From the IMG/VR virus record IMGVR_UViG_3300030202_003189, positions 1-64,000 of that record: a stretch of 64,000 bases of DNA; one strand, given 5' to 3'. Under the pieces are notes generated by a model, which worked only from the letters and a program-made list of their open reading frames with translations, was not told the origin of the DNA and searched no databases. This document shows, piece after piece, positions 1-64,000 of the stretch. The translations under genes were made by a program, and so were the position numbers. Position 1 is the first letter of the stretch, and the number at the start of each line of letters is the position of its first letter.

Positions 1-244
1 TAATCCACTTAAGAAATCTCCTACTTTTGAAAAAATAGCGTTCATAATTAAAATTGTTTTAATATCTGTCATATTATTTTTAACAGATTTTTTCCATACT
101 CTTCCGGTTGAGTATGGTCATTATTCCTCCCAAACACATGGGGGATCTCACTCACGAGTTATTAATAATTACATCTTTTGTGTAACAATTCAACCCTAAA
201 TGTGATAATCCTCTTCTAAAAGGTAAAAAACAACGATCTTTTTA

Positions 245-253
245 TGTGGATAA
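245..253. promoter_or_regulatory. DnaA-box consensus TGTGGATAA
   Basis: Exact reverse complement of TTATCCACA; a second copy lies at 359-367. Confidence 0.35.
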
Positions 254-318
254 TAAAATTACCCCTCTTTTTAACACTAAAATCTTTGTTCCGATGTTTA
301 CAAACATGATTGATTTGT

Positions 319-326
319 TATATTTG
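319..326 (+). promoter_or_regulatory. Bacteroidota-type -7 promoter element (TATATTTG)
   Basis: Matches TAnnTTTG about 50 nt upstream of ORF 378; -33 element imperfect. Confidence 0.5.
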
Positions 327-358
327 TGACTAAAATAACGAACCAGAAGAATATTTTC

Positions 359-367
359 TGTGGATAA
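359..367. promoter_or_regulatory. DnaA-box consensus TGTGGATAA
   Basis: Exact match 10 nt upstream of the ORF 378 start. Confidence 0.35.
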
Positions 368-377
368 AATGTAACCT

Positions 378-1379
378 ATGAATAAGAAACAACTGAAAAA
401 AACAACAGAAGACCTAAATGTTAAAATTTATGACTTACTAAGAATGTTAGACCCAACTAAGACAGGTAAGTACATGCAATTTCTAGTAAAAGAGTTTAGA
501 AGTAAACATAAAGAGAAGGGATATGTTAATTATTCTCCTTTATTACATGGTGATAATTATTTAGATTCTATAAGAAAAAAATGTAGAAATGAATTAGATG
601 ATAGAATCGTTGATTATATATTTGAGATATTCAACAGTGCTAATATTGTTAACTTACAAGTTTTTAATGATCTTTTAGAGAGAGGTAAAATAAAAGAAAA
701 AGACATACAAAAATATAACTCTTTTACTGATATAGAGAGCGCCATTGTTAATTATGAGGAACAAAATCATGAAGATAATATTCATGAATATAAGGAAATA
801 TATAAAGACGATAGATGGTATATTGTTAAACCCTTAAGTTATTACACCGCTAAGATATATGGTGCATCAACTAAGTGGTGTACCTCTAGTCGAGAAACAC
901 CTAAACAATTTTATGAGTATTCTAAAGAAGGTATATTATTATATATTATGGATAGGGCAAACAATAAAAAATGGGCGGTCCATTGGACGATATGGAAAGG
1001 AGAGAAAGAAGAAATGTCTTGGTGGGATGATAAAGACAATAGAATAGATTCAATCCAGGTAGATATTCCATTTGGTATCATGAATGAAGTTAAGAACCAC
1101 CTATTCACAGAAGAAAAACCAAATATTACATATTTTAGTGAAAAAAGTTTGATTAATTTGAAAAAGTTATTAAAATTAGAAAAGAAATCTACTGAAGTAA
1201 GAGAACATGAAGTTTTATTACAAGATACACATGGAGAAAACTTTGATATTAATGTAGGGGGCACATGGGTACCAACTGTTACAAAACCATCAGAGTTCAA
1301 GATAGATGAATGGATAAATAAAAGTCTAGAGTACAGTTACACTTTGGATACAATAAATAAGGGAGGTATCCCAGATTAA
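378..1379 (+). CDS. Conserved jumbo-phage hypothetical protein with YGxxTxWC motif
   Basis: 333-aa ORF; WYIVKPLSYYTAKIYGASTKWC segment resembles a motif seen in large-phage proteins of unknown function. Confidence 0.8.
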   Translation: MNKKQLKKTTEDLNVKIYDLLRMLDPTKTGKYMQFLVKEFRSKHKEKGYVNYSPLLHGDNYLDSIRKKCRNELDDRIVDYIFEIFNSANIVNLQVFNDLLERGKIKEKDIQKYNSFTDIESAIVNYEEQNHEDNIHEYKEIYKDDRWYIVKPLSYYTAKIYGASTKWCTSSRETPKQFYEYSKEGILLYIMDRANNKKWAVHWTIWKGEKEEMSWWDDKDNRIDSIQVDIPFGIMNEVKNHLFTEEKPNITYFSEKSLINLKKLLKLEKKSTEVREHEVLLQDTHGENFDINVGGTWVPTVTKPSEFKIDEWINKSLEYSYTLDTINKGGIPD

Positions 1380-1392
1380 AAAAGTAAAGAAA

Positions 1393-1674
1393 ATGAAAGA
1401 ACAAAGCGATTATCAAGAAAACAAAACAGTTGAAGAAGCAACTGAAGAGTTAAGACAAGAAGTGCCAGAAGTAATTACAAGAAAGATAAATGTATCTGGA
1501 TTAGAAGATGTGAGTCATTTAGTTAAAGAAATGGAAAAGATAGATGAAGACCAACAAAACAATAAAGATAAGATGTATGCTCTAGATGTATCTTACAATG
1601 GGAAACCTTCAAACCCATACTTTACATTATGTAAGTTTATTGAAGAACTTAATAACAAATTAGAAAAACAATAG
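1393..1674 (+). CDS. Hypothetical acidic protein
   Basis: 93-aa ORF in a tightly packed + strand operon. Confidence 0.75.
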   Translation: MKEQSDYQENKTVEEATEELRQEVPEVITRKINVSGLEDVSHLVKEMEKIDEDQQNNKDKMYALDVSYNGKPSNPYFTLCKFIEELNNKLEKQ

Positions 1675-1676
1675 AT

Positions 1677-1856
1677 ATGTCAGTAGAAATTAGAATTATG
1701 GAAAATGGACCAATTTTGGTTAAAGGAGAAACCATCGTAACAAAAGATGGAGAAAAAATAAAAGTAGGAGAAAGTTACGCATTGTGTAGGTGTGGTGAAA
1801 CTAAGAAACAACCAATGTGCGACGGAGCCCATAAATCTTGTGGTTTTAAGGGATAG
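1677..1856 (+). CDS. CDGSH iron-sulfur domain protein (59 aa, not in ORF track)
   Basis: Translated by hand: MSVEIRIMENGPILVKG...YALCRCGETKKQPMCDGAHKSCGFKG; C-x-C-x7-C-D-G-x-H is the CDGSH 2Fe-2S motif. Confidence 0.9.
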   Translation: MSVEIRIMENGPILVKGETIVTKDGEKIKVGESYALCRCGETKKQPMCDGAHKSCGFKG

Positions 1857-1865
1857 AACAGAACT

Positions 1866-2336
1866 ATGATAGAATCAAATAGAAAAGTAGTAGGATTTAC
1901 AGCAGGGAACTTTGATCTTTTACATCCAGGTTACATTTATACATTTGAAAAGGCTAAAGAACATTGTGATTACTTTATTGTTTTTTTACAAAGAGATCCA
2001 TCATCAACTCGTAATACTAAATATAAACCGGTAATACCTTTATATGAAAGATATAAAACTTTAATGGCGATAAAATATGTCGATGAGGTTCAGACTTACC
2101 AAACAGAAGAAGAACTAGAGGGATTAATCAACTTCTACCAACCTGACATTAGAATCTTAGGAGATGATTATATTGGTAAACCTTTTACGGGTGACCATTT
2201 ACCCCCTAAGGTAGTTTATACTACTAGAGCACATAACTGGTCTACAACAAGGATAAAGAACTTAATAACAGTTCAAACTTTGAGACAGAATCCAGAGATA
2301 ATAAAAGAAGTTAAAGAATTAAAAGATGAAGATTAA
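1866..2336 (+). CDS. Cytidylyltransferase (TagD/glycerol-3-phosphate cytidylyltransferase-like)
   Basis: GFTAGNFDLLHPGY HIGH-like motif, ER...AIKYVDEV, ILGDDY and STTRIK motifs. Confidence 0.85.
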   Translation: MIESNRKVVGFTAGNFDLLHPGYIYTFEKAKEHCDYFIVFLQRDPSSTRNTKYKPVIPLYERYKTLMAIKYVDEVQTYQTEEELEGLINFYQPDIRILGDDYIGKPFTGDHLPPKVVYTTRAHNWSTTRIKNLITVQTLRQNPEIIKEVKELKDED

Positions 2337-2565
2337 CACAAAATATAAAATAGGTGACGAGGTTTACGTTTTTAATGAGAATAAATTACAAAAAACAGAG
2401 ATTAGAGGAATTTATGCAAACGTATTTACGATTTATCCTACAACAGAACCACAAATGAAAACAGAAATCAACTATGATCTAAAACTTATAGAGGGGTCAG
2501 TTGAGGAAGATTTAGTTTATAATAGCGTTCAAGAAGCTAAGGATAATGTAGTGGTAGAAGGATAA
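2326..2565 (+). CDS. Hypothetical protein (KYKIGDEVY, SH3-like start)
   Basis: 79-aa ORF overlapping the upstream stop. Confidence 0.75.
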   Translation: MKINTKYKIGDEVYVFNENKLQKTEIRGIYANVFTIYPTTEPQMKTEINYDLKLIEGSVEEDLVYNSVQEAKDNVVVEG

Positions 2566-2810
2566 TGACACCTAAAGAATTTGTTTTATGGTTAAAGGGG
2601 GTTGATGTTGGTTTATCGGGACACCCTTATGAAGGAACATGGAATCTTATCCAAGAAAAATTAAATGAAGTTAAAATGGAGGATAGTCCCTCAAGAATTA
2701 TTCCAAGTAGAGATATTCCAATGCCAGATTCACCTAGTATCTTCCCTTCTCCCTGCGTCCCAACTAAAATACCACCAAGTCCAGGAAGTCCACCCGAAAT
2801 AATTTGTTAG
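2565..2810 (+). CDS. Hypothetical protein with Pro-rich C-terminus
   Basis: 81-aa ORF, translationally coupled to the previous gene. Confidence 0.75.
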   Translation: MTPKEFVLWLKGVDVGLSGHPYEGTWNLIQEKLNEVKMEDSPSRIIPSRDIPMPDSPSIFPSPCVPTKIPPSPGSPPEIIC

Positions 2811-2834
2811 ATTAAAATATTTTTATTATCTTTG
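2803..2834 (+). promoter_or_regulatory. Bacteroidota sigma-70 promoter TTTG-N20-TATCTTTG
   Basis: TTTG 2803-2806, 20-nt spacer, TATCTTTG 2827-2834, then TAGT and ATG 2839. Confidence 0.8.
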
Positions 2835-2838
2835 TAGT

Positions 2839-3441
2839 ATGGAAAATATAATAAAACAAATACAAGAGGCTTTAGATAATAATCTTCCAAAGGAAATTCC
2901 TTTTGAAAGCGGTTTAATGCAACGAGGAATTGCCGATATCATAGAAGTTATAGTTAGTGATATAATCCTAAACCTTAAACACCAATCAATTAAAGAGTCA
3001 TACGAAGCTAAAAGTAAGAGATCAATAGAAGATGTTGGTCTCGTTACAACAGAATACGATGATATTAAAATCGATATAAAAACTCACGACTCTGATTCAG
3101 ACTTGTCAATGCCTAACCTTATTTCAATATCTAGAATAAAAAAATTCTATGAAAACGATAGAAATTTACTACTATATGTTTTTGTGAAGTATGTTACTAA
3201 TGGGAGATCAATACAAATCCTTGATACAAAAGTTAAGGCAATCGAACAACTTAACTGGGAATGTCTAACAATAGGTAACTTAGGTAAGGGACAACTCCAA
3301 GTTAAAAATATGGATGAAATAACATTCCAGACATTTATGACAAGAAATGATTGGATAGAAAGATTATCCTGTGATGTAGTAATCTATTACCAGTCACTTA
3401 TAAAGAAGATACAAACAAAATGGATTAAAGAATGGTTATAG
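2839..3441 (+). CDS. PD-(D/E)XK restriction-endonuclease-like protein
   Basis: IEDVGLVTTEYDDIKIDIKT fits a D-x(n)-D-x-K active site; 200 aa. Confidence 0.6.
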   Translation: MENIIKQIQEALDNNLPKEIPFESGLMQRGIADIIEVIVSDIILNLKHQSIKESYEAKSKRSIEDVGLVTTEYDDIKIDIKTHDSDSDLSMPNLISISRIKKFYENDRNLLLYVFVKYVTNGRSIQILDTKVKAIEQLNWECLTIGNLGKGQLQVKNMDEITFQTFMTRNDWIERLSCDVVIYYQSLIKKIQTKWIKEWL

Positions 3442-3719
3442 GTAAAGTAGATTATTATGCTAGGGTAGGTATTTTAAGAAGAGACCATCTAATTGATGAA
3501 GGATTTCCTAACATTAGTTATCAGGAAAAAAATATGAGAATGGAAAGGATGAACAATATGGACTTCCATCAAAACTTCTCTGATGTATTAATTAGAAGAA
3601 TGTTGCACGAAAAAAAGATACCAAACTTTAATATTGGTGGAAAATTAGTATATATAAGTGATCCAAAGACAATAAAAGAATTAGAAGAAAAAATAAAAGA
3701 AAATGGAAGACATAAATAA
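3432..3719 (+). CDS. Hypothetical protein
   Basis: 95-aa ORF, overlapping neighbours in operon fashion. Confidence 0.7.
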   Translation: MVIGKVDYYARVGILRRDHLIDEGFPNISYQEKNMRMERMNNMDFHQNFSDVLIRRMLHEKKIPNFNIGGKLVYISDPKTIKELEEKIKENGRHK

Positions 3720-4014
3720 AAAAACAAAAGAGGAAATATGGCACGAGAATGAAGCCAGAAAATTTCTAGGAGATGTGGAGGAAGAAGGGAAAATATATCC
3801 TGAACAAACTGACCCAGCAACATTAAAGTCTAAATATTCTGCCAAAAATCCTTATGGAGAAGAGATGTTTAATAAAGAAGATTTCTTAGTGAAAGACCCA
3901 ACAAAAGAGGTACCACAGGAGGAATACATAAAAATAAAGAAATCCTGGTTAGAAGGGTTAAGAGATTTTGATACTTGGACAAAGTGGAAAAACGGTTTAA
4001 TAGAATATAAATAA
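3703..4014 (+). CDS. Hypothetical protein
   Basis: 103-aa ORF, coupled to the downstream gene. Confidence 0.75.
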   Translation: MEDINKKTKEEIWHENEARKFLGDVEEEGKIYPEQTDPATLKSKYSAKNPYGEEMFNKEDFLVKDPTKEVPQEEYIKIKKSWLEGLRDFDTWTKWKNGLIEYK

Positions 4015-4595
4015 TGGAGTTAGTAATAAAAAGTGATTGGTTATATGTAATGGACAATGTTCTCACATCTGAAGAATGTAAAGAATTAATAGAAATTGCA
4101 GAACCAACCTTAGAAGACTCTACTACTGTAGGGACAGTAATAAAGGGTTATAGAACCAGTTCAAATACCTACATTTCTAAAGAAATAGATAACAAAGTAA
4201 TCCAAGCCACGAACTTAATTACCCAAGTACTAACTGAGTTACCGACTGAAAATCAAGAAGATATGTGTATTGTAAAGTATCGAGAAGGAGAAGAATATAA
4301 AAAACATCGTGATTATATGGTTGATAACCAAACAGAGGAAGGCAAGGCAGAAATGGCTAGAGGAGGAGATAGAGCGTTTACTGTAATGTTTTATCTTAAT
4401 GACGATTTTGAAGAAGGTGGTACATTATTTGTAACACCTAATATAGAAGTAAAACCTAAGACAGGTCGATGTGTAATATGGAAAAACTATATTGATGGTA
4501 AACCTAACACCAAATCTATGCACGCGGGGTTACCAATTAAAAAAGGTATAAAATATATAGGAGTAAAATGGGTGAGACAAAATAAATTTATTTAA
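4014..4595 (+). CDS. 2OG-Fe(II) oxygenase, prolyl 4-hydroxylase-like
   Basis: RTSSNT, YKKHRD (HxD), FYLND..EGGT, SMHAG (distal His), GIKY (2OG-binding Lys typical of P4H). Confidence 0.88.
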   Translation: MELVIKSDWLYVMDNVLTSEECKELIEIAEPTLEDSTTVGTVIKGYRTSSNTYISKEIDNKVIQATNLITQVLTELPTENQEDMCIVKYREGEEYKKHRDYMVDNQTEEGKAEMARGGDRAFTVMFYLNDDFEEGGTLFVTPNIEVKPKTGRCVIWKNYIDGKPNTKSMHAGLPIKKGIKYIGVKWVRQNKFI

Positions 4596-4596
4596 G

Positions 4597-4770
4597 ATGA
4601 AAAAAATAATAACGAATATCTGGGCATGGTTTACGGCAATATTTTTAATAATAGATTTTCTTCTTATTGCTTTTTTATTTACTATAATTTTAGTAGTTTT
4701 GTTATCACCATTAGTAATATTAATTGGTGTACCTATGTTAATTAATGTTATCTGGAAAAAAAAGTATTAA
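4597..4770 (+). CDS. Small membrane protein (57 aa, not in ORF track)
   Basis: MKKIITNIWAWFTAIFLIIDFLL...VIWKKKY; long hydrophobic stretch. Confidence 0.6.
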   Translation: MKKIITNIWAWFTAIFLIIDFLLIAFLFTIILVVLLSPLVILIGVPMLINVIWKKKY

Positions 4771-4793
4771 ACTAAATAAAAATAATAGATAAG

Positions 4794-4991
4794 ATGGGAC
4801 ATTGGGAAGATTTGTGGTATGAGATACATGATTCAATAGAACGTGAAGGACTTACAAAAGAGTTCGAAGAACAATTAAAAAAGATGACAAACCAAGATAA
4901 ACATAAACACCTAGACACTAGAGATAAATGGTCCTATGCTTGTACAAAAGTAATTAACAACAAAAGAAAAGAAGTTAATAAAGATGAATAA
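4794..4991 (+). CDS. Hypothetical protein
   Basis: 65-aa ORF in operon. Confidence 0.75.
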   Translation: MGHWEDLWYEIHDSIEREGLTKEFEEQLKKMTNQDKHKHLDTRDKWSYACTKVINNKRKEVNKDE

Positions 4992-5367
4992 AAGTAATCA
5001 TAATAGACGTAGAGCGTTAGAGAGTAAGTTGATTAAGAAATCAGATACCTATCCAGGTTACTATAAATACATGATAACTATTGGGGAAAAAGATGGAACA
5101 ACTCATACACGACCATGTTATGGTAAGGATATGCAGGATGCTTTAAGTAGACTTATAAATAAAGAAAGAACTGTTAGGGTTGAAAAGAAAGTAATGAACA
5201 ATCCCTTTCTATTTTTCTTAGGTTGGTTATTAATGATGGGTTGGCCACTTATGTTGGGGTTTGAAACCTCAGCAACACCATGGTTTATAGTTTATGGTTT
5301 TATAGGTATAATAGGTTTAGTAATGATAGGAACCTGGTGGAACAGCTATATAAATAGAGGAGAGTAA
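4984..5367 (+). CDS. Hypothetical membrane protein (two C-terminal TM helices)
   Basis: 127 aa, hydrophobic C-terminal half. Confidence 0.75.
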   Translation: MNKSNHNRRRALESKLIKKSDTYPGYYKYMITIGEKDGTTHTRPCYGKDMQDALSRLINKERTVRVEKKVMNNPFLFFLGWLLMMGWPLMLGFETSATPWFIVYGFIGIIGLVMIGTWWNSYINRGE

Positions 5368-5423
5368 AATATCAATAATTCTCAGAAGGAGTTATTGTGT
5401 AAACAAACGATAAAATAAAACAA

Positions 5424-6086
5424 ATGAACAACGAATTTAACAAATATGCAATAGGACACGCGGGGATATCCTCATCAGTTCTAAATGATTACCAAAATAG
5501 TGCAACCCCTTACATACTAGAAGAGAGACAATTAAGAGTCACACAGATGGACATATTCTCAAGACTAATGATGGATAGGATTATCTGGATACCTGGACCA
5601 ATTACTGAAGTAACAGGGGTAATCGTACAGGCTCAACTAATGTTTCTAGACACCGCAGATAAGAAAGACATTACTTTACATATAGATTCACCAGGTGGGT
5701 CAGTAAAGGCAGGTTTAGGTATTGTGGATGTTATGGAGTATATTAAATGTGATGTAGCAACTGTAAATACAGGAATGGCTGCCTCGATGGGGTCAGTTTT
5801 ATTGGCTGCAGGTACTAAAGGTAAAAGATCCTCTTTAAGATTCAGTAGAACAATGTTACACCAATCCAGTGGAGGGGCAGTTGGTAATATACAAGACGCA
5901 AGGATTACAATGGACGAATGGGAAAAGACAAATAAGTTATTGTTTGAACTCCTTGGTAGGTATTGTAAGAAAACAGCGAAAAGAGTAGAGAAAGATGCGG
6001 CAAGAGACTTATGGTTAAGTGCTGAAGAATCTTTAGACTACGGAATAATAGATGAAGTAATAAAAAGTAAAAAAACAAAAAAATGA
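5424..6086 (+). CDS. clpP: ATP-dependent Clp protease proteolytic subunit
   Basis: DIFSRLMMDRII, IDSPGGSV, AASMGS (Ser), MLHQ (His), RDLWLS (Asp). Confidence 0.97.
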   Translation: MNNEFNKYAIGHAGISSSVLNDYQNSATPYILEERQLRVTQMDIFSRLMMDRIIWIPGPITEVTGVIVQAQLMFLDTADKKDITLHIDSPGGSVKAGLGIVDVMEYIKCDVATVNTGMAASMGSVLLAAGTKGKRSSLRFSRTMLHQSSGGAVGNIQDARITMDEWEKTNKLLFELLGRYCKKTAKRVEKDAARDLWLSAEESLDYGIIDEVIKSKKTKK

Positions 6087-6568
6087 AAGGAAAAATCGTA
6101 ACCGAACAAGGAACTATGGTGGTAGAGTTCTATGAAAAAGACGCACCGAATACAGTAAATAACTTTGTTAAATTAGCAAAGATGGGATTCTATGAAGGAC
6201 TTAAATTTCATAGAGTTATACCAGGATTCGTGGCACAAGGAGGTTGTCCACAGGGAACTGGAGTGGGTGGACCAGGATATAGTATTCTTTGTGAGATTAG
6301 TGGCGAGAACCAACATCACGACAAAGGAGTACTATCAATGGCACATGCAGGTAGAAATACAGGAGGGTCACAATTCTTTTTAGTGCATAGTAGACACACT
6401 ACTAAACATTTAGACGGTAATCATACATGTTTTGGTAAGGTCGTAGAAGGATTAGATATTATAGATAAGGTTAGACAAGATGACACGTTTAGTATAGTTA
6501 TCGAAGGAGGAGAACAAGACCCAGAAAACATCATTGTAGAGACTCAATTGAAAACAGGGACATTTTAA
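6083..6568 (+). CDS. Cyclophilin-type peptidyl-prolyl cis-trans isomerase
   Basis: APNTVNNF, FHRVIPGFVAQGG, LSMAHAGRNTGGSQFF, HLDGNHTCFGKV. Confidence 0.96.
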   Translation: MKGKIVTEQGTMVVEFYEKDAPNTVNNFVKLAKMGFYEGLKFHRVIPGFVAQGGCPQGTGVGGPGYSILCEISGENQHHDKGVLSMAHAGRNTGGSQFFLVHSRHTTKHLDGNHTCFGKVVEGLDIIDKVRQDDTFSIVIEGGEQDPENIIVETQLKTGTF

Positions 6569-6600
6569 TTTGGTAGTTAAACAATAAAGTATTATATTTG
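6569..6600 (+). promoter_or_regulatory. Bacteroidota sigma-70 promoter TTTG-N20-TATATTTG
   Basis: TTTG 6569-6572, 20-nt spacer, TATATTTG 6593-6600, then TAGT and ATG 6605. Confidence 0.8.
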
Positions 6601-6604
6601 TAGT

Positions 6605-6805
6605 ATGAAAGATTATACATGTGATAAATGTAAAGTGGAGATGTCTATATTTGAAGTAGGATATCTTGGTTCTCCACTCGGTAAGAAAGATAGAAAGGAA
6701 TGTAATCCTTTAATGAGTCTAGATTGTTTATGTCATGAATGTTATACGAAAAGGTTAGACAAACTTGGGAAAAACCCCAACAATATGAATTATGAAAAAA
6801 ACTAA
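6605..6805 (+). CDS. Small zinc-finger protein
   Basis: CDKC...CHEC pairs in 66 aa. Confidence 0.7.
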   Translation: MKDYTCDKCKVEMSIFEVGYLGSPLGKKDRKECNPLMSLDCLCHECYTKRLDKLGKNPNNMNYEKN

Positions 6806-7490
6806 AATTATTAATTTTTTCGGAGGACCTGGAATAGGAAAATCAACCCAAGCCGCAGGACTTTATTCATTAATGAAAAAGAATAGTATGAGCGTGGAAC
6901 TAACCTATGAGTTTCCAAAGATATTGGCTTGGGACGAGAATCATTCTGCAATTAAAGACCAACTTTATATAACCGCTAATCAACATCGTAATATCTCTCG
7001 ACTATATGGGAAAGTAGAATACATTATAGTAGATAGTCCCATTTTGTTTGGGATGGTTTATAAAGACAAATACGGAGCTGAGTACCCACAAGGTTTATAC
7101 GGAGATACCTTTGATACCTTTTTATTAGATTTGTTTCAACAATACGAAAACATCAACATACTATTAAGAAGACGAGAAGAAGATTATGATGAGATTGGAA
7201 GATTCCAAGATCTAAAAGAGTCTAGAGAGATTGATGGTATGTTAAGATCATTATTAGAAGATAATGAACTATCCTATCATGAGTTTGAAGTTAATAAGAA
7301 CAGTGCAACAACAATATATAAAACACTATTTGAGGATATGGAAGAAACAAAATGGGATGGCGGAACAATTGTAAGAATAAACCAATGTAAAGAATGTGGA
7401 AACCACGAAGGAATACAAATACCAAGTCATCCTGGTCTTGCGGAGTGTAGAGTGTGTCAACATCTGTGTGATGTAAAAGAAGAAAAGTAA
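6792..7490 (+). CDS. P-loop NTPase/kinase (AAA_28/NadR-like) with C-terminal Zn ribbon
   Basis: INFFGGPGIGKST Walker A, IIVDSP Walker B, terminal CKEC...CRVC. Confidence 0.8.
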   Translation: MKKTKIINFFGGPGIGKSTQAAGLYSLMKKNSMSVELTYEFPKILAWDENHSAIKDQLYITANQHRNISRLYGKVEYIIVDSPILFGMVYKDKYGAEYPQGLYGDTFDTFLLDLFQQYENINILLRRREEDYDEIGRFQDLKESREIDGMLRSLLEDNELSYHEFEVNKNSATTIYKTLFEDMEETKWDGGTIVRINQCKECGNHEGIQIPSHPGLAECRVCQHLCDVKEEK

Positions 7491-7514
7491 TTAATTAAAT
7501 AAATAATAAATAAA

Positions 7515-7694
7515 ATGGGAGTAAAAAAGAGAAAATTAGGGTCAAAGAATCCAAAGTACTTTGTTCCAACAAAGGACGATTCACCAGTAGTTAAAGAAAA
7601 AAAGTTAATGTGTAATGTTCCTGTTAGAGACACCAACGGTAATATAATTGAAGGTACTACTATACCGGTATATGGAGTTTGGTATGAGGACTAA
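7515..7694 (+). CDS. Hypothetical protein (59 aa, not in ORF track)
   Basis: MGVKKRKLGSKNPKYF...VYGVWYED fills the gap in the operon. Confidence 0.6.
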   Translation: MGVKKRKLGSKNPKYFVPTKDDSPVVKEKKLMCNVPVRDTNGNIIEGTTIPVYGVWYED

Positions 7695-7884
7695 AGAGTT
7701 ATTAAATAATAAGTGGATTAAATTATTATTCAGCGTTTCAATCATGTTGTCAGCGGTTCCATCTATCTATCAGGATTTTACATATGGACATAGTGGTGAA
7801 TGGACCCATTACGGTATGATGTTAGTCGGTGTTTTATATTTTATAGAGTCACTCTTGTGGACATTAGACATATGGAAGAAATAA
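7684..7884 (+). CDS. Small two-TM membrane protein
   Basis: ATG at 7684 preferred over the track start; two hydrophobic helices. Confidence 0.7.
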   Translation: MRTKELLNNKWIKLLFSVSIMLSAVPSIYQDFTYGHSGEWTHYGMMLVGVLYFIESLLWTLDIWKK

Positions 7885-8351
7885 TAAAAAAAGAACTATG
7901 GGATCATTACTCAGAACTCCCAAACCCATCATGGTATGAATATAAAGAAAATATGAAAAGCTTAGAACAACAATTAAAACAATTTGAGGAGGATATCTTT
8001 GCGGGTAAGGATATAGACATAACAGAATTTTATGTATTAAAAAAAGCATTACTAGATATTACACTGAGTGGTCATGTTGTGGAGGATTATAGTGACCTCT
8101 TAGAACTTCATGGGATATTAGAGAATATGTTAGATAGACGTCATAACGAACTTATGAATAAGAGATTAAATCTCTTAACCATTTGGTCTACGATATTTCT
8201 ACCTCTTTCATTCTATACTGGATTATGGGGAATGAATTTTGATGATGTTCCTTTAATCACAGATGATAATGGATTTTGGGTGTTCATGGGATTGACGATA
8301 ATAACTATTGGAGGTATGTGGATGTACTTCAAAAATAATAAATGGATATAA
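7872..8351 (+). CDS. corA: Truncated CorA-family Mg2+ transporter (stalk plus two TM helices)
   Basis: NKRLNLLTIWSTIFLPLSFYTGLWGMNFDDVP is the CorA TM1/GMN signature; only about 160 aa. Confidence 0.85.
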   Translation: MEEIIKKELWDHYSELPNPSWYEYKENMKSLEQQLKQFEEDIFAGKDIDITEFYVLKKALLDITLSGHVVEDYSDLLELHGILENMLDRRHNELMNKRLNLLTIWSTIFLPLSFYTGLWGMNFDDVPLITDDNGFWVFMGLTIITIGGMWMYFKNNKWI

Positions 8352-8352
8352 A

Positions 8353-8469
8353 ATGAAAGAAATAATAATAATGGTCCCACTACTTATAGTGGTAGGTGGT
8401 TTAGGTGTGGCAATAGGTATGTATATCTCTAGTCAAATAGAAAACCACATAGATAGGAACAGTAAATAA
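8353..8469 (+). CDS. Small single-pass membrane peptide (38 aa)
   Basis: MKEIIIMVPLLIVVGGLGVAIGMY...; translated by hand. Confidence 0.55.
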   Translation: MKEIIIMVPLLIVVGGLGVAIGMYISSQIENHIDRNSK

Positions 8470-8573
8470 TGAAGAACAAAAGACAATACAAAGATAGTGC
8501 AACATTTGTCTTTATAGGATATGTGGGTATAATCCTCGTAGTCTTAACAATGATTTTAGGTGTATGGGAATAA
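8469..8573 (+). CDS. Small single-pass membrane peptide (34 aa)
   Basis: MKNKRQYKDSATFVFIGYVGIILVVLTMILGVWE; coupled to the previous stop. Confidence 0.55.
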   Translation: MKNKRQYKDSATFVFIGYVGIILVVLTMILGVWE

Positions 8574-8680
8574 CTCACGTAATAGAAATAATAATGGGAA
8601 TAGGTTGGGCTGTTGGATGTTTAGTCGTCGCAACATACTCAATTACTCAGTATATAATAGAAAAAAATAAAAAATTATAA
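8564..8680 (+). CDS. Small single-pass membrane peptide (38 aa)
   Basis: MGITHVIEIIMGIGWAVGCLVVATYSI...; overlaps the previous gene. Confidence 0.5.
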   Translation: MGITHVIEIIMGIGWAVGCLVVATYSITQYIIEKNKKL

Positions 8681-8684
8681 AAAA

Positions 8685-8966
8685 ATGGAATTAATAGTAG
8701 GAATAGTAATAGGAATAATCATCGGAATAGGGCTCACTTCAGCACCACCATGGAAGTGGCAGAAAAGAAAGTGTAACACAGATTTGAAACCTGTAGATGA
8801 AAGAATGGAGAAGGTTTCTTCTAAGAAGACTCGAGCTACTCACAATAAAATAGCTGATGAGGTAACACACACAGACAAACCAAAGAAGAAAAGAAAACCA
8901 AGAAAGAATACCGGTAAAAGAAAGTATTATAGAAACAAAAAGAAAAAAGTTACCAAGACGGATTAA
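8685..8966 (+). CDS. Membrane-anchored protein with very basic C-terminus
   Basis: N-terminal TM helix, K/R-rich tail. Confidence 0.75.
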   Translation: MELIVGIVIGIIIGIGLTSAPPWKWQKRKCNTDLKPVDERMEKVSSKKTRATHNKIADEVTHTDKPKKKRKPRKNTGKRKYYRNKKKKVTKTD

Positions 8967-8992
8967 AGAAGAATCCAAAATAATTATAGTAT

Positions 8993-9193
8993 ATGGAACA
9001 TACACTTCAGGAAAGAATGAGTATCATGTTAGAAAGAATGGATAGGCACTATGGTCCCCATAGGATAAGAAGAATGTCCAAGGAAGAGATTAATAAGATG
9101 TCTCTTCTTTTTGGTGTTACCAGAGAAGAAAGAGAAGAATCTTATCAGATCCTAGAAACCATTGTGCCGACTATACCAAATAAACAACAATAA
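8993..9193 (+). CDS. Hypothetical protein
   Basis: 66-aa ORF in operon. Confidence 0.7.
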   Translation: MEHTLQERMSIMLERMDRHYGPHRIRRMSKEEINKMSLLFGVTREEREESYQILETIVPTIPNKQQ

Positions 9194-9199
9194 AAGATA

Positions 9200-9292
9200 A
9201 TGTCAGGGGCTAAAAAGAAAAAGAAAATAAAAATCGCTACTCATAAACGTAAAAAACGTTCAAGAAAAGATAGACATAAAACTAAACGATGA
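9200..9292 (+). CDS. Ribosomal protein bS22-like peptide (30 aa, not in ORF track)
   Basis: MSGAKKKKKIKIATHKRKKRSRKDRHKTKR; ungapped match to the Bacteroidota bS22 (AURKAIP1/COX24 family) pattern as recalled, including ATHKRKKR and RHK. Confidence 0.75.
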   Translation: MSGAKKKKKIKIATHKRKKRSRKDRHKTKR

Positions 9293-9465
9293 GACAAAGA
9301 AACTTAACTAAAGAGGAGAGAATCAAGAAATTAAAAGATAGAAGAGAATTTTTAATCACTGAATTATATGCCGCCCATAGACTGGATGGTTGGCACTTAA
9401 AAGGACTTAGCCAAGAATTAAAGAAAATACGAGAGAAGTTAGTTGATCTGGATATTACATCATAG
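9289..9465 (+). CDS. Hypothetical helical protein (58 aa, not in ORF track)
   Basis: MRQRNLTKEERIKKL...VDLDITS; ATGA overlap with the bS22-like ORF. Confidence 0.65.
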   Translation: MRQRNLTKEERIKKLKDRREFLITELYAAHRLDGWHLKGLSQELKKIREKLVDLDITS

Positions 9466-9468
9466 ATA

Positions 9469-11475
9469 CTATTGGAAGTTACAACAGAAACCACTCCAAC
9501 TAGATGAACAACAAGCTTTCCACTTAATTACCCAATTATCTTCACTGTGTGATGCTTTCCAACTACAACAACCCCCATTACCTCCTTTACAACACCAACT
9601 TTGTTTTCCTGATGGTATTAATGGTCTAGATGGAACTGGTTTACTCGACTTAGCTATACCATATATTTCGTCAAATTCTTTATGAGTTTCATCTACAGTG
9701 TACTCTCTCCCATCTCCTTTTGTTACCATAAACACAGGTGAACCTTCGTCTTCTCCTACTAATTCTTCCATGTCCATATCGTAATCCTCTTCTTCCTCTT
9801 TAAGGAAAGATTGATAACTTTCAGCCACTGAATTATTAGGCATTGGTTGATCTGGCGAAGCAGGACAAGGTTTTACTTGCATATCTGGTCCAACACAAAC
9901 TGTTTGTTCATACACCTGTCCATTAAGACATTCAAGTACGGCGTTAAAGTAATAGGTAGTCTTATAATAAGGTGAAGCTGGATTAGACTCAATATATAAT
10001 CCTAATAAACCTACCGATCTAGTGTAATTTGGACAGGTTCCTATACTTGTCATCTTGTGTACCCCATCCTTATAGAACTTTATGGTACCTTGTCCACATA
10101 ATTGAGCCTCCATACTAACTGAGTTTGCATCAAATTGTGTTATACTTAAAGTGAATGAACAAGATTCCTCACCACACATTAGAGAGCTATCACCACCACC
10201 ACACTCTTCATACTTTTCCAGTTTCTCACTAGATTCTGCAGATGGGTCGATATCATTAACTTCTCCATCACTCATTTCTATATCTACTTGATCTGACTTA
10301 ATATCAATTCTTCCTCCAGACTTTAATTGAGATTCCATACTACTACCTTTGTCTAATTCTCGTTCTTTTATTAACTTTCGTACGAGATTGGTAATATCCG
10401 ATTCTTTTATTCTTATTTTCTCTACTTCTTCTTCCCTATCTCTTACATCTGTAAACGGTTCTTTTTCTTTACTTAAAGAAGAGTTATTTGACATACTCAT
10501 ATCCCTATCTTTCATCATTTCTTTATCCAGTGGTAATTTACCAGGACAATCACTGTCTAGACACATCTGCTTTGTAGGATAACAAGTGGTACCATCCCAT
10601 AGTTGATATTCTCTACATCTAACACATCTTGGATTTCCAAACTTATCTGGCATCCCACATGTCCATTTATTTGATTCTGCACATTGGTCCTGACAATCTT
10701 GTGTTGTAGTATAAGGACAATGACCAGCATCTACTACAGTCTGAGAACATGGAGTAGTACAGTCATGACATCTATAAAACTCTTGTGGGTTTCCAACACC
10801 ACAGGTATTATTACAATCAGTATAAGCGTTTGCTCCTGAAAACTGTCCACTACCATCACCAGGATCTATACAACTACCATTAACACAATCATAAGTTGGT
10901 GCCATAACTCCCAGTTGACACATTTGACAATCTCCGTATGGTCCCTGTATGTTTGTTATTGAGTCTGTACCCATCATCATCATGTGCTGTCCTGTCGAAG
11001 GAACACTTACGGGACCAACATACTCTAAACAGTAATCCTGTGGATTTGGTCCTTGAGAACCACTAGTGTATTTTAATGTAGTGCCCGGTGATGGAGAACC
11101 CATCCCTAGCCAAAAGGCCTCACTATTTTGATGAGTTGCATAATTTTGTAGACTTCCATTATTAGGATTTTGTGATGCGCTATTATATGGAGATGGTGCT
11201 CCCATATACCATCCATAACTACTAACTGGACTTGAACCATTCGCCCCTGCGACGCCCTGACCGTATTGAGCAATTGCAGCATCTATACTAAAACGGTCCC
11301 AGTATCTAATACCACTTCCTAAAAATACAGCATTAGAACAATCGAACCATTCATGATACGTGTTATTATTACTTCCTATTTGTTCTGATAATGTATTCTT
11401 GGAGTTTAATGGTTTAAGACCCATTAATGTTCTACCTCTATTTAGTTCTTCTGTGAGTTTTTTCGGTGTTTTCAT
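9469..11475 (-). CDS. Cys-rich modular protein with LxE leader motifs (putative virion cargo polyprotein)
   Basis: N-terminal LTEELNRGRTLMGL and LSEQ, internal KIRIKESDITNLVRKLIKE, several Cys-rich modules, TATTTATA upstream. Confidence 0.85.
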   Translation of the reverse strand: MKTPKKLTEELNRGRTLMGLKPLNSKNTLSEQIGSNNNTYHEWFDCSNAVFLGSGIRYWDRFSIDAAIAQYGQGVAGANGSSPVSSYGWYMGAPSPYNSASQNPNNGSLQNYATHQNSEAFWLGMGSPSPGTTLKYTSGSQGPNPQDYCLEYVGPVSVPSTGQHMMMMGTDSITNIQGPYGDCQMCQLGVMAPTYDCVNGSCIDPGDGSGQFSGANAYTDCNNTCGVGNPQEFYRCHDCTTPCSQTVVDAGHCPYTTTQDCQDQCAESNKWTCGMPDKFGNPRCVRCREYQLWDGTTCYPTKQMCLDSDCPGKLPLDKEMMKDRDMSMSNNSSLSKEKEPFTDVRDREEEVEKIRIKESDITNLVRKLIKERELDKGSSMESQLKSGGRIDIKSDQVDIEMSDGEVNDIDPSAESSEKLEKYEECGGGDSSLMCGEESCSFTLSITQFDANSVSMEAQLCGQGTIKFYKDGVHKMTSIGTCPNYTRSVGLLGLYIESNPASPYYKTTYYFNAVLECLNGQVYEQTVCVGPDMQVKPCPASPDQPMPNNSVAESYQSFLKEEEEDYDMDMEELVGEDEGSPVFMVTKGDGREYTVDETHKEFDEIYGIAKSSKPVPSRPLIPSGKQSWCCKGGNGGCCSWKASHSEDNWVIKWKACCSSSWSGFCCNFQ

Positions 11476-11552
11476 GTTTTTATTTAAGTTTGTTTTTGTA
11501 TAGTTTATTGTACATTACATATAAATACCCACGAAATAGAATAAAGTAATCA

Positions 11553-12575
11553 TTAAAATAATTCTTTAATTCTACTTATTTCATCATCTTCTGGATTTAT
11601 TTTTTTGGCACCAATGTTAGGGTTAGTTGGTTCTGATGGTCCACGATATTCCTTATCAATTTCTAGGGTTCCAGTATTTGAACAAGAGATTTCACTAAAA
11701 CCAGAAGAGTGGTCACCACCTATACATACAGTATGTGAATCTATTCCTTGGGTATACTCACATTCAATTTTAGCAGTATAGTTTCCAGATATTGTGGGAG
11801 GTACGACATATTCAGTCCCATAATTATTAAAATTTGATGCATTAAAACCTCCAGGTCCGCTAATAGTTAAATCCATACTTCCTGAGAAACCTGAATTACA
11901 ACCTTTTAATTTTAATGTTTGAGTTGATGAATCAAAAACAAAGTATTCCATAACACACTCCGCATCTGTTGGAGGAGGATTAAGATTTTGTATACCAGGT
12001 TGACTAAGACCTGATTGATTTAATGGTTTTATAATATTAAGTCCTGGGATGTTTGTAGTACATGTTGTATTAGGAGGTGGCGGAGGTGGATTAATTTGAG
12101 AACAATTATCTTGACAATATTCCATAGAACCAAATTCGTTCCCAGTTGCAAAAAACGAAGTTCCCTCATGTGAAAGTCCTACTTGTGTACAATTAGGATT
12201 TCCTTGTAAGTCGTGTCCACATACAAATTTAGAACTACATAAATTACCTCCAGGATGTGGATTCAATGAAATACCACCACTACCACTAATAGGAGTAACA
12301 TTTTTAACATACCAAGCAAGGTTACGATATTTGATATACATACCCACTTGAGGTGTTTGTCCACCGATATCACTAACAGCAGACCATGTAAGTGTTTTAT
12401 TCTGATAATCAGGCCAAGGGTCTCCATTTGGATCACAAGCCCCATATGTTCCACCAATTGGCCAGGTATTACTACAACTCCAGTCACCATAACCATTACA
12501 CCAGTCAGCACTTATTTTATAAGAAGTGGTCTGTTCATTTAATAGTTTATTGTATTTGTCTAATGATTCCCTCAT
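11553..12575 (-). CDS. Cys-rich modular protein with LLNEQ leader and EISRIKELF tail
   Basis: True start likely MRESLDKYNKLLNEQ at 12575, just downstream of TATTTATA; shares two modules with 9469-11475. Confidence 0.85.
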   Translation of the reverse strand: MRESLDKYNKLLNEQTTSYKISADWCNGYGDWSCSNTWPIGGTYGACDPNGDPWPDYQNKTLTWSAVSDIGGQTPQVGMYIKYRNLAWYVKNVTPISGSGGISLNPHPGGNLCSSKFVCGHDLQGNPNCTQVGLSHEGTSFFATGNEFGSMEYCQDNCSQINPPPPPPNTTCTTNIPGLNIIKPLNQSGLSQPGIQNLNPPPTDAECVMEYFVFDSSTQTLKLKGCNSGFSGSMDLTISGPGGFNASNFNNYGTEYVVPPTISGNYTAKIECEYTQGIDSHTVCIGGDHSSGFSEISCSNTGTLEIDKEYRGPSEPTNPNIGAKKINPEDDEISRIKELF

Positions 12576-12580
12576 ATTAA

Positions 12581-12588
12581 TATAAATA
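12581..12588 (-). promoter_or_regulatory. Putative phage late promoter TATTTATA
   Basis: Sense-strand motif 5 nt upstream of the 12575 start. Confidence 0.6.
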
Positions 12589-12635
12589 CTCACTACAGAG
12601 ATTAAAGTGTAGGGGGCTGGGGGAAAGATACCGAA

Positions 12636-12715
12636 GGTTCGAGGTACACAAGAGATAAGTAAAAAACAAGAAAGGAGGGATGGGAGGATAGTACCTTCTG
12701 GTTCGAGGTGCACAA
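12636..12715 (+). repeat. Two 16-bp direct repeats GGTTCGAGGTRCACAA
   Basis: Copies at 12636-12651 and 12700-12715, one mismatch, in a divergent intergenic region. Confidence 0.6.
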
Positions 12716-12937
12716 TAGATAACTTTAAGTTCTAAGTCTTATAACTCCTCTCCCATTATTCCCCCTCACTTCGTTCAGGTAATGGTCGTGTACTTATAAG
12801 ACTTAGTCCTCCTTAGTGAATGTTAGAGTGAAACAACAGAGGATTGTGTTAATGCATTCAAAGGTCTTAAAGAAACTAGATTAGTTTAGACCTTTACATA
12901 AGGAATAACGTGCATATTTATAATAAAAACAGTTATT

Positions 12938-13168
12938 ATGAATGAAAAAGAAAAAGCAATGAGATATAACACTCTAATGAGTGAGTATATACGTTTAGAG
13001 AACATGATGAAACAAGTTCCTCAGTTATCACTAGACGAACAAATGAAAAACATAGATGCAACCCATAAGGTATTATATACACCAGAAAATGAAGCTCTAG
13101 TTAATCAGTATAAATCAAGAATGTATGCGATACAACATGAGGCGCAAACAAAACAACTAATCAGATGA
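12938..13168 (+). CDS. Hypothetical protein
   Basis: 76 aa, preceded by TATTTATA at 12915. Confidence 0.8.
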   Translation: MNEKEKAMRYNTLMSEYIRLENMMKQVPQLSLDEQMKNIDATHKVLYTPENEALVNQYKSRMYAIQHEAQTKQLIR

Positions 13169-14115
13169 AAACAAGACGTGTAAAGATTTCCCAATCCCAA
13201 CTAGCAAGACTAGTAGAAAATAAAGTAAATGAAAATACTGGTGGTGTAGGAAATCTATCCACTGACGACTCTCCTAATATAGGTATGGGTTCGTCTAAGT
13301 TAGTAACAAAGACTCATATGAACAAACCAGCAGGTAGGTTAAACATTATGGGTGGTACAAATCCACAACAGTTTAAGGAAGGAGGAAGAAAAGAACCTCA
13401 AGGTATGTCTTATAAAAAAGAAATGATGGGAGAAAATAAGTCTAGTGAAAGATTAGATGGTAACAATATAGTAGTAATATGGCCAAGTAGACAATCACAA
13501 CAAGAGATGTCAGGTAAGTTAGACCAAATGGGACTAGAGTTACCAGATGAATGGGAAGTAGGAATGGCTTGTCATTTATGTTGTTGTCCTCTTCATATGT
13601 CAATACAACCTTGTGACTATGGTAAACCTAATAGAAGAAGAGGAGACGGTATGTATGAAAACTCTCACACTATTCCACATAGTGACCAACAAGATTTCTT
13701 TAACGAAGAAGAGGAAGATGAGTATGTAGATACTAGAACACACTTACCTGATGATGGTGGACTCGGTGGTGGAGGAGGTGGAACTCCTTCAGTAGGAGGA
13801 ATACCAGGTTTACCAGTAGGACCTAAAGGTAAAGTAAGAAATAATCCATATAAACCAGGAAAATTAAAAGAAGAGATTACAGCAGGTGGACCTTGTATTT
13901 GTAGAAAGTGGGTGATGGGTTCTGATGGTATAAACAAATGTGTCAGTTATAGTCCTCCTGGATGTGCTGATGCCCCATTTAAGAAAGCCAATGATGATGA
14001 AGATACTGTAAATAAAAAGAAGATTAATCCTAGAGTAATAAGAAGACAAGATAGGGATAAAGCTAGAAGAAGACCTTACTCTTCTAAAGCAAGAGACATG
14101 AGAGGAAGTAGATAA
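13165..14115 (+). CDS. LxE-motif protein with two small Cys-rich modules
   Basis: RRVKISQSQLARLVE leader; CHLCCCP..C and CICRKW..KC..Y...C modules between LxE sites. Confidence 0.85.
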   Translation: MKTRRVKISQSQLARLVENKVNENTGGVGNLSTDDSPNIGMGSSKLVTKTHMNKPAGRLNIMGGTNPQQFKEGGRKEPQGMSYKKEMMGENKSSERLDGNNIVVIWPSRQSQQEMSGKLDQMGLELPDEWEVGMACHLCCCPLHMSIQPCDYGKPNRRRGDGMYENSHTIPHSDQQDFFNEEEEDEYVDTRTHLPDDGGLGGGGGGTPSVGGIPGLPVGPKGKVRNNPYKPGKLKEEITAGGPCICRKWVMGSDGINKCVSYSPPGCADAPFKKANDDEDTVNKKKINPRVIRRQDRDKARRRPYSSKARDMRGSR

Positions 14116-14127
14116 AAGAATACAACA

Positions 14128-14445
14128 ATGAAAAACTTAATAAGAATAATCAAAGAAGAACTCTCATTACTCCAAGAGAAAGAGAAGTGTTGTAGAAGAT
14201 ATGAATGGATGGGTGGTGAATGGAAATGTACTAAATATAGAAAATGTGCAGATGGTGAAAAACCTGTAGGACAATCACCTCAAGGTATACAAGAAGATAA
14301 AGAAAAAGAATGTTGTGTATGTTATGAAAAGAAACCTGTACTAGGTCATGTTCAAACAGGACCACACGATGGTGATGGATGGAAATGGAAGTGTTGTGGA
14401 TATAAACCATGTAGTGAACTAACTCAAGGTTTCACTCTAGGATAA
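14128..14445 (+). CDS. Small precursor with two Cys-rich peptide modules
   Basis: IIKEE/LLQE leader; CCRRYEW..WKC..Y.KC and CCVCY..WKWKCC.Y.PC separated by IQE. Confidence 0.85.
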   Translation: MKNLIRIIKEELSLLQEKEKCCRRYEWMGGEWKCTKYRKCADGEKPVGQSPQGIQEDKEKECCVCYEKKPVLGHVQTGPHDGDGWKWKCCGYKPCSELTQGFTLG

Positions 14446-14516
14446 ATGTAATGGGATTCCATTGAAGACTATACACTAAAACACCATTGAGGTTGTATAC
14501 ATTTAGACACGCAAAC

Positions 14517-14542
14517 AAAGAGACCCTTAGGGGTCTTTTTTT
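14517..14542 (+). terminator. Intrinsic terminator
   Basis: AAAGAGACCC-TTAG-GGGTCTTTTTTT hairpin plus T-tract. Confidence 0.8.
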
Positions 14543-14953
14543 ATGGGATGCGATCCCCTATATGTTCCCCACTAAGAACGTTTAATACATGTCACCATAT
14601 ACAGTGTATGAGGGTTTATTTATCCTTTACACAGTACTTTTCCCCATTTGTACCATAATTATTGTTAAAGGATTCCTTTACTAATCATTACTACGGAGCA
14701 CTCTTTACCACCATTTCCCACTTACTACCACTATCTACCACCACTATAATGTGGGTTTTCATCGGCAAAAACCGTGATTTATAAAATGACACTATGAGTG
14801 GATCTAGTAACTAAACCTCGAAAAACGTCTCTACCTGCGTTGCCCCTTTCGGAAATTGTTTCATTTAAGTCCCGGATTTTTTGACAAGTTGCTAACAAAT
14901 CGTGGATTCTCTCGTGGAAAACCCCGATAATTGTTGATAACTAATGGTTCCAT

Positions 14954-15092
14954 AATTAGGCCACGTTAATTATTAGTTGTACCTTTAGGGTGCAGGTGGG
15001 TGGGTAGTGCGATGCCCGGAACTATTTCACGTGCAAGCATACCTTCCCGCCCGCCCTACAAAGGTACGGAAAATTCCTGACATGGCCAAATT
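14954..15092. ncRNA. Candidate structured small RNA between convergent promoter-like arms
   Basis: Imperfect inverted repeat; GGTGGGTGGGTAG can pair with CTTCCCGCCCGCC using G-U pairs; no ORF. Confidence 0.4.
15059..15090 (-). promoter_or_regulatory. Bacteroidota sigma-70 promoter TTTG-N20-TACCTTTG (minus strand)
   Basis: Exact consensus and spacing; points into non-coding GC-rich sequence. Confidence 0.7.
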
Positions 15093-15229
15093 ATTTACCT
15101 GACAATATTACCACTGTTAATAACTCCTGGGAAAGTTATGAACATCTAAATTATTTTGTCACATTGTCATAGATTAAATTAGGCCACGTGGAAAACATTT
15201 CGTACCTTAGGGGTGGTAGGGCGGGCACC

Positions 15230-15550
15230 TAGGCCCGTGTCCTAACCACGCTAGCTAGTCACTCCCTGTCCCTTACCCCCCTGACCATCCACTACACACC
15301 CCCCTGGGGGTAGGTGGCATGACCCCCCTATGAATGAATGAGTACCCCCTAGGGGCCCCCTCCCCCCTGGGTACCCCCCGTGTATCCCCTCTTACAGTAG
15401 GTATGACACCACTCATAAGGGGCGGCGACGCTGCAAATAAATTTTCTGAGAAATTTTTGCTTAGAGGTTTGAGTTATTAATTACCCTATAATAAAAGAGG
15501 GGGTGGGTATAATTTGGTTTTAGTGAAAAATTTTTTGCCAGAATTTTTTA
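15230..15550. other. GC-rich C/G-tract island followed by phased A/T tracts (possible pac/terminus/origin)
   Basis: Many C5-C6 runs and short palindromes at 15275-15425, then AAATTTT-type tracts about one helical turn apart. Confidence 0.4.
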
Positions 15551-15574
15551 ATGGATGTTTTGGTATTTATAGTT

Positions 15575-15682
15575 ATGATTAAAATAAAACACATATTGTT
15601 TATACTACTATTATTTTCCGCAGGGTGTTCAGTAACTAGTGACGTTCCTAAGGATCATAAGGAGTGTTGTACAAAGAAATGA
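15575..15682 (+). CDS. Small lipoprotein (35 aa, not in ORF track)
   Basis: MIKIKHILFILLLFSAG-CSVTSDVPKDHKECCTKK has a lipobox; TATTTATA at 15564. Confidence 0.65.
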   Translation: MIKIKHILFILLLFSAGCSVTSDVPKDHKECCTKK

Positions 15683-15765
15683 TATTAGGGACTATAATAA
15701 TAGTGAGTATCTATTTAACCTTTAGATTTATATTCTGGGTAATAGAAAAATTAGGGGATGATTAA
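15679..15765 (+). CDS. Small membrane peptide (28 aa)
   Basis: ATGA-coupled hydrophobic ORF. Confidence 0.45.
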   Translation: MILGTIIIVSIYLTFRFIFWVIEKLGDD

Positions 15766-15994
15766 AATATTAAAATTTATAAAGAGTATAGTAGACCCTA
15801 ATTGGTGGGCTGAGAAGATTGGTATGAAGTCTGGTTTTTATGAATGGGCTATGAAATCTCCATTACGTAAATGGGCTCTTAGTTTAGAAGGGTGGAAATG
15901 GTGGTTCTATCAAATAGTTTTTTGTGGTGGTTTATTTATAGGATTAGAATATCTTCTCAATCAAATCGGAATGACTTTATTACCATGGAGGTAA
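15758..15994 (+). CDS. Trp-rich small membrane protein
   Basis: 78 aa with C-terminal TM helix. Confidence 0.75.
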   Translation: MIKILKFIKSIVDPNWWAEKIGMKSGFYEWAMKSPLRKWALSLEGWKWWFYQIVFCGGLFIGLEYLLNQIGMTLLPWR

Positions 15995-15995
15995 G

Positions 15996-16070
15996 TCGGG
16001 GTGGCAGGATTCGAACCTGCGGCCTCCACGTCCCAAACGTGGCGCGATAACCGGGCTACGCTACACCCCG
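15996..16070 (-). tRNA. trnP: tRNA-Pro (UGG), CCA not encoded
   Basis: Minus strand CGGGGTG acceptor stem, CCACG-TTTGGGA-CGTGG anticodon arm, GCAGGTTCGAATCCTGC T-arm. Confidence 0.97.
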
Positions 16071-16316
16071 TAACTTAGTGTAAGAACTTGGACTAATAAT
16101 GTAGTTCCATAACTCTCCACCACATTCATCATCTTCATCAACGAGATTTTCTTCTACTGTAATATCTTTAGGGAGAATTCGTTTCAATTTTTCAATATCT
16201 ACTTTTCTCCAATAACCAAATCTTAAACTTAAGGAACCAAGTCTATAAGAAGTACCTACCTCAAAGGAAGTAAACTCGTTTGCTATTTGTTCTAAGGATT
16301 CAATTGATATTCTCAT
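16056..16316 (-). CDS. Hypothetical protein; stop codon lies inside tRNA-Pro
   Basis: MRISIESLEQ start preferred; last codons CGG GGT GTA GCG TAG are the tRNA 5-prime end. Confidence 0.7.
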   Translation of the reverse strand: MRISIESLEQIANEFTSFEVGTSYRLGSLSLRFGYWRKVDIEKLKRILPKDITVEENLVDEDDECGGELWNYIISPSSYTKLRGVA

Positions 16317-16436
16317 TGTTTTTATTTTGTTATTCTTAGACCGAACCACCAAAGGTCCAATCTTATGAACGGTTTGTTTTTATGTTTACCAAATCCAAAA
16401 CGTAACATTCTGTTTTCTTTGTTAAGTTTTATCTTT

Positions 16437-16727
16437 TTAATCTTCACCTCTTATTGCGTCATGGTCATACTCTCCTTCACATACTCCATCATCGTACATT
16501 ATGGTGTTATCATAATCTCCAAGTTTACGAGATCTTATTTTATCCGTATCAGGATTTCTTTCGTATATAATTTCTTTTTTTTTATCTGGGGTTTTATGAT
16601 TATCCCATTTTTTTAGGTTTTCCATAAATTCCTTATGGTCTTCTATTCTTCTACCTTCTTTGATTGCATATTTTCCTAAATGATAAATTGCTATTATTAC
16701 TACTATTAGTATTATTGTTCCTGTCAT
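16437..16727 (-). CDS. Membrane-anchored hypothetical protein
   Basis: 96 aa, N-terminal TM helix. Confidence 0.75.
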   Translation of the reverse strand: MTGTIILIVVIIAIYHLGKYAIKEGRRIEDHKEFMENLKKWDNHKTPDKKKEIIYERNPDTDKIRSRKLGDYDNTIMYDDGVCEGEYDHDAIRGED

Positions 16728-16731
16728 ATTT

Positions 16732-16926
16732 TTATTTTATTTGAGCTTCGTACCATTCTTCATAAGTCATTGGTCTTTCCATTAACTGTTGTCTAACATC
16801 TAGTGAGTATGCCGCGTATTCACTTGCCATTTCTTTTGTTTCCTTAAGAATAGCTTTTCTAATTTGTTCTCTTACGACGGTATTCACTGGAATCCATTGT
16901 TTTAATAGTTGGTCTACTTCTTTCAT
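16732..16926 (-). CDS. Hypothetical protein
   Basis: 64 aa directly behind a host-type promoter. Confidence 0.75.
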   Translation of the reverse strand: MKEVDQLLKQWIPVNTVVREQIRKAILKETKEMASEYAAYSLDVRQQLMERPMTYEEWYEAQIK

Positions 16927-16930
16927 AGGA

Positions 16931-16962
16931 CAAAGATAAGCAATTATAATGATGTGGCCAAG
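16931..16962 (-). promoter_or_regulatory. Bacteroidota promoter CTTG-N20-TATCTTTG
   Basis: 4 nt upstream of ATG 16926, same geometry as at 2839 and 6605. Confidence 0.75.
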
Positions 16963-17088
16963 AAAGTCTACTATAAAATTGACCGCCGGAACTCGGAACC
17001 GGACTGTCGTCCGGACCTTCGGTCTCGTCTCCCCCGACCCCAGCCCCTTTTCTTTAATTTATGGTATTTATAATAAAACAATTATAAG

Positions 17089-17454
17089 ATGAGAGATTTA
17101 TTGAATAGATACAAACAATTACTAAACGAAGCAAAAGAATTATCTGGTGAAACTGAAATGGAAGAGTTTGCTGAGAAAAGAGGTTCTGGTGCTGAAAAGA
17201 TTAGTGATAGTGCTAAGGAAAAGGGAGGACTTTCTCTTTTAACTTATAATCACTTTAGAGTTAAATTACCTTATTACAAAAAAGCGGCAGAAGGTAAATT
17301 AAATATGGATACGGCTAAGAAAGAATATAACAAACATCTTGAAAAACTTTATTCTTCTACTAACGAAGATATGAATCTTAGTCAGACAGCCTTTCAGGAA
17401 TTAATGGGTAAAATTGAAGTGTTAGGAGAATTATTGTTGGAAAGTAACGAATAA
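17089..17454 (+). CDS. LxE-leader hypothetical protein
   Basis: MRDLLNRYKQLLNEA leader; TATTTATA at 17065. Confidence 0.85.
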   Translation: MRDLLNRYKQLLNEAKELSGETEMEEFAEKRGSGAEKISDSAKEKGGLSLLTYNHFRVKLPYYKKAAEGKLNMDTAKKEYNKHLEKLYSSTNEDMNLSQTAFQELMGKIEVLGELLLESNE

Positions 17455-17490
17455 CCTAAAAAAACCCCTTTTCTTTTATGGGTTGTAACG

Positions 17491-17498
17491 TATTTATA
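17491..17498 (+). promoter_or_regulatory. Putative phage late promoter TATTTATA
   Basis: TATTTATA-ATAT-ATG geometry. Confidence 0.6.
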
Positions 17499-17502
17499 AT
17501 AT

Positions 17503-20500
17503 ATGAAAAATAGGAAATTACTTAACGAATACTATTCTAACTGGAACGATGCATTACTCCTTAACGAACAACAAGTTCCGGGTGGTCCTGGTAACTATGG
17601 AAATGTTTGGGAATTTTGTGGTGTTACACCAGGTCCTCAGGGACAACTGGGGGCTACAGCATTTTCAATAGGACTTAATGCAGGTACTGTTCAATATGGT
17701 GATATTGCTGATGTAGATTATGGTGTTAATGGTTATTACCTGGGTATACCAAACTATTGGGTACCGGAAAAATGTAACGATCAATTATGTACTCAAGCTG
17801 ATGTGGGTAACGAATTTGAAGTTATTATCAAACCAAACCACTATCAAGCTGCAACATATCATCTTAGACTTGTATCCGTTGGACAATCTACACCAACTGT
17901 AACTAACGTCTGTAATTATGGTTCGAACCCACCAGCAACAAACATATATAATTGTCCTCATTATTATAATAACTTTGTAGATGGTAATTGCCTTCCTAGT
18001 CCAGAATATGGATGTACGGACCCGACAGCTACCAACTACCTTCCAACGGCAACAATGGATGATGGGTCTTGTGTCTATCCAATTCCTGGATGTACTGACC
18101 CGGCAGCTAATAACTATAACCCAAATGCCACGGTAGATGACGGAAGTTGTACTTTTACCGATATTTGTCATGGTGAGTTAAGTTGGATGATATGTGACCA
18201 AGGTAATTCCGGATACCCTCCGGGAAGTGGTCCTGTTTGGTCGTCAATGGGTCCTGGAACAGTAGCACCGACCCCAGATGGGTGTTTTCAATGTGATGGT
18301 CAAATGTGTACTGCCGCAGATATAGGACAACCTTTCCAACTTCCAAACTACACTGGAGGTGTGCCAACCACAGCTGTTGGTTTATTAGATTCTATTGCTT
18401 TACCTAAGTATATGCAACCTCAAGATATATATAACGCACAGGCTGCTGTTTGTCCTCCACCACAAGGATGTACTAATCCTCTTGCAACCAATTACGACCC
18501 ACTTGCTGTGGTAGACGATGGAAGTTGTATTATTCCTGGTTGTACAGATGTAAATGCAAACAATTATTTACCAAGTGCAACAATTGATGATGGAAGTTGT
18601 ACTTATGATGTTCTTGGATGTACTGACTCTACCGCCACAAATTACGACCCACTTGCTACCGTAGATGATGGAAGTTGTTATTGGGAAGGATGTACGGACC
18701 CAACTGCAACTAATTACGACCCTAACGCTACCGTAGATGATGGAAGTTGTATTATTCCTGGGTGTACAGACCCAGCAGCGACAAATTATAACCCTAATGC
18801 TACCATAGATGATGGAAGTTGTGTATTCCCAACTGTTGGATGTACCGATCCTACCGCAAGTAATTATAATCCTGTAGCAACAGTAGACGATGGTTCTTGT
18901 TACTGGTTAGGTTGTACCGACCCAGCGGCGACTAATTACGACCCTAACGCCACTCAAGATGACGGTTCTTGTATTTATCCAGTTTATGGTTGTACAGACC
19001 CAGCAGCAACAAACTATAACTCCTTAGCAACAGTAGACGATGGTTCATGTGTTTATCCAATTCCTGGATGTACTGATCCGTTGGCTTTTAATTATGACCC
19101 AAACGCAACAGTGGATGATGGTTCATGTTTATATGATGGTTGTACAGATATAAACGCCACTAATTTTAATCCTAATGCTAACGCAGATTGTTCAGGTGTT
19201 CCAGGTGGTCCTGATACGAGTTGTTGTATATATCCAGTTCCAGGTTGTCCAGACCCTACTGTGGTAGGACCAATTGTTAATACAGGTACACAATTTTGTG
19301 TTAATGGTTGTGAAGTATACGACCCTCTTGCTATTGGATGTCCAGATAATAATGGATTGGTAGTACCGGGTGATACTAGTTGTTGTTGTTTTTTAGGTTG
19401 TACCGACGTAAATGCAACCAATTATGACCCACTTGCTTGTATCGACGATAACTCTTGTCAATTACCTCCTCCAATAAACTGTTCATGTTGTGAAGTAGGT
19501 CAACCTGGTACCATAAGTCAACCAGTAGGGATAATGATTAATGGTTGGACACCGGGTGGTTGTGCTTCCTTGAACTCCGCAACTCTTACAAATTGTGATA
19601 CGGCACAAGCGTTTGACCCAACTGATTGTGAACCAGACTGTACTACTTTTGATTTTTCAAGTGCTACCAATCTACCCAATTCTTTAGGGTCTACCTATAC
19701 CATGTTAAACGATGCTTATAATATGGGTTTACAAAATAGTCAAGCTTATGGGATAATGGATGGAAATAGTACTTTTTGTTACGAATTTTGTGTAGCTGGA
19801 GGTGGAACCCATTGGGCTTGTGATTGTTGTGGGGATATACATGATTGTGACCAAGATACGTATTGGCCAAAACCTTATGGATGTTGGACTTGTCGTGACG
19901 ATAATACTTGTGGTCAACCATCCCCAAGTTGGATGTCAAGTAATATGACTCTTAACTACTATAATAATCAAGCTGATTGTTTAGCCGATGCCCCAGTTAA
20001 TTGTCCTCCAAAACCTAGTTGTGATAATACCCCAGAATTTTGTTCACAAACTCCATCTTTAACTCCAGGAGGTTCATGTTGGATTTGTCATCACCAGACT
20101 GTTTGTTTACCAGTTTATGATTATTTAGAATACGGATCAGGACCTCCAGGGTCAACTGGAACTTATTCCTTTATGATGAATTGGTTAATACCACAAGGAA
20201 CAAACCCACAAACTTATAAAACTCCTCAAGGGAGTGATTTATTCTGTAACGCTCAAGATTGTGTTGCAAACTCTCCATGTACTGAATGGGATACTTGGAA
20301 AGCAGAAGATTGTGGACCACCACCAGGTGGGTGTCCTCCTAATGAAATTTGGTATCCTTACCCTAAATGTGAATGTGGTTTACCTAAGGTGATAGACCCA
20401 GTAGATAAAAAAAGACCTAAAGATAAGGAAAAGGAAAAAGAACTAGACGTTGAAAAAACTGATTCGGATCGTGAAAATAAAGAAACAATAAAGGAAGAAT

Positions 20501-20538
20501 TTAGTCGAATGAAAACTATCTGGAATTATAAGTTATAA
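17503..20538 (+). CDS. 1011-aa Cys-rich GCTD-repeat protein with LLNEQ leader and IKEEFSRMK tail
   Basis: About 13-14 GCTDPxAxNYxPxAxxDDGSC repeats plus Cys modules; no signal peptide. Confidence 0.9.
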   Translation: MKNRKLLNEYYSNWNDALLLNEQQVPGGPGNYGNVWEFCGVTPGPQGQLGATAFSIGLNAGTVQYGDIADVDYGVNGYYLGIPNYWVPEKCNDQLCTQADVGNEFEVIIKPNHYQAATYHLRLVSVGQSTPTVTNVCNYGSNPPATNIYNCPHYYNNFVDGNCLPSPEYGCTDPTATNYLPTATMDDGSCVYPIPGCTDPAANNYNPNATVDDGSCTFTDICHGELSWMICDQGNSGYPPGSGPVWSSMGPGTVAPTPDGCFQCDGQMCTAADIGQPFQLPNYTGGVPTTAVGLLDSIALPKYMQPQDIYNAQAAVCPPPQGCTNPLATNYDPLAVVDDGSCIIPGCTDVNANNYLPSATIDDGSCTYDVLGCTDSTATNYDPLATVDDGSCYWEGCTDPTATNYDPNATVDDGSCIIPGCTDPAATNYNPNATIDDGSCVFPTVGCTDPTASNYNPVATVDDGSCYWLGCTDPAATNYDPNATQDDGSCIYPVYGCTDPAATNYNSLATVDDGSCVYPIPGCTDPLAFNYDPNATVDDGSCLYDGCTDINATNFNPNANADCSGVPGGPDTSCCIYPVPGCPDPTVVGPIVNTGTQFCVNGCEVYDPLAIGCPDNNGLVVPGDTSCCCFLGCTDVNATNYDPLACIDDNSCQLPPPINCSCCEVGQPGTISQPVGIMINGWTPGGCASLNSATLTNCDTAQAFDPTDCEPDCTTFDFSSATNLPNSLGSTYTMLNDAYNMGLQNSQAYGIMDGNSTFCYEFCVAGGGTHWACDCCGDIHDCDQDTYWPKPYGCWTCRDDNTCGQPSPSWMSSNMTLNYYNNQADCLADAPVNCPPKPSCDNTPEFCSQTPSLTPGGSCWICHHQTVCLPVYDYLEYGSGPPGSTGTYSFMMNWLIPQGTNPQTYKTPQGSDLFCNAQDCVANSPCTEWDTWKAEDCGPPPGGCPPNEIWYPYPKCECGLPKVIDPVDKKRPKDKEKEKELDVEKTDSDRENKETIKEEFSRMKTIWNYKL
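18010..19458 (+). repeat. GCTD coding repeat array (about 26-27 aa unit)
   Basis: Counted directly in the translation. Confidence 0.9.
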
Positions 20539-20591
20539 TTAATGGATAGATTACATATTTATAATAAAGACCAAAATAAAAATTAAAAGAT

Positions 20592-21272
20592 ATGCCAGCA
20601 CCAGGGTTTGATAAATGGAGATTGTGTTCAGGAGGGAATAATGTTCCTGGTTCATCTATTGGAGATGGTTCGCAACCATCAGGACCGGAATTGGGATTAT
20701 ATATTGAGTATTTCGATGCTGTTAATGGTGTTGAGGGACAACATTGGTCAAATTCGGGTAGTGGAGTTGGTTCAGGTCAATGGGGGTCAGGTATAACATA
20801 CGACTCAATGATGAACTCTTCTGGTGTGAATTATCAACTAGGTTCACAAAAACCTAGTGCAGGGGAAGTTGTTGGTCTTTCAATTGGAGGACAATGGTTG
20901 GGATGTATGATGTATACAGGGAGATCTAGTGGTTCACCTTTTCCATCTTTTTATCCAGCGGCAACACCTGACCCAATTGGTCAAATTCCTCCAGGACAAG
21001 ATCATTATTGGGAACCGCAACAAGCAACTGCAAGTCAAGTATTCTCTGATTGTTATGGTTGTGTCTGGGGAGCAACGGACCCTGGTGGACCAATAGAAAC
21101 TGATTGGGAACTCGAAAATCCAGATTTAGAGTTTGTAAAACGACCTCCTAAACCAGGAAGTGAGACAATAAAAGATAGAGAACATAAAGAAGAAAAACCT
21201 TCAGGGGAAGGTAACGAAAGAAAAGAACTAAGAGAAGAAGTTAACAAAATTAAAAGATTGATTGGGTATTAA
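20592..21272 (+). CDS. Gly/Ser-rich protein with a Cys module and LREEVNKIKRLIGY tail
   Basis: Shares the W..C / P.xG / C..Y.G / DC..C module with the 9469 protein. Confidence 0.85.
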   Translation: MPAPGFDKWRLCSGGNNVPGSSIGDGSQPSGPELGLYIEYFDAVNGVEGQHWSNSGSGVGSGQWGSGITYDSMMNSSGVNYQLGSQKPSAGEVVGLSIGGQWLGCMMYTGRSSGSPFPSFYPAATPDPIGQIPPGQDHYWEPQQATASQVFSDCYGCVWGATDPGGPIETDWELENPDLEFVKRPPKPGSETIKDREHKEEKPSGEGNERKELREEVNKIKRLIGY

Positions 21273-21327
21273 CCTTTAATCTACGATTTTATTAACTTTT
21301 GATGTATTTATTATAAAAACATTTATT

Positions 21328-21933
21328 ATGGGAAAAAAAATTAGATTAACCGAAACAGAATTAACTAGAATAATCGCAGACCTAGTTAGAGAAGAAACAG
21401 AAAAAAGAAAAGGAAAGAAGGAGGGTCCAACTTCAAGAAAAGACTTAAAAAAACTTAGTAAAAAAGACTGTAAAAAACTAATGAAGTGTATGAATATGGA
21501 CTCTATGGATTCTATAATGAAAGGTTATTCTAAAATGTATAATGAATCCCCTAAATGGGCGAAAGGAAAATCTTTAACACCTTCTGAGTTCAAAATGAGA
21601 ATGGGTGATTTACCACCAGATGAAGATCCTAAACCAGCGGCTTGTATAATTTTAGCAATATTTAGTTGGACTATTGCGGCTTGGGCGTTCGCCACTTGGT
21701 GTGGTTGGGAACACTCTGACTCTAGATTAAAAGAAAATATAAATAGAACTGGAATTTCTAAATCTGGAATTCCAATTTATACATTTAACTATAAAAATGA
21801 CGATACTCTTTGGTCAGGTGCGATGGCACAAGATTTATTAAATATGGGTATGGAAAATGTAGTAAAGACTATGGATAATGGTTATTACTCAGTTAATTAT
21901 AATATGATTGATGTCGACATGACCAGTCTTTAA
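21328..21933 (+). CDS. LxE-leader protein with TM segment and C-terminal peptidase S74 intramolecular chaperone
   Basis: HSDSRLKENI..GIPIYTFNYK..GAMAQDL..GYYSVNY is the S74 signature. Confidence 0.85.
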   Translation: MGKKIRLTETELTRIIADLVREETEKRKGKKEGPTSRKDLKKLSKKDCKKLMKCMNMDSMDSIMKGYSKMYNESPKWAKGKSLTPSEFKMRMGDLPPDEDPKPAACIILAIFSWTIAAWAFATWCGWEHSDSRLKENINRTGISKSGIPIYTFNYKNDDTLWSGAMAQDLLNMGMENVVKTMDNGYYSVNYNMIDVDMTSL

Positions 21934-21961
21934 TAAAAATAAAAATTAAACAAAAACAAAA

Positions 21962-22354
21962 ATGAAAAAAATTAGACTTAGTGAATCAGACTTAACAAAC
22001 TTAATTGAAAGAGTCGTTAAAGAACAAGCTGCTCAAGTTGGTGGTTTTGGTTATGGGTTTGCTCCTGTAACAGAAGACACTGAAGGTGAAGAAACTTATA
22101 ACTATGGTGAATTAGAAGGAGCTGACCATAGAGAAGAAATGGGTTTAGAACATGAAATGGGTATGGCACCTGCTGATAGAATCGGTGAGATAGAAAAACA
22201 TTTAGACGCACTTAAAAAAGATATGTCTTATGATGAAAGTCATGAAGATAGAGGTGAAGCAAATACATCATTCGCAGAAAGTATGAGAAGAAAAGCTGCT
22301 AACTTAAGAGAGTCTAGAAGAAATCAAAACAGAAGAATCAGAAGAAGAAGATAA
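21962..22354 (+). CDS. LxE-leader acidic protein with Arg-rich tail
   Basis: MKKIRLSESDLTNLIERVVKEQ leader. Confidence 0.85.
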   Translation: MKKIRLSESDLTNLIERVVKEQAAQVGGFGYGFAPVTEDTEGEETYNYGELEGADHREEMGLEHEMGMAPADRIGEIEKHLDALKKDMSYDESHEDRGEANTSFAESMRRKAANLRESRRNQNRRIRRRR

Positions 22355-22355
22355 T

Positions 22356-23219
22356 ATGGCTAGACCAATTAAAATAAAAGAGAGTGATTTAACCAATATG
22401 GTTAAAAGAATACTCGCTGAAAAGGGAGTAAATGAAGCCATAGGAGGAGGTATGAGTATGAGTGGAGGAAGAAGACTTAATGAAGCACCATATTGTCCAG
22501 GAGGATGTGGTGAATGTGAATGTGTACATCATGGGAAGTTCGGTAGATGTGACTGTGATGGTATGATGGATAACTGGTGGGGTAATGACTGGGGTAAAGT
22601 TGCTGATGATGGAGGAGGAGATGATATTAAAATGGCAAAACAAAAAGAACTAAGAGAGTTCCATGAGTATTCAAAGAATAGAACAAACATAGAAAGATTC
22701 CTTAATGAAATGGAAGATAGAAAGATGGNNNNNNNNNNGATGGATAACTGGTGGGGTAATGACTGGGGTAAAGTTGCTGATGATGGAGGAGGAAATAAAG
22801 GACATAAAGGAAAAGACTATAAAAAAATTGACCATGCTAGAGGTAAGTTTGATGGGAGAGCATCTAAAGTTATAGGTGTTGACTCTGATATCGAAGACCA
22901 ACGTTTTGAAAAAAACATGAAAGAAGGTTATAGGAAATACGGTTGTAAGTTCTTACAAAGTCGTAAATCACTTAATGAGGACAAACTTACTCATTTGTAC
23001 GAAACAAATAGAGATATTAAAAAACAAAATATCCTGTCAAAGAAACTTAGATTTATAGAGTCTGCAATAAGACATAGTAAATGTGGAACAATCATAAGAG
23101 AACAAAAAGAAACAACTCCTAACACTAGAAACGATTATAGAAGAATAAGAAAGTTAATATATGAAAATATGGATTGGGACGCTGTAAGAAGAAATAACAA
23201 TAGAAGGATAAGAAAATAA
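22356..23219 (+). CDS. LxE-leader protein with Cys module and GCxFL domain (spans an assembly gap)
   Basis: PIKIKESDLTNMVKRILAE leader; YGCKFL; reading frame across the Ns uncertain. Confidence 0.65.
   Translation: MARPIKIKESDLTNMVKRILAEKGVNEAIGGGMSMSGGRRLNEAPYCPGGCGECECVHHGKFGRCDCDGMMDNWWGNDWGKVADDGGGDDIKMAKQKELREFHEYSKNRTNIERFLNEMEDRKMXXXXMDNWWGNDWGKVADDGGGNKGHKGKDYKKIDHARGKFDGRASKVIGVDSDIEDQRFEKNMKEGYRKYGCKFLQSRKSLNEDKLTHLYETNRDIKKQNILSKKLRFIESAIRHSKCGTIIREQKETTPNTRNDYRRIRKLIYENMDWDAVRRNNNRRIRK
22729..22738. other. Scaffold gap (10 N) flanked by an about 55-bp duplication
   Basis: Sequence at 22739-22792 repeats 22564-22618. Confidence 0.95.
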
Positions 23220-23224
23220 AAAAA

Positions 23225-24145
23225 ATGGGAAAAATTTATAACAATCCGATGAGTCGATTAAATGAGGCTAGAAATCATTATAAAGGACTATTAAATGAAG
23301 CACCTGGTTTTCCTGGTATGTGTTGTGATGGTGGACCTGATTGTATACCAGTTACTTTTTCTAGTGCTAATGACGATTGTAGTACTTTAATGATGGATGA
23401 CTGTGGTCATGCAGATTGTATGGGTGATGTAGGACCAAGTGGTCCACTTGGATTAGATGATTTAGATTTAGAAATAGATGATAATGATAATGAACTAGGT
23501 ACTTCTGCGGTTTCTTGTGATTTTTGCGATAATGGATTTCCTGTTAGTCAAATGTTTCCAGGACCTAATTGTCCTCCAAACATGATTCCTAGTGGTACTG
23601 GTGACCCTTGTGATGGAATAACACCAACTAGTGACCCATGTGCTTTCCCAGATATTTCTGGTCCTTGCGCAACACAAGCAAATTTAGCAAGTCAGTTTGT
23701 TAGTGGGGATCCTACTCAATTTTTAAGTAATATGCTTAGTTGGTATACAAACCCACCAAACCCGATGAATTACCCATATCATAGAGGTTGTAATTTCCTT
23801 GAAGTTGTAAGACAAAAACATTTAGGACATCTATCAACTGGAATAGTAATTAATACTAATAACCCTGCACCTGGGGTACCGATGGGTCCTGCTTGGATAG
23901 CACAAAAAACAGCTAAGGTAGCTTATTTAGATTGTGTTTTATCGGCGTTAAATGCTGATAACTGTTGTGGTAGTCCTAGTAACCCTAATGGAGGTTCAAC
24001 TGGAACGGGAACTCCAGACCAACCAATGGTATCCGCGATGATGGTGGGCAGTGGTAGAGATAAAAAATCAGCTACAGGTTCACCTTCAATGTCTTCAGTT
24101 GGAGGTACAAAAAGAGGAACAGAAAGAAAAGGAATGAGAAAATAG
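23225..24145 (+). CDS. LxE-leader Cys-rich protein with GCxFL domain
   Basis: RLNEA..LLNEA leader; RGCNFL...KVAYL. Confidence 0.85.
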   Translation: MGKIYNNPMSRLNEARNHYKGLLNEAPGFPGMCCDGGPDCIPVTFSSANDDCSTLMMDDCGHADCMGDVGPSGPLGLDDLDLEIDDNDNELGTSAVSCDFCDNGFPVSQMFPGPNCPPNMIPSGTGDPCDGITPTSDPCAFPDISGPCATQANLASQFVSGDPTQFLSNMLSWYTNPPNPMNYPYHRGCNFLEVVRQKHLGHLSTGIVINTNNPAPGVPMGPAWIAQKTAKVAYLDCVLSALNADNCCGSPSNPNGGSTGTGTPDQPMVSAMMVGSGRDKKSATGSPSMSSVGGTKRGTERKGMRK

Positions 24146-24167
24146 TCTCTATTCAAATATTATAATT

Positions 24168-24192
24168 AAAGACCTCTATCGAGGTCTTTTTT
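24168..24192. terminator. Intrinsic (probably bidirectional) terminator
   Basis: AAAGACCTC-TATC-GAGGTCTTTTTT. Confidence 0.85.
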
Positions 24193-24197
24193 ATTAA

Positions 24198-24344
24198 CTA
24201 AGAGTTAGTTTTACTAATACGGTCGTCAAATCGTTTTTTCCAAACGGATTGTTCAACCGGACTTAATCCTTCATACCAATTTGGAAAGTCACCACCTTTT
24301 ATCGTCATATATTTCTCCCACACTCTATTTTTAATTTTTTCCAT
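24198..24344 (-). CDS. Small hypothetical protein (48 aa, not in ORF track)
   Basis: MEKIKNRVWEKYMTIKGGDFPNWYEGLSP...; ends at the terminator. Confidence 0.5.
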   Translation of the reverse strand: MEKIKNRVWEKYMTIKGGDFPNWYEGLSPVEQSVWKKRFDDRISKTNS

Positions 24345-24394
24345 AATTTTTTTTTATTAAATTTAAGTATATTATCTTATTAAGACAATGTTTA

Positions 24395-24402
24395 TATTTA
24401 TA
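24395..24402 (+). promoter_or_regulatory. Putative phage late promoter TATTTATA
   Basis: TATTTATA-GTAT-ATG. Confidence 0.6.
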
Positions 24403-24406
24403 GTAT

Positions 24407-25333
24407 ATGAAAAAATTTGTTACATTGAACGAAGAGGTGAGTAGAGTGAAAGTCCTAATGGGTCTTTTTGAAGAAGAGGTTATTTCAGTTTCTAGAGAAA
24501 CGGAAGAACGTTTAGTAGAGTTGTTTAGAAGAATAGCACCTAAATACGCCAGATATCTTACAATTCTTAATTTCTTTGACCCTTATAGTTTAGGTACAAT
24601 CTCTGAAGTAATCTTAACCAAATTATTACGGGATGAAGGGGTAGACGCGGAAAATGTTGGGGGTAGTCAAGGAGTTACCGATATAAAATTAGGTGATTCT
24701 AATATTAGTCTTAAAACAACTAAAGCTGGTACAACGATAGGACTAGGTTCTGACAGTGCTAATGTTAGTGGACAAGATATTAGAGATGTTGCAGAATTTA
24801 TGAATTCTTCTGATTTTGAACAATTATTTATCGAGAGTGGTTTAACCTTAGGAGAAATATTAAGTACTCAGTTACAAACACAAGGTTCTACACCAGAGAT
24901 AATGAGTAAAACTATGGATGGGTTAGAAAAAAGAATCGAGTCTATTATAAACAAAATTTCCGGAGAAAATAACGATGAAGAGTTTGTTTGGATTGAAAAG
25001 GTTTATGACGATGATTATTTAGCACAAATTATAATTCATGTTTCTAGTTACGATAGAGATAAAGTAAGAAATGAATTTTATAGTATGATTCCTTATACCA
25101 CAGGTAAGTCATGGGGATTACAAGATGAAAATGGTGTTAAAATGATACAAGCAGATTCTACAGCAAAAAAATTAAACATAAAACCAGCCTTTATTTACAA
25201 GACCACAACAGAGGATAAAAATATCCCTATCGATATCCCAGTTAAAGATATGAAAATTAACGACCCAAAGGATTATATAAGTGAAAAGATGTTTGATGCT
25301 TTAGATGCAATGTATCGAGAGTTATTTAACTAA
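24407..25333 (+). CDS. PD-(D/E)XK nuclease-like protein with LNEEVSRVKVLMG leader
   Basis: VTDIKLGDSNISLKTT active-site-like motif after E-VI helix. Confidence 0.6.
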   Translation: MKKFVTLNEEVSRVKVLMGLFEEEVISVSRETEERLVELFRRIAPKYARYLTILNFFDPYSLGTISEVILTKLLRDEGVDAENVGGSQGVTDIKLGDSNISLKTTKAGTTIGLGSDSANVSGQDIRDVAEFMNSSDFEQLFIESGLTLGEILSTQLQTQGSTPEIMSKTMDGLEKRIESIINKISGENNDEEFVWIEKVYDDDYLAQIIIHVSSYDRDKVRNEFYSMIPYTTGKSWGLQDENGVKMIQADSTAKKLNIKPAFIYKTTTEDKNIPIDIPVKDMKINDPKDYISEKMFDALDAMYRELFN

Positions 25334-25526
25334 ACAAAGATCTAAAAAAGGCAATAATAAACCATACTATACCTAAAGGCCAAAGTATAACACATAATAT
25401 TCTTTGTGAGTTATCCCACATAATATCACGTTCAAAGTTAGGGAAATTAATACGTCCAAGAAAACTAATTAAAAGGTCAACCAAAAAAGTGAAAACTACA
25501 CCAATAAAAAAATAAGTTAATATCAT
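25326..25526 (-). CDS. Small two-TM membrane protein
   Basis: 66 aa, hydrophobic. Confidence 0.7.
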   Translation of the reverse strand: MILTYFFIGVVFTFLVDLLISFLGRINFPNFERDIMWDNSQRILCVILWPLGIVWFIIAFFRSLFS

Positions 25527-25538
25527 ATATTAAGTATA

Positions 25539-26633
25539 CTAATAAATTTCCCCTTCACCAAACAAATCCTCTAGATATTCATTGTAACTATCTACAATTT
25601 CTTCATTCCCTTCATCTGGCCAATCCGGTTCTCCCGGAGTTAAATAACCTTTATGTGCTCTGATCAGGTCAAACGCTGTTGATTGTCCAGGGTCTTCCCC
25701 ATCTTTGGTTGCTTGCCACAATATGGTTGACATTAAATCGGTAACATCGTAAAAGGTTATTTTTGTGGAGTTCTCATTCTTAGGATCAACCTTACTTTCA
25801 CCGACAGGTTTACCAATCAAACCTTCTAAAGCATCACGATACATTTTTCGGTACTCATTCTCATAAACCCAATTATAACTATCACTGTATACCCACTCAA
25901 CTTCGTTTAGGATATCTGATAATTTATCCGAACTATCTAATAAAACAGTAAAATTATATTTCCTACTTTCCAAATCCTGAGAAGGGTCTAAAAACCTATT
26001 AAGTCTATCTGGAGTTAAGAAAAAACTTCTATCCCCTATTTTATCCGAGTCTACCCATGGATCAAACTCTTCTCTAAAAGTATCTATTTCTTCATTCATA
26101 TGATGTTTACCAACATACCTTACCAAACCAATAAAATTTTCTTCAGTCATCATGTCAACCAAATCCTCAGCATTTAGCTTTATAAAATTTAGTTCCATAG
26201 GCATTGCATCTGGGTCAAATACTATTTCCGCTATATCTTCAGAGTCACCAACAAAAAGCTCAGTTTGTTCATTTCCAACAATTCCTAAGATTATCCTATC
26301 ACCTTTCCTTGATAGTTCTATATTTTCCCACATAGGAAAAATCCAAGTCATAAATAAATCCATGTCTTCTTTTGAATATGTTGGTTTCCCTATTTGTAAA
26401 GCCTTGATTAAAAACATACCTCCGTGATAAACACGTTCTTGTAAATGTTCAAGAAATTCTAAACCTCTTCCTCTGTCATCAATGAAATGATAAAGTGATG
26501 CTATATCATAACCAAATAATTTAATTATTTCTTGGGCTTCACCATCTCTATACTCATCTTCGTAGAATAAGACATCAGTAATTTTATCAATAGACTTCCC
26601 CTCGTTTAATATTTTCTTAATTAGATACTTCAT
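25539..26633 (-). CDS. Acidic LxE-leader protein, probable paralog of a domain in the 42564 polyprotein
   Basis: MKYLIKKILNEG leader; TATTTATA upstream at 26638. Confidence 0.85.
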   Translation of the reverse strand: MKYLIKKILNEGKSIDKITDVLFYEDEYRDGEAQEIIKLFGYDIASLYHFIDDRGRGLEFLEHLQERVYHGGMFLIKALQIGKPTYSKEDMDLFMTWIFPMWENIELSRKGDRIILGIVGNEQTELFVGDSEDIAEIVFDPDAMPMELNFIKLNAEDLVDMMTEENFIGLVRYVGKHHMNEEIDTFREEFDPWVDSDKIGDRSFFLTPDRLNRFLDPSQDLESRKYNFTVLLDSSDKLSDILNEVEWVYSDSYNWVYENEYRKMYRDALEGLIGKPVGESKVDPKNENSTKITFYDVTDLMSTILWQATKDGEDPGQSTAFDLIRAHKGYLTPGEPDWPDEGNEEIVDSYNEYLEDLFGEGEIY

Positions 26634-26637
26634 TTAA

Positions 26638-26645
26638 TATAAATA
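26638..26645 (-). promoter_or_regulatory. Putative phage late promoter TATTTATA
   Basis: 4 nt upstream of ATG 26633 on the minus strand. Confidence 0.6.
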
Positions 26646-26830
26646 TCACATAAAACACAAGTTTTTTATTAACATTTTGGCCTTTTCCAAATCTCCGGCG
26701 TATATATATAATGCACAGGGGGAAAGGGGGTTAGAATAAAGAAAAAAAAGAGCGTTAATTATACACCTGTTGAGGGTGTTTTTTATTTTGTACCCATACA
26801 CTTTTCTCATAAAATCCCTATATTCTTATT

Positions 26831-27208
26831 ATGTTCAAAACAGAGTCTAAAATATTAAAATGGATGGGTAACAAGTACATCAACGAGATTGTTACCAAAG
26901 ACCTTAACAAATTTCTTCAAGAGCTTGAGGAAGCACAGAATTCAATTTCAGTAAAACAAACTAAATCATTCGCAACTATCGACAAAGTAAAACTTGAGTC
27001 CAATGAGGAAGAACATTATTTAATTTTACGAGGTAATAAAGATCACAAAAGTAAACTTAAAGAAGTTGTGGAGATAATTGTTGCTCACTTAGAAAATGAG
27101 TTCAAGATACACACAAAATTTAATCTAAATGAAGTAAGATATGGTGGAAGAGGAGCTGCGGGTTGGGAACTTCATCGAGAATTTTCACTTTTACTTAAAG
27201 TAATCTAA
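26831..27208 (+). CDS. Hypothetical protein
   Basis: 125-aa ORF. Confidence 0.75.
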   Translation: MFKTESKILKWMGNKYINEIVTKDLNKFLQELEEAQNSISVKQTKSFATIDKVKLESNEEEHYLILRGNKDHKSKLKEVVEIIVAHLENEFKIHTKFNLNEVRYGGRGAAGWELHREFSLLLKVI

Positions 27209-27224
27209 TCATATTTATTATAGT

Positions 27225-27965
27225 ATGGATGATTTAATTAACAAAATAGTGGAGGAAACGATAGATAGTATGGTTTATAGGGAAAAACCTAAAAAGAAAC
27301 ATATTAAACGAATGGATAAGGATTTAGGTCCTCTAAAAGGTTTCCCAATAGAAAAATTTAAGAATGTATTCCCACCAAGTAACGAATCTAATGAGACTGA
27401 GGAAGAACTTAAAAAATTAGATGGTATTTTAATCGATGATAAATTTGTCGATAGTGCTGATGACATAGACAATCACTTCAAAAATTATTTGGAGTCAAAA
27501 GACTTAGAATTTCCTTTGGAAAAAATTAAGAAGTATATGCCAGGGGTTAGGTCAATAATTTTACAATTAAAATATCACTATAACCGTCCACGTCCAGGAC
27601 AAATTGCACAAGCAAAAGGAATGGATAAGTTTGACCCTGAATCATTAAAATCTGCGTCAACACCATCATACCCATCAGGACATGCAACGCAAGGTAGATT
27701 TATTGGTAAACTTTTAGGTGATATATATCCAGAACATAAAGAACAATTAATAAAAATAGGTGATGATATAGCCTATAGTAGAAATATGGCAAAGGTACAT
27801 TATCCAAGCGATACTAAATTTGGTAAAAAATTAGGTGATGAATTGTATGATTATATTTCTCCAGATAAAGGTAGGGTTAAAGAGGTTAAAAATAGATACG
27901 GTGTTGAATTAGACGAAATGTTTAATACAATATGTAAAATAATAGATGAAAGACAAAAAATATAA
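27225..27965 (+). CDS. PAP2/haloperoxidase-superfamily acid phosphatase with LxE leader
   Basis: KYHYNRPRP, SYPSGHA and SR..AKVHYPSD are the three PAP2 motifs. Confidence 0.9.
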   Translation: MDDLINKIVEETIDSMVYREKPKKKHIKRMDKDLGPLKGFPIEKFKNVFPPSNESNETEEELKKLDGILIDDKFVDSADDIDNHFKNYLESKDLEFPLEKIKKYMPGVRSIILQLKYHYNRPRPGQIAQAKGMDKFDPESLKSASTPSYPSGHATQGRFIGKLLGDIYPEHKEQLIKIGDDIAYSRNMAKVHYPSDTKFGKKLGDELYDYISPDKGRVKEVKNRYGVELDEMFNTICKIIDERQKI

Positions 27966-27967
27966 TT

Positions 27968-28126
27968 ATGGGGTGTGGATGTAAAAAGAAAGCTCAACAA
28001 AGAAAAGATAAAATAAGAGAGGAGAATCAAAATCCTGAACTAAGGAGACGTAGAGAAGAGCAGTTGGTAAAACTTAGGGAAAGTGTTAAATCTAAACTCA
28101 ACAACTTTAAGAGATTAAGTAGATAA
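27968..28126 (+). CDS. Small MGCGC-start coiled-coil protein (52 aa, not in ORF track)
   Basis: MGCGCKKKAQQRKDKIREE... Confidence 0.65.
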   Translation: MGCGCKKKAQQRKDKIREENQNPELRRRREEQLVKLRESVKSKLNNFKRLSR

Positions 28127-28164
28127 AATTTTTTTAATTACTTTATTTTTATTATCTTTGTAGT

Positions 28165-28320
28165 ATGAAAAATAAAACTACAAAAATTGTTTCTATAGGG
28201 TGGAAAGAACACGACAGATTCGTCGCAATGGGTAAACTAATTCAACAAAAGAAAGCTAAAAAATTATATTATTCTTGTGATAAGTTTTATTACGAAGTAG
28301 AAAGAGGTAATAAAGTTTAA
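28165..28320 (+). CDS. Small hypothetical protein (51 aa, not in ORF track)
   Basis: TATCTTTG-TAGT-ATG host-type promoter at 28153-28160. Confidence 0.65.
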   Translation: MKNKTTKIVSIGWKEHDRFVAMGKLIQQKKAKKLYYSCDKFYYEVERGNKV

Positions 28321-29264
28321 TGTACTTTAACCTCAACTTCACAGAATTGATTGAAGTAATCACCAAATATCCTATCATTATCCCCCCATATCTCTTCTAT
28401 AATATCAAATTCAGACGAATCATAAGACCTATAACTCTGTAATGGATAATCTTTCCTCCAAAATAAGTCACTACCTATTTCTAATCCCTCCCACAACATA
28501 GGGGACCGTTTACTAGAAGGACGAAACTCCACAAAAATATTCCAACAAGAGTACCCATGTTCTCCGTAAGACTCGGATTCATCCATTAAGAAATCATACC
28601 CAACTGGCATTATTCGATATTCAAAGTCAGTAATACGGTCTGAACCAGAACCATCATGAAACATATGTCCCCATTGTTGACCATCATCATAAGCTTGAGT
28701 TCCTTTAATGCCTCCTTCCCATTCTATTCTTAAAATAGGATAAATAATATCTAGAACATTATTAAAAGGAGTATCCATATTTTCCATTTCAATACCAACA
28801 AACTTTAATATCGTCCAATCAGCATCGCCAACCTTATCCCATTGTTTGAAAAGGACTTTTTTCATTTCAGGAGTAATCCACTTTTCAGAGTTGGGAATAT
28901 CCCCTAAACGAAGTTCTTGATGGGTACCAGCTTCGCTAATCAAATTTTCATTACCAATATCTTTAATAAATTCTATTATCTCTGTGTATGAATCTGAATT
29001 TCTTAGTTCTTCGAACCCACCGACATTTACCATAAGTTCATGTTGTTGAGAGGGAAATTTTGAAACTAGTTTATCTAAATATTCTATTTGTTCCGGGGTT
29101 GCTTTCCTCGCAAAATTTCGTACATCGTCTAACTCTATTTCTCCTAAGAAATGAACCAGAGTATAGAGAGAATTATCCAATTTTGTGGGTAAATCACGTG
29201 TTATGACATTACCGAAGTAACCTTCATGTTCCATAAGTAATTCTAGTATCCGTTTTTTCATCAC
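28317..29264 (-). CDS. LxE-punctuated hypothetical protein
   Basis: LLMEH and LISEA sites; LFKQWDKVG..LKFVGI shared with the 42564 polyprotein. Confidence 0.85.
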   Translation of the reverse strand: MMKKRILELLMEHEGYFGNVITRDLPTKLDNSLYTLVHFLGEIELDDVRNFARKATPEQIEYLDKLVSKFPSQQHELMVNVGGFEELRNSDSYTEIIEFIKDIGNENLISEAGTHQELRLGDIPNSEKWITPEMKKVLFKQWDKVGDADWTILKFVGIEMENMDTPFNNVLDIIYPILRIEWEGGIKGTQAYDDGQQWGHMFHDGSGSDRITDFEYRIMPVGYDFLMDESESYGEHGYSCWNIFVEFRPSSKRSPMLWEGLEIGSDLFWRKDYPLQSYRSYDSSEFDIIEEIWGDNDRIFGDYFNQFCEVEVKVH

Positions 29265-29290
29265 TAATAAATATCTCTAGGTATTTATAT

Positions 29291-30253
29291 GTGATGAAAC
29301 TAATGAACATTTATAAGGAACTAATTAAGGAGGAAACTGAAAAGGTAAAAGAAAAACCCGTATCCGATACCATAGATAAAGATATAGAAGTAAAAGAACC
29401 TAAAGAAAAAAAATTAGGAGAACCTATAACTAATGAATGGAGAAAAATGATAGACAAAGGTTTAAGTAGTTATGGTTGTAAATTTTTATTTAGTATTGCG
29501 AATAAACTAAAAGATAAATCAAGAAAAGGTAGTAGAGAAGAGGTAAGATACCAAGAAACAAGATTAAAATATTTAACTTCCCTTCCTAGTTTTGAAAAAT
29601 GTGGAGAGGAGAGAACTCAGGTAGTAAAACCTAAAGAGAAAAAACCTTCAGTTCAACAAAAACCAGAACCAACCCAACAAAAACCAACTTTAACAACTAC
29701 TCAAACTCAAGAACCAGAGTTAACAACTACACAAACTCAAGAACCTACAGAAGTTAGTGTTGAAACCACCTATGATAACCCTAAGGTGGTACCGTTTCCT
29801 CTTTATGGGTCAGAAAGTGAGATAACTGACATAGAAAATTTACAAACTGATGAATTTATAGATGACCTTGTTATTAACTTAGATTCGCAGATAATAAATC
29901 AAAAACCGGAAGTTCAAGAAAAATTAAAAGAATATAATTTAGACGCAGAGAAAATGTCTAAGTTAATACCTTTAACTAAAGAAACTAGAGATTTTATGAT
30001 GAAGTTGGATATGGAAGGGTTAAAATTACCTCATTTGATGGTATTATATGATAACATTCCTGAATTTTATGAAGCAATAAGAAATAACCTTGAAGTTGAT
30101 GTAAGTAAGTTATCTCCAGTAACGAAAGTTATGAATTATAATGAGTTTTGGGAATGGACAAGAAAACTCTGGGATAAGACCTCAGATTATTTAATAACTA
30201 AAGTATCTGGGACAATTCCAGAACTTGGAGAAGAGTTTACGGTTTTACCTTAA
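29291..30253 (+). CDS. LxE-leader protein with GCxFL domain and T/Q/E/P-rich linker
   Basis: LIKEE leader; YGCKFL...RLKYL. Confidence 0.85.
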   Translation: MMKLMNIYKELIKEETEKVKEKPVSDTIDKDIEVKEPKEKKLGEPITNEWRKMIDKGLSSYGCKFLFSIANKLKDKSRKGSREEVRYQETRLKYLTSLPSFEKCGEERTQVVKPKEKKPSVQQKPEPTQQKPTLTTTQTQEPELTTTQTQEPTEVSVETTYDNPKVVPFPLYGSESEITDIENLQTDEFIDDLVINLDSQIINQKPEVQEKLKEYNLDAEKMSKLIPLTKETRDFMMKLDMEGLKLPHLMVLYDNIPEFYEAIRNNLEVDVSKLSPVTKVMNYNEFWEWTRKLWDKTSDYLITKVSGTIPELGEEFTVLP

Positions 30254-30271
30254 ACTTTACGAAAACAATGA

Positions 30272-30279
30272 TATTTATA
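30272..30279 (+). promoter_or_regulatory. Putative phage late promoter TATTTATA
   Basis: TATTTATA-ATAT-ATG. Confidence 0.6.
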
Positions 30280-30283
30280 ATAT

Positions 30284-30643
30284 ATGAAAGCAAGAATTAT
30301 ACTAACCGAACAACAATTAAAAACTATTATTGCAGAACAAGCGGCCAATCCTGATTGTGTGGTTAACACCCAAGCAGAATCTTCAGTGGTCGCTAATCCT
30401 CAAATGGGAGACCCAGGAATAAATCAAAACTTTGTAAATAATATGCACGCTAAGCCAACTCAATTTTATAATGCAAGGATGAGTGCGATAACTCAGAAAC
30501 TATCTTCATTAAGAACTGATTATCCTTTAGGTCCTAATGGGTTTCAAGGATTTTGTCAAGGAGAGAATCCACTTTGGCAAGCAAAATTAAATAATAAATT
30601 GAATTACGTACAACAGTGTATGAATAACCCTGGTAGTTGCTAG
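30284..30643 (+). CDS. LxE-leader protein, divergent GCxFL-family member
   Basis: ARIILTEQQLKTIIAEQ leader; KLNYVQQC. Confidence 0.85.
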   Translation: MKARIILTEQQLKTIIAEQAANPDCVVNTQAESSVVANPQMGDPGINQNFVNNMHAKPTQFYNARMSAITQKLSSLRTDYPLGPNGFQGFCQGENPLWQAKLNNKLNYVQQCMNNPGSC

Positions 30644-30664
30644 GAAAATAATAAATTAAAAATT

Positions 30665-31363
30665 ATGAGAACAAGATCTGAAATAAAAAGAAATAACATT
30701 AGAAAAGCAAACCTAATGGTAGAGGCTAAACAAAGAACCAATAGAGGTAATATGAGTAGTAGTTTTGGTTTATTTAATGAACAATGTGTTACACCAAGAG
30801 ATACCGAGGGTGTTTATATGGGAGCACCAGAAGGTACAGAACCAATGATGGATATGCCGATGGGTAACGATATGATGGGAGGAGGAAGTCCTTGTCCTGA
30901 ATGTGGAGGATTACCATGTGGTTGTGGGGCTAATAATAGTCAAATGAACTCTTTATCAGCTGGGATGATGGGTGGTATGGAAGGAATAGACGATGATGAT
31001 ATGTTAATGGATGACCAAATGTTAATGATGTTTATGAATGAAGATGAAGGAATGAAACCAGACTTTATAGACTTAGATAAAGATGGTAATACTACAGAAC
31101 CAATGAAAACTGCCGCTAAAGATAAGATGGATGAAAAATGTGGAGGTGGTTATGGTAAAGATTTAGAAGAAGGTTGTGGTGGTTACGCATCGGACGATGA
31201 TGACTATGATGGTAGATATGATATGACAGAAAACTATAAAGCTGTTACTGCACAACCACTTACTGATTCATGGGGTAACAAATACAATCACATATTAAAT
31301 GAATCCACAAAGGTTAATGGAGCAAAATCTTTAATGCACAGAATGAAAAAGGTGATTAGATAA
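30665..31363 (+). CDS. Met/Asp/Gly-rich LxE protein with EF-hand-like loop
   Basis: DLDKDGNTTE; LFNEQ, FMNED and ILNES sites. Confidence 0.85.
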   Translation: MRTRSEIKRNNIRKANLMVEAKQRTNRGNMSSSFGLFNEQCVTPRDTEGVYMGAPEGTEPMMDMPMGNDMMGGGSPCPECGGLPCGCGANNSQMNSLSAGMMGGMEGIDDDDMLMDDQMLMMFMNEDEGMKPDFIDLDKDGNTTEPMKTAAKDKMDEKCGGGYGKDLEEGCGGYASDDDDYDGRYDMTENYKAVTAQPLTDSWGNKYNHILNESTKVNGAKSLMHRMKKVIR

Positions 31364-31365
31364 GG

Positions 31366-31983
31366 ATGAATAAAAAAATAATACTAAGAGAAGACCAATT
31401 AGAAGATTTAATCTCTAGTTTAGATGATTTCGAAAATGAGGAGGTTGATTCGGGAACACCTTGTAGGTGTAACGACTTTTCTTTAATTTATAATACCCCT
31501 AATTGTGAAGTGGGTTGTGAAGATCATGGAGGTCCAAAAATGGATGGTCTTGCTCCAATAACAGGTATGGGAGATGTTCAATATAGTTATGAACCAGGAG
31601 AGATTGCCTCATCCAACTCTAGTTCTTCATTCGGATATACTCCACTACAAGAAAGACAGAATAGAAGAAACATTAACAGATTCCTTAATGAACAAAGTAG
31701 TGGAACAACTGGAGGGTACGGATATGCAGTTTGTGCAAGTCCTTGTCTAAAGCATTGTGATGATTTACCTATACCACAATCATGGTACGATATGGTAGAC
31801 ACAAAAGGTTGTAACTTTGTTACTAATAGAATGAACAATATGCAACAAAGGATGGCGACTATGGAAACAGACCCTACGAATCCTCAGGGTGAACATTGTA
31901 ACTGTCAATACAAAAGACTAATGTGTAAAAAGCATTACCTTAAAGATAGAAAGATATCACTAGGTTGTCAAGGAACAACATAA
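31366..31983 (+). CDS. LxE-leader Cys-rich protein with GCxFL domain
   Basis: KIILREDQL leader; KGCNFV...KKHYL. Confidence 0.85.
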   Translation: MNKKIILREDQLEDLISSLDDFENEEVDSGTPCRCNDFSLIYNTPNCEVGCEDHGGPKMDGLAPITGMGDVQYSYEPGEIASSNSSSSFGYTPLQERQNRRNINRFLNEQSSGTTGGYGYAVCASPCLKHCDDLPIPQSWYDMVDTKGCNFVTNRMNNMQQRMATMETDPTNPQGEHCNCQYKRLMCKKHYLKDRKISLGCQGTT

Positions 31984-31984
31984 C

Positions 31985-32170
31985 CTACTCCTCTTCGTTA
32001 AAAAAATCTATATCAACCTCCCTTTGATAACATTCATCCTCGAGCGACTCCATTTGTTCCTGAAGAAAATCCATTAAATCTTTTACACAAGCAATATCTT
32101 CACACTCATCTCTAGTTTGTAAAATCATATTTTGCAATTCACTAAAGTCTACATTATTAACTCCAAACAT
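31985..32170 (-). CDS. Small acidic hypothetical protein
   Basis: 61 aa, fills the gap between convergent genes. Confidence 0.65.
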   Translation of the reverse strand: MFGVNNVDFSELQNMILQTRDECEDIACVKDLMDFLQEQMESLEDECYQREVDIDFFNEEE

Positions 32171-32297
32171 TCTTAAAATTTTTATTATTATTATTTTATA
32201 TGTATTAAATATGCTTTAGATTGTAAAAATTAATTTAACCATTAAAAAAGACTCATTAGTAATCATTTTATTTTTGTTTGATATTTATTTATAAGAT

Positions 32298-32558
32298 ATG
32301 AAAAAACGACGAGTAAATACCAAACTTAAATTGATGTCCATCATTACTGAGAGGATAAGTGACTTTGTGTGTTCAGAAGACGAAGACGCCTTTTTTGGTG
32401 ATGGGGGTGAGAGAGTTAATCAGAAGTTAACAAAGGAAGAATTACAAGAAAGAGTAGAAGAAATAAACATAAATGAGGAAGTTGGATTTGTTAAGGTAAG
32501 GGAAATGAGAAAAATAATTAAACAGTTAATTAAAAAGGGTATAGATGAAGAATATTAA
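32298..32558 (+). CDS. Hypothetical protein (IITE motif)
   Basis: TATTTATA at 32286. Confidence 0.75.
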   Translation: MKKRRVNTKLKLMSIITERISDFVCSEDEDAFFGDGGERVNQKLTKEELQERVEEININEEVGFVKVREMRKIIKQLIKKGIDEEY

Positions 32559-33009
32559 TGAAGAAGTAAAAAGAATGAGGGAATTAATGGGTTTGAATGA
32601 AAATATCCAACATAATAATTTTGCTCAAATGGGGTTAACAAGAAAAACGATTAGTCGTGGTGGAGTGATGTACCAAGAACAAGATATGGTTGACGGTGTT
32701 GATACTTCAGAGGAACCGGAATCTGAATTCGATAAAGAGGTTGAAGCAAGAAAAGATGCTTTTGAAAAAGATGTAATGGACTATAGACAGGAAGTTTCTG
32801 ATAAAATAGAAGATGTGGAAAGTGAAGAAGAAAAGAGACAGGAAGATATAGTAGCCCAAAAAGAGAAAACAGAGGAGGAAAAGAAGAAAAAGGAGGAAGA
32901 GGAACTAGAAAAAAAGGAAGAAGAGAAAAGAAAAAAAGAAGAAGAAGAGTTACGAAAAAAGGAGGAATTAGAAGCTAGGTTAGCTGCTCAGAGAGAAAGA
33001 ACCAAATAA
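32545..33009 (+). CDS. INEEVKRMRELMG-leader protein with E/K coiled coil
   Basis: Leader motif plus EEEKKK-type charged tail. Confidence 0.85.
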   Translation: MKNINEEVKRMRELMGLNENIQHNNFAQMGLTRKTISRGGVMYQEQDMVDGVDTSEEPESEFDKEVEARKDAFEKDVMDYRQEVSDKIEDVESEEEKRQEDIVAQKEKTEEEKKKKEEEELEKKEEEKRKKEEEELRKKEELEARLAAQRERTK

Positions 33010-33020
33010 AAAACAAATCT

Positions 33021-36000
33021 ATGAAAAAATTATTTACATCACTTTTAATATTTTTAACCCTATCCACCAGCGCTCAAAACAGCTGGATTAACATCCAATT
33101 ATTAACAGATAATTACCCAACAGAAACGTCTTGGAACATCACCCCTCCAGGAGGTTATCCTATTATTATTCAAAATGATTCAGCAATGTTACCTAATACC
33201 TTGTATGATACTACTATTGCCATTCAAGGTACAATTGTCGCATCTATTTTTGACCAATATGGTGATGGGTTAAGTGCTTCACAGTGGGGAGGTACTGATG
33301 GTTGGTTTCTTATACAAAATGATTGTCAAGATACAATTATGTATGTAGCGGGTAATTTTGGTGATACTTTAGTTAATACACTACAAATTGCTCCATGCGC
33401 ACCTCCTTCTGGTGGTTGTTTAGATTCATTAGCGACCAATTATGATCCAACAGCTGCTTTTGATGATGGTTCATGTATCTACCCTCCCTGTGCTGGTTTA
33501 GATACATTTTATGTTATAAATTATTGTCAAGGGGCACAAAATAAAGTTCATTATAAATGGTCAAATATGGCTAACCCTAATTGTAGGATGGCCGCGTATA
33601 CGAGGTCCACAGACCCTTATTCTTTAGGGTCACAATGGTACCCTTACCCAGGAAATTTTTCAAATACAGGAATATTATTTAGTAATAGTCAAAACAACAC
33701 AACATATTATTTCTTAGGTATGTTAGCAGATTCTTCTTATACCGATACATTAGTAGTTACAACACAAGAATGTATTCCAGGTTGTACCGACCCAACGGCA
33801 CTAAATTACAATCCTTGGGCAAATTCAGATGATGGTACATGTCAAGCACCACCTGCAAATTGTATAACTGGAGAATCTAATATAGTAGTAACAGTAATGC
33901 CAGACACATACCCAGGGGAGACATCTTGGGAAATAGCAGATACAACCGGAACTGTATTAGCCACATCACCAGCTTACTCTACACCAGGTGTTCCTGTAAT
34001 TACAGAAGTATGTATACCAAACGGTACGGTTATTGAATTTACCTTGTTTGACTCATTCGGTGATGGTTTATGTGGTTCATGTTATGGAGGAGCTGATGGA
34101 GGAGCAGTAGTACAGACCCTTTGTGGTGATACTATATTAGCTATATTACCTGGGAATGCTAATTTTGGAAATGATACTTCTGTAGTATACACAGTGGCTC
34201 CTTGTACACCAAATGCTATATTAGGATGTACAACACCAGGATTTACAGAATATAATCCACAAGCAACAGTAGATGACTCATCTTGTGTAACACCAGTCAT
34301 ATTAGGATGTACTGATATAACTTCACCAGATTACGATTCATTAGCTAACACAATGTCAGTAATACCACAATGTCAATATACATTAGTAATTACGGATGAA
34401 GCCGAAGATGGATGGTTTGGGGCGTGGGTAGGTATATTACAAGACACAACAATATTAGGTCCATTTATGATGGGTCCTCAAGATGGTTATTCAGAAACAT
34501 TTACAATTAGTTTAAGTGCTTTAAGTCCAGTAGAGTTAATGTTCTTTGCACCAGGTAATTCAGCTACCACAGCAAATCAATGTGGTTTCTTTTTAATAGG
34601 TCCTGAAGGGGACACTACCCTATCAGGAGGGACTAATCCTTGGACTGACCCAATGTTACAATTTCCTTATAGATATAATGGGGTACCTTACTGTGGTGAC
34701 TTTTGTACAGATGGTGTTCTTGGTTGTATGGACCCAACAGCCTTAAATTATAATCCATTGGCAAATATGCCTGACAATTGTACACCAGTTGTATTAGGTT
34801 GTACAAATAATTTAGCTTTTAATTATAACCCTTTAGCAAATACAGATGATAGTTCCTGTGTATCAATTATAATTGGATGTATGGACACCACAGCATTCAA
34901 CTTTAACCCAACAGCTAATACAAACGACCCATCTTCATGTATATCAGTAATATTAGGTTGTATGGATGATACAATGTTTAACTACAACGCTGCGGCTAAC
35001 ACCGACGATGGTAGTTGTATACCAGTAGTGTTTGGTTGTACAGATCCATTAGCATTTAACTATGATAGTTTATCTAACACAAATAATGGTACATGTACAC
35101 CAGTCATATTAGGGTGTACGGATGCAACTGCTTTTAATTACAACCCTAACGCAAATACTAATGATTTATCTTGTGTGGCTGTTGTTATTGGTTGTACCGA
35201 TGCGTCGGCTCTTAATTATGATTCATTGGCGAACACAAATAACGGATGTATATACCCAATTTTAGGTTGTACCGACCCTACCGCATTTAATTATAACCCC
35301 AACGCAAATACTAGTGATAGTACGTGTATACCAGTTATTATCGGTTGTACTGACGCAACCGCGTTAAATTATGACTCAACAGCAAATACAAACAACGGTT
35401 GTGTTTATCCTATCTTAGGATGTACCGATGCCACTGCGTTTAATTATAATCCTAACGCAAATGTTAATGATTCTACCTGTGTCCCATTTATATATGGGTG
35501 TACAGATAACACGATGTTTAACTATGACCCAACCGCGAACACAGACAATGGTTCTTGTATAGCGTTTGTTTACGGATGTACGGATAGTACAATGTTTAAC
35601 TATGACCCATTAGCAAATACTAACAATAACACATGTGTACCATTCATCTATGGTTGTACCGACTCCATAGCTTTTAACTATAACCCAGCGGCTAATACGG
35701 ATAATAATACGTGTATTCCAGTATTATCAGGTTGTACCGACTCAATAGCGTTAAATTACAATCCATTGGCTAATACAGACAATGGTAGTTGTATTATACC
35801 ATTATACGGGTGTACAGACTCGACAGCCTTAAATTATAATTCACTCGCAAATACTGATGATGGATCATGTATTTTACCAATTTACGGATGTACGGATAGT
35901 ACAATGTTTAACTATAATCCATTGGCAAATACAAATGATGGTAGTTGTATATCCTTTATTTACGGTTGTACCGACCCAACAATGTTTAACTACGACCCTA

Positions 36001-36809
36001 GTGCAAACTCTGACGATGGGACCTGTATCCAATTTATATATGGATGTACTGATAACACAATGTTTAACTATGACCCAACAGCAAATACCGATAATGGTTC
36101 ATGTGAGCCTTTTATTTATGGATGTACTGATAGTACAATGTTTAATTATGACCCAACAGCAAATACAGATAACGGATCTTGTATATCATTTATTTATGGA
36201 TGTACCGATAATGCGGCACTTAACTTTAATCCTTTAGCGAACACATTAGATAATACGTGTTGTTACATAGGAGGATGTACTGATTCATTGGCAGTAAACT
36301 ATAACCCTAATGCTTGTAATGATGACGGTTCATGTATAACACCAATAGTTGGTTGTACGGATGTTGCGGCTTACAATTATAATCCATTAGCAAATGTATC
36401 AGATTCTGCATCTTGTTTGTATAATGCAGGATGTTATGGAGGACCTGGAATTCCTTATTGGTTAAATGATGGGTGTTACGCTTGGGTAATAAGTGTAGAT
36501 GACTATTGTTGTACTACCGATTGGGATGCGTCATGTATATCAATGTATGATTATTGTCAACAAGGGTGGCCTACTTCAATTGAGGACATATCGGCTCTAG
36601 GGATTGTAGTATACCCTAATCCAACAACAGATATAATAACAATAGAAACAAGGTTAGATATAGAAGTTGAGGTTTACGACATTATGGGTAAACTACTAGT
36701 AAATAAAGATTCTAAACGAGTTGATTTATCAGATTATCCAAATGGGGTCTATAATCTAATAATTAAACATAACGATAAACGATATACAACAAGAGTGATT
36801 AAACAATGA
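33021..36809 (+). CDS. T9SS (type A CTD) substrate with about 26 GCTD repeats
   Basis: Signal peptide ending TSA-Q; three D.YP.ETSW-type domains; C-terminal VYPNP..YDIMGKLL..DLSDYPNGVY..RVIKQ sorting domain. Confidence 0.92.
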   Translation: MKKLFTSLLIFLTLSTSAQNSWINIQLLTDNYPTETSWNITPPGGYPIIIQNDSAMLPNTLYDTTIAIQGTIVASIFDQYGDGLSASQWGGTDGWFLIQNDCQDTIMYVAGNFGDTLVNTLQIAPCAPPSGGCLDSLATNYDPTAAFDDGSCIYPPCAGLDTFYVINYCQGAQNKVHYKWSNMANPNCRMAAYTRSTDPYSLGSQWYPYPGNFSNTGILFSNSQNNTTYYFLGMLADSSYTDTLVVTTQECIPGCTDPTALNYNPWANSDDGTCQAPPANCITGESNIVVTVMPDTYPGETSWEIADTTGTVLATSPAYSTPGVPVITEVCIPNGTVIEFTLFDSFGDGLCGSCYGGADGGAVVQTLCGDTILAILPGNANFGNDTSVVYTVAPCTPNAILGCTTPGFTEYNPQATVDDSSCVTPVILGCTDITSPDYDSLANTMSVIPQCQYTLVITDEAEDGWFGAWVGILQDTTILGPFMMGPQDGYSETFTISLSALSPVELMFFAPGNSATTANQCGFFLIGPEGDTTLSGGTNPWTDPMLQFPYRYNGVPYCGDFCTDGVLGCMDPTALNYNPLANMPDNCTPVVLGCTNNLAFNYNPLANTDDSSCVSIIIGCMDTTAFNFNPTANTNDPSSCISVILGCMDDTMFNYNAAANTDDGSCIPVVFGCTDPLAFNYDSLSNTNNGTCTPVILGCTDATAFNYNPNANTNDLSCVAVVIGCTDASALNYDSLANTNNGCIYPILGCTDPTAFNYNPNANTSDSTCIPVIIGCTDATALNYDSTANTNNGCVYPILGCTDATAFNYNPNANVNDSTCVPFIYGCTDNTMFNYDPTANTDNGSCIAFVYGCTDSTMFNYDPLANTNNNTCVPFIYGCTDSIAFNYNPAANTDNNTCIPVLSGCTDSIALNYNPLANTDNGSCIIPLYGCTDSTALNYNSLANTDDGSCILPIYGCTDSTMFNYNPLANTNDGSCISFIYGCTDPTMFNYDPSANSDDGTCIQFIYGCTDNTMFNYDPTANTDNGSCEPFIYGCTDSTMFNYDPTANTDNGSCISFIYGCTDNAALNFNPLANTLDNTCCYIGGCTDSLAVNYNPNACNDDGSCITPIVGCTDVAAYNYNPLANVSDSASCLYNAGCYGGPGIPYWLNDGCYAWVISVDDYCCTTDWDASCISMYDYCQQGWPTSIEDISALGIVVYPNPTTDIITIETRLDIEVEVYDIMGKLLVNKDSKRVDLSDYPNGVYNLIIKHNDKRYTTRVIKQ
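33415..36416 (+). repeat. GCTD coding repeat array
   Basis: About 26 units counted; dense tandem array from about 34720 to 36416. Confidence 0.9.
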
Positions 36810-37897
36810 GAAAACTGATATTAATAATACTTGCAGTCGTTAGCTTACAAGTTAATGCACAAGATAAGAAGATAGATTTTAAGAATATATTTAAGTTTGG
36901 AACAGTGTATGGTGCAATTAATGGAGGAACATCATTATCCGATCAAGACGAATATTCTGTTATAGACGGATTACAAACATCTGTTAATAAAACCCCTTAT
37001 GATTACTCAGTACTATTTGGAATAAGAAAGATTAAGAAATTTGGTCACGAAGACAAAGAAAGATTCAAGAATGGAACTGAAAATTCTTTCTCAGATGCCG
37101 CAACTCTTGGTAGATGGAATAATAAAATTGAGTTTTTATTTGAGGGTGAATATAAAAGACAGGAAGGAGAGACTTATCTAGACCAACATCACTTTATTAG
37201 ATACGTTGGCACAGATGGGTGTACTGAAAAGTTATGTTGGAAACATTATATTATAAAGATAGAGTATCTTGAAGATGGGTTCGCTGATATAAAATATTTC
37301 GAGGCTTCCGAAAGACTCACCTATAAACCTACACAGGTAGAAAATTTAACATTTAATTTTGGTGCCGCTCAAAGACTAGCAGAACCTTATGGTTATGACC
37401 CATTAGCAGAATGGTTATTATCTAATGGAAATATACATTATACTCATTTAGCCATACAAGAAGGTTATACAATGGAATTCGATGGTAATGGAGGGGTTGA
37501 GTATTTCGACCCATCTGGTAATTCAGTGGCTACAAGTCCAGAAGTTTGGGAAGCTGTTGTTATACCAACAGTATTAGCAGATTATACTGAAAAGAAACGT
37601 AATGAATTAGATAACACAATACAACACTCATTTGTAGTAGGATTTGATTACTACAAATACGAAAAGAAAAGTTGGTTACACGCTTGGGGTAATGTTATGC
37701 CCTACCATTATGATGCAGGTGGGGAGTTTAGTTATCACAAATTTAATGGTGGTCAGTGGTTAGATTATTCGGCAGGATTGGTATATGGTCATTGGTTTAA
37801 TAAAAATTTGGGTGTATTTATAGAAGGAACTTATAACAAGTATTGGAATAGAGAATGGCACGGATTTAGTGCTGGGATAAATTATAGAGTATTTTAG
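36806..37897 (+). CDS. Putative outer-membrane beta-barrel protein
   Basis: Signal peptide ending VNA-Q, alternating aromatic strands, C-terminal NYRVF. Confidence 0.75.
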   Translation: MRKLILIILAVVSLQVNAQDKKIDFKNIFKFGTVYGAINGGTSLSDQDEYSVIDGLQTSVNKTPYDYSVLFGIRKIKKFGHEDKERFKNGTENSFSDAATLGRWNNKIEFLFEGEYKRQEGETYLDQHHFIRYVGTDGCTEKLCWKHYIIKIEYLEDGFADIKYFEASERLTYKPTQVENLTFNFGAAQRLAEPYGYDPLAEWLLSNGNIHYTHLAIQEGYTMEFDGNGGVEYFDPSGNSVATSPEVWEAVVIPTVLADYTEKKRNELDNTIQHSFVVGFDYYKYEKKSWLHAWGNVMPYHYDAGGEFSYHKFNGGQWLDYSAGLVYGHWFNKNLGVFIEGTYNKYWNREWHGFSAGINYRVF

Positions 37898-37899
37898 AG

Positions 37900-38181
37900 A
37901 TGGCAAAAGAATTAAACGAAGACACAGGATTTCAGGTAAGTATAAAAACCTTATTGGGTATTGGGGCTGGAATGGCCACAGTTATTAGCATGTGGTTTAT
38001 GTTACAAGCGGATATTGATGAAGCAAAACTATTACCAGAACCAACACCACCAGAAATTAGTCGTATGGAATTTGATATGAAAGACCAATTGGTTCGTCAA
38101 ACTATTATGGACACTCAAAAAGATGTGGAAGAAATAAAGAAAACTCTAGAAAAGATAGAAGATAAGTTGTACGGTAGATAA
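37900..38181 (+). CDS. Single-TM protein with C-terminal coiled coil
   Basis: TM at residues about 13-33; QKDVEEIKKTLEKIE heptads. Confidence 0.8.
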   Translation: MAKELNEDTGFQVSIKTLLGIGAGMATVISMWFMLQADIDEAKLLPEPTPPEISRMEFDMKDQLVRQTIMDTQKDVEEIKKTLEKIEDKLYGR

Positions 38182-38188
38182 TATTAAA

Positions 38189-38530
38189 ATGTGGAATAAA
38201 AACATATGTTTAACATCTCGTAAAACACTACTGTTAATTGTTGTGATATTATTCAGTACTTTGGTATTGGCAAGCGTTTGGTCTGGTTCTGAAAATATAA
38301 TAGAAGAAGGTATCGAAGTTCCCGAAGAAATAGAAGGAATGTGGATACCTACAGAAGAAGATATTGCATATCAAGACAGTATGTATCAAATAATACAAAA
38401 TACTCAAAAAGATATAACAGAAATTAAAGACGATATAGTCTATATTTTAGAGAGATTAGATTATCCAGACGGTACTTGGGATAGTATTAGATATGTTAAA
38501 GGTGGTAAAATAGATCAGAGAATAAATTAG
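38189..38530 (+). CDS. Single-TM/secreted protein with coiled coil
   Basis: TM then QKDITEIKDDIVYILE, similar to the previous ORF. Confidence 0.8.
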   Translation: MWNKNICLTSRKTLLLIVVILFSTLVLASVWSGSENIIEEGIEVPEEIEGMWIPTEEDIAYQDSMYQIIQNTQKDITEIKDDIVYILERLDYPDGTWDSIRYVKGGKIDQRIN

Positions 38531-38532
38531 TT

Positions 38533-38910
38533 ATGAAAAAAGATTATGCAGTTTGGAAAATATTTGGAGGATACCTATTAGTGTTATTATTAATGATATT
38601 ATCTAGTACCGTGAACGCTCAAACATATACATGTGATGAAGATATATGTGTAGTTGAATTTAATGCGAGTTGGAACGCAAAAAATAATGTAGAGTGGTTG
38701 GATAAGTTAACAGACGTGGGGACAAAAAGAATCTTAATTGACAAGGGTTCTTGGCAAAAAGATTTTAGTATAGTAGTTACACCGACCATTATAATATTTG
38801 TGGAGGGTAAAGAAACAAAAAGATACCAAGCAAATATTATGATGGAGATGGAAGCTAAACAAACTGATGTACAAGATAAGATAGACGAAATTATAATGGA
38901 ATTATTCTAA
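38533..38910 (+). CDS. Exported thioredoxin-fold-like protein lacking canonical CxxC
   Basis: Signal ending VNA-Q; CVVEFNASWN, IVVTPTIIIFVEGKE..RY. Confidence 0.65.
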   Translation: MKKDYAVWKIFGGYLLVLLLMILSSTVNAQTYTCDEDICVVEFNASWNAKNNVEWLDKLTDVGTKRILIDKGSWQKDFSIVVTPTIIIFVEGKETKRYQANIMMEMEAKQTDVQDKIDEIIMELF

Positions 38911-39681
38911 ATGAAAAAATTATTAACAGAACAAGGAGCAACACAAGCATGGACGTGTTGTTGTAATGGTCAATCACATGAGATAGGTGGAATACAAACA
39001 CACTTCTATGCAAATGGGAATACTTGTAATAGTCAGCCTGGAGGGTGTGCGAACCAAACACTACAACCAAACGGATCATCAAATCAGATACCATGGAATT
39101 TACTAAATCCCAATTCAAATAGTGGTTATGGTCAAGGGGCAGGAACTTCTTTTCCGGGTACTGGACAACTTAATGGACAAACCCCTATTGGTATATGGAG
39201 TGTTAATAATACTTTTAGTAGTACAAATGGGGGTAATGATTTTGGAGAACCTTACATTTGGTTTACTCAAAATTTAATGGATCCTAACGATCCTTCAAAA
39301 TGTCTTCCAAACCCAGCTAATTGTAGAACAGAGACACCTCCACCACCTCCACCTCCGCCACAACACAAAGGTTGTATAGATCCAAACGCATTAAATGACG
39401 GAGAATGTTGTAATGGAAACCCAAATTGTACTCCTGTTGCTCATAGTCAGCAATGTTGTAAATATGAACGGATTGACGATCCTATAGTGAACGAATGTTG
39501 TAAGTGGTGTCAAACAGGTCCCTTCATAGGAAACCCTCCACAGGGATGTAAAGATTGGATGTGTACTGACCCGCAATGGTTAGCCCATAATTGTCCTGGT
39601 ATAGAACCAATAGAACCAAAAGATAAAGACAAATTTTTAGAACTTAGGGAAGAAATAAAGAGAATTAAGGAGTTATTGTAG
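38911..39681 (+). CDS. Cys-rich protein with LLTEQ leader and LREEIKRIKELL tail
   Basis: Leader/tail motifs, P7 linker, one degenerate GCIDPNALN repeat. Confidence 0.85.
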   Translation: MKKLLTEQGATQAWTCCCNGQSHEIGGIQTHFYANGNTCNSQPGGCANQTLQPNGSSNQIPWNLLNPNSNSGYGQGAGTSFPGTGQLNGQTPIGIWSVNNTFSSTNGGNDFGEPYIWFTQNLMDPNDPSKCLPNPANCRTETPPPPPPPPQHKGCIDPNALNDGECCNGNPNCTPVAHSQQCCKYERIDDPIVNECCKWCQTGPFIGNPPQGCKDWMCTDPQWLAHNCPGIEPIEPKDKDKFLELREEIKRIKELL

Positions 39682-39682
39682 T

Positions 39683-40291
39683 ATGTTAAAATTTTTATTA
39701 GCAACAATAATAAGTCTATCAGCAAGTGTCAGAGAACCTAGACAAGTTCCTACAGCTCCATTTGATTATGAACTTTCATATAAGATAGAGAATACCTACA
39801 AAGGATTCGAAGGATCATTCCAACATGATTATGAAAGAGAAGATGGAGAGATGTTTAACGACATTAAAAGTAGTATAAATTATACTCAAAATCTTAAACT
39901 CGGAAATGTACACCTCCCAAACCATGCAATAATCTTCAAAGAAGACTACAACCAAATAACGTCAAAAGAAATATATCAATTTAATAGTGATATGAGATTT
40001 CAATTTCACGGATTATCTATAGGGTATGGTATGACATGGGATTTAGAGGATAAATATCTTTATCACCCATCAGTAGGGTTTACTAAACAGATGACATTAG
40101 GTAATTGGGAGTTAGAGACGGAAAACGATGTGTACTTTACTAAGGACATAACATACCAAACAGAGGGAAGTGTTTCTTATAACATAACAAAAAATGTTGG
40201 TTTGGGAATGTCAGGAAATTATATAAAAACATTAGATAATTATGATTACTCGGCGAAAGTAATATTAACAATAAAATTAACACAAAATTAA
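39683..40291 (+). CDS. Putative small outer-membrane beta-barrel protein
   Basis: Hydrophobic N-terminus; alternating strands (LSIGYGM, WELETE, VGLGMSG, AKVILTIKL). Confidence 0.6.
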   Translation: MLKFLLATIISLSASVREPRQVPTAPFDYELSYKIENTYKGFEGSFQHDYEREDGEMFNDIKSSINYTQNLKLGNVHLPNHAIIFKEDYNQITSKEIYQFNSDMRFQFHGLSIGYGMTWDLEDKYLYHPSVGFTKQMTLGNWELETENDVYFTKDITYQTEGSVSYNITKNVGLGMSGNYIKTLDNYDYSAKVILTIKLTQN

Positions 40292-40302
40292 AAAAAACAA
40301 AA

Positions 40303-40494
40303 ATGGATTCAATTACATGTTATATTAAATGCTATGGAGGTTATCTATTAGCAGTAGGAGCAGGATGTACATTTGGTACGAGCTTATTATGGGGTACAGC
40401 GTTATTAGCCGCGGCTGGATATTGGGGATGGCAAGTTATTTGTCCTTGTAAACCATGTAAAAGTGGTGAAGGGGCTTGTTGTAAAACAAAGTAA
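40303..40494 (+). CDS. Small two-TM protein with Cys-rich tail
   Basis: CPCKPC..CCK C-terminus. Confidence 0.75.
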   Translation: MDSITCYIKCYGGYLLAVGAGCTFGTSLLWGTALLAAAGYWGWQVICPCKPCKSGEGACCKTK

Positions 40495-40495
40495 G

Positions 40496-40699
40496 ATGAC
40501 GTTAGCGAGAATGTTAATAACCTTTGGTGTGCTATTAATGTTTACTTGGTTGATATATCTTATATTCTTTGAAGAGGTTGCGGGAACTACCCGTGACCTT
40601 CTCTTTATTTTAGTTGGGGGATTTTTAAGTTCCTTCCAAAACATTATAGATTATTGGTTTAAGAAAGAGAAGAAAGAACAAAGGGAATGTAAAGAATGA
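40496..40699 (+). CDS. Two-TM holin-like membrane protein
   Basis: Start at MTLARMLITF; two TM helices, IIDYWF, charged tail. Confidence 0.55.
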   Translation: MTLARMLITFGVLLMFTWLIYLIFFEEVAGTTRDLLFILVGGFLSSFQNIIDYWFKKEKKEQRECKE

Positions 40700-40701
40700 T
40701 A

Positions 40702-40709
40702 TATTTATA
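40702..40709 (+). promoter_or_regulatory. Putative phage late promoter TATTTATA
   Basis: TATTTATA-GTAT-ATG. Confidence 0.6.
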
Positions 40710-40713
40710 GTAT

Positions 40714-41156
40714 ATGAAGAAGAAACAATTATTACAAATAATAACAGAAAAAACCAAACGTAAACCTCAACCGGTCAAAGTTAAGTTAGATTTTGATAAA
40801 AATCAGGATGGATCACCAGATCACTATACTAGTGATAGTGAACATTCGAATAAAGAACAAAGTAATGAAACTCCAGATTTTTATTCTCAAAATTTTAATG
40901 ATGAAGGTACAAATGTAAGACCTTTACATAAAAATACAAAAGGGGAAAAATTTAAGAAAAATAAACATACAGGAGATAATCATTTAACTAAAGGTAATGA
41001 TTTTAAGATTAAAGATAGCGCAAAACCTAAAGTAGGTAATGGAAATTGGAGTGGAGATGATCATATTTTTGAAGTAGTTGATGAAATATCCTCACAAATA
41101 TTATATGAGGAGGCTTTTAGAAAAAATAAGAAGTATTTATTAAAAAAGACATTATA

Positions 41157-41157
<1 letters not shown>
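40714..41157 (+). CDS. LxE-leader hydrophilic protein
   Basis: QLLQIITEK leader; DFDKNQDG loop. Confidence 0.8.
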
Positions 41158-41717
<560 letters not shown>

Positions 41718-41723
41718 TAACAT

Positions 41724-41751
41724 AAAAAAGGGACTTAGGTCCCTTTTTTTT
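41724..41751. terminator. Bidirectional intrinsic terminator
   Basis: AAAAAAGGGAC-TTAG-GTCCCTTTTTTTT between convergent genes. Confidence 0.9.
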
Positions 41752-41965
41752 ATACCCCTTGTGATGGGGAAAAACCATATGTCTCTCCTTCAGGGGTTGA
41801 TTCTTCTTTTTTAGTATTGGCCTCCTGTTGTATCTTAGCGTCTTCTAACAATTTTAACTGTTCATCCATCTGTTGTTTCTGGTATTTTTTAAGTTGAGCT
41901 TTTAGTTGGGTAGTCCTATTCTTAGATTTACTTTTCTGGTTTTTTCTATGTCTACTTTTTGGCAT
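41750..41965 (-). CDS. Small basic hypothetical protein
   Basis: MPKSRHRKNQK..., ends at the terminator. Confidence 0.75.
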   Translation of the reverse strand: MPKSRHRKNQKSKSKNRTTQLKAQLKKYQKQQMDEQLKLLEDAKIQQEANTKKEESTPEGETYGFSPSQGV

Positions 41966-42031
41966 TTTAATATATTTATAATTATAACATGTTTATTTAC
42001 TCAAATATACATAAAAAAAATTAAAAATAAA

Positions 42032-42487
42032 ATGGCACGTATTAAAAAATTAAACGAAAGACAGTTAACCAATCTTGTTAGAAAAATGGTTATTGAAGAA
42101 CAATTGACAGACCAAGGTGGCACTGAAGTTTTATCGGCACAAGACAAAGAATTAAGTTGGGGTAAACTAAGGGCTTATCTAAAGGACTTGTACACTGACT
42201 ATAAAAATAAGTTTGCCGATGTACAACCAAATGAATTTAATGAAGTTATGATGGTTTTAGATGGGGCAATTGATTTGGCGAAAGTTAAAAACATTAATAA
42301 TAAAGGGGCCTCAGTTATCTCCCAATATCTAAAACAACACGTTAAACCTTTAGAGAGACAATACGATGCGGCACAATCAGATAGTACACCGGAAGCACCG
42401 CCAGCACCAAAATATGGTGAAGTAAATGAATCAAGAGGAAATAGAAGTAACTATAATCGACTTTATAAAAGACTAAAGAGAAAATAG
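42032..42487 (+). CDS. LxE-leader hypothetical protein
   Basis: True start likely MARIKKLNERQLTNLVRKMVIEEQ at 42032. Confidence 0.85.
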   Translation: MARIKKLNERQLTNLVRKMVIEEQLTDQGGTEVLSAQDKELSWGKLRAYLKDLYTDYKNKFADVQPNEFNEVMMVLDGAIDLAKVKNINNKGASVISQYLKQHVKPLERQYDAAQSDSTPEAPPAPKYGEVNESRGNRSNYNRLYKRLKRK

Positions 42488-42511
42488 TTTCTTAAAAATA
42501 TTAAATTAATT

Positions 42512-42536
42512 AAACCCCATTACTTGGGGTTTTTTT
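42512..42536 (+). terminator. Intrinsic terminator
   Basis: AAACCCCA-TTACT-TGGGGTTTTTTT. Confidence 0.85.
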
Positions 42537-42551
42537 ATTACTTTTTTTGAG

Positions 42552-42559
42552 TATTTATA
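42552..42559 (+). promoter_or_regulatory. Putative phage late promoter TATTTATA
   Basis: TATTTATA-GTAT-ATG. Confidence 0.6.
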
Positions 42560-42563
42560 GTAT

Positions 42564-45500
42564 ATGAGAAATCACAATAAAGAAAATGTCAGTGTTGGGT
42601 CGTACACGTTCCCTATAGAAGACCTCGATAAAAGGATATTAATCGAAGCTTTTAAGTTATATGATAGTAGTGTGGATGATCCAGAACGCATAGCGTCAGT
42701 AATACATGAATCATGGTGGAAAGAACTTGACAATATGTTAAGACTCTATGGTAAAAAAGGAATGGGTTTTTACTATGGTTATATGATGTATCTAAACCAA
42801 AACAAAAGTGGTGAGGAATTAAAAAATGGAGATATTAATCCAGTTGTTGCCCCAGGATATAAAGTACAAGAACAAGAAGGTGCTGGAACACACAGAGTTG
42901 GAGAACTTGATGGTGTGCAAATGATAGAGATTGAGGGTGTGTTTGGGTTGGCGTCCTATGGAGGTGACAGATGGAAGGGATCAGCAGATGGTAAAACTAA
43001 AATGGAATGGTCAATAATCTTTGACGATATGGGAGAAATGAAAGTCGGTCCTACATTTATTTATGATTATAAACAATATGAGTTGGAACCGGATGAGATT
43101 GATTACTGGAGTATAGGTGGAAGTAATACAGAAAATCTTTTAGCGGTTTTATTAAGTTTTTATAGAACATATGGCGATACTAATCTTATTACAGAAGAAA
43201 TTGATACGGAAATAAAATATGCTATTGATCAACAATACCGTAATGACCCAGAAGAAAGAAAAAACGTATTAGATTCTTTAGAGTTTGACCCTTATAAGGA
43301 TAGAGATTTTTATGTGGGTGGTTATAAAGAATTACAATTTGATGTTGAGCCTAGAACGTTAGTTAATAAATTAGCACAAGAAAAAGGTTACGGAAAAGTA
43401 GTAGATGAAATGCTAGGTGGGAACGGCACAGCTTATTTCACGTCAAAAGGAAATGTTATTAAAATAACTGGAGATAAAAGCGAATATGAAACCGCTAATG
43501 TAATTAAAGGAAAACAAAACAAATATATTGCCGATGTTTTCGAAAGTGGAAAATTAGATTCTTCTCATATTATTAGTGGTGACGCTTATATTATTATTAT
43601 GGAAGAATTAGGATTACCTAAAAGAATATCAGAAATATTTGAAGATTGTTGTTGTGGGGTTAATAAACCAATCTATATTGAATACAACGAAACTCCGGCA
43701 GTTATTCACCCTCCAGTTAATGGAAAAGAAGAATGTGAAAAATTACACAAAAATCTATTAATGATTAGACAAGAATTAACACAACATGGTATTAGTTGGA
43801 GTGATATTGGTATAGATAATTTAGGGATGAAAAATGGAAAGTTGGCTCTTCTTGATTTGGGAGAAACAACGGGTGGTATAGATACTGGGCAAACAATTGA
43901 ATTAAATGAACAAGAACAACTAGAATTAGAATTACCAACACCAATTGGAGAATTTGAATTTCCTGCAGGGTATGAAGATGTACACACCGAGACAGGTGAA
44001 GAGTATGCTGGCGCGGAACAAGAAACCGTAGATGCAATTAGAGATGAAGTAAGAGATGAATCTGTAACATATCTTTTTAAGAAGTGGGATAAAACAGGTG
44101 TAAATTTTGATGACCTAAAATTAATAGGTATTCCAACAAACAATTCTTTAATTAAAATCATGTTAGCGAAGAGATACCTTAAAAATACAATGAGACCTAT
44201 TCCAGTGTCCTATACTTTCGATTGTGAAGACCTTTCAAAAATGTTTATAAAAGACGCTAGAGATTATAGTGTAGATTATATTGAGCAATTTTTATGTGGA
44301 GAACACGAATGGGACGACTACGATAATTGGTATGATCATGATTGGTATGATGGAATGTCTGACGATTTAGATGATAGAAATTGGAAAACTATAATGAATA
44401 TTCTGGGTGTAACAACTCAAGAAGAAGCAGAAAATCTAGTCAATAATAGACCTCAAACGGAGGAAGAAGAAAGAATTGCCGAGGAAAAAGAAGAGGTAAT
44501 TAGTGAAATTAGAAGCAGTATATTGTGGACACATAATGACGAGGCAGAATGGAGAACCAAACGTGACATGGGTGATGACGTTATTGATAAATTGGGAGAA
44601 CATTTTAATAACGATGGAAAATTAAGCCGAGATGACAATGGAAAGTGGTCTTGGACAATTGAGGATAACTTATTAAATTGGTTGGGGGACGATATGTGGG
44701 ATAATATCGACCTATATGAATATCATCCAGATTATGCAGGTTATACTTTAGAAGATTGGTTAACGGATTGGTCTGTAGGACCTATACAAGATGCGATATT
44801 TGAATCACTTATGTTAGAAGAATTTACCTTTGAAGACTATGATTATGGTAAAAGAGGAGACCTACTAGAACCAAACACAAGATTCTTTGATAATTATTAT
44901 CATCCTAATTACGATATCAATGACGGACTCTATGATAGATTGGGTGAAATTGAACATTATTCATCGGCGAGCGCAACACCATTACTTAAAGAAGGATTAT
45001 TCGAACAATCCGACGCATTTGATAAGGGAGAACTTATAATATTAAAACACGTCCATAAAAATTTTAGCAAGAAAGAACTTGAAGATTTAGTATCGGAAAC
45101 ACCAATATATGGTGGTGCATCAAAAAAATGGACTACTCTCATGAAAATGTTTGGTATACCAACATCCTCAATGGAACAAGCCGCCATCTCAACTCAATAT
45201 GCCAAATACGCTTTAGATAATTGGAATGAGGAGGGTAATTATACCATGGAAAACCCAATAAGAGATATGATAAGTTGGTGGGATATTAGTCGTGACGAAA
45301 CAGGGTCACAGGTTGAATATAAATCAGGTGGTACAGATGTACTTGCCTTTGACGACGACGACGCTGAGGAGAGGGGAGATAATGAATTTCATGACTGGGA
45401 TGGGGATATGGAGACCGTTGATTGGGGAGATTATGAGGCTTATGATTCTGAAGTAAGAGAAACAGAACCAACAGGGAAATATCCAGAGATCCCTAAAATA

Positions 45501-46421
45501 TCGGAAGGGGTTGCTGGTGACCAAGAAAAACACACAGGTGAACAAGGAGGGTTTTTTACTCTAGATGGAAGTGATAACATAGGTAATACCGATTTATATA
45601 AAGGTGATGGTTTTGACATTATTCACCAACATAGAGGTAATGTGCACCTGTCCGACATCTCACCGGAAGAGAGTGAAACATCAATACCAAAAGGAAGTAA
45701 AAAAATTAAAAAGACCGTACTTAAACCAAGACTTGATAAAGGACCATTTAACATACCAGTACCTATGAAAGAACATTATGAGGATGTAGAAAGTAATCCG
45801 GATCTTAATCCAGAGGTAGAGGAAGGAGATGTTATTGAGCTTTTATATATGGATGATCCATATTCCATCCCTATAAAAACAAAAGGAGTCGTTATGGGAT
45901 TTGAAGGTAAACCTGGGGATTTTGCTTATAAAATTCTAGTGAATTGGATTTTGGGACCAGAAAAGTTAACTCCTATGGCTCTTCTACCGGATGCCGATAT
46001 ATACAGATTCCCAAAAAAGAAAAAGGAGGGGATAAATGAGCAGTGGAAAAAACCCTACAAAGACCCAAAGGCCGTTGTAAATGGAAAAGAGATTGACTTA
46101 GACGTAGCAGATACAGAGTTTCTAAAACAAAAAGGAATGATGTATAAAACTTCTTATCCAAGAAATAGAGGTATGTTATTTATTTGGGATGACATAGTTC
46201 CAATATCTATGTGGATGAAAAATACTTACCTTCCTTTGGATATTGTTTATATGGTAGATGGTGAAGTGGTTGATTATGATAAAGACGTACAACCTTGTGA
46301 TAAACAACAATGTGAGACATACGGAGACGTTAATGCCAATCAGGTAATAGAACTTCTCAGTGGAGGAGTAGATAATTATAATATATCAATTGGAGACCAA
46401 ATTGAGTTAATGGATGTATAA
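42564..46421 (+). CDS. 1285-aa polyprotein: protein-kinase-like domain, acidic domains, DUF4314-like and DUF192 domains
   Basis: GGNGTAY/VIK/SDIGIDN/LLDLG kinase motifs; GDVIELLYMDDP..KGVV (DUF4314-like); DVADT..KGMM..GMLF..MWMKNTYLPLDIV..VIEL (DUF192); LxE linkers. Confidence 0.85.
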   Translation: MRNHNKENVSVGSYTFPIEDLDKRILIEAFKLYDSSVDDPERIASVIHESWWKELDNMLRLYGKKGMGFYYGYMMYLNQNKSGEELKNGDINPVVAPGYKVQEQEGAGTHRVGELDGVQMIEIEGVFGLASYGGDRWKGSADGKTKMEWSIIFDDMGEMKVGPTFIYDYKQYELEPDEIDYWSIGGSNTENLLAVLLSFYRTYGDTNLITEEIDTEIKYAIDQQYRNDPEERKNVLDSLEFDPYKDRDFYVGGYKELQFDVEPRTLVNKLAQEKGYGKVVDEMLGGNGTAYFTSKGNVIKITGDKSEYETANVIKGKQNKYIADVFESGKLDSSHIISGDAYIIIMEELGLPKRISEIFEDCCCGVNKPIYIEYNETPAVIHPPVNGKEECEKLHKNLLMIRQELTQHGISWSDIGIDNLGMKNGKLALLDLGETTGGIDTGQTIELNEQEQLELELPTPIGEFEFPAGYEDVHTETGEEYAGAEQETVDAIRDEVRDESVTYLFKKWDKTGVNFDDLKLIGIPTNNSLIKIMLAKRYLKNTMRPIPVSYTFDCEDLSKMFIKDARDYSVDYIEQFLCGEHEWDDYDNWYDHDWYDGMSDDLDDRNWKTIMNILGVTTQEEAENLVNNRPQTEEEERIAEEKEEVISEIRSSILWTHNDEAEWRTKRDMGDDVIDKLGEHFNNDGKLSRDDNGKWSWTIEDNLLNWLGDDMWDNIDLYEYHPDYAGYTLEDWLTDWSVGPIQDAIFESLMLEEFTFEDYDYGKRGDLLEPNTRFFDNYYHPNYDINDGLYDRLGEIEHYSSASATPLLKEGLFEQSDAFDKGELIILKHVHKNFSKKELEDLVSETPIYGGASKKWTTLMKMFGIPTSSMEQAAISTQYAKYALDNWNEEGNYTMENPIRDMISWWDISRDETGSQVEYKSGGTDVLAFDDDDAEERGDNEFHDWDGDMETVDWGDYEAYDSEVRETEPTGKYPEIPKISEGVAGDQEKHTGEQGGFFTLDGSDNIGNTDLYKGDGFDIIHQHRGNVHLSDISPEESETSIPKGSKKIKKTVLKPRLDKGPFNIPVPMKEHYEDVESNPDLNPEVEEGDVIELLYMDDPYSIPIKTKGVVMGFEGKPGDFAYKILVNWILGPEKLTPMALLPDADIYRFPKKKKEGINEQWKKPYKDPKAVVNGKEIDLDVADTEFLKQKGMMYKTSYPRNRGMLFIWDDIVPISMWMKNTYLPLDIVYMVDGEVVDYDKDVQPCDKQQCETYGDVNANQVIELLSGGVDNYNISIGDQIELMDV

Positions 46422-47395
46422 TGAATAAGATAAGGATAACAGAAAACCAGTTTAGAATATTAAATGGGGAGAATGATGAAAAGTTAATTTCTCTTCATGA
46501 GGAATACTTACATGAATTCATGAAGGGTGATCCATATAGTGATAAAAGTCTAATAAAAAAAGTAGGGGATCAGTTTGGAATGGATTTGACCTTTATGTTT
46601 ACTTATGGGGCAGGAATAACTGCCTTAGTCGGACCAACTACTGAGTTACTTCAAGGAGAATTTCCGAATATGAACGAAATTCAAATGGTGGCATTAATAA
46701 TTGCCGCTGTTGGGGTCATAGTTTTTGGTAACAAACCAGAAATAACAAAGTTAGTAAAGAGTTTCAAAGACGAAGGATTAGGTAAGGCGTTTAATAAGGT
46801 ACTTTCCTTTATTAGTAGTTTTGAAAGTCTAATGGAGAATGTTCTCCGAACCGCAGGTATGACAGTTAGAGGACTATCAAAAATTATGGGATTTGCTTTT
46901 ATTGTTCCAGTAATCTCTACTCTTTCTGAAATTATGTTAAATATGGGTGGGTCAATTGACCAAGTAGAGGATATAGTAACTAGAATGTTGGCTTATTTAG
47001 GGACAATAACTATAGGTGAAACATTTGCTAATGTTCTAGAAAAACTAAAATCTAAATTTACAAAGAATAGCCCACTAGAAGAAAAATTCTTAAGAGAACA
47101 TTATGTAGGTGGAAGCTCAAAACGAGATAGGAGATTTCCAGACGAAATGTTTGAGAAATTCAAAAAAATGTTTAATAAAATCCTATTACGTAAAGAAGGA
47201 GGGTGGGGAAGACCATCCAAAACATATCTAATCTATATTAGTCCCTTGGGTAAGGTGGCTCGTGTTGAAATGAATTCCTCAGCTTCTCTAAAAGACCTTC
47301 CATTTGAAGAGTTTGGGACTTACAAAATCAGTGAGTTTCGCAATTGGGCGGAAGAAAACGACTTCGAGATTGAAACGGAAGGAAGATTTCAATAA
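46421..47395 (+). CDS. LxE-leader multi-pass membrane protein with extra C-terminal domain
   Basis: KIRITENQF leader; about four hydrophobic helices; FLREH site before the last domain. Confidence 0.8.
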   Translation: MNKIRITENQFRILNGENDEKLISLHEEYLHEFMKGDPYSDKSLIKKVGDQFGMDLTFMFTYGAGITALVGPTTELLQGEFPNMNEIQMVALIIAAVGVIVFGNKPEITKLVKSFKDEGLGKAFNKVLSFISSFESLMENVLRTAGMTVRGLSKIMGFAFIVPVISTLSEIMLNMGGSIDQVEDIVTRMLAYLGTITIGETFANVLEKLKSKFTKNSPLEEKFLREHYVGGSSKRDRRFPDEMFEKFKKMFNKILLRKEGGWGRPSKTYLIYISPLGKVARVEMNSSASLKDLPFEEFGTYKISEFRNWAEENDFEIETEGRFQ

Positions 47396-47473
47396 CCCTT
47401 TATTGACAACTAAATGTTTATATATTATTATTATTAAGTAATTAATAATTTATTAAATTAAAAATCAAGAAAT

Positions 47474-48547
47474 ATGAGTAAAATTAAACTAGAGTATATT
47501 TGGTTGGATGGTTATAACCCAGAACAAAACATAAGAAGTAAGACTAAAATACTTGACGTAAAAGAATTAGATGGTGGAATTCTAGCACAAAATCTACCGG
47601 TGTGGTCTTTTGATGGTAGTTCTACAAAACAAGCGGCAGGAGATAATTCAGATTGTCTACTCCAACCGGTACACCTTATTAAAGACCCAACCAGAAACGA
47701 AGGTTATATCGTTTTATGTGAGGTATTAAATGCCGATTGGACTCCACATAAGAGTAATACACGACATAAATTAAGAGAATTAGAGAGGGTGGCTAAAAAA
47801 CACAAGTTTTGGTTTGCTTTTGAACAGGAGTATGTATTAACTAATATACAGGGGAGGCCGTTAGGGTTTCCAACTATAGGATACCCAAAACCACAGGGAG
47901 AATTTTATTGTGGTCTTGGTTCAGAAAATGTAGAAGGAAGAGATGTGGTAGAAGAACACTTAGACTTATGTTTAGAGGCTGGTCTAGATATTACCGGAAT
48001 AAACGCAGAAGTAATGATTGGACAATGGGAATACCAACTCATGGGCAAAGATTCTCCTCTTAAGTCAGCTGACGACCTAATACTATCAAGATATCTTCTA
48101 ATAAAATGTATGGAAAGATTCCAAGTAACGGTAGATTGGAAACCTAAACCAATTGAGGGCGATTGGAATGGTTCCGGGATGCATGTTAATTTTTCAACCA
48201 AGGAAACTAGAGAAAAGGGTGGAAAAGAGATGTTTGATGATATTTGTGAGAGTCTAGGTTTATACCATAAAGAACACATAGAGGTTTATGGAAACGATAA
48301 TGATAAGAGATTAACTGGACTACATGAGACTCAATCCATAGAAAAGTTTAGTCACGGAGTAAGTGATAGAGGTGCAAGTATTAGAATACCAATATCGACA
48401 GTTAAAAATAACTGGAAGGGTTATCTAGAAGATAGAAGACCAGCAAGTAATGGAGACCCGTACCTAATCATTGAAAAGTTAGTTTCGACTGTTTCAACAT
48501 CCTTAACTAGTAAAGAAAAACAGAAATCTTTAGTCTTGAAAAAATAA
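47474..48547 (+). CDS. glnA: Glutamine synthetase type II
   Basis: LEYIWLDG, WSFDGSST, INAEVMIGQWEYQ, DWNGSGMHVNFS, RLTGLHET, DRGASIRIP, YLEDRRPASNGDPY. Confidence 0.97.
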   Translation: MSKIKLEYIWLDGYNPEQNIRSKTKILDVKELDGGILAQNLPVWSFDGSSTKQAAGDNSDCLLQPVHLIKDPTRNEGYIVLCEVLNADWTPHKSNTRHKLRELERVAKKHKFWFAFEQEYVLTNIQGRPLGFPTIGYPKPQGEFYCGLGSENVEGRDVVEEHLDLCLEAGLDITGINAEVMIGQWEYQLMGKDSPLKSADDLILSRYLLIKCMERFQVTVDWKPKPIEGDWNGSGMHVNFSTKETREKGGKEMFDDICESLGLYHKEHIEVYGNDNDKRLTGLHETQSIEKFSHGVSDRGASIRIPISTVKNNWKGYLEDRRPASNGDPYLIIEKLVSTVSTSLTSKEKQKSLVLKK

Positions 48548-48575
48548 AGATAAATTATCTGATATTTATCTTTAT

Positions 48576-49979
48576 ATGAAACGAGTAAAACTAACCGAGT
48601 TTGAGATACATAGTTTAATAGATAGAGTTCTATTAAAAGAAACTGGTATTCGAGATATTAAGAAATTGGCTCAAAGATATCCTAAAGCTGAAATATATTT
48701 TCACCAAGATACTGATGGGGTTGCGACCGCAATCGCAATGAGAGAATACTTAAAAAATAACGGTATAGAAACCGTGGATTCTCATGTTATACAATATGGG
48801 GAAAAGGAATTTCAAGTAAAGAAACCAGACGCAACGGGTGATGTTATGCCAGTTCTTGTAGATTTTGCACACGGTAAGCCACAATTCACAATCCATACTG
48901 ATCACCATGACTCTCAGTCTGGGGTAGAAAAAGATACCTCAACGCAGTTTCGAGGTGCGAGATCAAATGTAGAGACTATTTCTCAAGTGGTTAGTCCTAG
49001 TGATATTTTTTCTAATGAGGATATCGCAATGATATCAGCGGTTGATTCTGCGGATTTTGTTAAACACGGTATAAAACCTGAAGACGTTATGAACTTTATG
49101 TTAAATATAGATAAACAGAAACCATCTTCAGAAAATAAAAAAATGATAGGACTTCTAACCAATAAGTTGTTATTGGCTTATAAAAATAAACCTGACTTTT
49201 TAGAAAGTTTAGTGATGAATTCCTCACCTTCACTCCTAAACATATTAATTAATATTAAAAAAATAGCGGCAGAAAAAGGATACGCAACACCAGAAGAGAT
49301 GTTACAAAATCAAACAGATTACATTGAGCGACAAAAAAGTAGTGACAAGGTTAAGTATGAAGACGGTATTATTTCACAATACGGAGGTGGGTATTTAATG
49401 AAACCAGGATCGTACGATCGTTACGTACCATTTAAGAATCATCCAGACGCTAATTTCTTTGTAATTGCGTGGCCAATGGGGTTAGTTCAAGCCTCATGTA
49501 ATCCGTTTAAGGAAGAGAGAAGTCTAAAAGGTATTAATTTAGGTGATATCGCTCAAGAAGTGTTAAATGAATATAGAACCGTTTTAGAAAATGAAAAGAT
49601 AACAATAGATAGAATAAAATGGACTAGTGAACGTAAAACAGAAGAATTTAGTTCTGGGTTTGGTTTAGCTGACCTTAAGGCTTTTTATGGGGACAATATA
49701 AAAGGAATAGACTTAAATAAAGATTCTAGTTATGTTAATCTTTTTAAGAATATTATGGATAAACCACAAAATAAACTTTCTAATAAACAACAAAAAATCT
49801 TAAAAACTGGTTGGGTTTCTGCTTGGGACATTATCCAAGCAAATTCTGGAGGACATAAATGTATAACTAATATCAGCGGAATAATGTATTTACCTAAAGA
49901 AATGAAGAAAGACATGTTGGTAGGGTTTCAACAAGGTATAATCTCAGTCCTCAAGGAAAGAATCAAAAACCAAAAATAA
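48576..49979 (+). CDS. DHH-family phosphoesterase with LxE leader
   Basis: FHQDTDG, VLVDFAHG, HTDHH and GGH motifs; MKRVKLTEFEIHSLIDRVLLKE leader. Confidence 0.85.
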   Translation: MKRVKLTEFEIHSLIDRVLLKETGIRDIKKLAQRYPKAEIYFHQDTDGVATAIAMREYLKNNGIETVDSHVIQYGEKEFQVKKPDATGDVMPVLVDFAHGKPQFTIHTDHHDSQSGVEKDTSTQFRGARSNVETISQVVSPSDIFSNEDIAMISAVDSADFVKHGIKPEDVMNFMLNIDKQKPSSENKKMIGLLTNKLLLAYKNKPDFLESLVMNSSPSLLNILINIKKIAAEKGYATPEEMLQNQTDYIERQKSSDKVKYEDGIISQYGGGYLMKPGSYDRYVPFKNHPDANFFVIAWPMGLVQASCNPFKEERSLKGINLGDIAQEVLNEYRTVLENEKITIDRIKWTSERKTEEFSSGFGLADLKAFYGDNIKGIDLNKDSSYVNLFKNIMDKPQNKLSNKQQKILKTGWVSAWDIIQANSGGHKCITNISGIMYLPKEMKKDMLVGFQQGIISVLKERIKNQK

Positions 49980-50543
49980 ATAAGGGTCTACTTTTTGTCC
50001 TTTAACACTAATTTCATAATGTAGGTGTTGTCCTGTTGACGAACCAGTACTTCCACATTTTCCTAGTGGCGTTCCTTTATTAACAAATTGTCCTCTTTTT
50101 ACAAAAATTCTAGAAAGATGTGCGTACTTACTGGAGTACCCTAGTGTATGGTCAATTATCACACACTTACCGTATCCAGAGTTCCATCCAGACATTGTTA
50201 CGACTCCCATTCCTGTGGCAAATACGGTGTCCCACCGTGTTCCTTTTAAGTCAATACCAGAATGCATTCTCCAACCACCTCCAAAAGGAGTTCTTCTAAA
50301 TCCAAAATCTGAAGATATATGTATGGTGTCAAGAGGGGATCCTAGGGGTAATGAATCTAAAGCGGTTTGATATACTTTATTTATACTATCTACTTGGTGT
50401 TTGAATAGGGTTTTTTCCACCTCTAAATCTAAAGTTAAATTTTCTACATTTGTTTGAAACTTTTGGGTTTGATTCGTCGTATAATACAACAGACACCCCA
50501 ATAAAGAAATTGTTATCACTGTTCTGAATGTCTTTTTACTCAT
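49944..50543 (-). CDS. M23 family peptidase (cell-wall hydrolase) with N-terminal TM/signal
   Basis: SSDFGFR, MHSGID (HxxxD), GYGKCV, YAHL, GSSTGQHLHYE (HxH). Confidence 0.93.
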   Translation of the reverse strand: MSKKTFRTVITISLLGCLLYYTTNQTQKFQTNVENLTLDLEVEKTLFKHQVDSINKVYQTALDSLPLGSPLDTIHISSDFGFRRTPFGGGWRMHSGIDLKGTRWDTVFATGMGVVTMSGWNSGYGKCVIIDHTLGYSSKYAHLSRIFVKRGQFVNKGTPLGKCGSTGSSTGQHLHYEISVKGQKVDPYLFLVFDSFLED

Positions 50544-50547
50544 TTAA

Positions 50548-50579
50548 TTTGGTATTATCAACTATTTATTGTATCTTTG
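50548..50579 (+). promoter_or_regulatory. Bacteroidota promoter TTTG-N20-TATCTTTG
   Basis: Exact consensus and spacing upstream of ORF 50610. Confidence 0.75.
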
Positions 50580-50609
50580 TACTAATATTAATCACTTAAA
50601 ATAAATACT

Positions 50610-50867
50610 ATGTTTGAATACATCCTTTACTACCTTCTAGTTTCAGCTTTAATTATGACTTACTTCGTTCAAGTTAATGAAAAAATGATATACGACGCTT
50701 ATGTGAGATTCGAAGAGAAGAGAGGAGAAACTCCAAGTAAAGGATGGTTCAATTTTTATATATTCATTCAATATGTTAAATCTCCAGTTTACAGCCCTTT
50801 AATCCTTGTTAATATTTTATTAGGTGGAGGAGGAAAGATACTAGAAGAAGACAGAAATGAAGCATAA
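50610..50867 (+). CDS. Small membrane protein
   Basis: 85 aa, two hydrophobic segments. Confidence 0.75.
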   Translation: MFEYILYYLLVSALIMTYFVQVNEKMIYDAYVRFEEKRGETPSKGWFNFYIFIQYVKSPVYSPLILVNILLGGGGKILEEDRNEA

Positions 50868-50891
50868 AAAAAACCCCGAAAGGGGTTTTTT
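50866..50891. terminator. Bidirectional intrinsic terminator
   Basis: AAAAAAACCCC-GAAA-GGGGTTTTTT. Confidence 0.9.
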
Positions 50892-50913
50892 ATTTTAATA
50901 TTATTTCTATTGT

Positions 50914-51462
50914 CTAAAAATCGTCAAAATAAGTTTTTGAAGGACCAAACTCACAACTATCGGCATTACCTTCTTCACAACCTTCCGCTTTTTTATTCGT
51001 AATAGGTTTTAAGTCAGCTAATTGTGAATATAACCATTCCGGATCCACTTTTCTTTGTGATTGTCCAGAACCTACGTAAGTCCCAATAACTGTCATAGTG
51101 TTATATAATCTAATAATACTATTCTTAATCATATCACCAACTTGAGTCTCCTTCCACATTTCGTGAGCTTTTTCAAGACTCTTAATTATCTCCTCAATAC
51201 CACTAGCAGCAGATGATCCTGGATTTCTACCTCCAGCCCACTCTGATTGATCTTCAGTAAGTAGCGGAGTGTAGTTTCTAAGGTTTAGTGGATATCCCTC
51301 TTTTATAATCCCAATTCTAATTTTATTGTATATATTATTAACATCTTCCGTTAACGCTCTCCAATTTAATTGTGGTGTTCCAGAGGTAATTCTTTTTCCT
51401 CTATTAAGTGATTCGGAGATTAATTTTTGTAAGTCTTTCTTCTTTACGATAGTTTTTACCAT
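50914..51462 (-). CDS. LxE-punctuated hypothetical protein
   Basis: LISES, LTED, IIKEG and LLTED sites; TATTTATT upstream. Confidence 0.8.
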   Translation of the reverse strand: MVKTIVKKKDLQKLISESLNRGKRITSGTPQLNWRALTEDVNNIYNKIRIGIIKEGYPLNLRNYTPLLTEDQSEWAGGRNPGSSAASGIEEIIKSLEKAHEMWKETQVGDMIKNSIIRLYNTMTVIGTYVGSGQSQRKVDPEWLYSQLADLKPITNKKAEGCEEGNADSCEFGPSKTYFDDF

Positions 51463-51506
51463 GGTTTTGTTTTATTAATAAATATTGCAAATGTTAAGAA
51501 TGTGCC

Positions 51507-53960
51507 TTAACTCACCTTAACTTTTATTTTATTTGTTTTTTTATCGTAACTTAATGATAGTGTTGATCCCTTTTTAACAGAAGATCTTAACATTTCTTCG
51601 GCTATGGCATCTTCTAGATAATTAGAAATTGCTCTATTCATTGGTCTAGCACCATACTTATCACTATATCCCTTTTTCATTACAAGATCTTTTGCGCTTT
51701 TATTGACCTTAATAGTGTAACCCATTTCTAACATTCTCTCTTTAAGGAACCCTAAATGTACTTCTAGTATCTTAGAAATATTATCTTTTGAGAGTTTATT
51801 GAAAACTACAATATCGTCTAACCTATTAATAAATTCAGGATTGAATCTCTTCTTCAAATTCTTGTCAATTATTGATTGTACTCTTTCTTCATAGTAGTCA
51901 TCACTATTTGAAGTTCTAAATCCTACACCTTCTCCAAAATCGTCTACTTCTCTCATACCGATATTTGAGGTTAAAACAACTAAACAATTTCTAAAATTAA
52001 CTTTTCTTCCCATCCCATCTGTCATAAACCCATCATCTAAAAGTTGTAATAAAGAGTGAAATATATCCGGATGTGCTTTTTCCACCTCATCAAAAAGTAC
52101 CAAAGAATACGGTTTACGTCTAACTTTTTCGGTTAATTGTCCCCCTTCATTGTATCCAACATAACCCGGAGGTGAACCTATCATTTTTGTTGCTGCAAAC
52201 TTCTCAGCGTATTCCGACATATCTACCCTAATTAAAGAATCCTCACTACCAAAAACTTCAAGAGCTAGTTGATTTGCTAATTCTGTTTTTCCAACACCTG
52301 TTGGACCCAAAAACATAAAACTACCTATTGGTTTATTAGGATTTTTAATACCGACTCTATTTCTTCTTAAAGATTTACAAACCTTATCAATTGCCAAATC
52401 TTGTCCGATAATCGAAGATTTTAGTACTTTATCTATATCTAATAGTTTTTGGGACTCATCCTCACTAAGTTTAGTGACTGGGATATTAGTACTTGTAGAT
52501 ATAACCTTTAATATTTGTTCTTCGTCGACAATTGATCGGTCGTTCTGTAATTGGGTTTCCCAATGATCCACAAAGTTTTTTAAGTCAGTTTTTAGAGTTT
52601 TTTCTTTATCCCTAAGACTGGCAGCTTTTTCATATTGTTGTGAAATAACCACTTTATTTTTCTCTTCTTTTATCTGATCAATCTGCTTCTCAACCTCCTC
52701 GATTCTTTTAGGTGGTTGAGCATGAACAGCAACACTCGCCCCAGCTTCATCCAAAACATCTATCGCTTTATCTGGAAAATTTCTATCAGTAATGTATCTT
52801 TCAGATAACTCAACACACTTAATTATTGCTTCTTTAGTGTAAGATACTTTATGGTAATCTTCGTAGGTTTCTTTTATATTATTTAATATGGTAAGAGTTT
52901 CTTTTTTTGTTGGAGGATCAATCATAACTTTCTGAAATCTTCTTTCTAAAGCACCATCCTTCTCAATGTGTTCTCTATATTCATCAAGAGTTGTTGCTCC
53001 AATACACTGTATTTGACCTCTAGAAAGGGCCGGTTTTAAGATATTGGCGGCGTCCATTGATCCGGAAGAATTCCCTGCCCCTACCATAGTGTGTAACTCG
53101 TCAATGAACATAATTATATCTTTATCGCCTCTTACTTCATCTAATAATCCTTTTATTCGTTCCTCAAACTGACCTCGATATTTAGTACCCGCCACTAAAG
53201 AAGTTAAATCTAAAGAAACTACTCTTTTACCCATTAAGGGGCGAGGACACTTTTTCGTTATAATCTTAGTGGCCAATCCGTCAACAATTGAAGATTTCCC
53301 AACTCCTGGGTCCCCAATAAGAACAGGATTATTTTTCTTTCTTCTACTTAATATTTGTGCAATTCTATCTACTTCTTTTTCTCGCCCAATGACAGTGTCT
53401 AGTTTTCCATTTCTTGCTTCTTCTGTAACATCTAGACTAAAAGCATCTAAAATTGGTGTTCCACTCTTTTCTGTTGGGGTTTTTCCTGAGGGAGCTCCCT
53501 CCTCTTGACCAAACGGTTCTTCATTATACATCATACTCATACTTATTAATTCTTTTTTATAGGTTTTATATTCGACTCCAAATTTAAGCAAAAAACGCGA
53601 GACTCCCGAGCTTTTTTGTGCTAAAATTGATAACATTAAATGATGGGAGTTTATTTTGTTATCTTTTAACAGTTTTCTTTCATCATTAACATGATCTAGA
53701 ATTGATTGGGCGTCAGTGGTAAAAGGAATGACCATACGCAATTCCCGGTTCTCTGTGTCAATTGTTAATAACTCCTCTAATAAGGTAGTTATAGAGTCTA
53801 AATCTAACCCCAAATTCAATAATAGCTCACATGAGCTATTCCTCTCATGTTTTAGTATTCCCATGAATAAATGAATAGGTCTAATATATTCTGACTTATA
53901 AACGGTTGCAACGTCTAGACCAGTTCTTATGATTTCTTTCAATGGATATAATTCTTTCAT
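51507..53960 (-). CDS. clpC: ATP-dependent Clp protease ATP-binding subunit (ClpC-type)
   Basis: Clp_N repeats, [11 protein letters not shown] coiled coil, [20 protein letters not shown] (ClpP-docking-like) loop. Confidence 0.95.
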
Positions 53961-54045
53961 ATAATCAAATATAGTAATAAAGTATCTTTAATAAAGAATT
54001 TATTTATTAAAGAAAATTAGTATTATTAAATAAATACTTATTATT

Positions 54046-54279
54046 ATGATAGACCCTATAACCAAAGACAAGAGTAAAATATATAAAAAGATTGAGTTAC
54101 TCGTTAAAACGAAAGGTACACAAAGTCAATATAAATTAACTTATGAAAATTCCGCGATGTTAATATCTGGTAATTTTATAATAATAATATCACTTAAAGA
54201 AGGACACCAAGAAGGAGAAATATATAATTTAGATGACATTAAGTCTTATCGAACTAACCTAGAAAAAATAGTATTATAA
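54046..54279 (+). CDS. Hypothetical protein
   Basis: 77-aa ORF. Confidence 0.7.
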   Translation: MIDPITKDKSKIYKKIELLVKTKGTQSQYKLTYENSAMLISGNFIIIISLKEGHQEGEIYNLDDIKSYRTNLEKIVL

Positions 54280-54280
54280 T

Positions 54281-54628
54281 ATGTTAATAAAAAAAGTTAC
54301 AGAAAAAAAAGACGTAATAGAATCGTATTATAATTCTTCTAATATACTTAAGTCAGTTTACCATGTAGACACTAAAGATTTAGACGTAGTGTTCAAAAGA
54401 GGGGCGGTATATCGTTATGTGGATGTTCCCCTCAAGTTATTTGAACAGTTTGAAAGAGATCAAAGTCAAGGAAAATTCCTTAATAAAAGAATTAAGGATA
54501 CCTACACAACTAATAAAGTGGCCGATGTTAATACACAACAATTAGTAGAGTCTATAAATAAGATGATACAAAGAGATGGTAAGATAAACTCAATTATAGG
54601 AAATTCTACAGACACTGAAGTAAACTAA
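54281..54628 (+). CDS. KTSC-domain protein
   Basis: SSNI..Y...LDVVFKRGAVYRYVDVP...SQGKFLNKRIK. Confidence 0.88.
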   Translation: MLIKKVTEKKDVIESYYNSSNILKSVYHVDTKDLDVVFKRGAVYRYVDVPLKLFEQFERDQSQGKFLNKRIKDTYTTNKVADVNTQQLVESINKMIQRDGKINSIIGNSTDTEVN

Positions 54629-54641
54629 TTAATTTATTTAA

Positions 54642-54649
54642 TATTTATA
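54642..54649 (+). promoter_or_regulatory. Putative phage late promoter TATTTATA
   Basis: TATTTATA-GTAT-ATG. Confidence 0.6.
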
Positions 54650-54653
54650 GTAT

Positions 54654-55409
54654 ATGGAAGACTATAATTTAGACAAAGCATCCTCAAGTACATTACAGGA
54701 TAATAATACCCTTTCCCCAGAAGTGTGGAATGAAGAAGGGGATTCATATATCATGAAACCAGAAATTCGTGAGAGATTAATAGAAATTGCGGATGACTTT
54801 TATGAATTTCTTAAAGTGGATGTTGGATTGATGGATATTACACTTACCGGTAGTTTATCAAACTACAACTACTCAAAATATTCAGATTTCGACCTTCATT
54901 TAATTATTGATTATAATAAAGTAGATGCTGACCATGAATTAGTTGATGATTTTTTTAATATGAAAAAGACTATTTGGAATACAAGACATGATATAACAAT
55001 TAAAGACTTCGATGTTGAGGTTTATGCTCAAGACGTAAATGAGCCTCACCACTCAACTGGAGTTTATTCCGTTAAAGATGACGAATGGATAGTCGAACCT
55101 AAGAAAGAAGAAGTAAAAGTAGATAAGAATGAGGTTTATAAGAAATCAAAATCTTGGTCTAAACAAATAGACAATATAGAAAAGTTCTATAAAAAGGGAA
55201 AATATGATAAGGTCATTGGATTAGTAGATAAACTGAAAGAAAAATTAAAGAATTATCGATCAATCGGATTAGATAAAAAGGGAGAGTATGCGATTGAAAA
55301 TTTAGTGTTCAAAGTACTAAGGAGAAGTGGGTATATTGGTCGGTTAAATGATATGAAAGAGGATTCATATGATGAAAAGATGACAATAAAAGAATATAAC
55401 AGAAAATAA
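54654..55409 (+). CDS. DNA polymerase beta superfamily nucleotidyltransferase
   Basis: LTGSLSNYNYSKYSDFDLH (GS..DxD) plus a third acidic residue in DVEVY. Confidence 0.85.
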   Translation: MEDYNLDKASSSTLQDNNTLSPEVWNEEGDSYIMKPEIRERLIEIADDFYEFLKVDVGLMDITLTGSLSNYNYSKYSDFDLHLIIDYNKVDADHELVDDFFNMKKTIWNTRHDITIKDFDVEVYAQDVNEPHHSTGVYSVKDDEWIVEPKKEEVKVDKNEVYKKSKSWSKQIDNIEKFYKKGKYDKVIGLVDKLKEKLKNYRSIGLDKKGEYAIENLVFKVLRRSGYIGRLNDMKEDSYDEKMTIKEYNRK

Positions 55410-55437
55410 ACATATTTATATAAAAAGAATTAAATAG

Positions 55438-55935
55438 ATGGCAAGTAACGCATGGAATAATTATTACGGAAGTTTACCTCAATATCTTATTGATTTGGGG
55501 GCTTTAACTATAGGAACTACTGGAGGCACTGCTTCATACGGGGCTCTAGATATCGACCTAACACACAAACCTTATAGTGGTTTTGTTTGTACTGACCTAT
55601 ATTTACAAATACCAGCAGTTGTTGGTCAAATAACTACTTCTCAAACAGTGGCTGGCGGATTGGGTACTGCAGGGATAACATTAACTGTACCAGCAGAAGG
55701 GTTAAGATGGACTTTTAATGGAGGGTCTATTAGATCTTACACTGCCGGCGAATTAGCCGCTGGGTGTTTCTGTCCTAATCCATGTAGTATAGAAGGTACT
55801 ACATTCGAAATGCAACCATTGGGAGCTGGGGCGGCTAAGAGAGTAAGACAAGTCAACCAAGCGGGTCAATCTGAAACACTTATTGGTGGTGGTTCATTTA
55901 ATAACACAACTTGGCCAGGACAAGGAACAATATAA
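55438..55935 (+). CDS. Hypothetical Gly/Thr-rich protein, possibly virion structural
   Basis: TATTTATA at 55413; beta-rich composition. Confidence 0.75.
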   Translation: MASNAWNNYYGSLPQYLIDLGALTIGTTGGTASYGALDIDLTHKPYSGFVCTDLYLQIPAVVGQITTSQTVAGGLGTAGITLTVPAEGLRWTFNGGSIRSYTAGELAAGCFCPNPCSIEGTTFEMQPLGAGAAKRVRQVNQAGQSETLIGGGSFNNTTWPGQGTI

Positions 55936-55945
55936 AAATAGATAG

Positions 55946-57208
55946 ATGAGTTTACAAGGAAGAAAACAAATAGATAGAATGCATGAGTTAATGAATTCTA
56001 TGAGTAGTAGTAAGGTAATCAAAAATCCAGTAGTACCTAAAGAAAAGAACGCTGTAGACGGAAAGACATATGGTATAGTAAAAGAAAATTCATACTATGT
56101 GATAAAAGAACACAATGGTAGAGGATATACTTACATAAACGGATTAAAAAATAAAACCGACTTCAAGTACAATTCTTATTCGGAGGCGATGAAACAAATG
56201 AATTTAATGTTTGGTTCTCTTAATGAAGCTTACGGATATAGAGAAGGGGTGGATCTATTTTCAGAAGATAAGAGATATGTTATAAGAAGACCAAAAACAC
56301 AAAAAGAGCAAGAAGAGATTGATGTTGCAGTTACTGACGACGAATTTGTGGATCCAAATCCATCTGTTGGTGCTGGACAAGTACCACAAGGACCTCCTCC
56401 ACCTACTACACCAAGAGATAACAGTAGAGCGAAGGCTACAGAGCCTGCACAACCAGATACACCACCAAAGGCACCAGGAGGTGGACCAGGGGCACCAACA
56501 CCAGCGGGAAAACCAGGGGCACCAACACCAGCGGGAAAACCAGGGATGCCGACACCAGCAGGAAAACCAAATATACCAACACCAGCAGGAAAACCAAATA
56601 TACCAACACCAGCAGGAAGACCTACATCTACGGGAAGTGTGGATTTTGATTCAGAAGTTGCTTCAATAGAAAGAGAACTAGGAGGAGGTGAAGAAACACC
56701 AGAGAAAGAGATACAATCGTTAACTGGTAAGTTAGGACAAGCTTTAAGACAGGGTGAGGATCAGGATTTAGTAGATACCGAATTAACTAAATATGTTGTT
56801 AATTCAGTATTTTCGGCACTTAACTTAGGTGAGTTAACTGATGAAGATAAGTTAGATATTATTAAGAAAGTTAAAAATGCTGGTACAGGTGAAGAAGAGT
56901 TTGGTACTCCAGACACACCAGATATGGGTGGAACACCTAATAATTCACCACAAATTGGAATGCCGGGGGGTCATCCTGAAGAAGAAGATGACACTGAAAT
57001 GGAAATCGATGGGTTAGACACTGGAATGGATGACGAGTTAAATATAGATATCGATGATTTTGAGGACGAAGAAATGGCAGGAATGGAAGAAGATATGTTA
57101 TATGGTGATGGAGAAGAAAGTGATGGTGGGATTACAGATTTAACTCAGAGTTTAAGAGATTTTGTTGTAAAAACAGTTGATTCGTATATCGATACTAAAC
57201 AAGTCTAA
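55946..57208 (+). CDS. Putative head internal/scaffold-like protein with PTPAGK repeats
   Basis: QIDRMHELM leader, SLNEA site, Pro-rich and acidic regions, close to terminase. Confidence 0.8.
   Translation: MSLQGRKQIDRMHELMNSMSSSKVIKNPVVPKEKNAVDGKTYGIVKENSYYVIKEHNGRGYTYINGLKNKTDFKYNSYSEAMKQMNLMFGSLNEAYGYREGVDLFSEDKRYVIRRPKTQKEQEEIDVAVTDDEFVDPNPSVGAGQVPQGPPPPTTPRDNSRAKATEPAQPDTPPKAPGGGPGAPTPAGKPGAPTPAGKPGMPTPAGKPNIPTPAGKPNIPTPAGRPTSTGSVDFDSEVASIERELGGGEETPEKEIQSLTGKLGQALRQGEDQDLVDTELTKYVVNSVFSALNLGELTDEDKLDIIKKVKNAGTGEEEFGTPDTPDMGGTPNNSPQIGMPGGHPEEEDDTEMEIDGLDTGMDDELNIDIDDFEDEEMAGMEEDMLYGDGEESDGGITDLTQSLRDFVVKTVDSYIDTKQV
56486..56620 (+). repeat. Five tandem 27-bp repeats (PxxPTPAGK)
   Basis: Seen at DNA and protein level. 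Confidence 0.95.
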
Positions 57209-57219
57209 AACGTTTATAT

Positions 57220-57645
57220 ATGGAAACCTATCTTTGTTATATAAATAAAATGGGGGTTAACTATAAAGGGGAAAATCTCTATGAATTTATTTTCACTAGT
57301 AAAAATAATTTACCTTTGGTTGATGGTGAATCATGGGATAAGACTCCAGCAGATGGATTCCCATCCCCACCAAGTCCTAATTTCATAAAAGAAGTGTCAT
57401 CTTTAACTACGAGTGAAATAACTCTAAACGTTATTCAGGACTCCAATTTTTTTGGAGTTTATGATGCCGTAGATAATATAATTGCGTTGGGGTGGGAGAA
57501 TCTAGAGGAGGATTTTGAAGGTATGGAGAATGTAAAGAGATTAGTTTTTCACTATGGTGAAAATTCTCAGTCGGTGGCGGATAAACTCTATAGTAGAGAT
57601 ATAATCTTAGAAAGAACAAAAAGTAATAACTTAGTAACTAAATAA
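57220..57645 (+). CDS. Hypothetical protein
   Basis: 141-aa ORF in the head-gene cluster. Confidence 0.8.
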   Translation: METYLCYINKMGVNYKGENLYEFIFTSKNNLPLVDGESWDKTPADGFPSPPSPNFIKEVSSLTTSEITLNVIQDSNFFGVYDAVDNIIALGWENLEEDFEGMENVKRLVFHYGENSQSVADKLYSRDIILERTKSNNLVTK

Positions 57646-57646
57646 T

Positions 57647-60388
57647 ATGGGTTTACGAACTTTACATTCTTTATTAAATGAACAGAATTCTGTGACTGCG
57701 TTAAGAGCCCAATTAAAAACTCTTAATAAACAAATAAAGGATGCTCAGACGCAACTAAAGGCGGCATCATCAAAAGGTGCAGAGGTTAGCGATATTAGTG
57801 ACCAACTAAGTTCCATATATAAACAAATAGCCGATAAGAATAGAGCCAATACTGAAACAGTAGAGTTAAACTACTATATTAAATTAGTTAATGATCTTAC
57901 TGATAAAGTAACATCAATAAGACATCATAAAGAAACTCCAGAAGCGGAACCCAATGCTTTTTTGTCTGAGGCGAAAGAACTACACTCTTCAGTTACTAAC
58001 TGTTTATCACAAATACCTCCATTAAAGTCACAACTAAGTCAACTAAAAAAACAATACTACGAAGCTAAGAAAGGTGCGGTAATACAAAAGAAAATTAATA
58101 CCAAAACTAAAAAGTTGGCAGATATACAAAAAGACATGGAAGTTATAGAAAAAGTAAAGTCGGACCAGAGTACTAAAATAAGTGATGCCGAATCTAAAAA
58201 GGTTGCAAATGCACAGAAAGCTTTAGATAGAATATCCTTAATTGAACCTATTAGTGAACAGCAACAACCTTTAACACCAGAGGACGAAAGGGCGAAAAAA
58301 GAATGTGAGTTAAATCTTAAGGGATTACAAAATGAAATGGCTAATTGGAATGCTCTTTTGGCTAAAGTACAAGCGTCGGCTACTGCAGAACCAGTTAAAG
58401 AGGATACAATGTCAGGGTGGCAATCAGGTTACCCAGATGCAACCGGAGGAGACAGTTATACATTTCAAAGTAAAGGTCCTCTAGGGTCACAACCAGATTT
58501 AGAGGATGAAGGATTTACCACTTTTTATGGAGATTCTGATGAGCATGAACAGGGTTATAATTTTGATGGTGATGGACCTGAACTCGGTGAAGATCCAGAA
58601 ACAATAGAAGAAAGATATCAGGTAAACTATAACACAAAATTACAAGAGAAATTTGCAAGTAAGGACCAAATGAAGTATTTATATAGTAACGAACCTGAGG
58701 CGGCTAAGAAATTAGCATCAAAAATGACAAAGAAGGACTATAAGAAGTTACCAAAAAAGGTAAAGAAAAATAAAAAGGATGGTAGGATTAAAGAATTACA
58801 GGTATGGGGAGTTAACTCCAACCCAGGGTTCGGTCTCGGAGACGTACCACGAGATAGTATGATAGACTACCAAACAAAAAATCAAAGCGCTTATAATATG
58901 ATAGGTTTAGGAGAAAACAACAGACCAAAAATGAAAAAAGGGAAGTTATTAGAATATGTTTCAGAGTTAACCACAAGAGGTGGGGCTAATGGAAAAGTTT
59001 ACAAGAAAAAAGATATAATAAAATCTTCGGCTCCATTTATAACTGAGGCTCCTATTGACTATGGGGATAGACCTGAAAGAATTAATCCTGATATTGCGGC
59101 AAAATTATCCTCACAAGATACACCATTTGGACAAGACCACCCGGCTTTCCCAAAAGTAGGAGAAGATGAAGTTTATAGTAACTATGAAGAGTTGATAGCG
59201 TCAAAAAGATTCAAAGATGTTGTAGACACTTTTAAGAGGTACACAGGAGTTGAGGGAAATGCTACCGATATGCAAAATCTAATGGGTCTACAAGGTATGA
59301 TGATGCAGTCTTTACAAAATACATTAAGGATAGAGAGTTCTAATAAACAAAGATTAGAAGATTTAGCCGTAGAGATTGTTACTAAAGACTTAAACGTACC
59401 TGAGGGATCTTTACAGTTTGATGTTGAGATAACAGGCATGCAGAAATTGAGTAAAGACGACATGAAACAAAAACCTAAAAACCAAGAACAGTCTCTTGAA
59501 ATGGAAGAAGACACTCTAGAGCATATGGAGGAGTTGGATCTTGAGGTTTCTAAACGAAGGTTTATTAATTCTATGATGCAAGGTTCTGCTAAGAAAGCTC
59601 TTTATTTATACCATATGGTTAGTGATGAACTTAATGGAATTGACCCTAATCTTATGAATCTATATGGAGTGGTTATTTCAGCTAATGACCTTATGTACTG
59701 GATTATGCCGGATATGATGGGTGGAGGTGGTGGAGAAGGTGCACAAGTTTTTGGTAAAGAAAAAATTGACTTATCTACAAACCCACCTACAGTAGTTGCT
59801 AAAGGAATGACGTTTCCAGTATTAGTACATGAATTACACAAAGGAGTTATGGAATATCTTTCTTTACATGGACTTCCTGGAGATAAAGAGTTAAGACAAA
59901 AGGTTATGGATAAAACAGACTTTTTAGAAGATGAAATGTGGGACTTAAGATTAGGACCAGGTTTATGGGAAAGATTTATAGATGCAATAGGGGCCGACGA
60001 CTTTGATGTTAAAAATCATCTATATACGGAAATCATTCAAATGCCAGCTAAAGAATTCTTGGAGTTTATGAAAGAAATACAATCTGGTAGTCCAGAGGGA
60101 AAATACAAAATGGTAAATTTGGCTAAGAAAATTAAAAGTGAGATTCAACAAGACGAATATGAGGAAGCAACAGGTGAATATAAGGAAGATGACGAACCAA
60201 TTAGAGATATACCTGGTTCTGAAGGAACTGATGTGTTAGACGATATAAATGTTAAAGATTTATTTCCACCTGGTAGTGAATTAGGCGACGAAGAAGAAAT
60301 GGATATCGACTCTCTTCTAGACAAAATATCTGATACCGGAATGGAGTCTCTAACACCTGAGGAACTACAATTCTTAAAAGACCAATAG
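57647..60388 (+). CDS. 913-aa LxE-punctuated protein (coiled coil, acidic linker, core domain, DUF6576-like tail)
   Basis: LLNEQ, ISEQ, VKED, LQEK, IKEL and ITEA sites; terminal IDSLLDKISDTGMESLTPEELQFL. Confidence 0.85.
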   Translation: MGLRTLHSLLNEQNSVTALRAQLKTLNKQIKDAQTQLKAASSKGAEVSDISDQLSSIYKQIADKNRANTETVELNYYIKLVNDLTDKVTSIRHHKETPEAEPNAFLSEAKELHSSVTNCLSQIPPLKSQLSQLKKQYYEAKKGAVIQKKINTKTKKLADIQKDMEVIEKVKSDQSTKISDAESKKVANAQKALDRISLIEPISEQQQPLTPEDERAKKECELNLKGLQNEMANWNALLAKVQASATAEPVKEDTMSGWQSGYPDATGGDSYTFQSKGPLGSQPDLEDEGFTTFYGDSDEHEQGYNFDGDGPELGEDPETIEERYQVNYNTKLQEKFASKDQMKYLYSNEPEAAKKLASKMTKKDYKKLPKKVKKNKKDGRIKELQVWGVNSNPGFGLGDVPRDSMIDYQTKNQSAYNMIGLGENNRPKMKKGKLLEYVSELTTRGGANGKVYKKKDIIKSSAPFITEAPIDYGDRPERINPDIAAKLSSQDTPFGQDHPAFPKVGEDEVYSNYEELIASKRFKDVVDTFKRYTGVEGNATDMQNLMGLQGMMMQSLQNTLRIESSNKQRLEDLAVEIVTKDLNVPEGSLQFDVEITGMQKLSKDDMKQKPKNQEQSLEMEEDTLEHMEELDLEVSKRRFINSMMQGSAKKALYLYHMVSDELNGIDPNLMNLYGVVISANDLMYWIMPDMMGGGGGEGAQVFGKEKIDLSTNPPTVVAKGMTFPVLVHELHKGVMEYLSLHGLPGDKELRQKVMDKTDFLEDEMWDLRLGPGLWERFIDAIGADDFDVKNHLYTEIIQMPAKEFLEFMKEIQSGSPEGKYKMVNLAKKIKSEIQQDEYEEATGEYKEDDEPIRDIPGSEGTDVLDDINVKDLFPPGSELGDEEEMDIDSLLDKISDTGMESLTPEELQFLKDQ

Positions 60389-60417
60389 ACTATTTATAAG
60401 TGTTCCTAAGTCCTTTA

Positions 60418-60425
60418 TATTTATA
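60418..60425 (+). promoter_or_regulatory. Putative phage late promoter TATTTATA
   Basis: TATTTATA-GTAT-ATG ahead of terminase. Confidence 0.65.
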
Positions 60426-60429
60426 GTAT

Positions 60430-62199
60430 ATGGGAGAGACTAAAAGAAACGCAAGATTAGAAACAGTAATGTTATGGGGTAAATGTAAGTATGACCCAGC
60501 ATATTTTATTGAAAACTTTTTACAGACTTTTGATAAAACAAAAGGAACCTTTGTTAAGTTTAGTCCATTTCCCAAACAACTTGAAGCTATAAAATCTTAT
60601 AAAGATAATCGTTATAATATTGTTCTAAAATATCGACAGGCGGGTATATCCACACTAACAGCTGCTTATATTACATGGTTAGTATCTTTTGCATCCAAAG
60701 ATAATCCAGAAAAAGTCTTAATCTTAGCGAATAAACGAGAGACCGCAATGGAATTTCTTAATAAAGCAAAAGTGTTTCATTCGCAATTACCTAAGTGGAT
60801 ATCCGTAGATATTGGAGATACAAACTCAAAACAACATGTTAGATTTAGTAATGGATGTGAAATAAAAGCGGTGGCAACTTCTGCAGATGCTCTTAGAGGG
60901 TACACACCATCTTTGTTAATTTTAGACGAGGCGGCCTTTATTGAGGGTGGTCAGGATGTGTGGGCGGCTTGCCAAGCTTCACTTTCAACAGGAGGGGACG
61001 CAATTTTAGTATCAACACCTAATGGATATGACCCTATATACCACACTACCTACGATGGTGCGAAAAAAGGAGTAAATGATTTTAAGATTGTTGAAATGAG
61101 GTGGTATGAAGACCCAAGATTCAATAAGGATTTGGAGTGGGAAAAGGATGGAGAAGAAAATATTATATGTGGAACAGAAGATCTTAAATCATATGAGCAA
61201 TATGTTATCGATGGTTACAAACCAACATCACCATGGTATTCGGAGATGATACGACAAATGAATGGTAACATGAGATTAGTTAATCAGGAAATTAATTGTG
61301 ATTTTTTAGGTTCTGGAGAAACTGTAATTGATAAAGAGTGGATAGAGTTACAGGAAAAGGAAAATAAAAGAGACCCAATTAGAAAAGAAGGGATAGAAAA
61401 AGAACTGTGGATATGGAAGGATCCAGAACCAGGGAAAAAATATGTTATGGGTGTAGATGTTTCTACTGGACAGTCTGATGATTTTAGTGCTTTTAGTATA
61501 ATATGTTTGGACTGTCAGGATGGGGAAGAACAAGTTGCGGAATATTACGGAAAGATGCCTCCAGATGAGTTAGCTAATTATGTGTGGCATGCAGGTACAA
61601 GATACAATGCTTATGTTATAATTGATATAACAGGAGGGGTTGGGTTGCCAACTTCTCTAAAATTAAAAGAAATGGGGTATACCCAATTACATTACCCAAA
61701 TGGGGATAGGAATAAAAATCCAGGTTTTAATATCGACTCTAATAGAAGAATAGTTGTTAGTGAGTTAGAGGAATCAGTTAGAACAAATAGAGTTAAAATA
61801 CGTTCTGAAAGAACTATTGCAGAAATGACTACTTTTATTTTTAGGAATGGAAGACCTGACCATATGGTAGGTTATCATGATGATCTTTTATGGGGATTAG
61901 CCATGGGATTATATGTTGCGAATACCACTTTTAAGGAAATACAAAAGAATAAAAATCACTCAGCGGCAATAATGGATAGTTGGATGACAACTACACAAGC
62001 AAATGAACATATAGAATCTATAAAACCTATGGGTGAAAAAATGTCTTTATCAACCCCACCAAGTAACACACCAGAAAAAATGAATGAAAGATTTCCTGAC
62101 CCTATGCACCCTTTTGGTGCTCCGAATCAGGATGCGAGACACATGTATAAAGAACATGGTTGGTTATTCGGAAATATGATGAGAGGAAAACGTTCTTAA
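60430..62199 (+). CDS. terL: Terminase large subunit (T4 gp17-like)
   Basis: KYRQAGIST, LLILDEAAF (Walker B), VSTPNG, YVMGVDVSTG..DFSA and HDDL nuclease motifs. Confidence 0.95.
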   Translation: MGETKRNARLETVMLWGKCKYDPAYFIENFLQTFDKTKGTFVKFSPFPKQLEAIKSYKDNRYNIVLKYRQAGISTLTAAYITWLVSFASKDNPEKVLILANKRETAMEFLNKAKVFHSQLPKWISVDIGDTNSKQHVRFSNGCEIKAVATSADALRGYTPSLLILDEAAFIEGGQDVWAACQASLSTGGDAILVSTPNGYDPIYHTTYDGAKKGVNDFKIVEMRWYEDPRFNKDLEWEKDGEENIICGTEDLKSYEQYVIDGYKPTSPWYSEMIRQMNGNMRLVNQEINCDFLGSGETVIDKEWIELQEKENKRDPIRKEGIEKELWIWKDPEPGKKYVMGVDVSTGQSDDFSAFSIICLDCQDGEEQVAEYYGKMPPDELANYVWHAGTRYNAYVIIDITGGVGLPTSLKLKEMGYTQLHYPNGDRNKNPGFNIDSNRRIVVSELEESVRTNRVKIRSERTIAEMTTFIFRNGRPDHMVGYHDDLLWGLAMGLYVANTTFKEIQKNKNHSAAIMDSWMTTTQANEHIESIKPMGEKMSLSTPPSNTPEKMNERFPDPMHPFGAPNQDARHMYKEHGWLFGNMMRGKRS

Positions 62200-62240
62200 G
62201 GTTTATATTATGAATTTTTTAGTTTATTATTAGTAATAAG

Positions 62241-62248
62241 TATTTATA
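62241..62248 (+). promoter_or_regulatory. Putative phage late promoter TATTTATA
   Basis: 18 nt upstream of the portal start. Confidence 0.6.
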
Positions 62249-62266
62249 TTAAACAATACGAATTAA

Positions 62267-64000
62267 ATGGCCAAGAGAAATTTAACAATATATCAGAAAT
62301 TACAACAAGTATTTGGTGCGGGGGCAATGAGAAGGACCCCACCAAGTTATAATGTTGACCCAAGTAAAATACTACTTAAAACACCATCAAAGTCTGAGTT
62401 CGATCAAGAAAAACTACAGGCTCAACAACAAGCTTTTCTAAAAGGACAATGGAATAAAGTAGATAGTGAGTTATATAACCAAGCCATTTATTATGAAACA
62501 ACTAGACTAGCATCATTTTATGATTTTGAGTCGATGGAATTTACACCAGAAATTGCCGCAGCTTTAGATATATACGCAGAAGAAAGTTGTACTCCAGATG
62601 AAACAGGAACTTTACTTACTGTAGAATCAGACTCTAGTAGAATAAAAGATATACTAGATAATCTCTTCCATAAGGTTCTTGACCTACACGCGGTATTACC
62701 AGCTTGGACAAGAAATACCTGTAAGTATGGGGATAATTTTGTTTACCTAAAAATTGACCCAAAACAAGGTATTATTGGGGCATCACAATTACCAAACATT
62801 GAGATAGAGAGAAAGGATGAAAGTAGTTATCTTACCTCACGAAAATCCGGGACCTATGGAGTTGAGGGGGAGGAAGAAAAAGATAAGAACATTAAGTTTG
62901 AATGGAGAAATAAATCAATCTCTTTTAACGCTTGGGAAATTGCTCATTTTAGGTTACTAGGAGATGATAGAAGACTACCATATGGAACTTCTTTATTAGA
63001 AAAAGTAAGACGAATCTGGAAACAATTATTATTATCGGAAGATGCTATGATGATATACAGGGTAACTAGAGCGCCGGAAAGAAGAGTCTTTAAGATAAAT
63101 GTTGGTAATATTGATGATCAAGATGTACAAGCATATGTGAATAAGATTGCTAATAATTTCAAAAGAAGTCATGCTATAGATCAAAATACAGGTCAGGCAG
63201 ATTTAAGATATAACGCATTAGCGGTTGACCAAGACTTTTTTGTTCCAGTTCGTAATGACGGAGCTGCTAATCCAATTGAGACACTACCAGGGGCTGGTAA
63301 TTTAGATCAGATTGCTGATATCGAGTACATCCAAAAGAAAATGTTATCAGCTTTAAGAATCCCAAAACCTTTTTTAGGGTTTGAAGAACCAGCGGGAGAA
63401 GGAAAGAATTTAGCACTTCAGGATATTCGTTTTGCTCGAACAATCAACAGAGTTCAACAATCAATGATTCAAGAACTTAATAAGATTGCTATAATACATC
63501 TTTATATTTTAGGTTTTGAGGATGAGTTGGAGAACTTTACCCTAAGATTGCAGAATCCATCAACACAAGCCGAAATGTTAAAAATAGAACAGTTCCAATC
63601 AAAAGTGGCGTTGTATAGAGATTCGGTGTCTGATGCAGGTAATGGTTTTGGTGCAACTTCTATGACTTGGGCAAAGAAAAATATATTAGGTTTTAGTGAT
63701 GATGATATTCTTCTAGATTTAGAAAGACAAAGAATGGAAAAAGCCGCAGCGGCAGAGATGGAGAACACTGCGGAAGTGATAAAAAGTACTGGTATTTTTG
63801 ATGAGGTAGATAAACTATATGGACAGGCGGCGGAAGGTGAAGATGTACCAGCAGAAGATAGCGGTGACGAACCACCAACTCCAGGAGAAGCAACTGGTGA
63901 TGTACCCCCACCGGCAGACGTAGATATGGATGATGATATGATGATGGAAAAGAAGAGTAGTTATGAAAATCTAGTTGATATTGTAAATCTTGATACAAAA
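62267..64000 (+). CDS. Portal protein (T4 gp20-like), 3-prime incomplete (not in ORF track)
   Basis: Translated by hand: PEIAAALDIYAEE, TCKYGDNF, HFRL..PYGTSLLE, EDAMMIYRVTRAPERRVFKINVGN, DFFVPVR, IETLPGAGNL..DIEY; no stop within the window. Confidence 0.93.
   Translation, partial: MAKRNLTIYQKLQQVFGAGAMRRTPPSYNVDPSKILLKTPSKSEFDQEKLQAQQQAFLKGQWNKVDSELYNQAIYYETTRLASFYDFESMEFTPEIAAALDIYAEESCTPDETGTLLTVESDSSRIKDILDNLFHKVLDLHAVLPAWTRNTCKYGDNFVYLKIDPKQGIIGASQLPNIEIERKDESSYLTSRKSGTYGVEGEEEKDKNIKFEWRNKSISFNAWEIAHFRLLGDDRRLPYGTSLLEKVRRIWKQLLLSEDAMMIYRVTRAPERRVFKINVGNIDDQDVQAYVNKIANNFKRSHAIDQNTGQADLRYNALAVDQDFFVPVRNDGAANPIETLPGAGNLDQIADIEYIQKKMLSALRIPKPFLGFEEPAGEGKNLALQDIRFARTINRVQQSMIQELNKIAIIHLYILGFEDELENFTLRLQNPSTQAEMLKIEQFQSKVALYRDSVSDAGNGFGATSMTWAKKNILGFSDDDILLDLERQRMEKAAAAEMENTAEVIKSTGIFDEVDKLYGQAAEGEDVPAEDSGDEPPTPGEATGDVPPPADVDMDDDMMMEKKSSYENLVDIVNLDTK

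Follow-up and report, generated by a model that had tools for sequence, protein, structure and literature searches.

The window analyzed here is a 64,000-nucleotide stretch (positions 1 to 64,000) of the IMG/VR virus record IMGVR_UViG_3300030202_003189. A run of genes on its plus strand, designated A to I, was examined from position 33021 to 40699. An initial annotation, made from the sequence alone, had described this region as a cassette for the host type IX secretion system (T9SS) and outer membrane. The features are as follows.

33021..33074 (+), A: predicted Sec signal peptide (aa 1-18), with a predicted cut before Gln19.
33075..34724 (+), A: N-terminal array of predicted beta-sandwich domains (aa 19-568), with four single Cys-pair repeats between them.
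34725..36431 (+), A: 22 tandem 25-26-aa 'GCTDxxAxNYNPxANTDDGSC' repeats (aa 569-1137).
36432..36608 (+), A: conserved Cys-rich segment before the sorting domain (aa 1138-1196; WVISVDDYCCxxxWDxxC).
36609..36809 (+), A: type A T9SS C-terminal sorting domain (aa 1197-1262) plus stop codon.
36806..37897 (+), B: predicted 12-stranded outer-membrane beta-barrel with a signal peptide, a conserved insert of about 78 aa (aa 193-270) and a C-terminal Phe.
37900..38181 (+), C: 93-aa protein with one membrane helix, a Pro linker and a coiled coil.
38189..38530 (+), D: 113-aa paralogue of C.
38533..38910 (+), E: predicted exported thioredoxin-fold protein without the CXXC motif.
38911..39681 (+), F: Cys/Pro-rich protein without a signal peptide, with a C-terminal 'EEIKRIKELL' motif.
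39683..40291 (+), G: small KdgM/DUF481-like barrel candidate (an Atlas lead).
40303..40494 (+), H, and 40463..40699 (+), I: small membrane proteins, lineage-specific.

The observation made in the initial annotation holds: A carries about 26 Cys-pair repeats and a type A sorting domain. The sorting domain scores 46.8 bits against TIGR04183 (cut-off 23) and 45.7-51.1 bits against PF18962 (cut-off 27). By inspection and a hydrophobicity rule only, the N-terminus has classical n-, h- and c-regions with A|Q, and all 60 A homologues begin with MKK, a Leu-rich stretch and (G/S/A)Q. The N-terminal array was modeled by AF2 as all-beta (pLDDT 69.5), and the domains at aa 19-132 and 283-400 are paralogous (34% identity, E=7e-18). 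Foldseek matched the model to SGBP-B, FN3 arrays and GhpA, and in AFDB to bacterial T9SS cargo and diatom proteins. However, these were generic beta-sandwich arrays with TM below 0.25, so no ligand can be inferred. A sequence search of A against PDB found nothing. In the segment before the sorting domain, the W, C and D columns are invariant in 47 homologues. The 120 closest homologues of A nearly all carry PF18962, on contigs up to about 300 kb. In contrast, 27 of 47 A homologues have a tail of only about 35 aa that does not match PF18962, so T9SS export may not be universal. A homologues vary widely in length (626-1465 aa), repeat number (5-25) and N-terminal type, while B and C are constant.

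B has 3395 homologues and was found at 399 IMG/VR loci. Its C-terminal Phe (F363) is present in at least 90% of homologues. The structural model, which is of middling confidence, has 12 strands, and its best matches are generic 12-stranded barrels. This does not fit PorV, a FadL-like 14-stranded shuttle. No Pfam family, PorP_SprF (PF11751) included, matched B at E<=0.1, and the B profile found no sequence match in PDB. One could suppose that B is a solute channel, for example Tsx-like for nucleosides or KdgM-like for oligosaccharides, feeding phage replication with E as a periplasmic binding partner. This nutrient-uptake reading seems very unlikely.

C and D are 30% identical. C has the membrane helix followed by a heptad-like charged C-terminal part, but its topology is ambiguous by charge. 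E is a thioredoxin homologue: a profile search against PDB returned 194 thioredoxins (best E=6e-9), and the cis-Pro region (VxPT) is retained. However, E and all 25 aligned homologues lack the CXXC motif because of a five-residue deletion at WCGPC, and FNAxWN is conserved in 25 of 25 members. Thus, E is not a disulfide catalyst, and the 'disulfide helper' proposed in the initial annotation is not supported. The only thioredoxin with WCGPC in this genome lies in a different exported cluster at 199561-200865. E in the window has an A|Q signal peptide and no lipobox, while a lipobox-like 'xxCAxxKKCCxQ' occurs only in some homologues.

Is the whole run of genes a unit? Among 38 C-anchored related loci with at least 6 kb on each side, B is present in 38, E in 36 and A in 36. 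Two loci (designated L164 and L173) have B and C without detectable A or E, so the pairing rules are not simple. The gene order varies (A-B-C-D-E or B-C-(D)-E...A) and the flanking genes differ. B-C-(D)-E are almost always contiguous, whereas A is linked less tightly and can lie on either side, with up to about six genes in between. D was found in 9 of 80 related loci. F, G, I and the genes after them are absent from the 80 loci, and H was found in only 5, near A. The C-terminal motif of F, which had been taken as a tagged cargo gene inserted in the middle of the cassette, is shared with four other proteins of the genome. The single IMG/VR relative of G lies in another context. I matches phrog_1544, of unknown function (E=2e-7), and has no similarity to f14, the small membrane protein that follows the module in relatives. 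Thus, the conserved unit is only A, B, C and E, with D in some, and the cassette boundaries of the initial annotation are not supported. B and C are 57-91% identical across a lineage whose neighboring genes are no longer detectable by tblastn.

It was then assessed whether the cassette might be a host fragment misassembled into a viral contig, a possibility named beforehand as one that would overturn the finding. The repeats and sorting domain of A are indeed host-like. The repeats are 45-65% identical to repeat arrays in giant ORFs of 102 of 301 Flavobacteriales genomes, but occur in only 6 of 301 genomes across the phylum, and one 3648-aa host protein with these repeats carries PF18962. In contrast, an HMM for B hits 2 of the 301 Flavobacteriales genomes and one for C hits 4 of 301, and the hits examined are phage-like contigs. 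The same four genes lie between different phage genes in hundreds of independent assemblies. Assembly-graph contigs of two runs cross the A-to-B junction (36462-37861) with no mismatch and at even depth (12-17), and a run from another study also crosses it (36698-36924). The upstream junction is reached by 31939-33036, which overlaps 33007-33301. Misassembly is therefore refuted for practical purposes. The repeats of A are of host origin and narrow the likely hosts to small-genome Flavobacteriales. As regards a T9SS in the host, which is inferred only indirectly, two Bacteroidota MAGs in which related phage contigs were binned have 42 and 15 PF18962 matches.

It was revealed that C and E also occur without A or B in small phages (orthologues by hhalign, 99.5% and 99.2%). 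In 14 loci of small phages, the order is C-like, E-like, endolysin, small ORF, holin. The endolysin is M15 (phrog_894) or, in one locus (L193), an amidase (phrog_822), a non-orthologous replacement at the same position, and the holin is phrog_3427 (E=2e-16). One of these phages is a 35.5-kb record rated 100% complete, with no B and no PF18962. Thus, C and E are lysis-cassette genes in the position that spanins usually hold, and are not accessories made for A. In some jumbo relatives the module touches endolysin-like and holin genes, for example at locus L053 (B, C, E, A, f24, f50). The holin homologue lies within the flanks of 15 of 160 loci and the M15 endolysin in 12 of 38. However, in most jumbo-lineage loci the lysis genes are not adjacent. 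In this genome no holin or M15 endolysin homologue lies near the module, and the only endolysin-like gene found is at 229845-230447.

These results suggested, tentatively, a phage-built module placing proteins in every layer of a flavobacterial envelope and acting on the cell surface and on lysis late in infection, rather than just displaying a filament. In this view, A would be exported by Sec, fold its roughly 37 Cys pairs in the periplasm and be moved to the cell surface by the host T9SS, copying the giant Cys-repeat surface proteins of small-genome marine Flavobacteriales hosts. B would be inserted into the outer membrane with its conserved loop domain probably surface-exposed, C (and D) would be anchored in the inner membrane with the coiled coil assumed to face the periplasm, and E would be a periplasmic, redox-inactive protein. 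C and E would be an older pair from lysis cassettes. A chain from C to E to B may take part in, or time, the outer-membrane step of lysis, while A would be the variable, outward-facing part that changes what the infected cell's surface binds. The analysis itself establishes the domain identities, the co-conservation, the lysis-cassette context of C and E, and the host origin of the repeats of A, whereas the topology, any physical contact between the four proteins, T9SS-dependent export with removal of the C-terminal domain, any requirement at lysis, and the function and its timing are inferred; no RNA run holding the region was listed. The periplasmic part of C (about 58 aa) plus E (about 95 aa) looks short for spanning a periplasm, and the strong conservation of B and C is unusual for lysis or exclusion genes.

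The interpretation in the initial annotation is thus only partly supported. It held that the phage uses the host T9SS to display A as a long Cys-rich filament with a barrel partner, for receptor masking, superinfection exclusion, aggregation or grazing avoidance. A has every sequence feature expected of a type A cargo, although its signal peptide is predicted by a heuristic; it is co-conserved with a phage-specific barrel across hundreds of phage contigs, and the DNA is of phage origin. In such a model B would be the anchor or partner, C, D and E would be helpers, and the coat could also protect progeny from debris. A is always found with B, and its variable outer domains and repeat number are as expected for a part that faces an arms race. 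Phage-encoded barrels that block receptors are known (lambda Lom binding LamB, as cited in bioRxiv 10.64898/2026.10.24.761521), and flavobacterial phage resistance maps to gliding and T9SS genes, so T9SS-dependent surface proteins are plausible receptors. These roles are not excluded, but the filament model seems doubtful, since E cannot be a disulfide catalyst, C and E occur in lysis cassettes without A or B, and exclusion genes are usually accessory and fast-evolving, whereas B and C are among the most conserved genes of the lineage. The link to lysis cassettes suggests a different or additional role.

Alternatively, two independent functions may merely sit together. B, C and E would form a Bacteroidota-type device for disrupting the outer membrane, a functional analogue of spanins with a barrel anchor, and A would be a separate host-derived auxiliary gene that keeps up or replaces a host surface protein during a long infection. 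The contiguity of B-C-(D)-E, the lysis-cassette context of C and E, and the many host homologues of A, where B, C and E have almost none, agree with this. However, the co-occurrence of A in 36 of 38 loci despite rearrangements is hard to explain without a functional link, and this reading is also considered unlikely. It is further conceivable, although improbable, that cosmopolitan marine jumbo phages of Flavobacteriales use the host T9SS to plant a host-mimicking Cys-repeat adhesin on the infected cell and couple it through B to a previously unrecognized lysis or outer-membrane-disruption pair of Bacteroidota phages (C/E). Contact with other host cells or further phages would then be physically linked to the timing or execution of lysis. 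If true, this would be the first phage use of the T9SS and a new class of spanin-position lysis proteins.

Type A cargo proteins such as gingipain RgpB or F. johnsoniae RemA share with A an N-terminal signal peptide (in A predicted by a heuristic), the modular beta-sandwich and repeat body and the sorting domain. A differs in being encoded by a lytic-type jumbo phage, linked to three phage-specific envelope genes, and in the cut-down tail of many relatives. In SprB/SprF and the PorP-family partners of type B CTD proteins, a cargo gene likewise lies next to a dedicated barrel gene, but A matches the type A model only. Lambda Lom, cyanophage Phage_OMP (PF24653) and the 1,603 barrels of huge phages (bioRxiv 10.64898/2026.10.24.761521) are also phage-encoded barrels with signal peptides, for which envelope remodeling has been proposed; that survey does not mention T9SS, whereas here the barrel is locked to a T9SS cargo and two lysis-cassette genes. 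The sortase B plus substrate modules of gut huge phages in the same preprint also bring a protein with the host's own surface-sorting signal. There, however, anchoring is to a Gram-positive cell wall and the phage supplies the sortase, while here the phage supplies only the cargo. As in lambda Rz/Rz1, C resembles an i-spanin in its N-terminal helix and coiled coil, although its periplasmic orientation is only assumed and it is only 93 aa long, and C and E are adjacent, slightly overlapping genes beside the endolysin and holin in small phages. However, E is not a short Pro-rich lipoprotein, no sequence or PHROG match to any spanin was found, and the jumbo lineage adds a barrel. In contrast to thioredoxin and DsbA-type oxidoreductases, E lacks the active site.

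In the papers that could be searched, on phages with the T9SS or Por_Secre_tail and on spanins in Flavobacterium, no earlier description was found of phage-encoded T9SS cargo. B lies on at least 399 IMG/VR contigs and C on more than 590, mostly from marine samples. The module therefore probably operates in a large share of infections of planktonic Flavobacteriales, which are major degraders of algal carbon. The C/E pair is also a candidate for the missing outer-membrane lysis step in Bacteroidota phages.

Pfam, NCBIfam and PHROGs gave nothing useful for B, C, D, F, G and H, and a megablast of 30-45 kb against deposited phages found nothing. Sigma-70 and TAnnTTTG promoter scans were at chance level. 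No link was found between the lipobox variant of B and the tail type of A. The non-repeat domains of A match no tail-fibre-like protein of this genome; the only match is the exported 434-aa protein at 199561-200865. A Pfam scan of this second exported cluster was uninformative, but the cluster again pairs CTD-like-tailed secreted proteins with a small barrel.

The 231,285-bp IMG/VR virus record, of which the window is the first 64 kb, is rated about 70% complete. The window encodes a T4-type large terminase (60430-62199), a ClpB-like ATPase and a glutamine-synthetase-like protein, and it has no close relative among deposited phages. Homologues of its genes lie on marine contigs of up to about 300 kb, so this is a marine jumbo phage. 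It was found that all the features listed in the initial annotation are present. The ORFs examined are as follows.

ORF A, 33021-36809: 1262 aa with 75 Cys, beginning with a classical signal peptide (predicted) followed by Gln.
ORF B: predicted outer-membrane barrel.
ORF C (93 aa) and ORF D (113 aa): paralogues with one membrane helix, a Pro-rich linker and a coiled coil.
ORF E, 125 aa: signal peptide, and a thioredoxin homologue by profile search (2vim, E=6e-9; 194 PDB thioredoxins).

ORF A has about 26 copies of a 25-26-aa 'GCTDxxAxNYNPxANTDDGSC' unit, of which four are scattered among N-terminal domains and 22 are in tandem. At the DNA level the array is old, with 69% matches. The protein ends in a domain that scores 46.8 bits on TIGR04183 and 45.7 bits on PF18962, well above both cut-offs, and this is the only such match in the 231-kb record. 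The N-terminal 550 residues model as a string of beta-sandwich domains (pLDDT 69.5). They resemble surface glycan-binding proteins, FN3 arrays, the Aureispira grappling-hook protein and bacterial T9SS cargo, but the match is only at the level of general fold. The same 26-aa Cys-pair repeat occurs in three further phage proteins, at 17503-20538 of the window and at 172625-174217 and 203415-206612 of the genome, which have no signal peptide and no sorting domain.

What is the conserved unit? B has 3395 homologues at E<=0.001 in the metagenome protein collection, and 399 stretches in IMG/VR encode a relative; the 80 loci kept are 57-80% identical. In these 80 loci, tblastn finds B in 80, C in 78, E in 74, A in 60 (many loci are cut), D in 9 and H in 5. 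It finds none of F, G, I, J and the ORFs onward, and none of the six genes upstream of A. An independent set anchored on C (more than 590 IMG/VR stretches) gives B in 38, E in 36 and A in 36 of the 38 loci that have at least 6 kb on both sides. Two loci (L164 and L173) have B and C followed by a small 136-aa barrel (family f15), with no E or A detected by tblastn. The gene order is permuted: it is A-B-C-D-E here and B-C-(D)-E-(0-6 genes)-A in most relatives, and the flanking genes differ between loci. A giant ORF of 2400-3300 aa (phrog_32588, function unknown) directly precedes B in many relatives (L012, L021, L023, L025, L033, L044, L067 and others), and three tandem paralogues of about 140 aa follow A.

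Thus, the module is A+B+C+E, with D in some, and the cassette of the initial annotation (33021-40699) includes four unrelated, lineage-specific genes. The only close IMG/VR relative of G sits in a different context, although an Atlas lead does suggest a small KdgM/DUF481-like barrel. F belongs to a set of five proteins in this genome that share a terminal 'E(E/Q)(F/L)xRMKxL' motif. This short helical motif, E(E/Q)(F/L)xRMKxL(I/M/W), sits at the extreme C- or N-terminus of several mostly Cys-rich proteins that lack signal peptides, at the following positions.

Window, 17503-20538: the ORF that also has the Cys-pair repeat.
Window, 32545-33009.
Window, 38911-39681: F.
Window, 41157-41717: a 186-aa protein with a proline-dominated stretch of about 30 residues.
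Genome, 65442-67079.
Genome, 203415-206612: the ORF that also has the Cys-pair repeat.

Similar N-terminal helices occur on 41906-42487 and on the ejection-protein-like 21328-21933. The motif may be a packaging or targeting tag. A perfect 8-bp hairpin with T-runs on both strands (42512-42532) follows the last gene of the co-directional block, and a Bacteroidota-type -7 motif (TATTTTTG, 32269-32276) lies about 22 nt upstream of the 32298 ORF. Together they may bound a transcription unit of about 10 kb, though motif counts overall are at chance level. The 1285-aa protein at 42564-46421 ends in a DUF192 domain (E=3e-24).

Are these phage genes or host genes? A pattern scan of one genome for each of 185,579 species found close B relatives on only seven contigs. 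All are in MAGs of mixed and implausible taxonomy (Parvibaculum, Nitrosopelagicus, Rickettsiales, Flavobacteriales and others), which is the usual signature of phage contigs binned by mistake. HMM searches of 301 Flavobacteriales genomes hit B in 2 and C in 4, and the hits examined are phage-like contigs. More distant B relatives (25-26% identity) do exist, one of them on an ordinary bacterial contig. In contrast, the repeat array of A matches giant ORFs (about 1000-7500 aa) at 45-65% identity in 102 of 301 Flavobacteriales genomes, mostly genomes of 1-2 Mb, but in only 6 of 301 genomes sampled across the phylum. Host genomes of 1-2 Mb carry several such giant ORFs built from the same Cys-pair repeat (L188:1891-12837 and L187:4951-10098, both from Flavobacteriales genomes), and no Pfam family covers the repeat. 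At least one of these host proteins (3648 aa, in a housekeeping neighbourhood) carries PF18962. Thus, A is a phage copy or mimic of a host family of T9SS surface proteins, while B, C and E are phage genes. This also points to small-genome marine Flavobacteriales as hosts. Misassembly, an explanation that I regard as extremely improbable, is excluded by the conserved synteny. It is also excluded by assembly-graph contigs that cross the 3' junction of A without mismatch in two runs and in a run from a different study, at even depth.

The interpretation in the initial annotation, in which the phage displays a long Cys-rich filament through the host T9SS with its own barrel partner and a disulfide helper, is only partly supported. 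First, E is not a disulfide catalyst. The alignment to thioredoxin shows a five-residue deletion exactly at WCGPC, and 'FNAxWN' replaces it in all 25 aligned homologues. The genome does encode an exported thioredoxin with WCGPC, but in a separate cluster. Some B homologues (L018, L029, L031, L033, L035, L044, L066 and L079) and an E homologue (L082) have a lipobox-like N-terminus, 'xxC(A/S)xPKKCCxQ', instead of the plain signal peptide, and they may be lipoprotein variants.

Second, C and E are not accessories invented for A. It was revealed that a 9.4-kb phage-like contig in a Flavobacteriales genome and 13 IMG/VR contigs carry C-like (49% identity, hhalign 99.5%) and E-like (30% identity, 99.2%) genes. 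They lie immediately upstream of the endolysin, which is followed by a small ORF and a holin (phrog_3427, E=2e-16). The endolysin is an M15 peptidase (phrog_894) in most, but an amidase (phrog_822, E=8e-58) at the same position in locus L193 and the four loci that share its layout. That non-orthologous replacement marks the locus as a lysis cassette. One of these phages is a 35.5-kb record rated 100% complete, and it has neither B nor any PF18962 match. With the holin and endolysin accounted for, C and E occupy the slots that spanins fill in other Gram-negative phages. C has the general build of an i-spanin, whereas E is unlike any o-spanin. In the jumbo lineage the module is sometimes embedded among lysis genes, as in locus L053, where the order is B, C, E, A, an endolysin-like gene (family f24) and a holin (family f50). 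The holin lies within the flanks of 15 of 160 loci and the M15 endolysin in 12 of 38. This is not the case in the window, and the only endolysin-like gene found is at 229845-230447.

A homologues range from 626 to 1465 aa, with 5-25 repeats and several unrelated N-terminal domain types, and all have signal peptides (predicted). Only 20 of 47 complete tails match PF18962. The other 27 (L012, L018, L021, L023, L025 and 22 other loci of the alignment) keep the conserved Cys-rich 'WVISVDDYCC' segment but end in a tail of about 35 aa ('ITDLLGRPTK..LFYIYxDGTVERKLIK') that lacks the first half of the domain. These proteins are also shorter and have fewer repeats. B and C, by contrast, are among the most conserved genes of the whole lineage.

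How may the module work? The domain identities, the co-conservation and the genomic contexts are established by the analysis, while the localization, the export, the contacts and the function are inferred from them. In this view, A would cross the inner membrane by Sec, form its disulfides in the periplasm using host enzymes, and be exported and probably surface-attached by the host T9SS. B would be inserted by the host BAM machinery; that B is a Tsx/KdgM-like uptake channel seems very unlikely. C and D would sit in the inner membrane, and E would be periplasmic. Since C and E come from lysis cassettes and B-C-E are nearly always contiguous, I tentatively favour a chain across the envelope (C to E to B) that takes part in or times the outer-membrane step of lysis, with A as the variable outward-facing component. 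The surface-coat or exclusion model of the initial annotation is less likely, and it is also rather unlikely that two independent functions merely sit together.

A preprint of October 2026 (bioRxiv 10.64898/2026.10.24.761521) reports 1,603 barrels in 1,303 huge phages, and sortase B plus substrates as a route to display phage proteins on Gram-positive cells. It never mentions T9SS. Literature searches combining phage with T9SS or Por_Secre_tail found no earlier description, and none was found of a spanin-like pair in flavobacterial phages. Thus, envelope remodelling and surface display by phage-encoded proteins are already known, and the present module differs in its T9SS-type cargo, with a possibly new class of lysis-cassette proteins attached.

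As a supporting observation outside the window, the same genome has a second cluster of exported proteins at 199251-202526 (L190:3252-6527), for which a Pfam scan was uninformative. It encodes the following proteins.

A 434-aa protein: signal peptide, a WCGPC thioredoxin motif, a domain homologous to aa 283-400 of A (E=1e-6) and a short CTD-like tail ('IFDMLGRE...GMYII..KIFKTK').
A 263-aa Cys-rich protein: the same kind of tail.
A 163-aa protein: looks like a small barrel.
A 124-aa protein: signal peptide, a coiled coil and a C-terminal membrane helix.

Thus, the pairing of CTD-like-tailed secreted proteins with a barrel occurs twice in this phage.

What the first reader, a model, noticed from the sequence alone, without database searches (positions are those of the whole stretch)
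42564..46421. 1285-aa polyprotein stringing a protein kinase, DUF4314 and DUF192 domains between LxE linkers
Recognisable unrelated domains are separated by LITEE, ELNEQ, LLKEG/LFEQ, ISEG, MKEH and INEQ. They include a kinase fold (Gly loop, VIK, SDIGIDN, DLG), a DUF4314-like SH3 domain and DUF192. Two of the unknown segments seem to have free-standing paralogs in this window: LFKxWDKxG..LKxxGI in 28317, and the acidic domain of 25539. This looks like a viral polyprotein whose units can be encoded either fused or alone. It could deliver a kinase at injection, before phage transcription starts. T7 protein kinase is the established precedent for phage kinases disabling host functions.
Basis: partly seen in the sequence, partly recalled or inferred. 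Interest (0 to 1): 0.72.

Follow-up and report, generated by a model that had tools for sequence, protein, structure and literature searches.

The report
Phage cargo polyprotein with protease-site linkers
A marine T4-like giant phage encodes a 1285-residue string of seven independent protein modules, including a stripped-down protein kinase, joined by short floppy linkers that each carry the cutting motif of the phage's own head-maturation protease, so it is probably cut into separate pieces inside the capsid and injected with the DNA.

Summary
The ORF at 42564..46421 (+) is real, and it is intact in four independent marine metagenomes. DUF192 is a clear match. The kinase segment folds as a protein-kinase-like domain (pLDDT 91.7) and keeps the Gly-loop, Lys, D-x4-N and DLG residues. 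The 'DUF4314-like' segment belongs to that family at a weak score. Every module also occurs alone or in other large proteins. Co-occurring seawater strains differ by a whole module at joint 3.

The genome encodes a T4 gp21-type prohead protease, whose T4 counterpart cuts after L/I-x-E. It also has a gp23-type capsid protein with such sites in its N-terminal 60 residues. The gene shares a promoter-like box with the terminase, portal and protease genes.

The most likely reading is a late-made cargo polyprotein that the prohead protease cuts in trans. Cleavage, packaging and kinase activity are inferred, not shown. The claimed paralogues are weak: one shares a 32-residue motif and the other shares nothing. 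This is a new variant of the known 'polyvalent protein' theme. Interest is moderately high.

The parts
42512..42532 (+). Terminator-like hairpin ending the upstream unit
   Evidence: an 8-bp G+C stem followed by a T run. Variant contigs in seawater runs break at 42533.
42552..42559 (+). TATTTATA promoter-like box, 4 nt before the ATG
   Evidence: the 8-mer is 17-fold enriched upstream of ORFs in this genome. The same box and spacing precede TerL. It is also found before the portal, prohead protease and sheath-like genes, but not before DNA polB or RNR.
42564..46421 (+). Whole polyprotein ORF, 1285 aa, 147.5 kDa, pI 4.4, net charge -131
   Evidence: No indels in four independent marine metagenome runs.
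42564..43196 (+). Module N (aa 1-211), function unknown. It has a possible short leader ending ILIE28 and ends in ITE211.
   Evidence: Free-standing homologues of about 200 aa exist (P0070, P0141, P0149). No Pfam match.
43197..43910 (+). Minimal protein-kinase-like module (aa 212-449), ending in IELNE449
   Evidence: Invariant residues are G285, K300, D414, N419 and D431. The model has pLDDT 91.7 and its best fold matches are protein kinases, Rio2 and APH.
43911..45005 (+). Module M3 (aa 450-814), very acidic (net -58, pI 4.2) and W/Y/D-rich, no recognisable fold. It ends in LKE810/LFE814.
   Evidence: 55 homologous domains were found.
45006..45506 (+). Module M4 (aa 815-981), a helical bundle plus beta-sheet of unknown function, the most widespread module. 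It ends in ISE981.
   Evidence: (98 domains in 91 proteins). A paralogue lies in the 1375-aa ORF at contig 216631-220758.
45507..45773 (+). Module M5 (aa 982-1070), Gly/His-rich, the most conserved module. It ends in MKE1070.
   Evidence: 69-91% identity in proteins whose other shared modules are 34-49% identical. It is often placed at the N-terminus of other polyproteins.
45774..46040 (+). Module M6 (aa 1071-1159), a divergent DUF4314 (SH3-like) domain, ending in INE1159
46041..46418 (+). DUF192 module (aa 1160-1285)
   Evidence: The nearest solved structures, 3PJY and 3M7A, are both uncharacterised.
44985..45005 (+). Joint 3 (LKEGLFE), a linker that is also a strain-level recombination breakpoint
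   Evidence: pLDDT is below 50 at aa 801-816. Variant contigs in runs X3 and X4 leave the window sequence at 44984 (..PL|DEETDIFGQG) and rejoin at 45017 (..INEEYESERK|). Homologues P0005, P0008 and others carry an extra module here.

Best explanation
This is a late-expressed, modular cargo polyprotein of a marine T4-like jumbo phage whose host is probably a member of the Bacteroidota.

Seven independently folding modules are strung together: N, a minimal protein-kinase-like enzyme, acidic M3, M4, M5, a DUF4314 SH3-like domain, and DUF192. The linkers are short and probably disordered, and each ends in [L/I/M]-x-Glu.

The proposed mechanism has four steps.
1. The protein is made together with the head proteins.
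2. It is taken into the prohead core.
3. The phage's gp21-type serine prohead protease (contig 67683-68372) cuts after the linker Glu residues. This would release pieces of about 24 (21 if a 28-residue leader is also removed), 27, 43, 19, 10, 10 and 15 kDa.
4. The pieces leave the capsid with the DNA and act in the newly infected cell before any phage gene is expressed. The kinase would phosphorylate host targets.

Because the protease acts in trans on a three-residue motif, modules can be added, lost or reordered by recombination at the linkers without disturbing processing. The same modules can also be encoded alone behind a short N-terminal leader that ends in the same motif.

Shown here: the module boundaries, the motif at every boundary, the variable architecture, the kinase fold with intact catalytic residues, the presence of the protease, and the shared promoter-like box. 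Inferred: cleavage, packaging, ejection, kinase activity and its targets.
For: Module boundaries and motif
- Boundaries derived from homologue breakpoints coincide with all six [LIM]xE linkers.
- Across 41 homologues, 190 of 292 junction clusters have such a site within 6 residues, against 21% expected.
- Inserted modules bring their own ..IELNE|..QLDE|..TINE|..KISE| or ..KMNE| ends.
- In very distant relatives (20-30% identity) with 2-6 tandem kinase modules, each module still ends in ..PP[VMIL][LI]E| or ..L-x-E|.
- 75 of 89 distinct kinase tails carry the motif, against 44 +/- 5 in control windows.

Linker exposure
- In the AlphaFold model of aa 440-990, three of the four stretches with pLDDT below 50 are joints 2, 3 and 4 (aa 440-460, 801-816, 980-990); the fourth is a 4-residue dip at 957-960.

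Protease and canonical substrates
- The genome has Peptidase_S77 (E 5e-26). It aligns to T4 gp21 structure 5JBL (E 1e-15) and carries a His in ELNHP and a Ser in GISSRG, taken to be the catalytic pair by comparison with the family.
- T4 gp21 cuts after L/I-X-E, and a 10-residue N-terminal capsid targeting sequence loads cargo into the head (PMC9026906).
- The gp23-type capsid protein has three of its five sites in its first 60 residues. The scaffold-like neighbour has 23 sites in 469 aa.

Leaders on stand-alone and long relatives
- Stand-alone module genes and 47 of 81 long relatives begin with short leaders ending in the motif, for example MRKPSNILKE|, MKNKKDNMLQE| and MNTTLTE|.
- N-terminal enrichment across this genome is 43%, against 26 +/- 3% in shuffles.

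Co-occurrence and expression
- 3 of 3 related IMG/VR contigs with the kinase module also encode S77.
- The same TATTTATA box and spacing precede this gene and TerL.

Effector context
- No embedded peptidase was found in this protein or in five large relatives.
- Distant kinase-module relatives sit in proteins with ART-PolyVal, Acb1/2H, GNAT and NUDIX domains. That is a counter-defence or effector context.
Against: - There is no proteomic, transcriptomic or biochemical evidence. No RNA run was found.
- [LIM]xE is a short motif in a Glu-rich protein: 26 sites in all, 19 of them inside modules. The motif alone therefore proves little.
- The N-terminus of this particular protein lacks the strong leader seen in its neighbours. 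How it would be targeted to the prohead is unknown.
- The protein is very acidic, unlike the basic T4 internal proteins.
- The specificity of this phage's protease is assumed from T4 and was not measured.
- The complex prediction of protease with linker gave no answer.
- The kinase module is not recognised by any Pfam kinase model. Activity on proteins rather than small molecules is not established.
Confidence: 0.55

Rival explanations
1. It is an uncleaved multidomain 'polyvalent' protein. It works as one 147-kDa chain, whether packaged or not. The hydrophobic-x-Glu ends would then be a structural feature of module termini, or a by-product of recombination between short similar linker sequences.
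For: N4 virion RNA polymerase is a precedent for a large multidomain protein packaged unprocessed (PMC5512222). There are many [LIM]xE sites inside modules. The linkers are Glu-rich anyway. The duplicated TIELNE flanks of inserted modules look like recombination joints.
Against: The motif is retained at module ends in relatives of 20-30% identity, where the rest of the linker has changed completely. Stand-alone genes carry it at the end of a short N-terminal leader, where no joint is needed. The motif matches the specificity of the protease family this phage encodes.
Confidence: 0.2
2. It is cleaved in the prohead but serves assembly rather than host take-over. It would be a core, inner-body or space-filling protein whose acidic pieces are expelled or help DNA packaging and ejection. 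On this reading the enzyme-like modules are incidental or inactive.
For: It is extremely acidic (net -131). In T4, core proteins are cut into many pieces by gp21 (PMC9026906). M3, M4, M5 and N have no recognisable enzymatic fold.
Against: The catalytic residues of the kinase module are invariant across 42 diverse sequences. Module content is highly variable between close strains, which is typical of conflict genes and not of assembly machinery. Relatives combine with ART, Acb1-like 2H, GNAT and NUDIX domains.
Confidence: 0.12
3. It is a cytoplasmic polyprotein that is never packaged. It would be cut by another phage or host protease, or not cut at all, and would act during the infection in which it is made.
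For: There is no direct evidence of virion association. No strong capsid-targeting leader is present on this copy.
Against: It shares the promoter-like box with the terminase, portal and protease genes. It sits in a block of genes with cleavable-looking N-terminal leaders. It co-occurs with S77 in 3 of 3 related contigs. There is no obvious advantage in fusing late-made cytoplasmic enzymes.
Confidence: 0.1
4. It is an assembly or gene-calling artefact that fuses several genes.
For: None found.
Against: More than 15 independent contigs carry long orthologous ORFs. No indels were seen in four independent runs, and at least 20 marine runs hold the sequence.
Confidence: 0.01

Closest known systems
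Polyvalent proteins of phages and conjugative elements (Iyer, Burroughs, Anand, de Souza, Aravind 2017, PMC5512222)
   Same: Many unrelated effector-type domains sit in one polypeptide of a phage. Domain shuffling is extensive, and stand-alone versions of the same domains exist. The family includes a minimal Ser/Thr/Tyr-type kinase lacking the C-terminal subdomain, noted specifically in Bacteroidetes phages. The authors proposed delivery with the DNA and cited T7 kinase as precedent. Distant relatives of the kinase module here co-occur with ART-PolyVal, 2H/Acb1, GNAT and NUDIX domains.
   Different: None of the signature Pfam families of that paper is detected in this protein, and Kinase-PolyVal does not hit it or 41 relatives. 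That paper proposes release of domains by an embedded peptidase (MPTase). Here there is no embedded peptidase, and the linkers instead carry the site of the head-maturation protease acting in trans.
T4 internal proteins IPI-III and Alt: capsid targeting sequence plus gp21 cleavage after L/I-X-E (PMC9026906)
   Same: The phage lineage is T4-like, with gp23-type capsid, gp21-type protease and T4-type terminase. The three-residue motif is the same. Short N-terminal leaders ending in the motif are found on stand-alone relatives. Alt is a precedent for an injected host-modifying enzyme.
   Different: In T4 each cargo protein is a separate gene, and the protease removes a short terminal propeptide. 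Here up to seven or more functional modules are concatenated with internal sites. T4 internal proteins are basic, whereas this protein is strongly acidic.
Ejection and inner-body proteins of phiKZ, 201phi2-1 and SPN3US, cut by diverged gp21 homologues at S/A-X-E (PMC10052503, PMC9026906)
   Same: These are giant phages with many packaged proteins that are cut after Glu at a minimal motif, sometimes at several sites per protein.
   Different: In those phages the multiple cuts degrade long propeptides. Only one mature fragment per protein is described, not a series of distinct folded domains. The P3 preference is also different: small residues there, hydrophobic residues here.
Phage T7 gp0.7 protein kinase
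   Same: It is a phage protein kinase that acts on host proteins early in infection, so it is a functional analogy.
   Different: T7 gp0.7 is synthesised after entry and is not packaged. No sequence similarity was detected: tblastn of the whole protein against 50,697 phage records found only DUF192 hits.
Polyproteins of eukaryotic RNA viruses
   Same: Unrelated functional units are translated as one chain and separated by a viral protease at short linker motifs.
   Different: This is a dsDNA phage. The protease is encoded separately and is the capsid-maturation enzyme. The purpose would be co-packaging rather than expression from a single mRNA.

Membership tests
Protein-kinase-like superfamily | Gly-rich loop, ATP-anchoring Lys in strand 3, helix-C Glu, catalytic Asp-x4-Asn, and metal-binding Asp of DFG | tested here: met
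   G285/G288, K300, E307 (over 90% conserved), D414-x4-N419 and D431-L-G433 are invariant or nearly so in 42 sequences. A profile of the alignment hits only protein kinases in the PDB over the catalytic-loop to DFG region.
Protein-kinase-like superfamily | Bilobal kinase fold | tested here: met
   The AlphaFold model has pLDDT 91.7 and pTM 0.88. Foldseek top hits are PknG, Rio2, CK1, CDC7 and APH(2'') with probability 0.98-1.0. TM is about 0.4 because the C-lobe is truncated and there is a 50-residue N-terminal helical extension.
Pfam Kinase-PolyVal (PF18762) | Match to the family HMM | tested here: not met
   No match in the whole genome at E <= 10. None of 42 module homologues matches at E <= 0.1.
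Pfam Kinase-PolyVal (PF18762) | Loss of the C-terminal kinase subdomain with catalytic residues kept, and occurrence in Bacteroidetes phage polyvalent proteins and as stand-alone genes | tested here: met
   The module ends 18 residues after DLG (aa 431 to 449). Stand-alone complete genes exist. The description is in PMC5512222.
Polyvalent proteins (Iyer et al. 2017) | Several unrelated effector-type domains in one phage polypeptide, with variable architecture | tested here: met
   There are seven modules. Architectures of 980-2249 aa show insertions and permutations.
Polyvalent proteins (Iyer et al. 2017) | Signature domains of that set (MuF, ArdC-N, MPTase, LPD families, ART-PolyVal and others) | tested here: not met
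   Pfam finds only DUF192 and weak DUF4314 in this protein. ART-PolyVal, Acb1/2H, GNAT and NUDIX are found only in distant relatives of the kinase module.
Polyvalent proteins (Iyer et al. 2017) | Delivered into the recipient cell with the DNA | not testable with these tools
   This needs virion proteomics or infection experiments.
Substrates of a T4 gp21-type prohead protease | The phage encodes an S77 protease with catalytic His and Ser | tested here: met
   PF03420 matches at E 5e-26. The alignment to 5JBL shows a His in ELNHP and a Ser in GISSRG; their catalytic role is assigned from knowledge of the family, not from the tool output.
Substrates of a T4 gp21-type prohead protease | L/I-X-E sites at exposed positions | tested here: met
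   The motif is present at all six joints. The three joints that were modelled lie in stretches with pLDDT below 50.
Substrates of a T4 gp21-type prohead protease | N-terminal capsid targeting sequence | tested here: inconclusive
   This copy has only ..DLDKRILIE28, conserved in orthologues. Clear short leaders occur on stand-alone modules and many relatives and on neighbouring genes.
Substrates of a T4 gp21-type prohead protease | Actual cleavage after Glu during head maturation | not testable with these tools
   The complex prediction gave no answer. No proteomic data were available.
DUF192 (PF02643) | Match above the gathering score | tested here: met
   85-91 bits against a cut-off of 27. 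PDB relatives are 3PJY at E 2e-12 and 3M7A.
DUF4314 (PF14192) | Match above the gathering score | tested here: inconclusive
   P0001 scores 18.1 bits, below 27. 19 of 21 homologues of the module match at E <= 0.01, best 1e-7.

The most novel reading that the evidence does not exclude
In a widespread group of marine T4-like jumbo phages, the capsid-maturation protease doubles as a polyprotein-processing enzyme. Capsid cargo would be encoded as freely shuffled cassettes, which the protease separates after L/I/M-x-Glu. These cassettes include arrays of up to six minimal kinases, ART, 2H/Acb1-like, GNAT and NUDIX modules, and several unknown folds. That would be a trans-cleaved effector polyprotein system in a dsDNA phage, functionally parallel to RNA-virus polyproteins and to polymorphic toxin cassettes.
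Probability: 0.5. Interest if true: 0.8.

Novelty: new variant of a known kind. Interest (0 to 1): 0.66.

Why it matters
If the linkers are cut by the prohead protease, this gives a simple rule for reading phage 'dark matter'. The rule is a short leader or linker ending in hydrophobic-x-Glu, in a phage that encodes an S77 protease. It would predict which unknown proteins are packaged and injected.

It would also explain how giant phages can diversify their first-strike arsenal by cassette exchange without re-evolving packaging signals. The family further supplies a compact (about 190-residue core) kinase scaffold and several widespread modules with no known fold (M3, M4, M5, N). It is abundant in seawater: at least 20 metagenome runs from at least 10 studies. 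The idea is directly testable with recombinant protease plus substrate, and by re-searching marine viral metaproteomes.

Tried and rejected
- PHROGs on the protein and ten neighbours gave nothing useful.
- tblastn against 50,697 phage records found only DUF192 hits in cyanophages, so there is no cultured relative.
- ESM Atlas feature search for M3 and M4 gave no usable hit.
- Foldseek of the M3+M4 model against PDB and AlphaFold DB clusters gave no match with E < 0.1.
- A profile of the DUF4314-like module against PDB sequences gave no hit.
- A first mixed-fragment alignment (A2) was discarded because MAFFT scattered the fragments.
A single-sequence query was used instead.
- Records behind loci from the look-up of encoding contigs could not be searched for the protease.
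- Complex prediction of the protease with the joint-2 peptide gave 'no answer'. It is not evidence either way.
- The RNA-run search found no clear RNA library.
- Pfam on the 1375-aa paralogue and seven neighbours gave nothing significant.
- The literature on DUF192 contains no functional study.
- An assembly artefact was rejected.


Full report
**What is there**

The window is the first 64 kb of a 231-kb IMG/VR virus contig, estimated 70% complete. The ORF at 42564..46421 (+) is exactly as described: ATG start, 1285 codons, no stops. It follows a terminator-like hairpin at 42512-42532. A TATTTATA box lies 4 nt before the ATG. The stop codon overlaps the start of the next gene.

The sequence is present in at least 20 marine or seawater metagenome runs from at least 10 studies. 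Contigs from four of these runs laid on the gene show substitutions but no frameshifting indels. They also show one in-frame 102-nt skip. The ORF is therefore not an artefact.

**What kind of phage**

- The large terminase is T4-type. Its nearest relatives in cultured phages are Flavobacterium and Microcystis myoviruses at about 31-33% identity.
- The contig encodes a gp23-type major capsid protein at 72360-74297.
- It also encodes a gp21-type prohead protease, Peptidase_S77, at 67683-68372 (E 5e-26). This protein aligns to the T4 gp21 crystal structure 5JBL at E 1e-15 and carries a His in ELNHP and a Ser in GISSRG, which I take to be the catalytic residues.
- A neighbouring 1262-aa protein carries a type IX secretion sorting domain. 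This hints at a Bacteroidota host.

**Domains**

- DUF192 is unambiguous (aa 1177-1281, E 3e-24).
- The segment at aa 1071-1159 scores below threshold for DUF4314 (18.1 bits). However, 19 of 21 homologues of the segment match that family, best E 1e-7.
- The proposed kinase (aa 212-449) is missed by every Pfam model, including Kinase-PolyVal.
- A 42-sequence alignment of the kinase segment has invariant G285, K300, D414, N419 and D431. G288, E307 and G433 are nearly invariant.
- A profile of that alignment hits only protein kinases among PDB sequences, across the catalytic loop and DFG region.
- The AlphaFold model is confident (pLDDT 91.7). Its best structural matches are PknG, Rio2, CK1, CDC7 and aminoglycoside phosphotransferases, at probability about 1.
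- The module ends 18 residues after DLG, so it lacks the usual C-lobe helices.
- The remaining modules have no Pfam match: N (1-211), M3 (450-814), M4 (815-981) and M5 (982-1070).
- A model of M3+M4 (pLDDT 74) has no fold match in the PDB or AlphaFold DB clusters.
- The whole protein is strongly acidic (net -131). M3 alone has net charge -58.

**The linkers are real module boundaries**

- A word-indexed search found 41 relatives of 709-2249 aa. An exhaustive search found 208 at E <= 0.001.
- BLAST breakpoints of the query against the 41 relatives cluster at aa 209, 441-453, 806-822, 964-984, 1063-1082 and 1148-1160.
- Close orthologues carry extra modules inserted exactly there.
- More distant proteins hold the same modules in another order, for example M4 before the kinase, or M5 first.
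- Inserted modules bring their own ..IELNE..QLDE..TINE..KISE or ..KMNE ends.
- Over all relatives, 190 of 292 junction clusters have the motif within 6 residues, against 21% by chance. These are not independent events, but more than ten different junction types are involved.
- In the structure model of aa 440-990, three of the four stretches with pLDDT below 50 are joints 2, 3 and 4; the fourth is a 4-residue dip at 957-960.
- In two seawater runs, variant contigs leave the window sequence at nt 44984, continuing ..PL|DEETDIFGQG. They rejoin at nt 45017, preceded by ..INEEYESERK. Co-occurring strains therefore differ by a whole module at joint 3.

**Fused or alone**

Each module also occurs by itself or in unrelated large proteins. 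One stand-alone kinase gene (273 aa) is complete and internal to its contig.

Stand-alone versions, and 47 of 81 long relatives, begin with a short leader ending in the same motif. Examples are MRKPSNILKE|, MKNKKDNMLQE|, MNTTLTE| and MYTLKE|.

Distant relatives of the kinase module are striking. Single proteins hold two to six tandem kinase modules, and each module ends in ..PP[VMIL][LI]E or L-x-E. 75 of 89 distinct kinase tails carry the motif, against 44 +/- 5 in control windows. Those proteins also contain ART-PolyVal, Acb1-like 2H phosphoesterase, GNAT, NUDIX and nucleotidyltransferase domains.

**Link to the prohead protease**

- T4 gp21 cuts after L/I-X-E. T4 internal proteins are loaded through a 10-residue N-terminal capsid targeting sequence that gp21 removes (PMC9026906).
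- In this phage the canonical substrates look T4-like. The capsid protein has three of its five [LIM]xE sites in its first 60 residues. The scaffold-like protein at 70925-72334 has 23 sites in 469 aa.
- 43% of the contig's ORFs have the motif in residues 5-27, against 26 +/- 3% in shuffles.
- Most ORFs between 14 and 42 kb of the window start with a leader such as M.R.IKL.ESDLT.IV..IL.E.
- All three related IMG/VR contigs that carry the kinase module also encode S77.
- The TATTTATA box is 17-fold enriched upstream of ORFs. It precedes the terminase (same spacing as here), portal, protease and sheath-like genes, and most leader-bearing genes. It does not precede DNA polymerase B or ribonucleotide reductase. 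This suggests, but does not prove, late co-expression.

**Interpretation**

The best-supported reading is a cargo polyprotein processed in trans by the prohead protease inside the capsid and ejected with the DNA (confidence about 0.55 for the whole chain).

The steps not shown are cleavage, packaging, ejection, kinase activity and its targets. The main rival is an uncleaved polyvalent protein (about 0.2). Lesser rivals are an assembly role for the acidic pieces and a purely cytoplasmic role.

**Relation to what is known**

Iyer et al. 2017 (PMC5512222) defined polyvalent proteins. They described a minimal kinase without the C-terminal subdomain in Bacteroidetes phages, with stand-alone copies, and cited T7 kinase as precedent. 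They proposed release of domains by embedded peptidases.

This protein works like a member of that class but fails the sequence tests for its signature families. It has no embedded peptidase. Its linkers carry the site of the head-maturation protease.

In T4, phiKZ and SPN3US the prohead protease removes or degrades propeptides of single-function proteins. I found no description of a series of folded effector modules separated by such sites.

I therefore rate it a new variant of a known kind.

The ORF at 28317 shares only a 32-column motif with the start of M3. The ORF at 25539 shares nothing significant. Both do begin with leaders ending in the motif (MKKRILELLME|, MKYLIKKILNE|), so they may belong to the same cargo set without being paralogues. 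The only true paralogue, of M4, lies in a 1375-aa ORF at contig 216631-220758. That ORF has the same box and a leader, MKEIIEIENIIKLLTE|.

Noticed in passing
window 14128-42487 (ORFs starting at 14128, 17089, 17503, 21328, 21962, 22356, 24407, 25539(-), 27225, 28317(-), 29291, 30284, 31366, 32298, 40714, 41157) and contig 146041, 146781, 206615, 225871: Most genes of this block begin with a conserved amphipathic leader of about 12-23 residues ending in hydrophobic-x-Glu. The strongest form is M.R.IKL.ESDLT.IV..IL.E|. It looks like a capsid-targeting propeptide shared by dozens of otherwise unrelated proteins of unknown function.
   Followed up: partly
window 42552-42559 and 54 upstream matches of TATTTAT[AT] before about 50 ORFs across the contig (e.g. 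before 60430, 62267, 67683): The box [AG]TATTTAT[AT] is 17-fold enriched upstream of ORFs. It lies either 3-5 nt or 14-18 nt before the start codon. With the short spacing the mRNAs would be nearly leaderless. It precedes structural genes but not DNA polB or RNR, so it is a candidate late promoter.
   Followed up: partly
proteins P0129, P0140, P0147, P0172, P0177, P0178, P0179 (metagenomic relatives); locus L007 10001-14320: Single proteins carry two to six tandem copies of the minimal kinase module. Some also carry ART-PolyVal, Acb1-like 2H, GNAT, NUDIX or poly(A)-polymerase-type domains. P0129 sits on a phage-like contig next to DNA polymerase A and RecA-like genes.
   Followed up: partly
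window 45507-45773 (module M5): M5 is far more conserved than its neighbours: 69-91% identity in proteins whose other shared modules are 34-49% identical. In one group of relatives with a PAP2 domain it is the very first module. It could be the part that binds a conserved capsid component.
   Followed up: no
window 42533 and 42567; 44984 and 45017: Variant contigs in seawater runs break away from the window sequence just upstream of the promoter box and again 4 nt into the ORF (continuing MREFKRNNKK..). They also break at joint 3. The promoter and start codon therefore seem to be shared by different genes in different strains.
   Followed up: partly
window 43262-43365: One low-depth contig of run X1 skips 102 nt in frame (34 codons) in the N-terminal helical extension of the kinase module.
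   Followed up: no
window 33021-36809: A 1262-aa phage protein ends in a type IX secretion C-terminal sorting domain (Por_Secre_tail, E 8e-12). This is unusual for a phage and hints at a Bacteroidota host.
   Followed up: no
window 47474-48547 and 51507-53960 (-): The phage encodes a glutamine-synthetase-like protein and a full ClpB-type double AAA+ chaperone.
   Followed up: no
contig 216631-220758 (locus L017) and locus L012 2797-12143: Further polyprotein-like giant ORFs exist. One is a 1375-aa paralogue sharing M4, with a leader and the promoter box. In a related 232-kb contig, a 1319-aa ORF ending in the kinase module is followed directly by a 1787-aa ORF.
   Followed up: partly
contig 70925-72334 and 72360-74297: The scaffold-like protein has 23 [LIM]xE sites in 469 aa, about 3.5 times the genome average. 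The gp23-type capsid protein has sites at E23, E51 and E60 and then none until residue 399. This predicts a T4-like propeptide of about 60 residues.
   Followed up: partly
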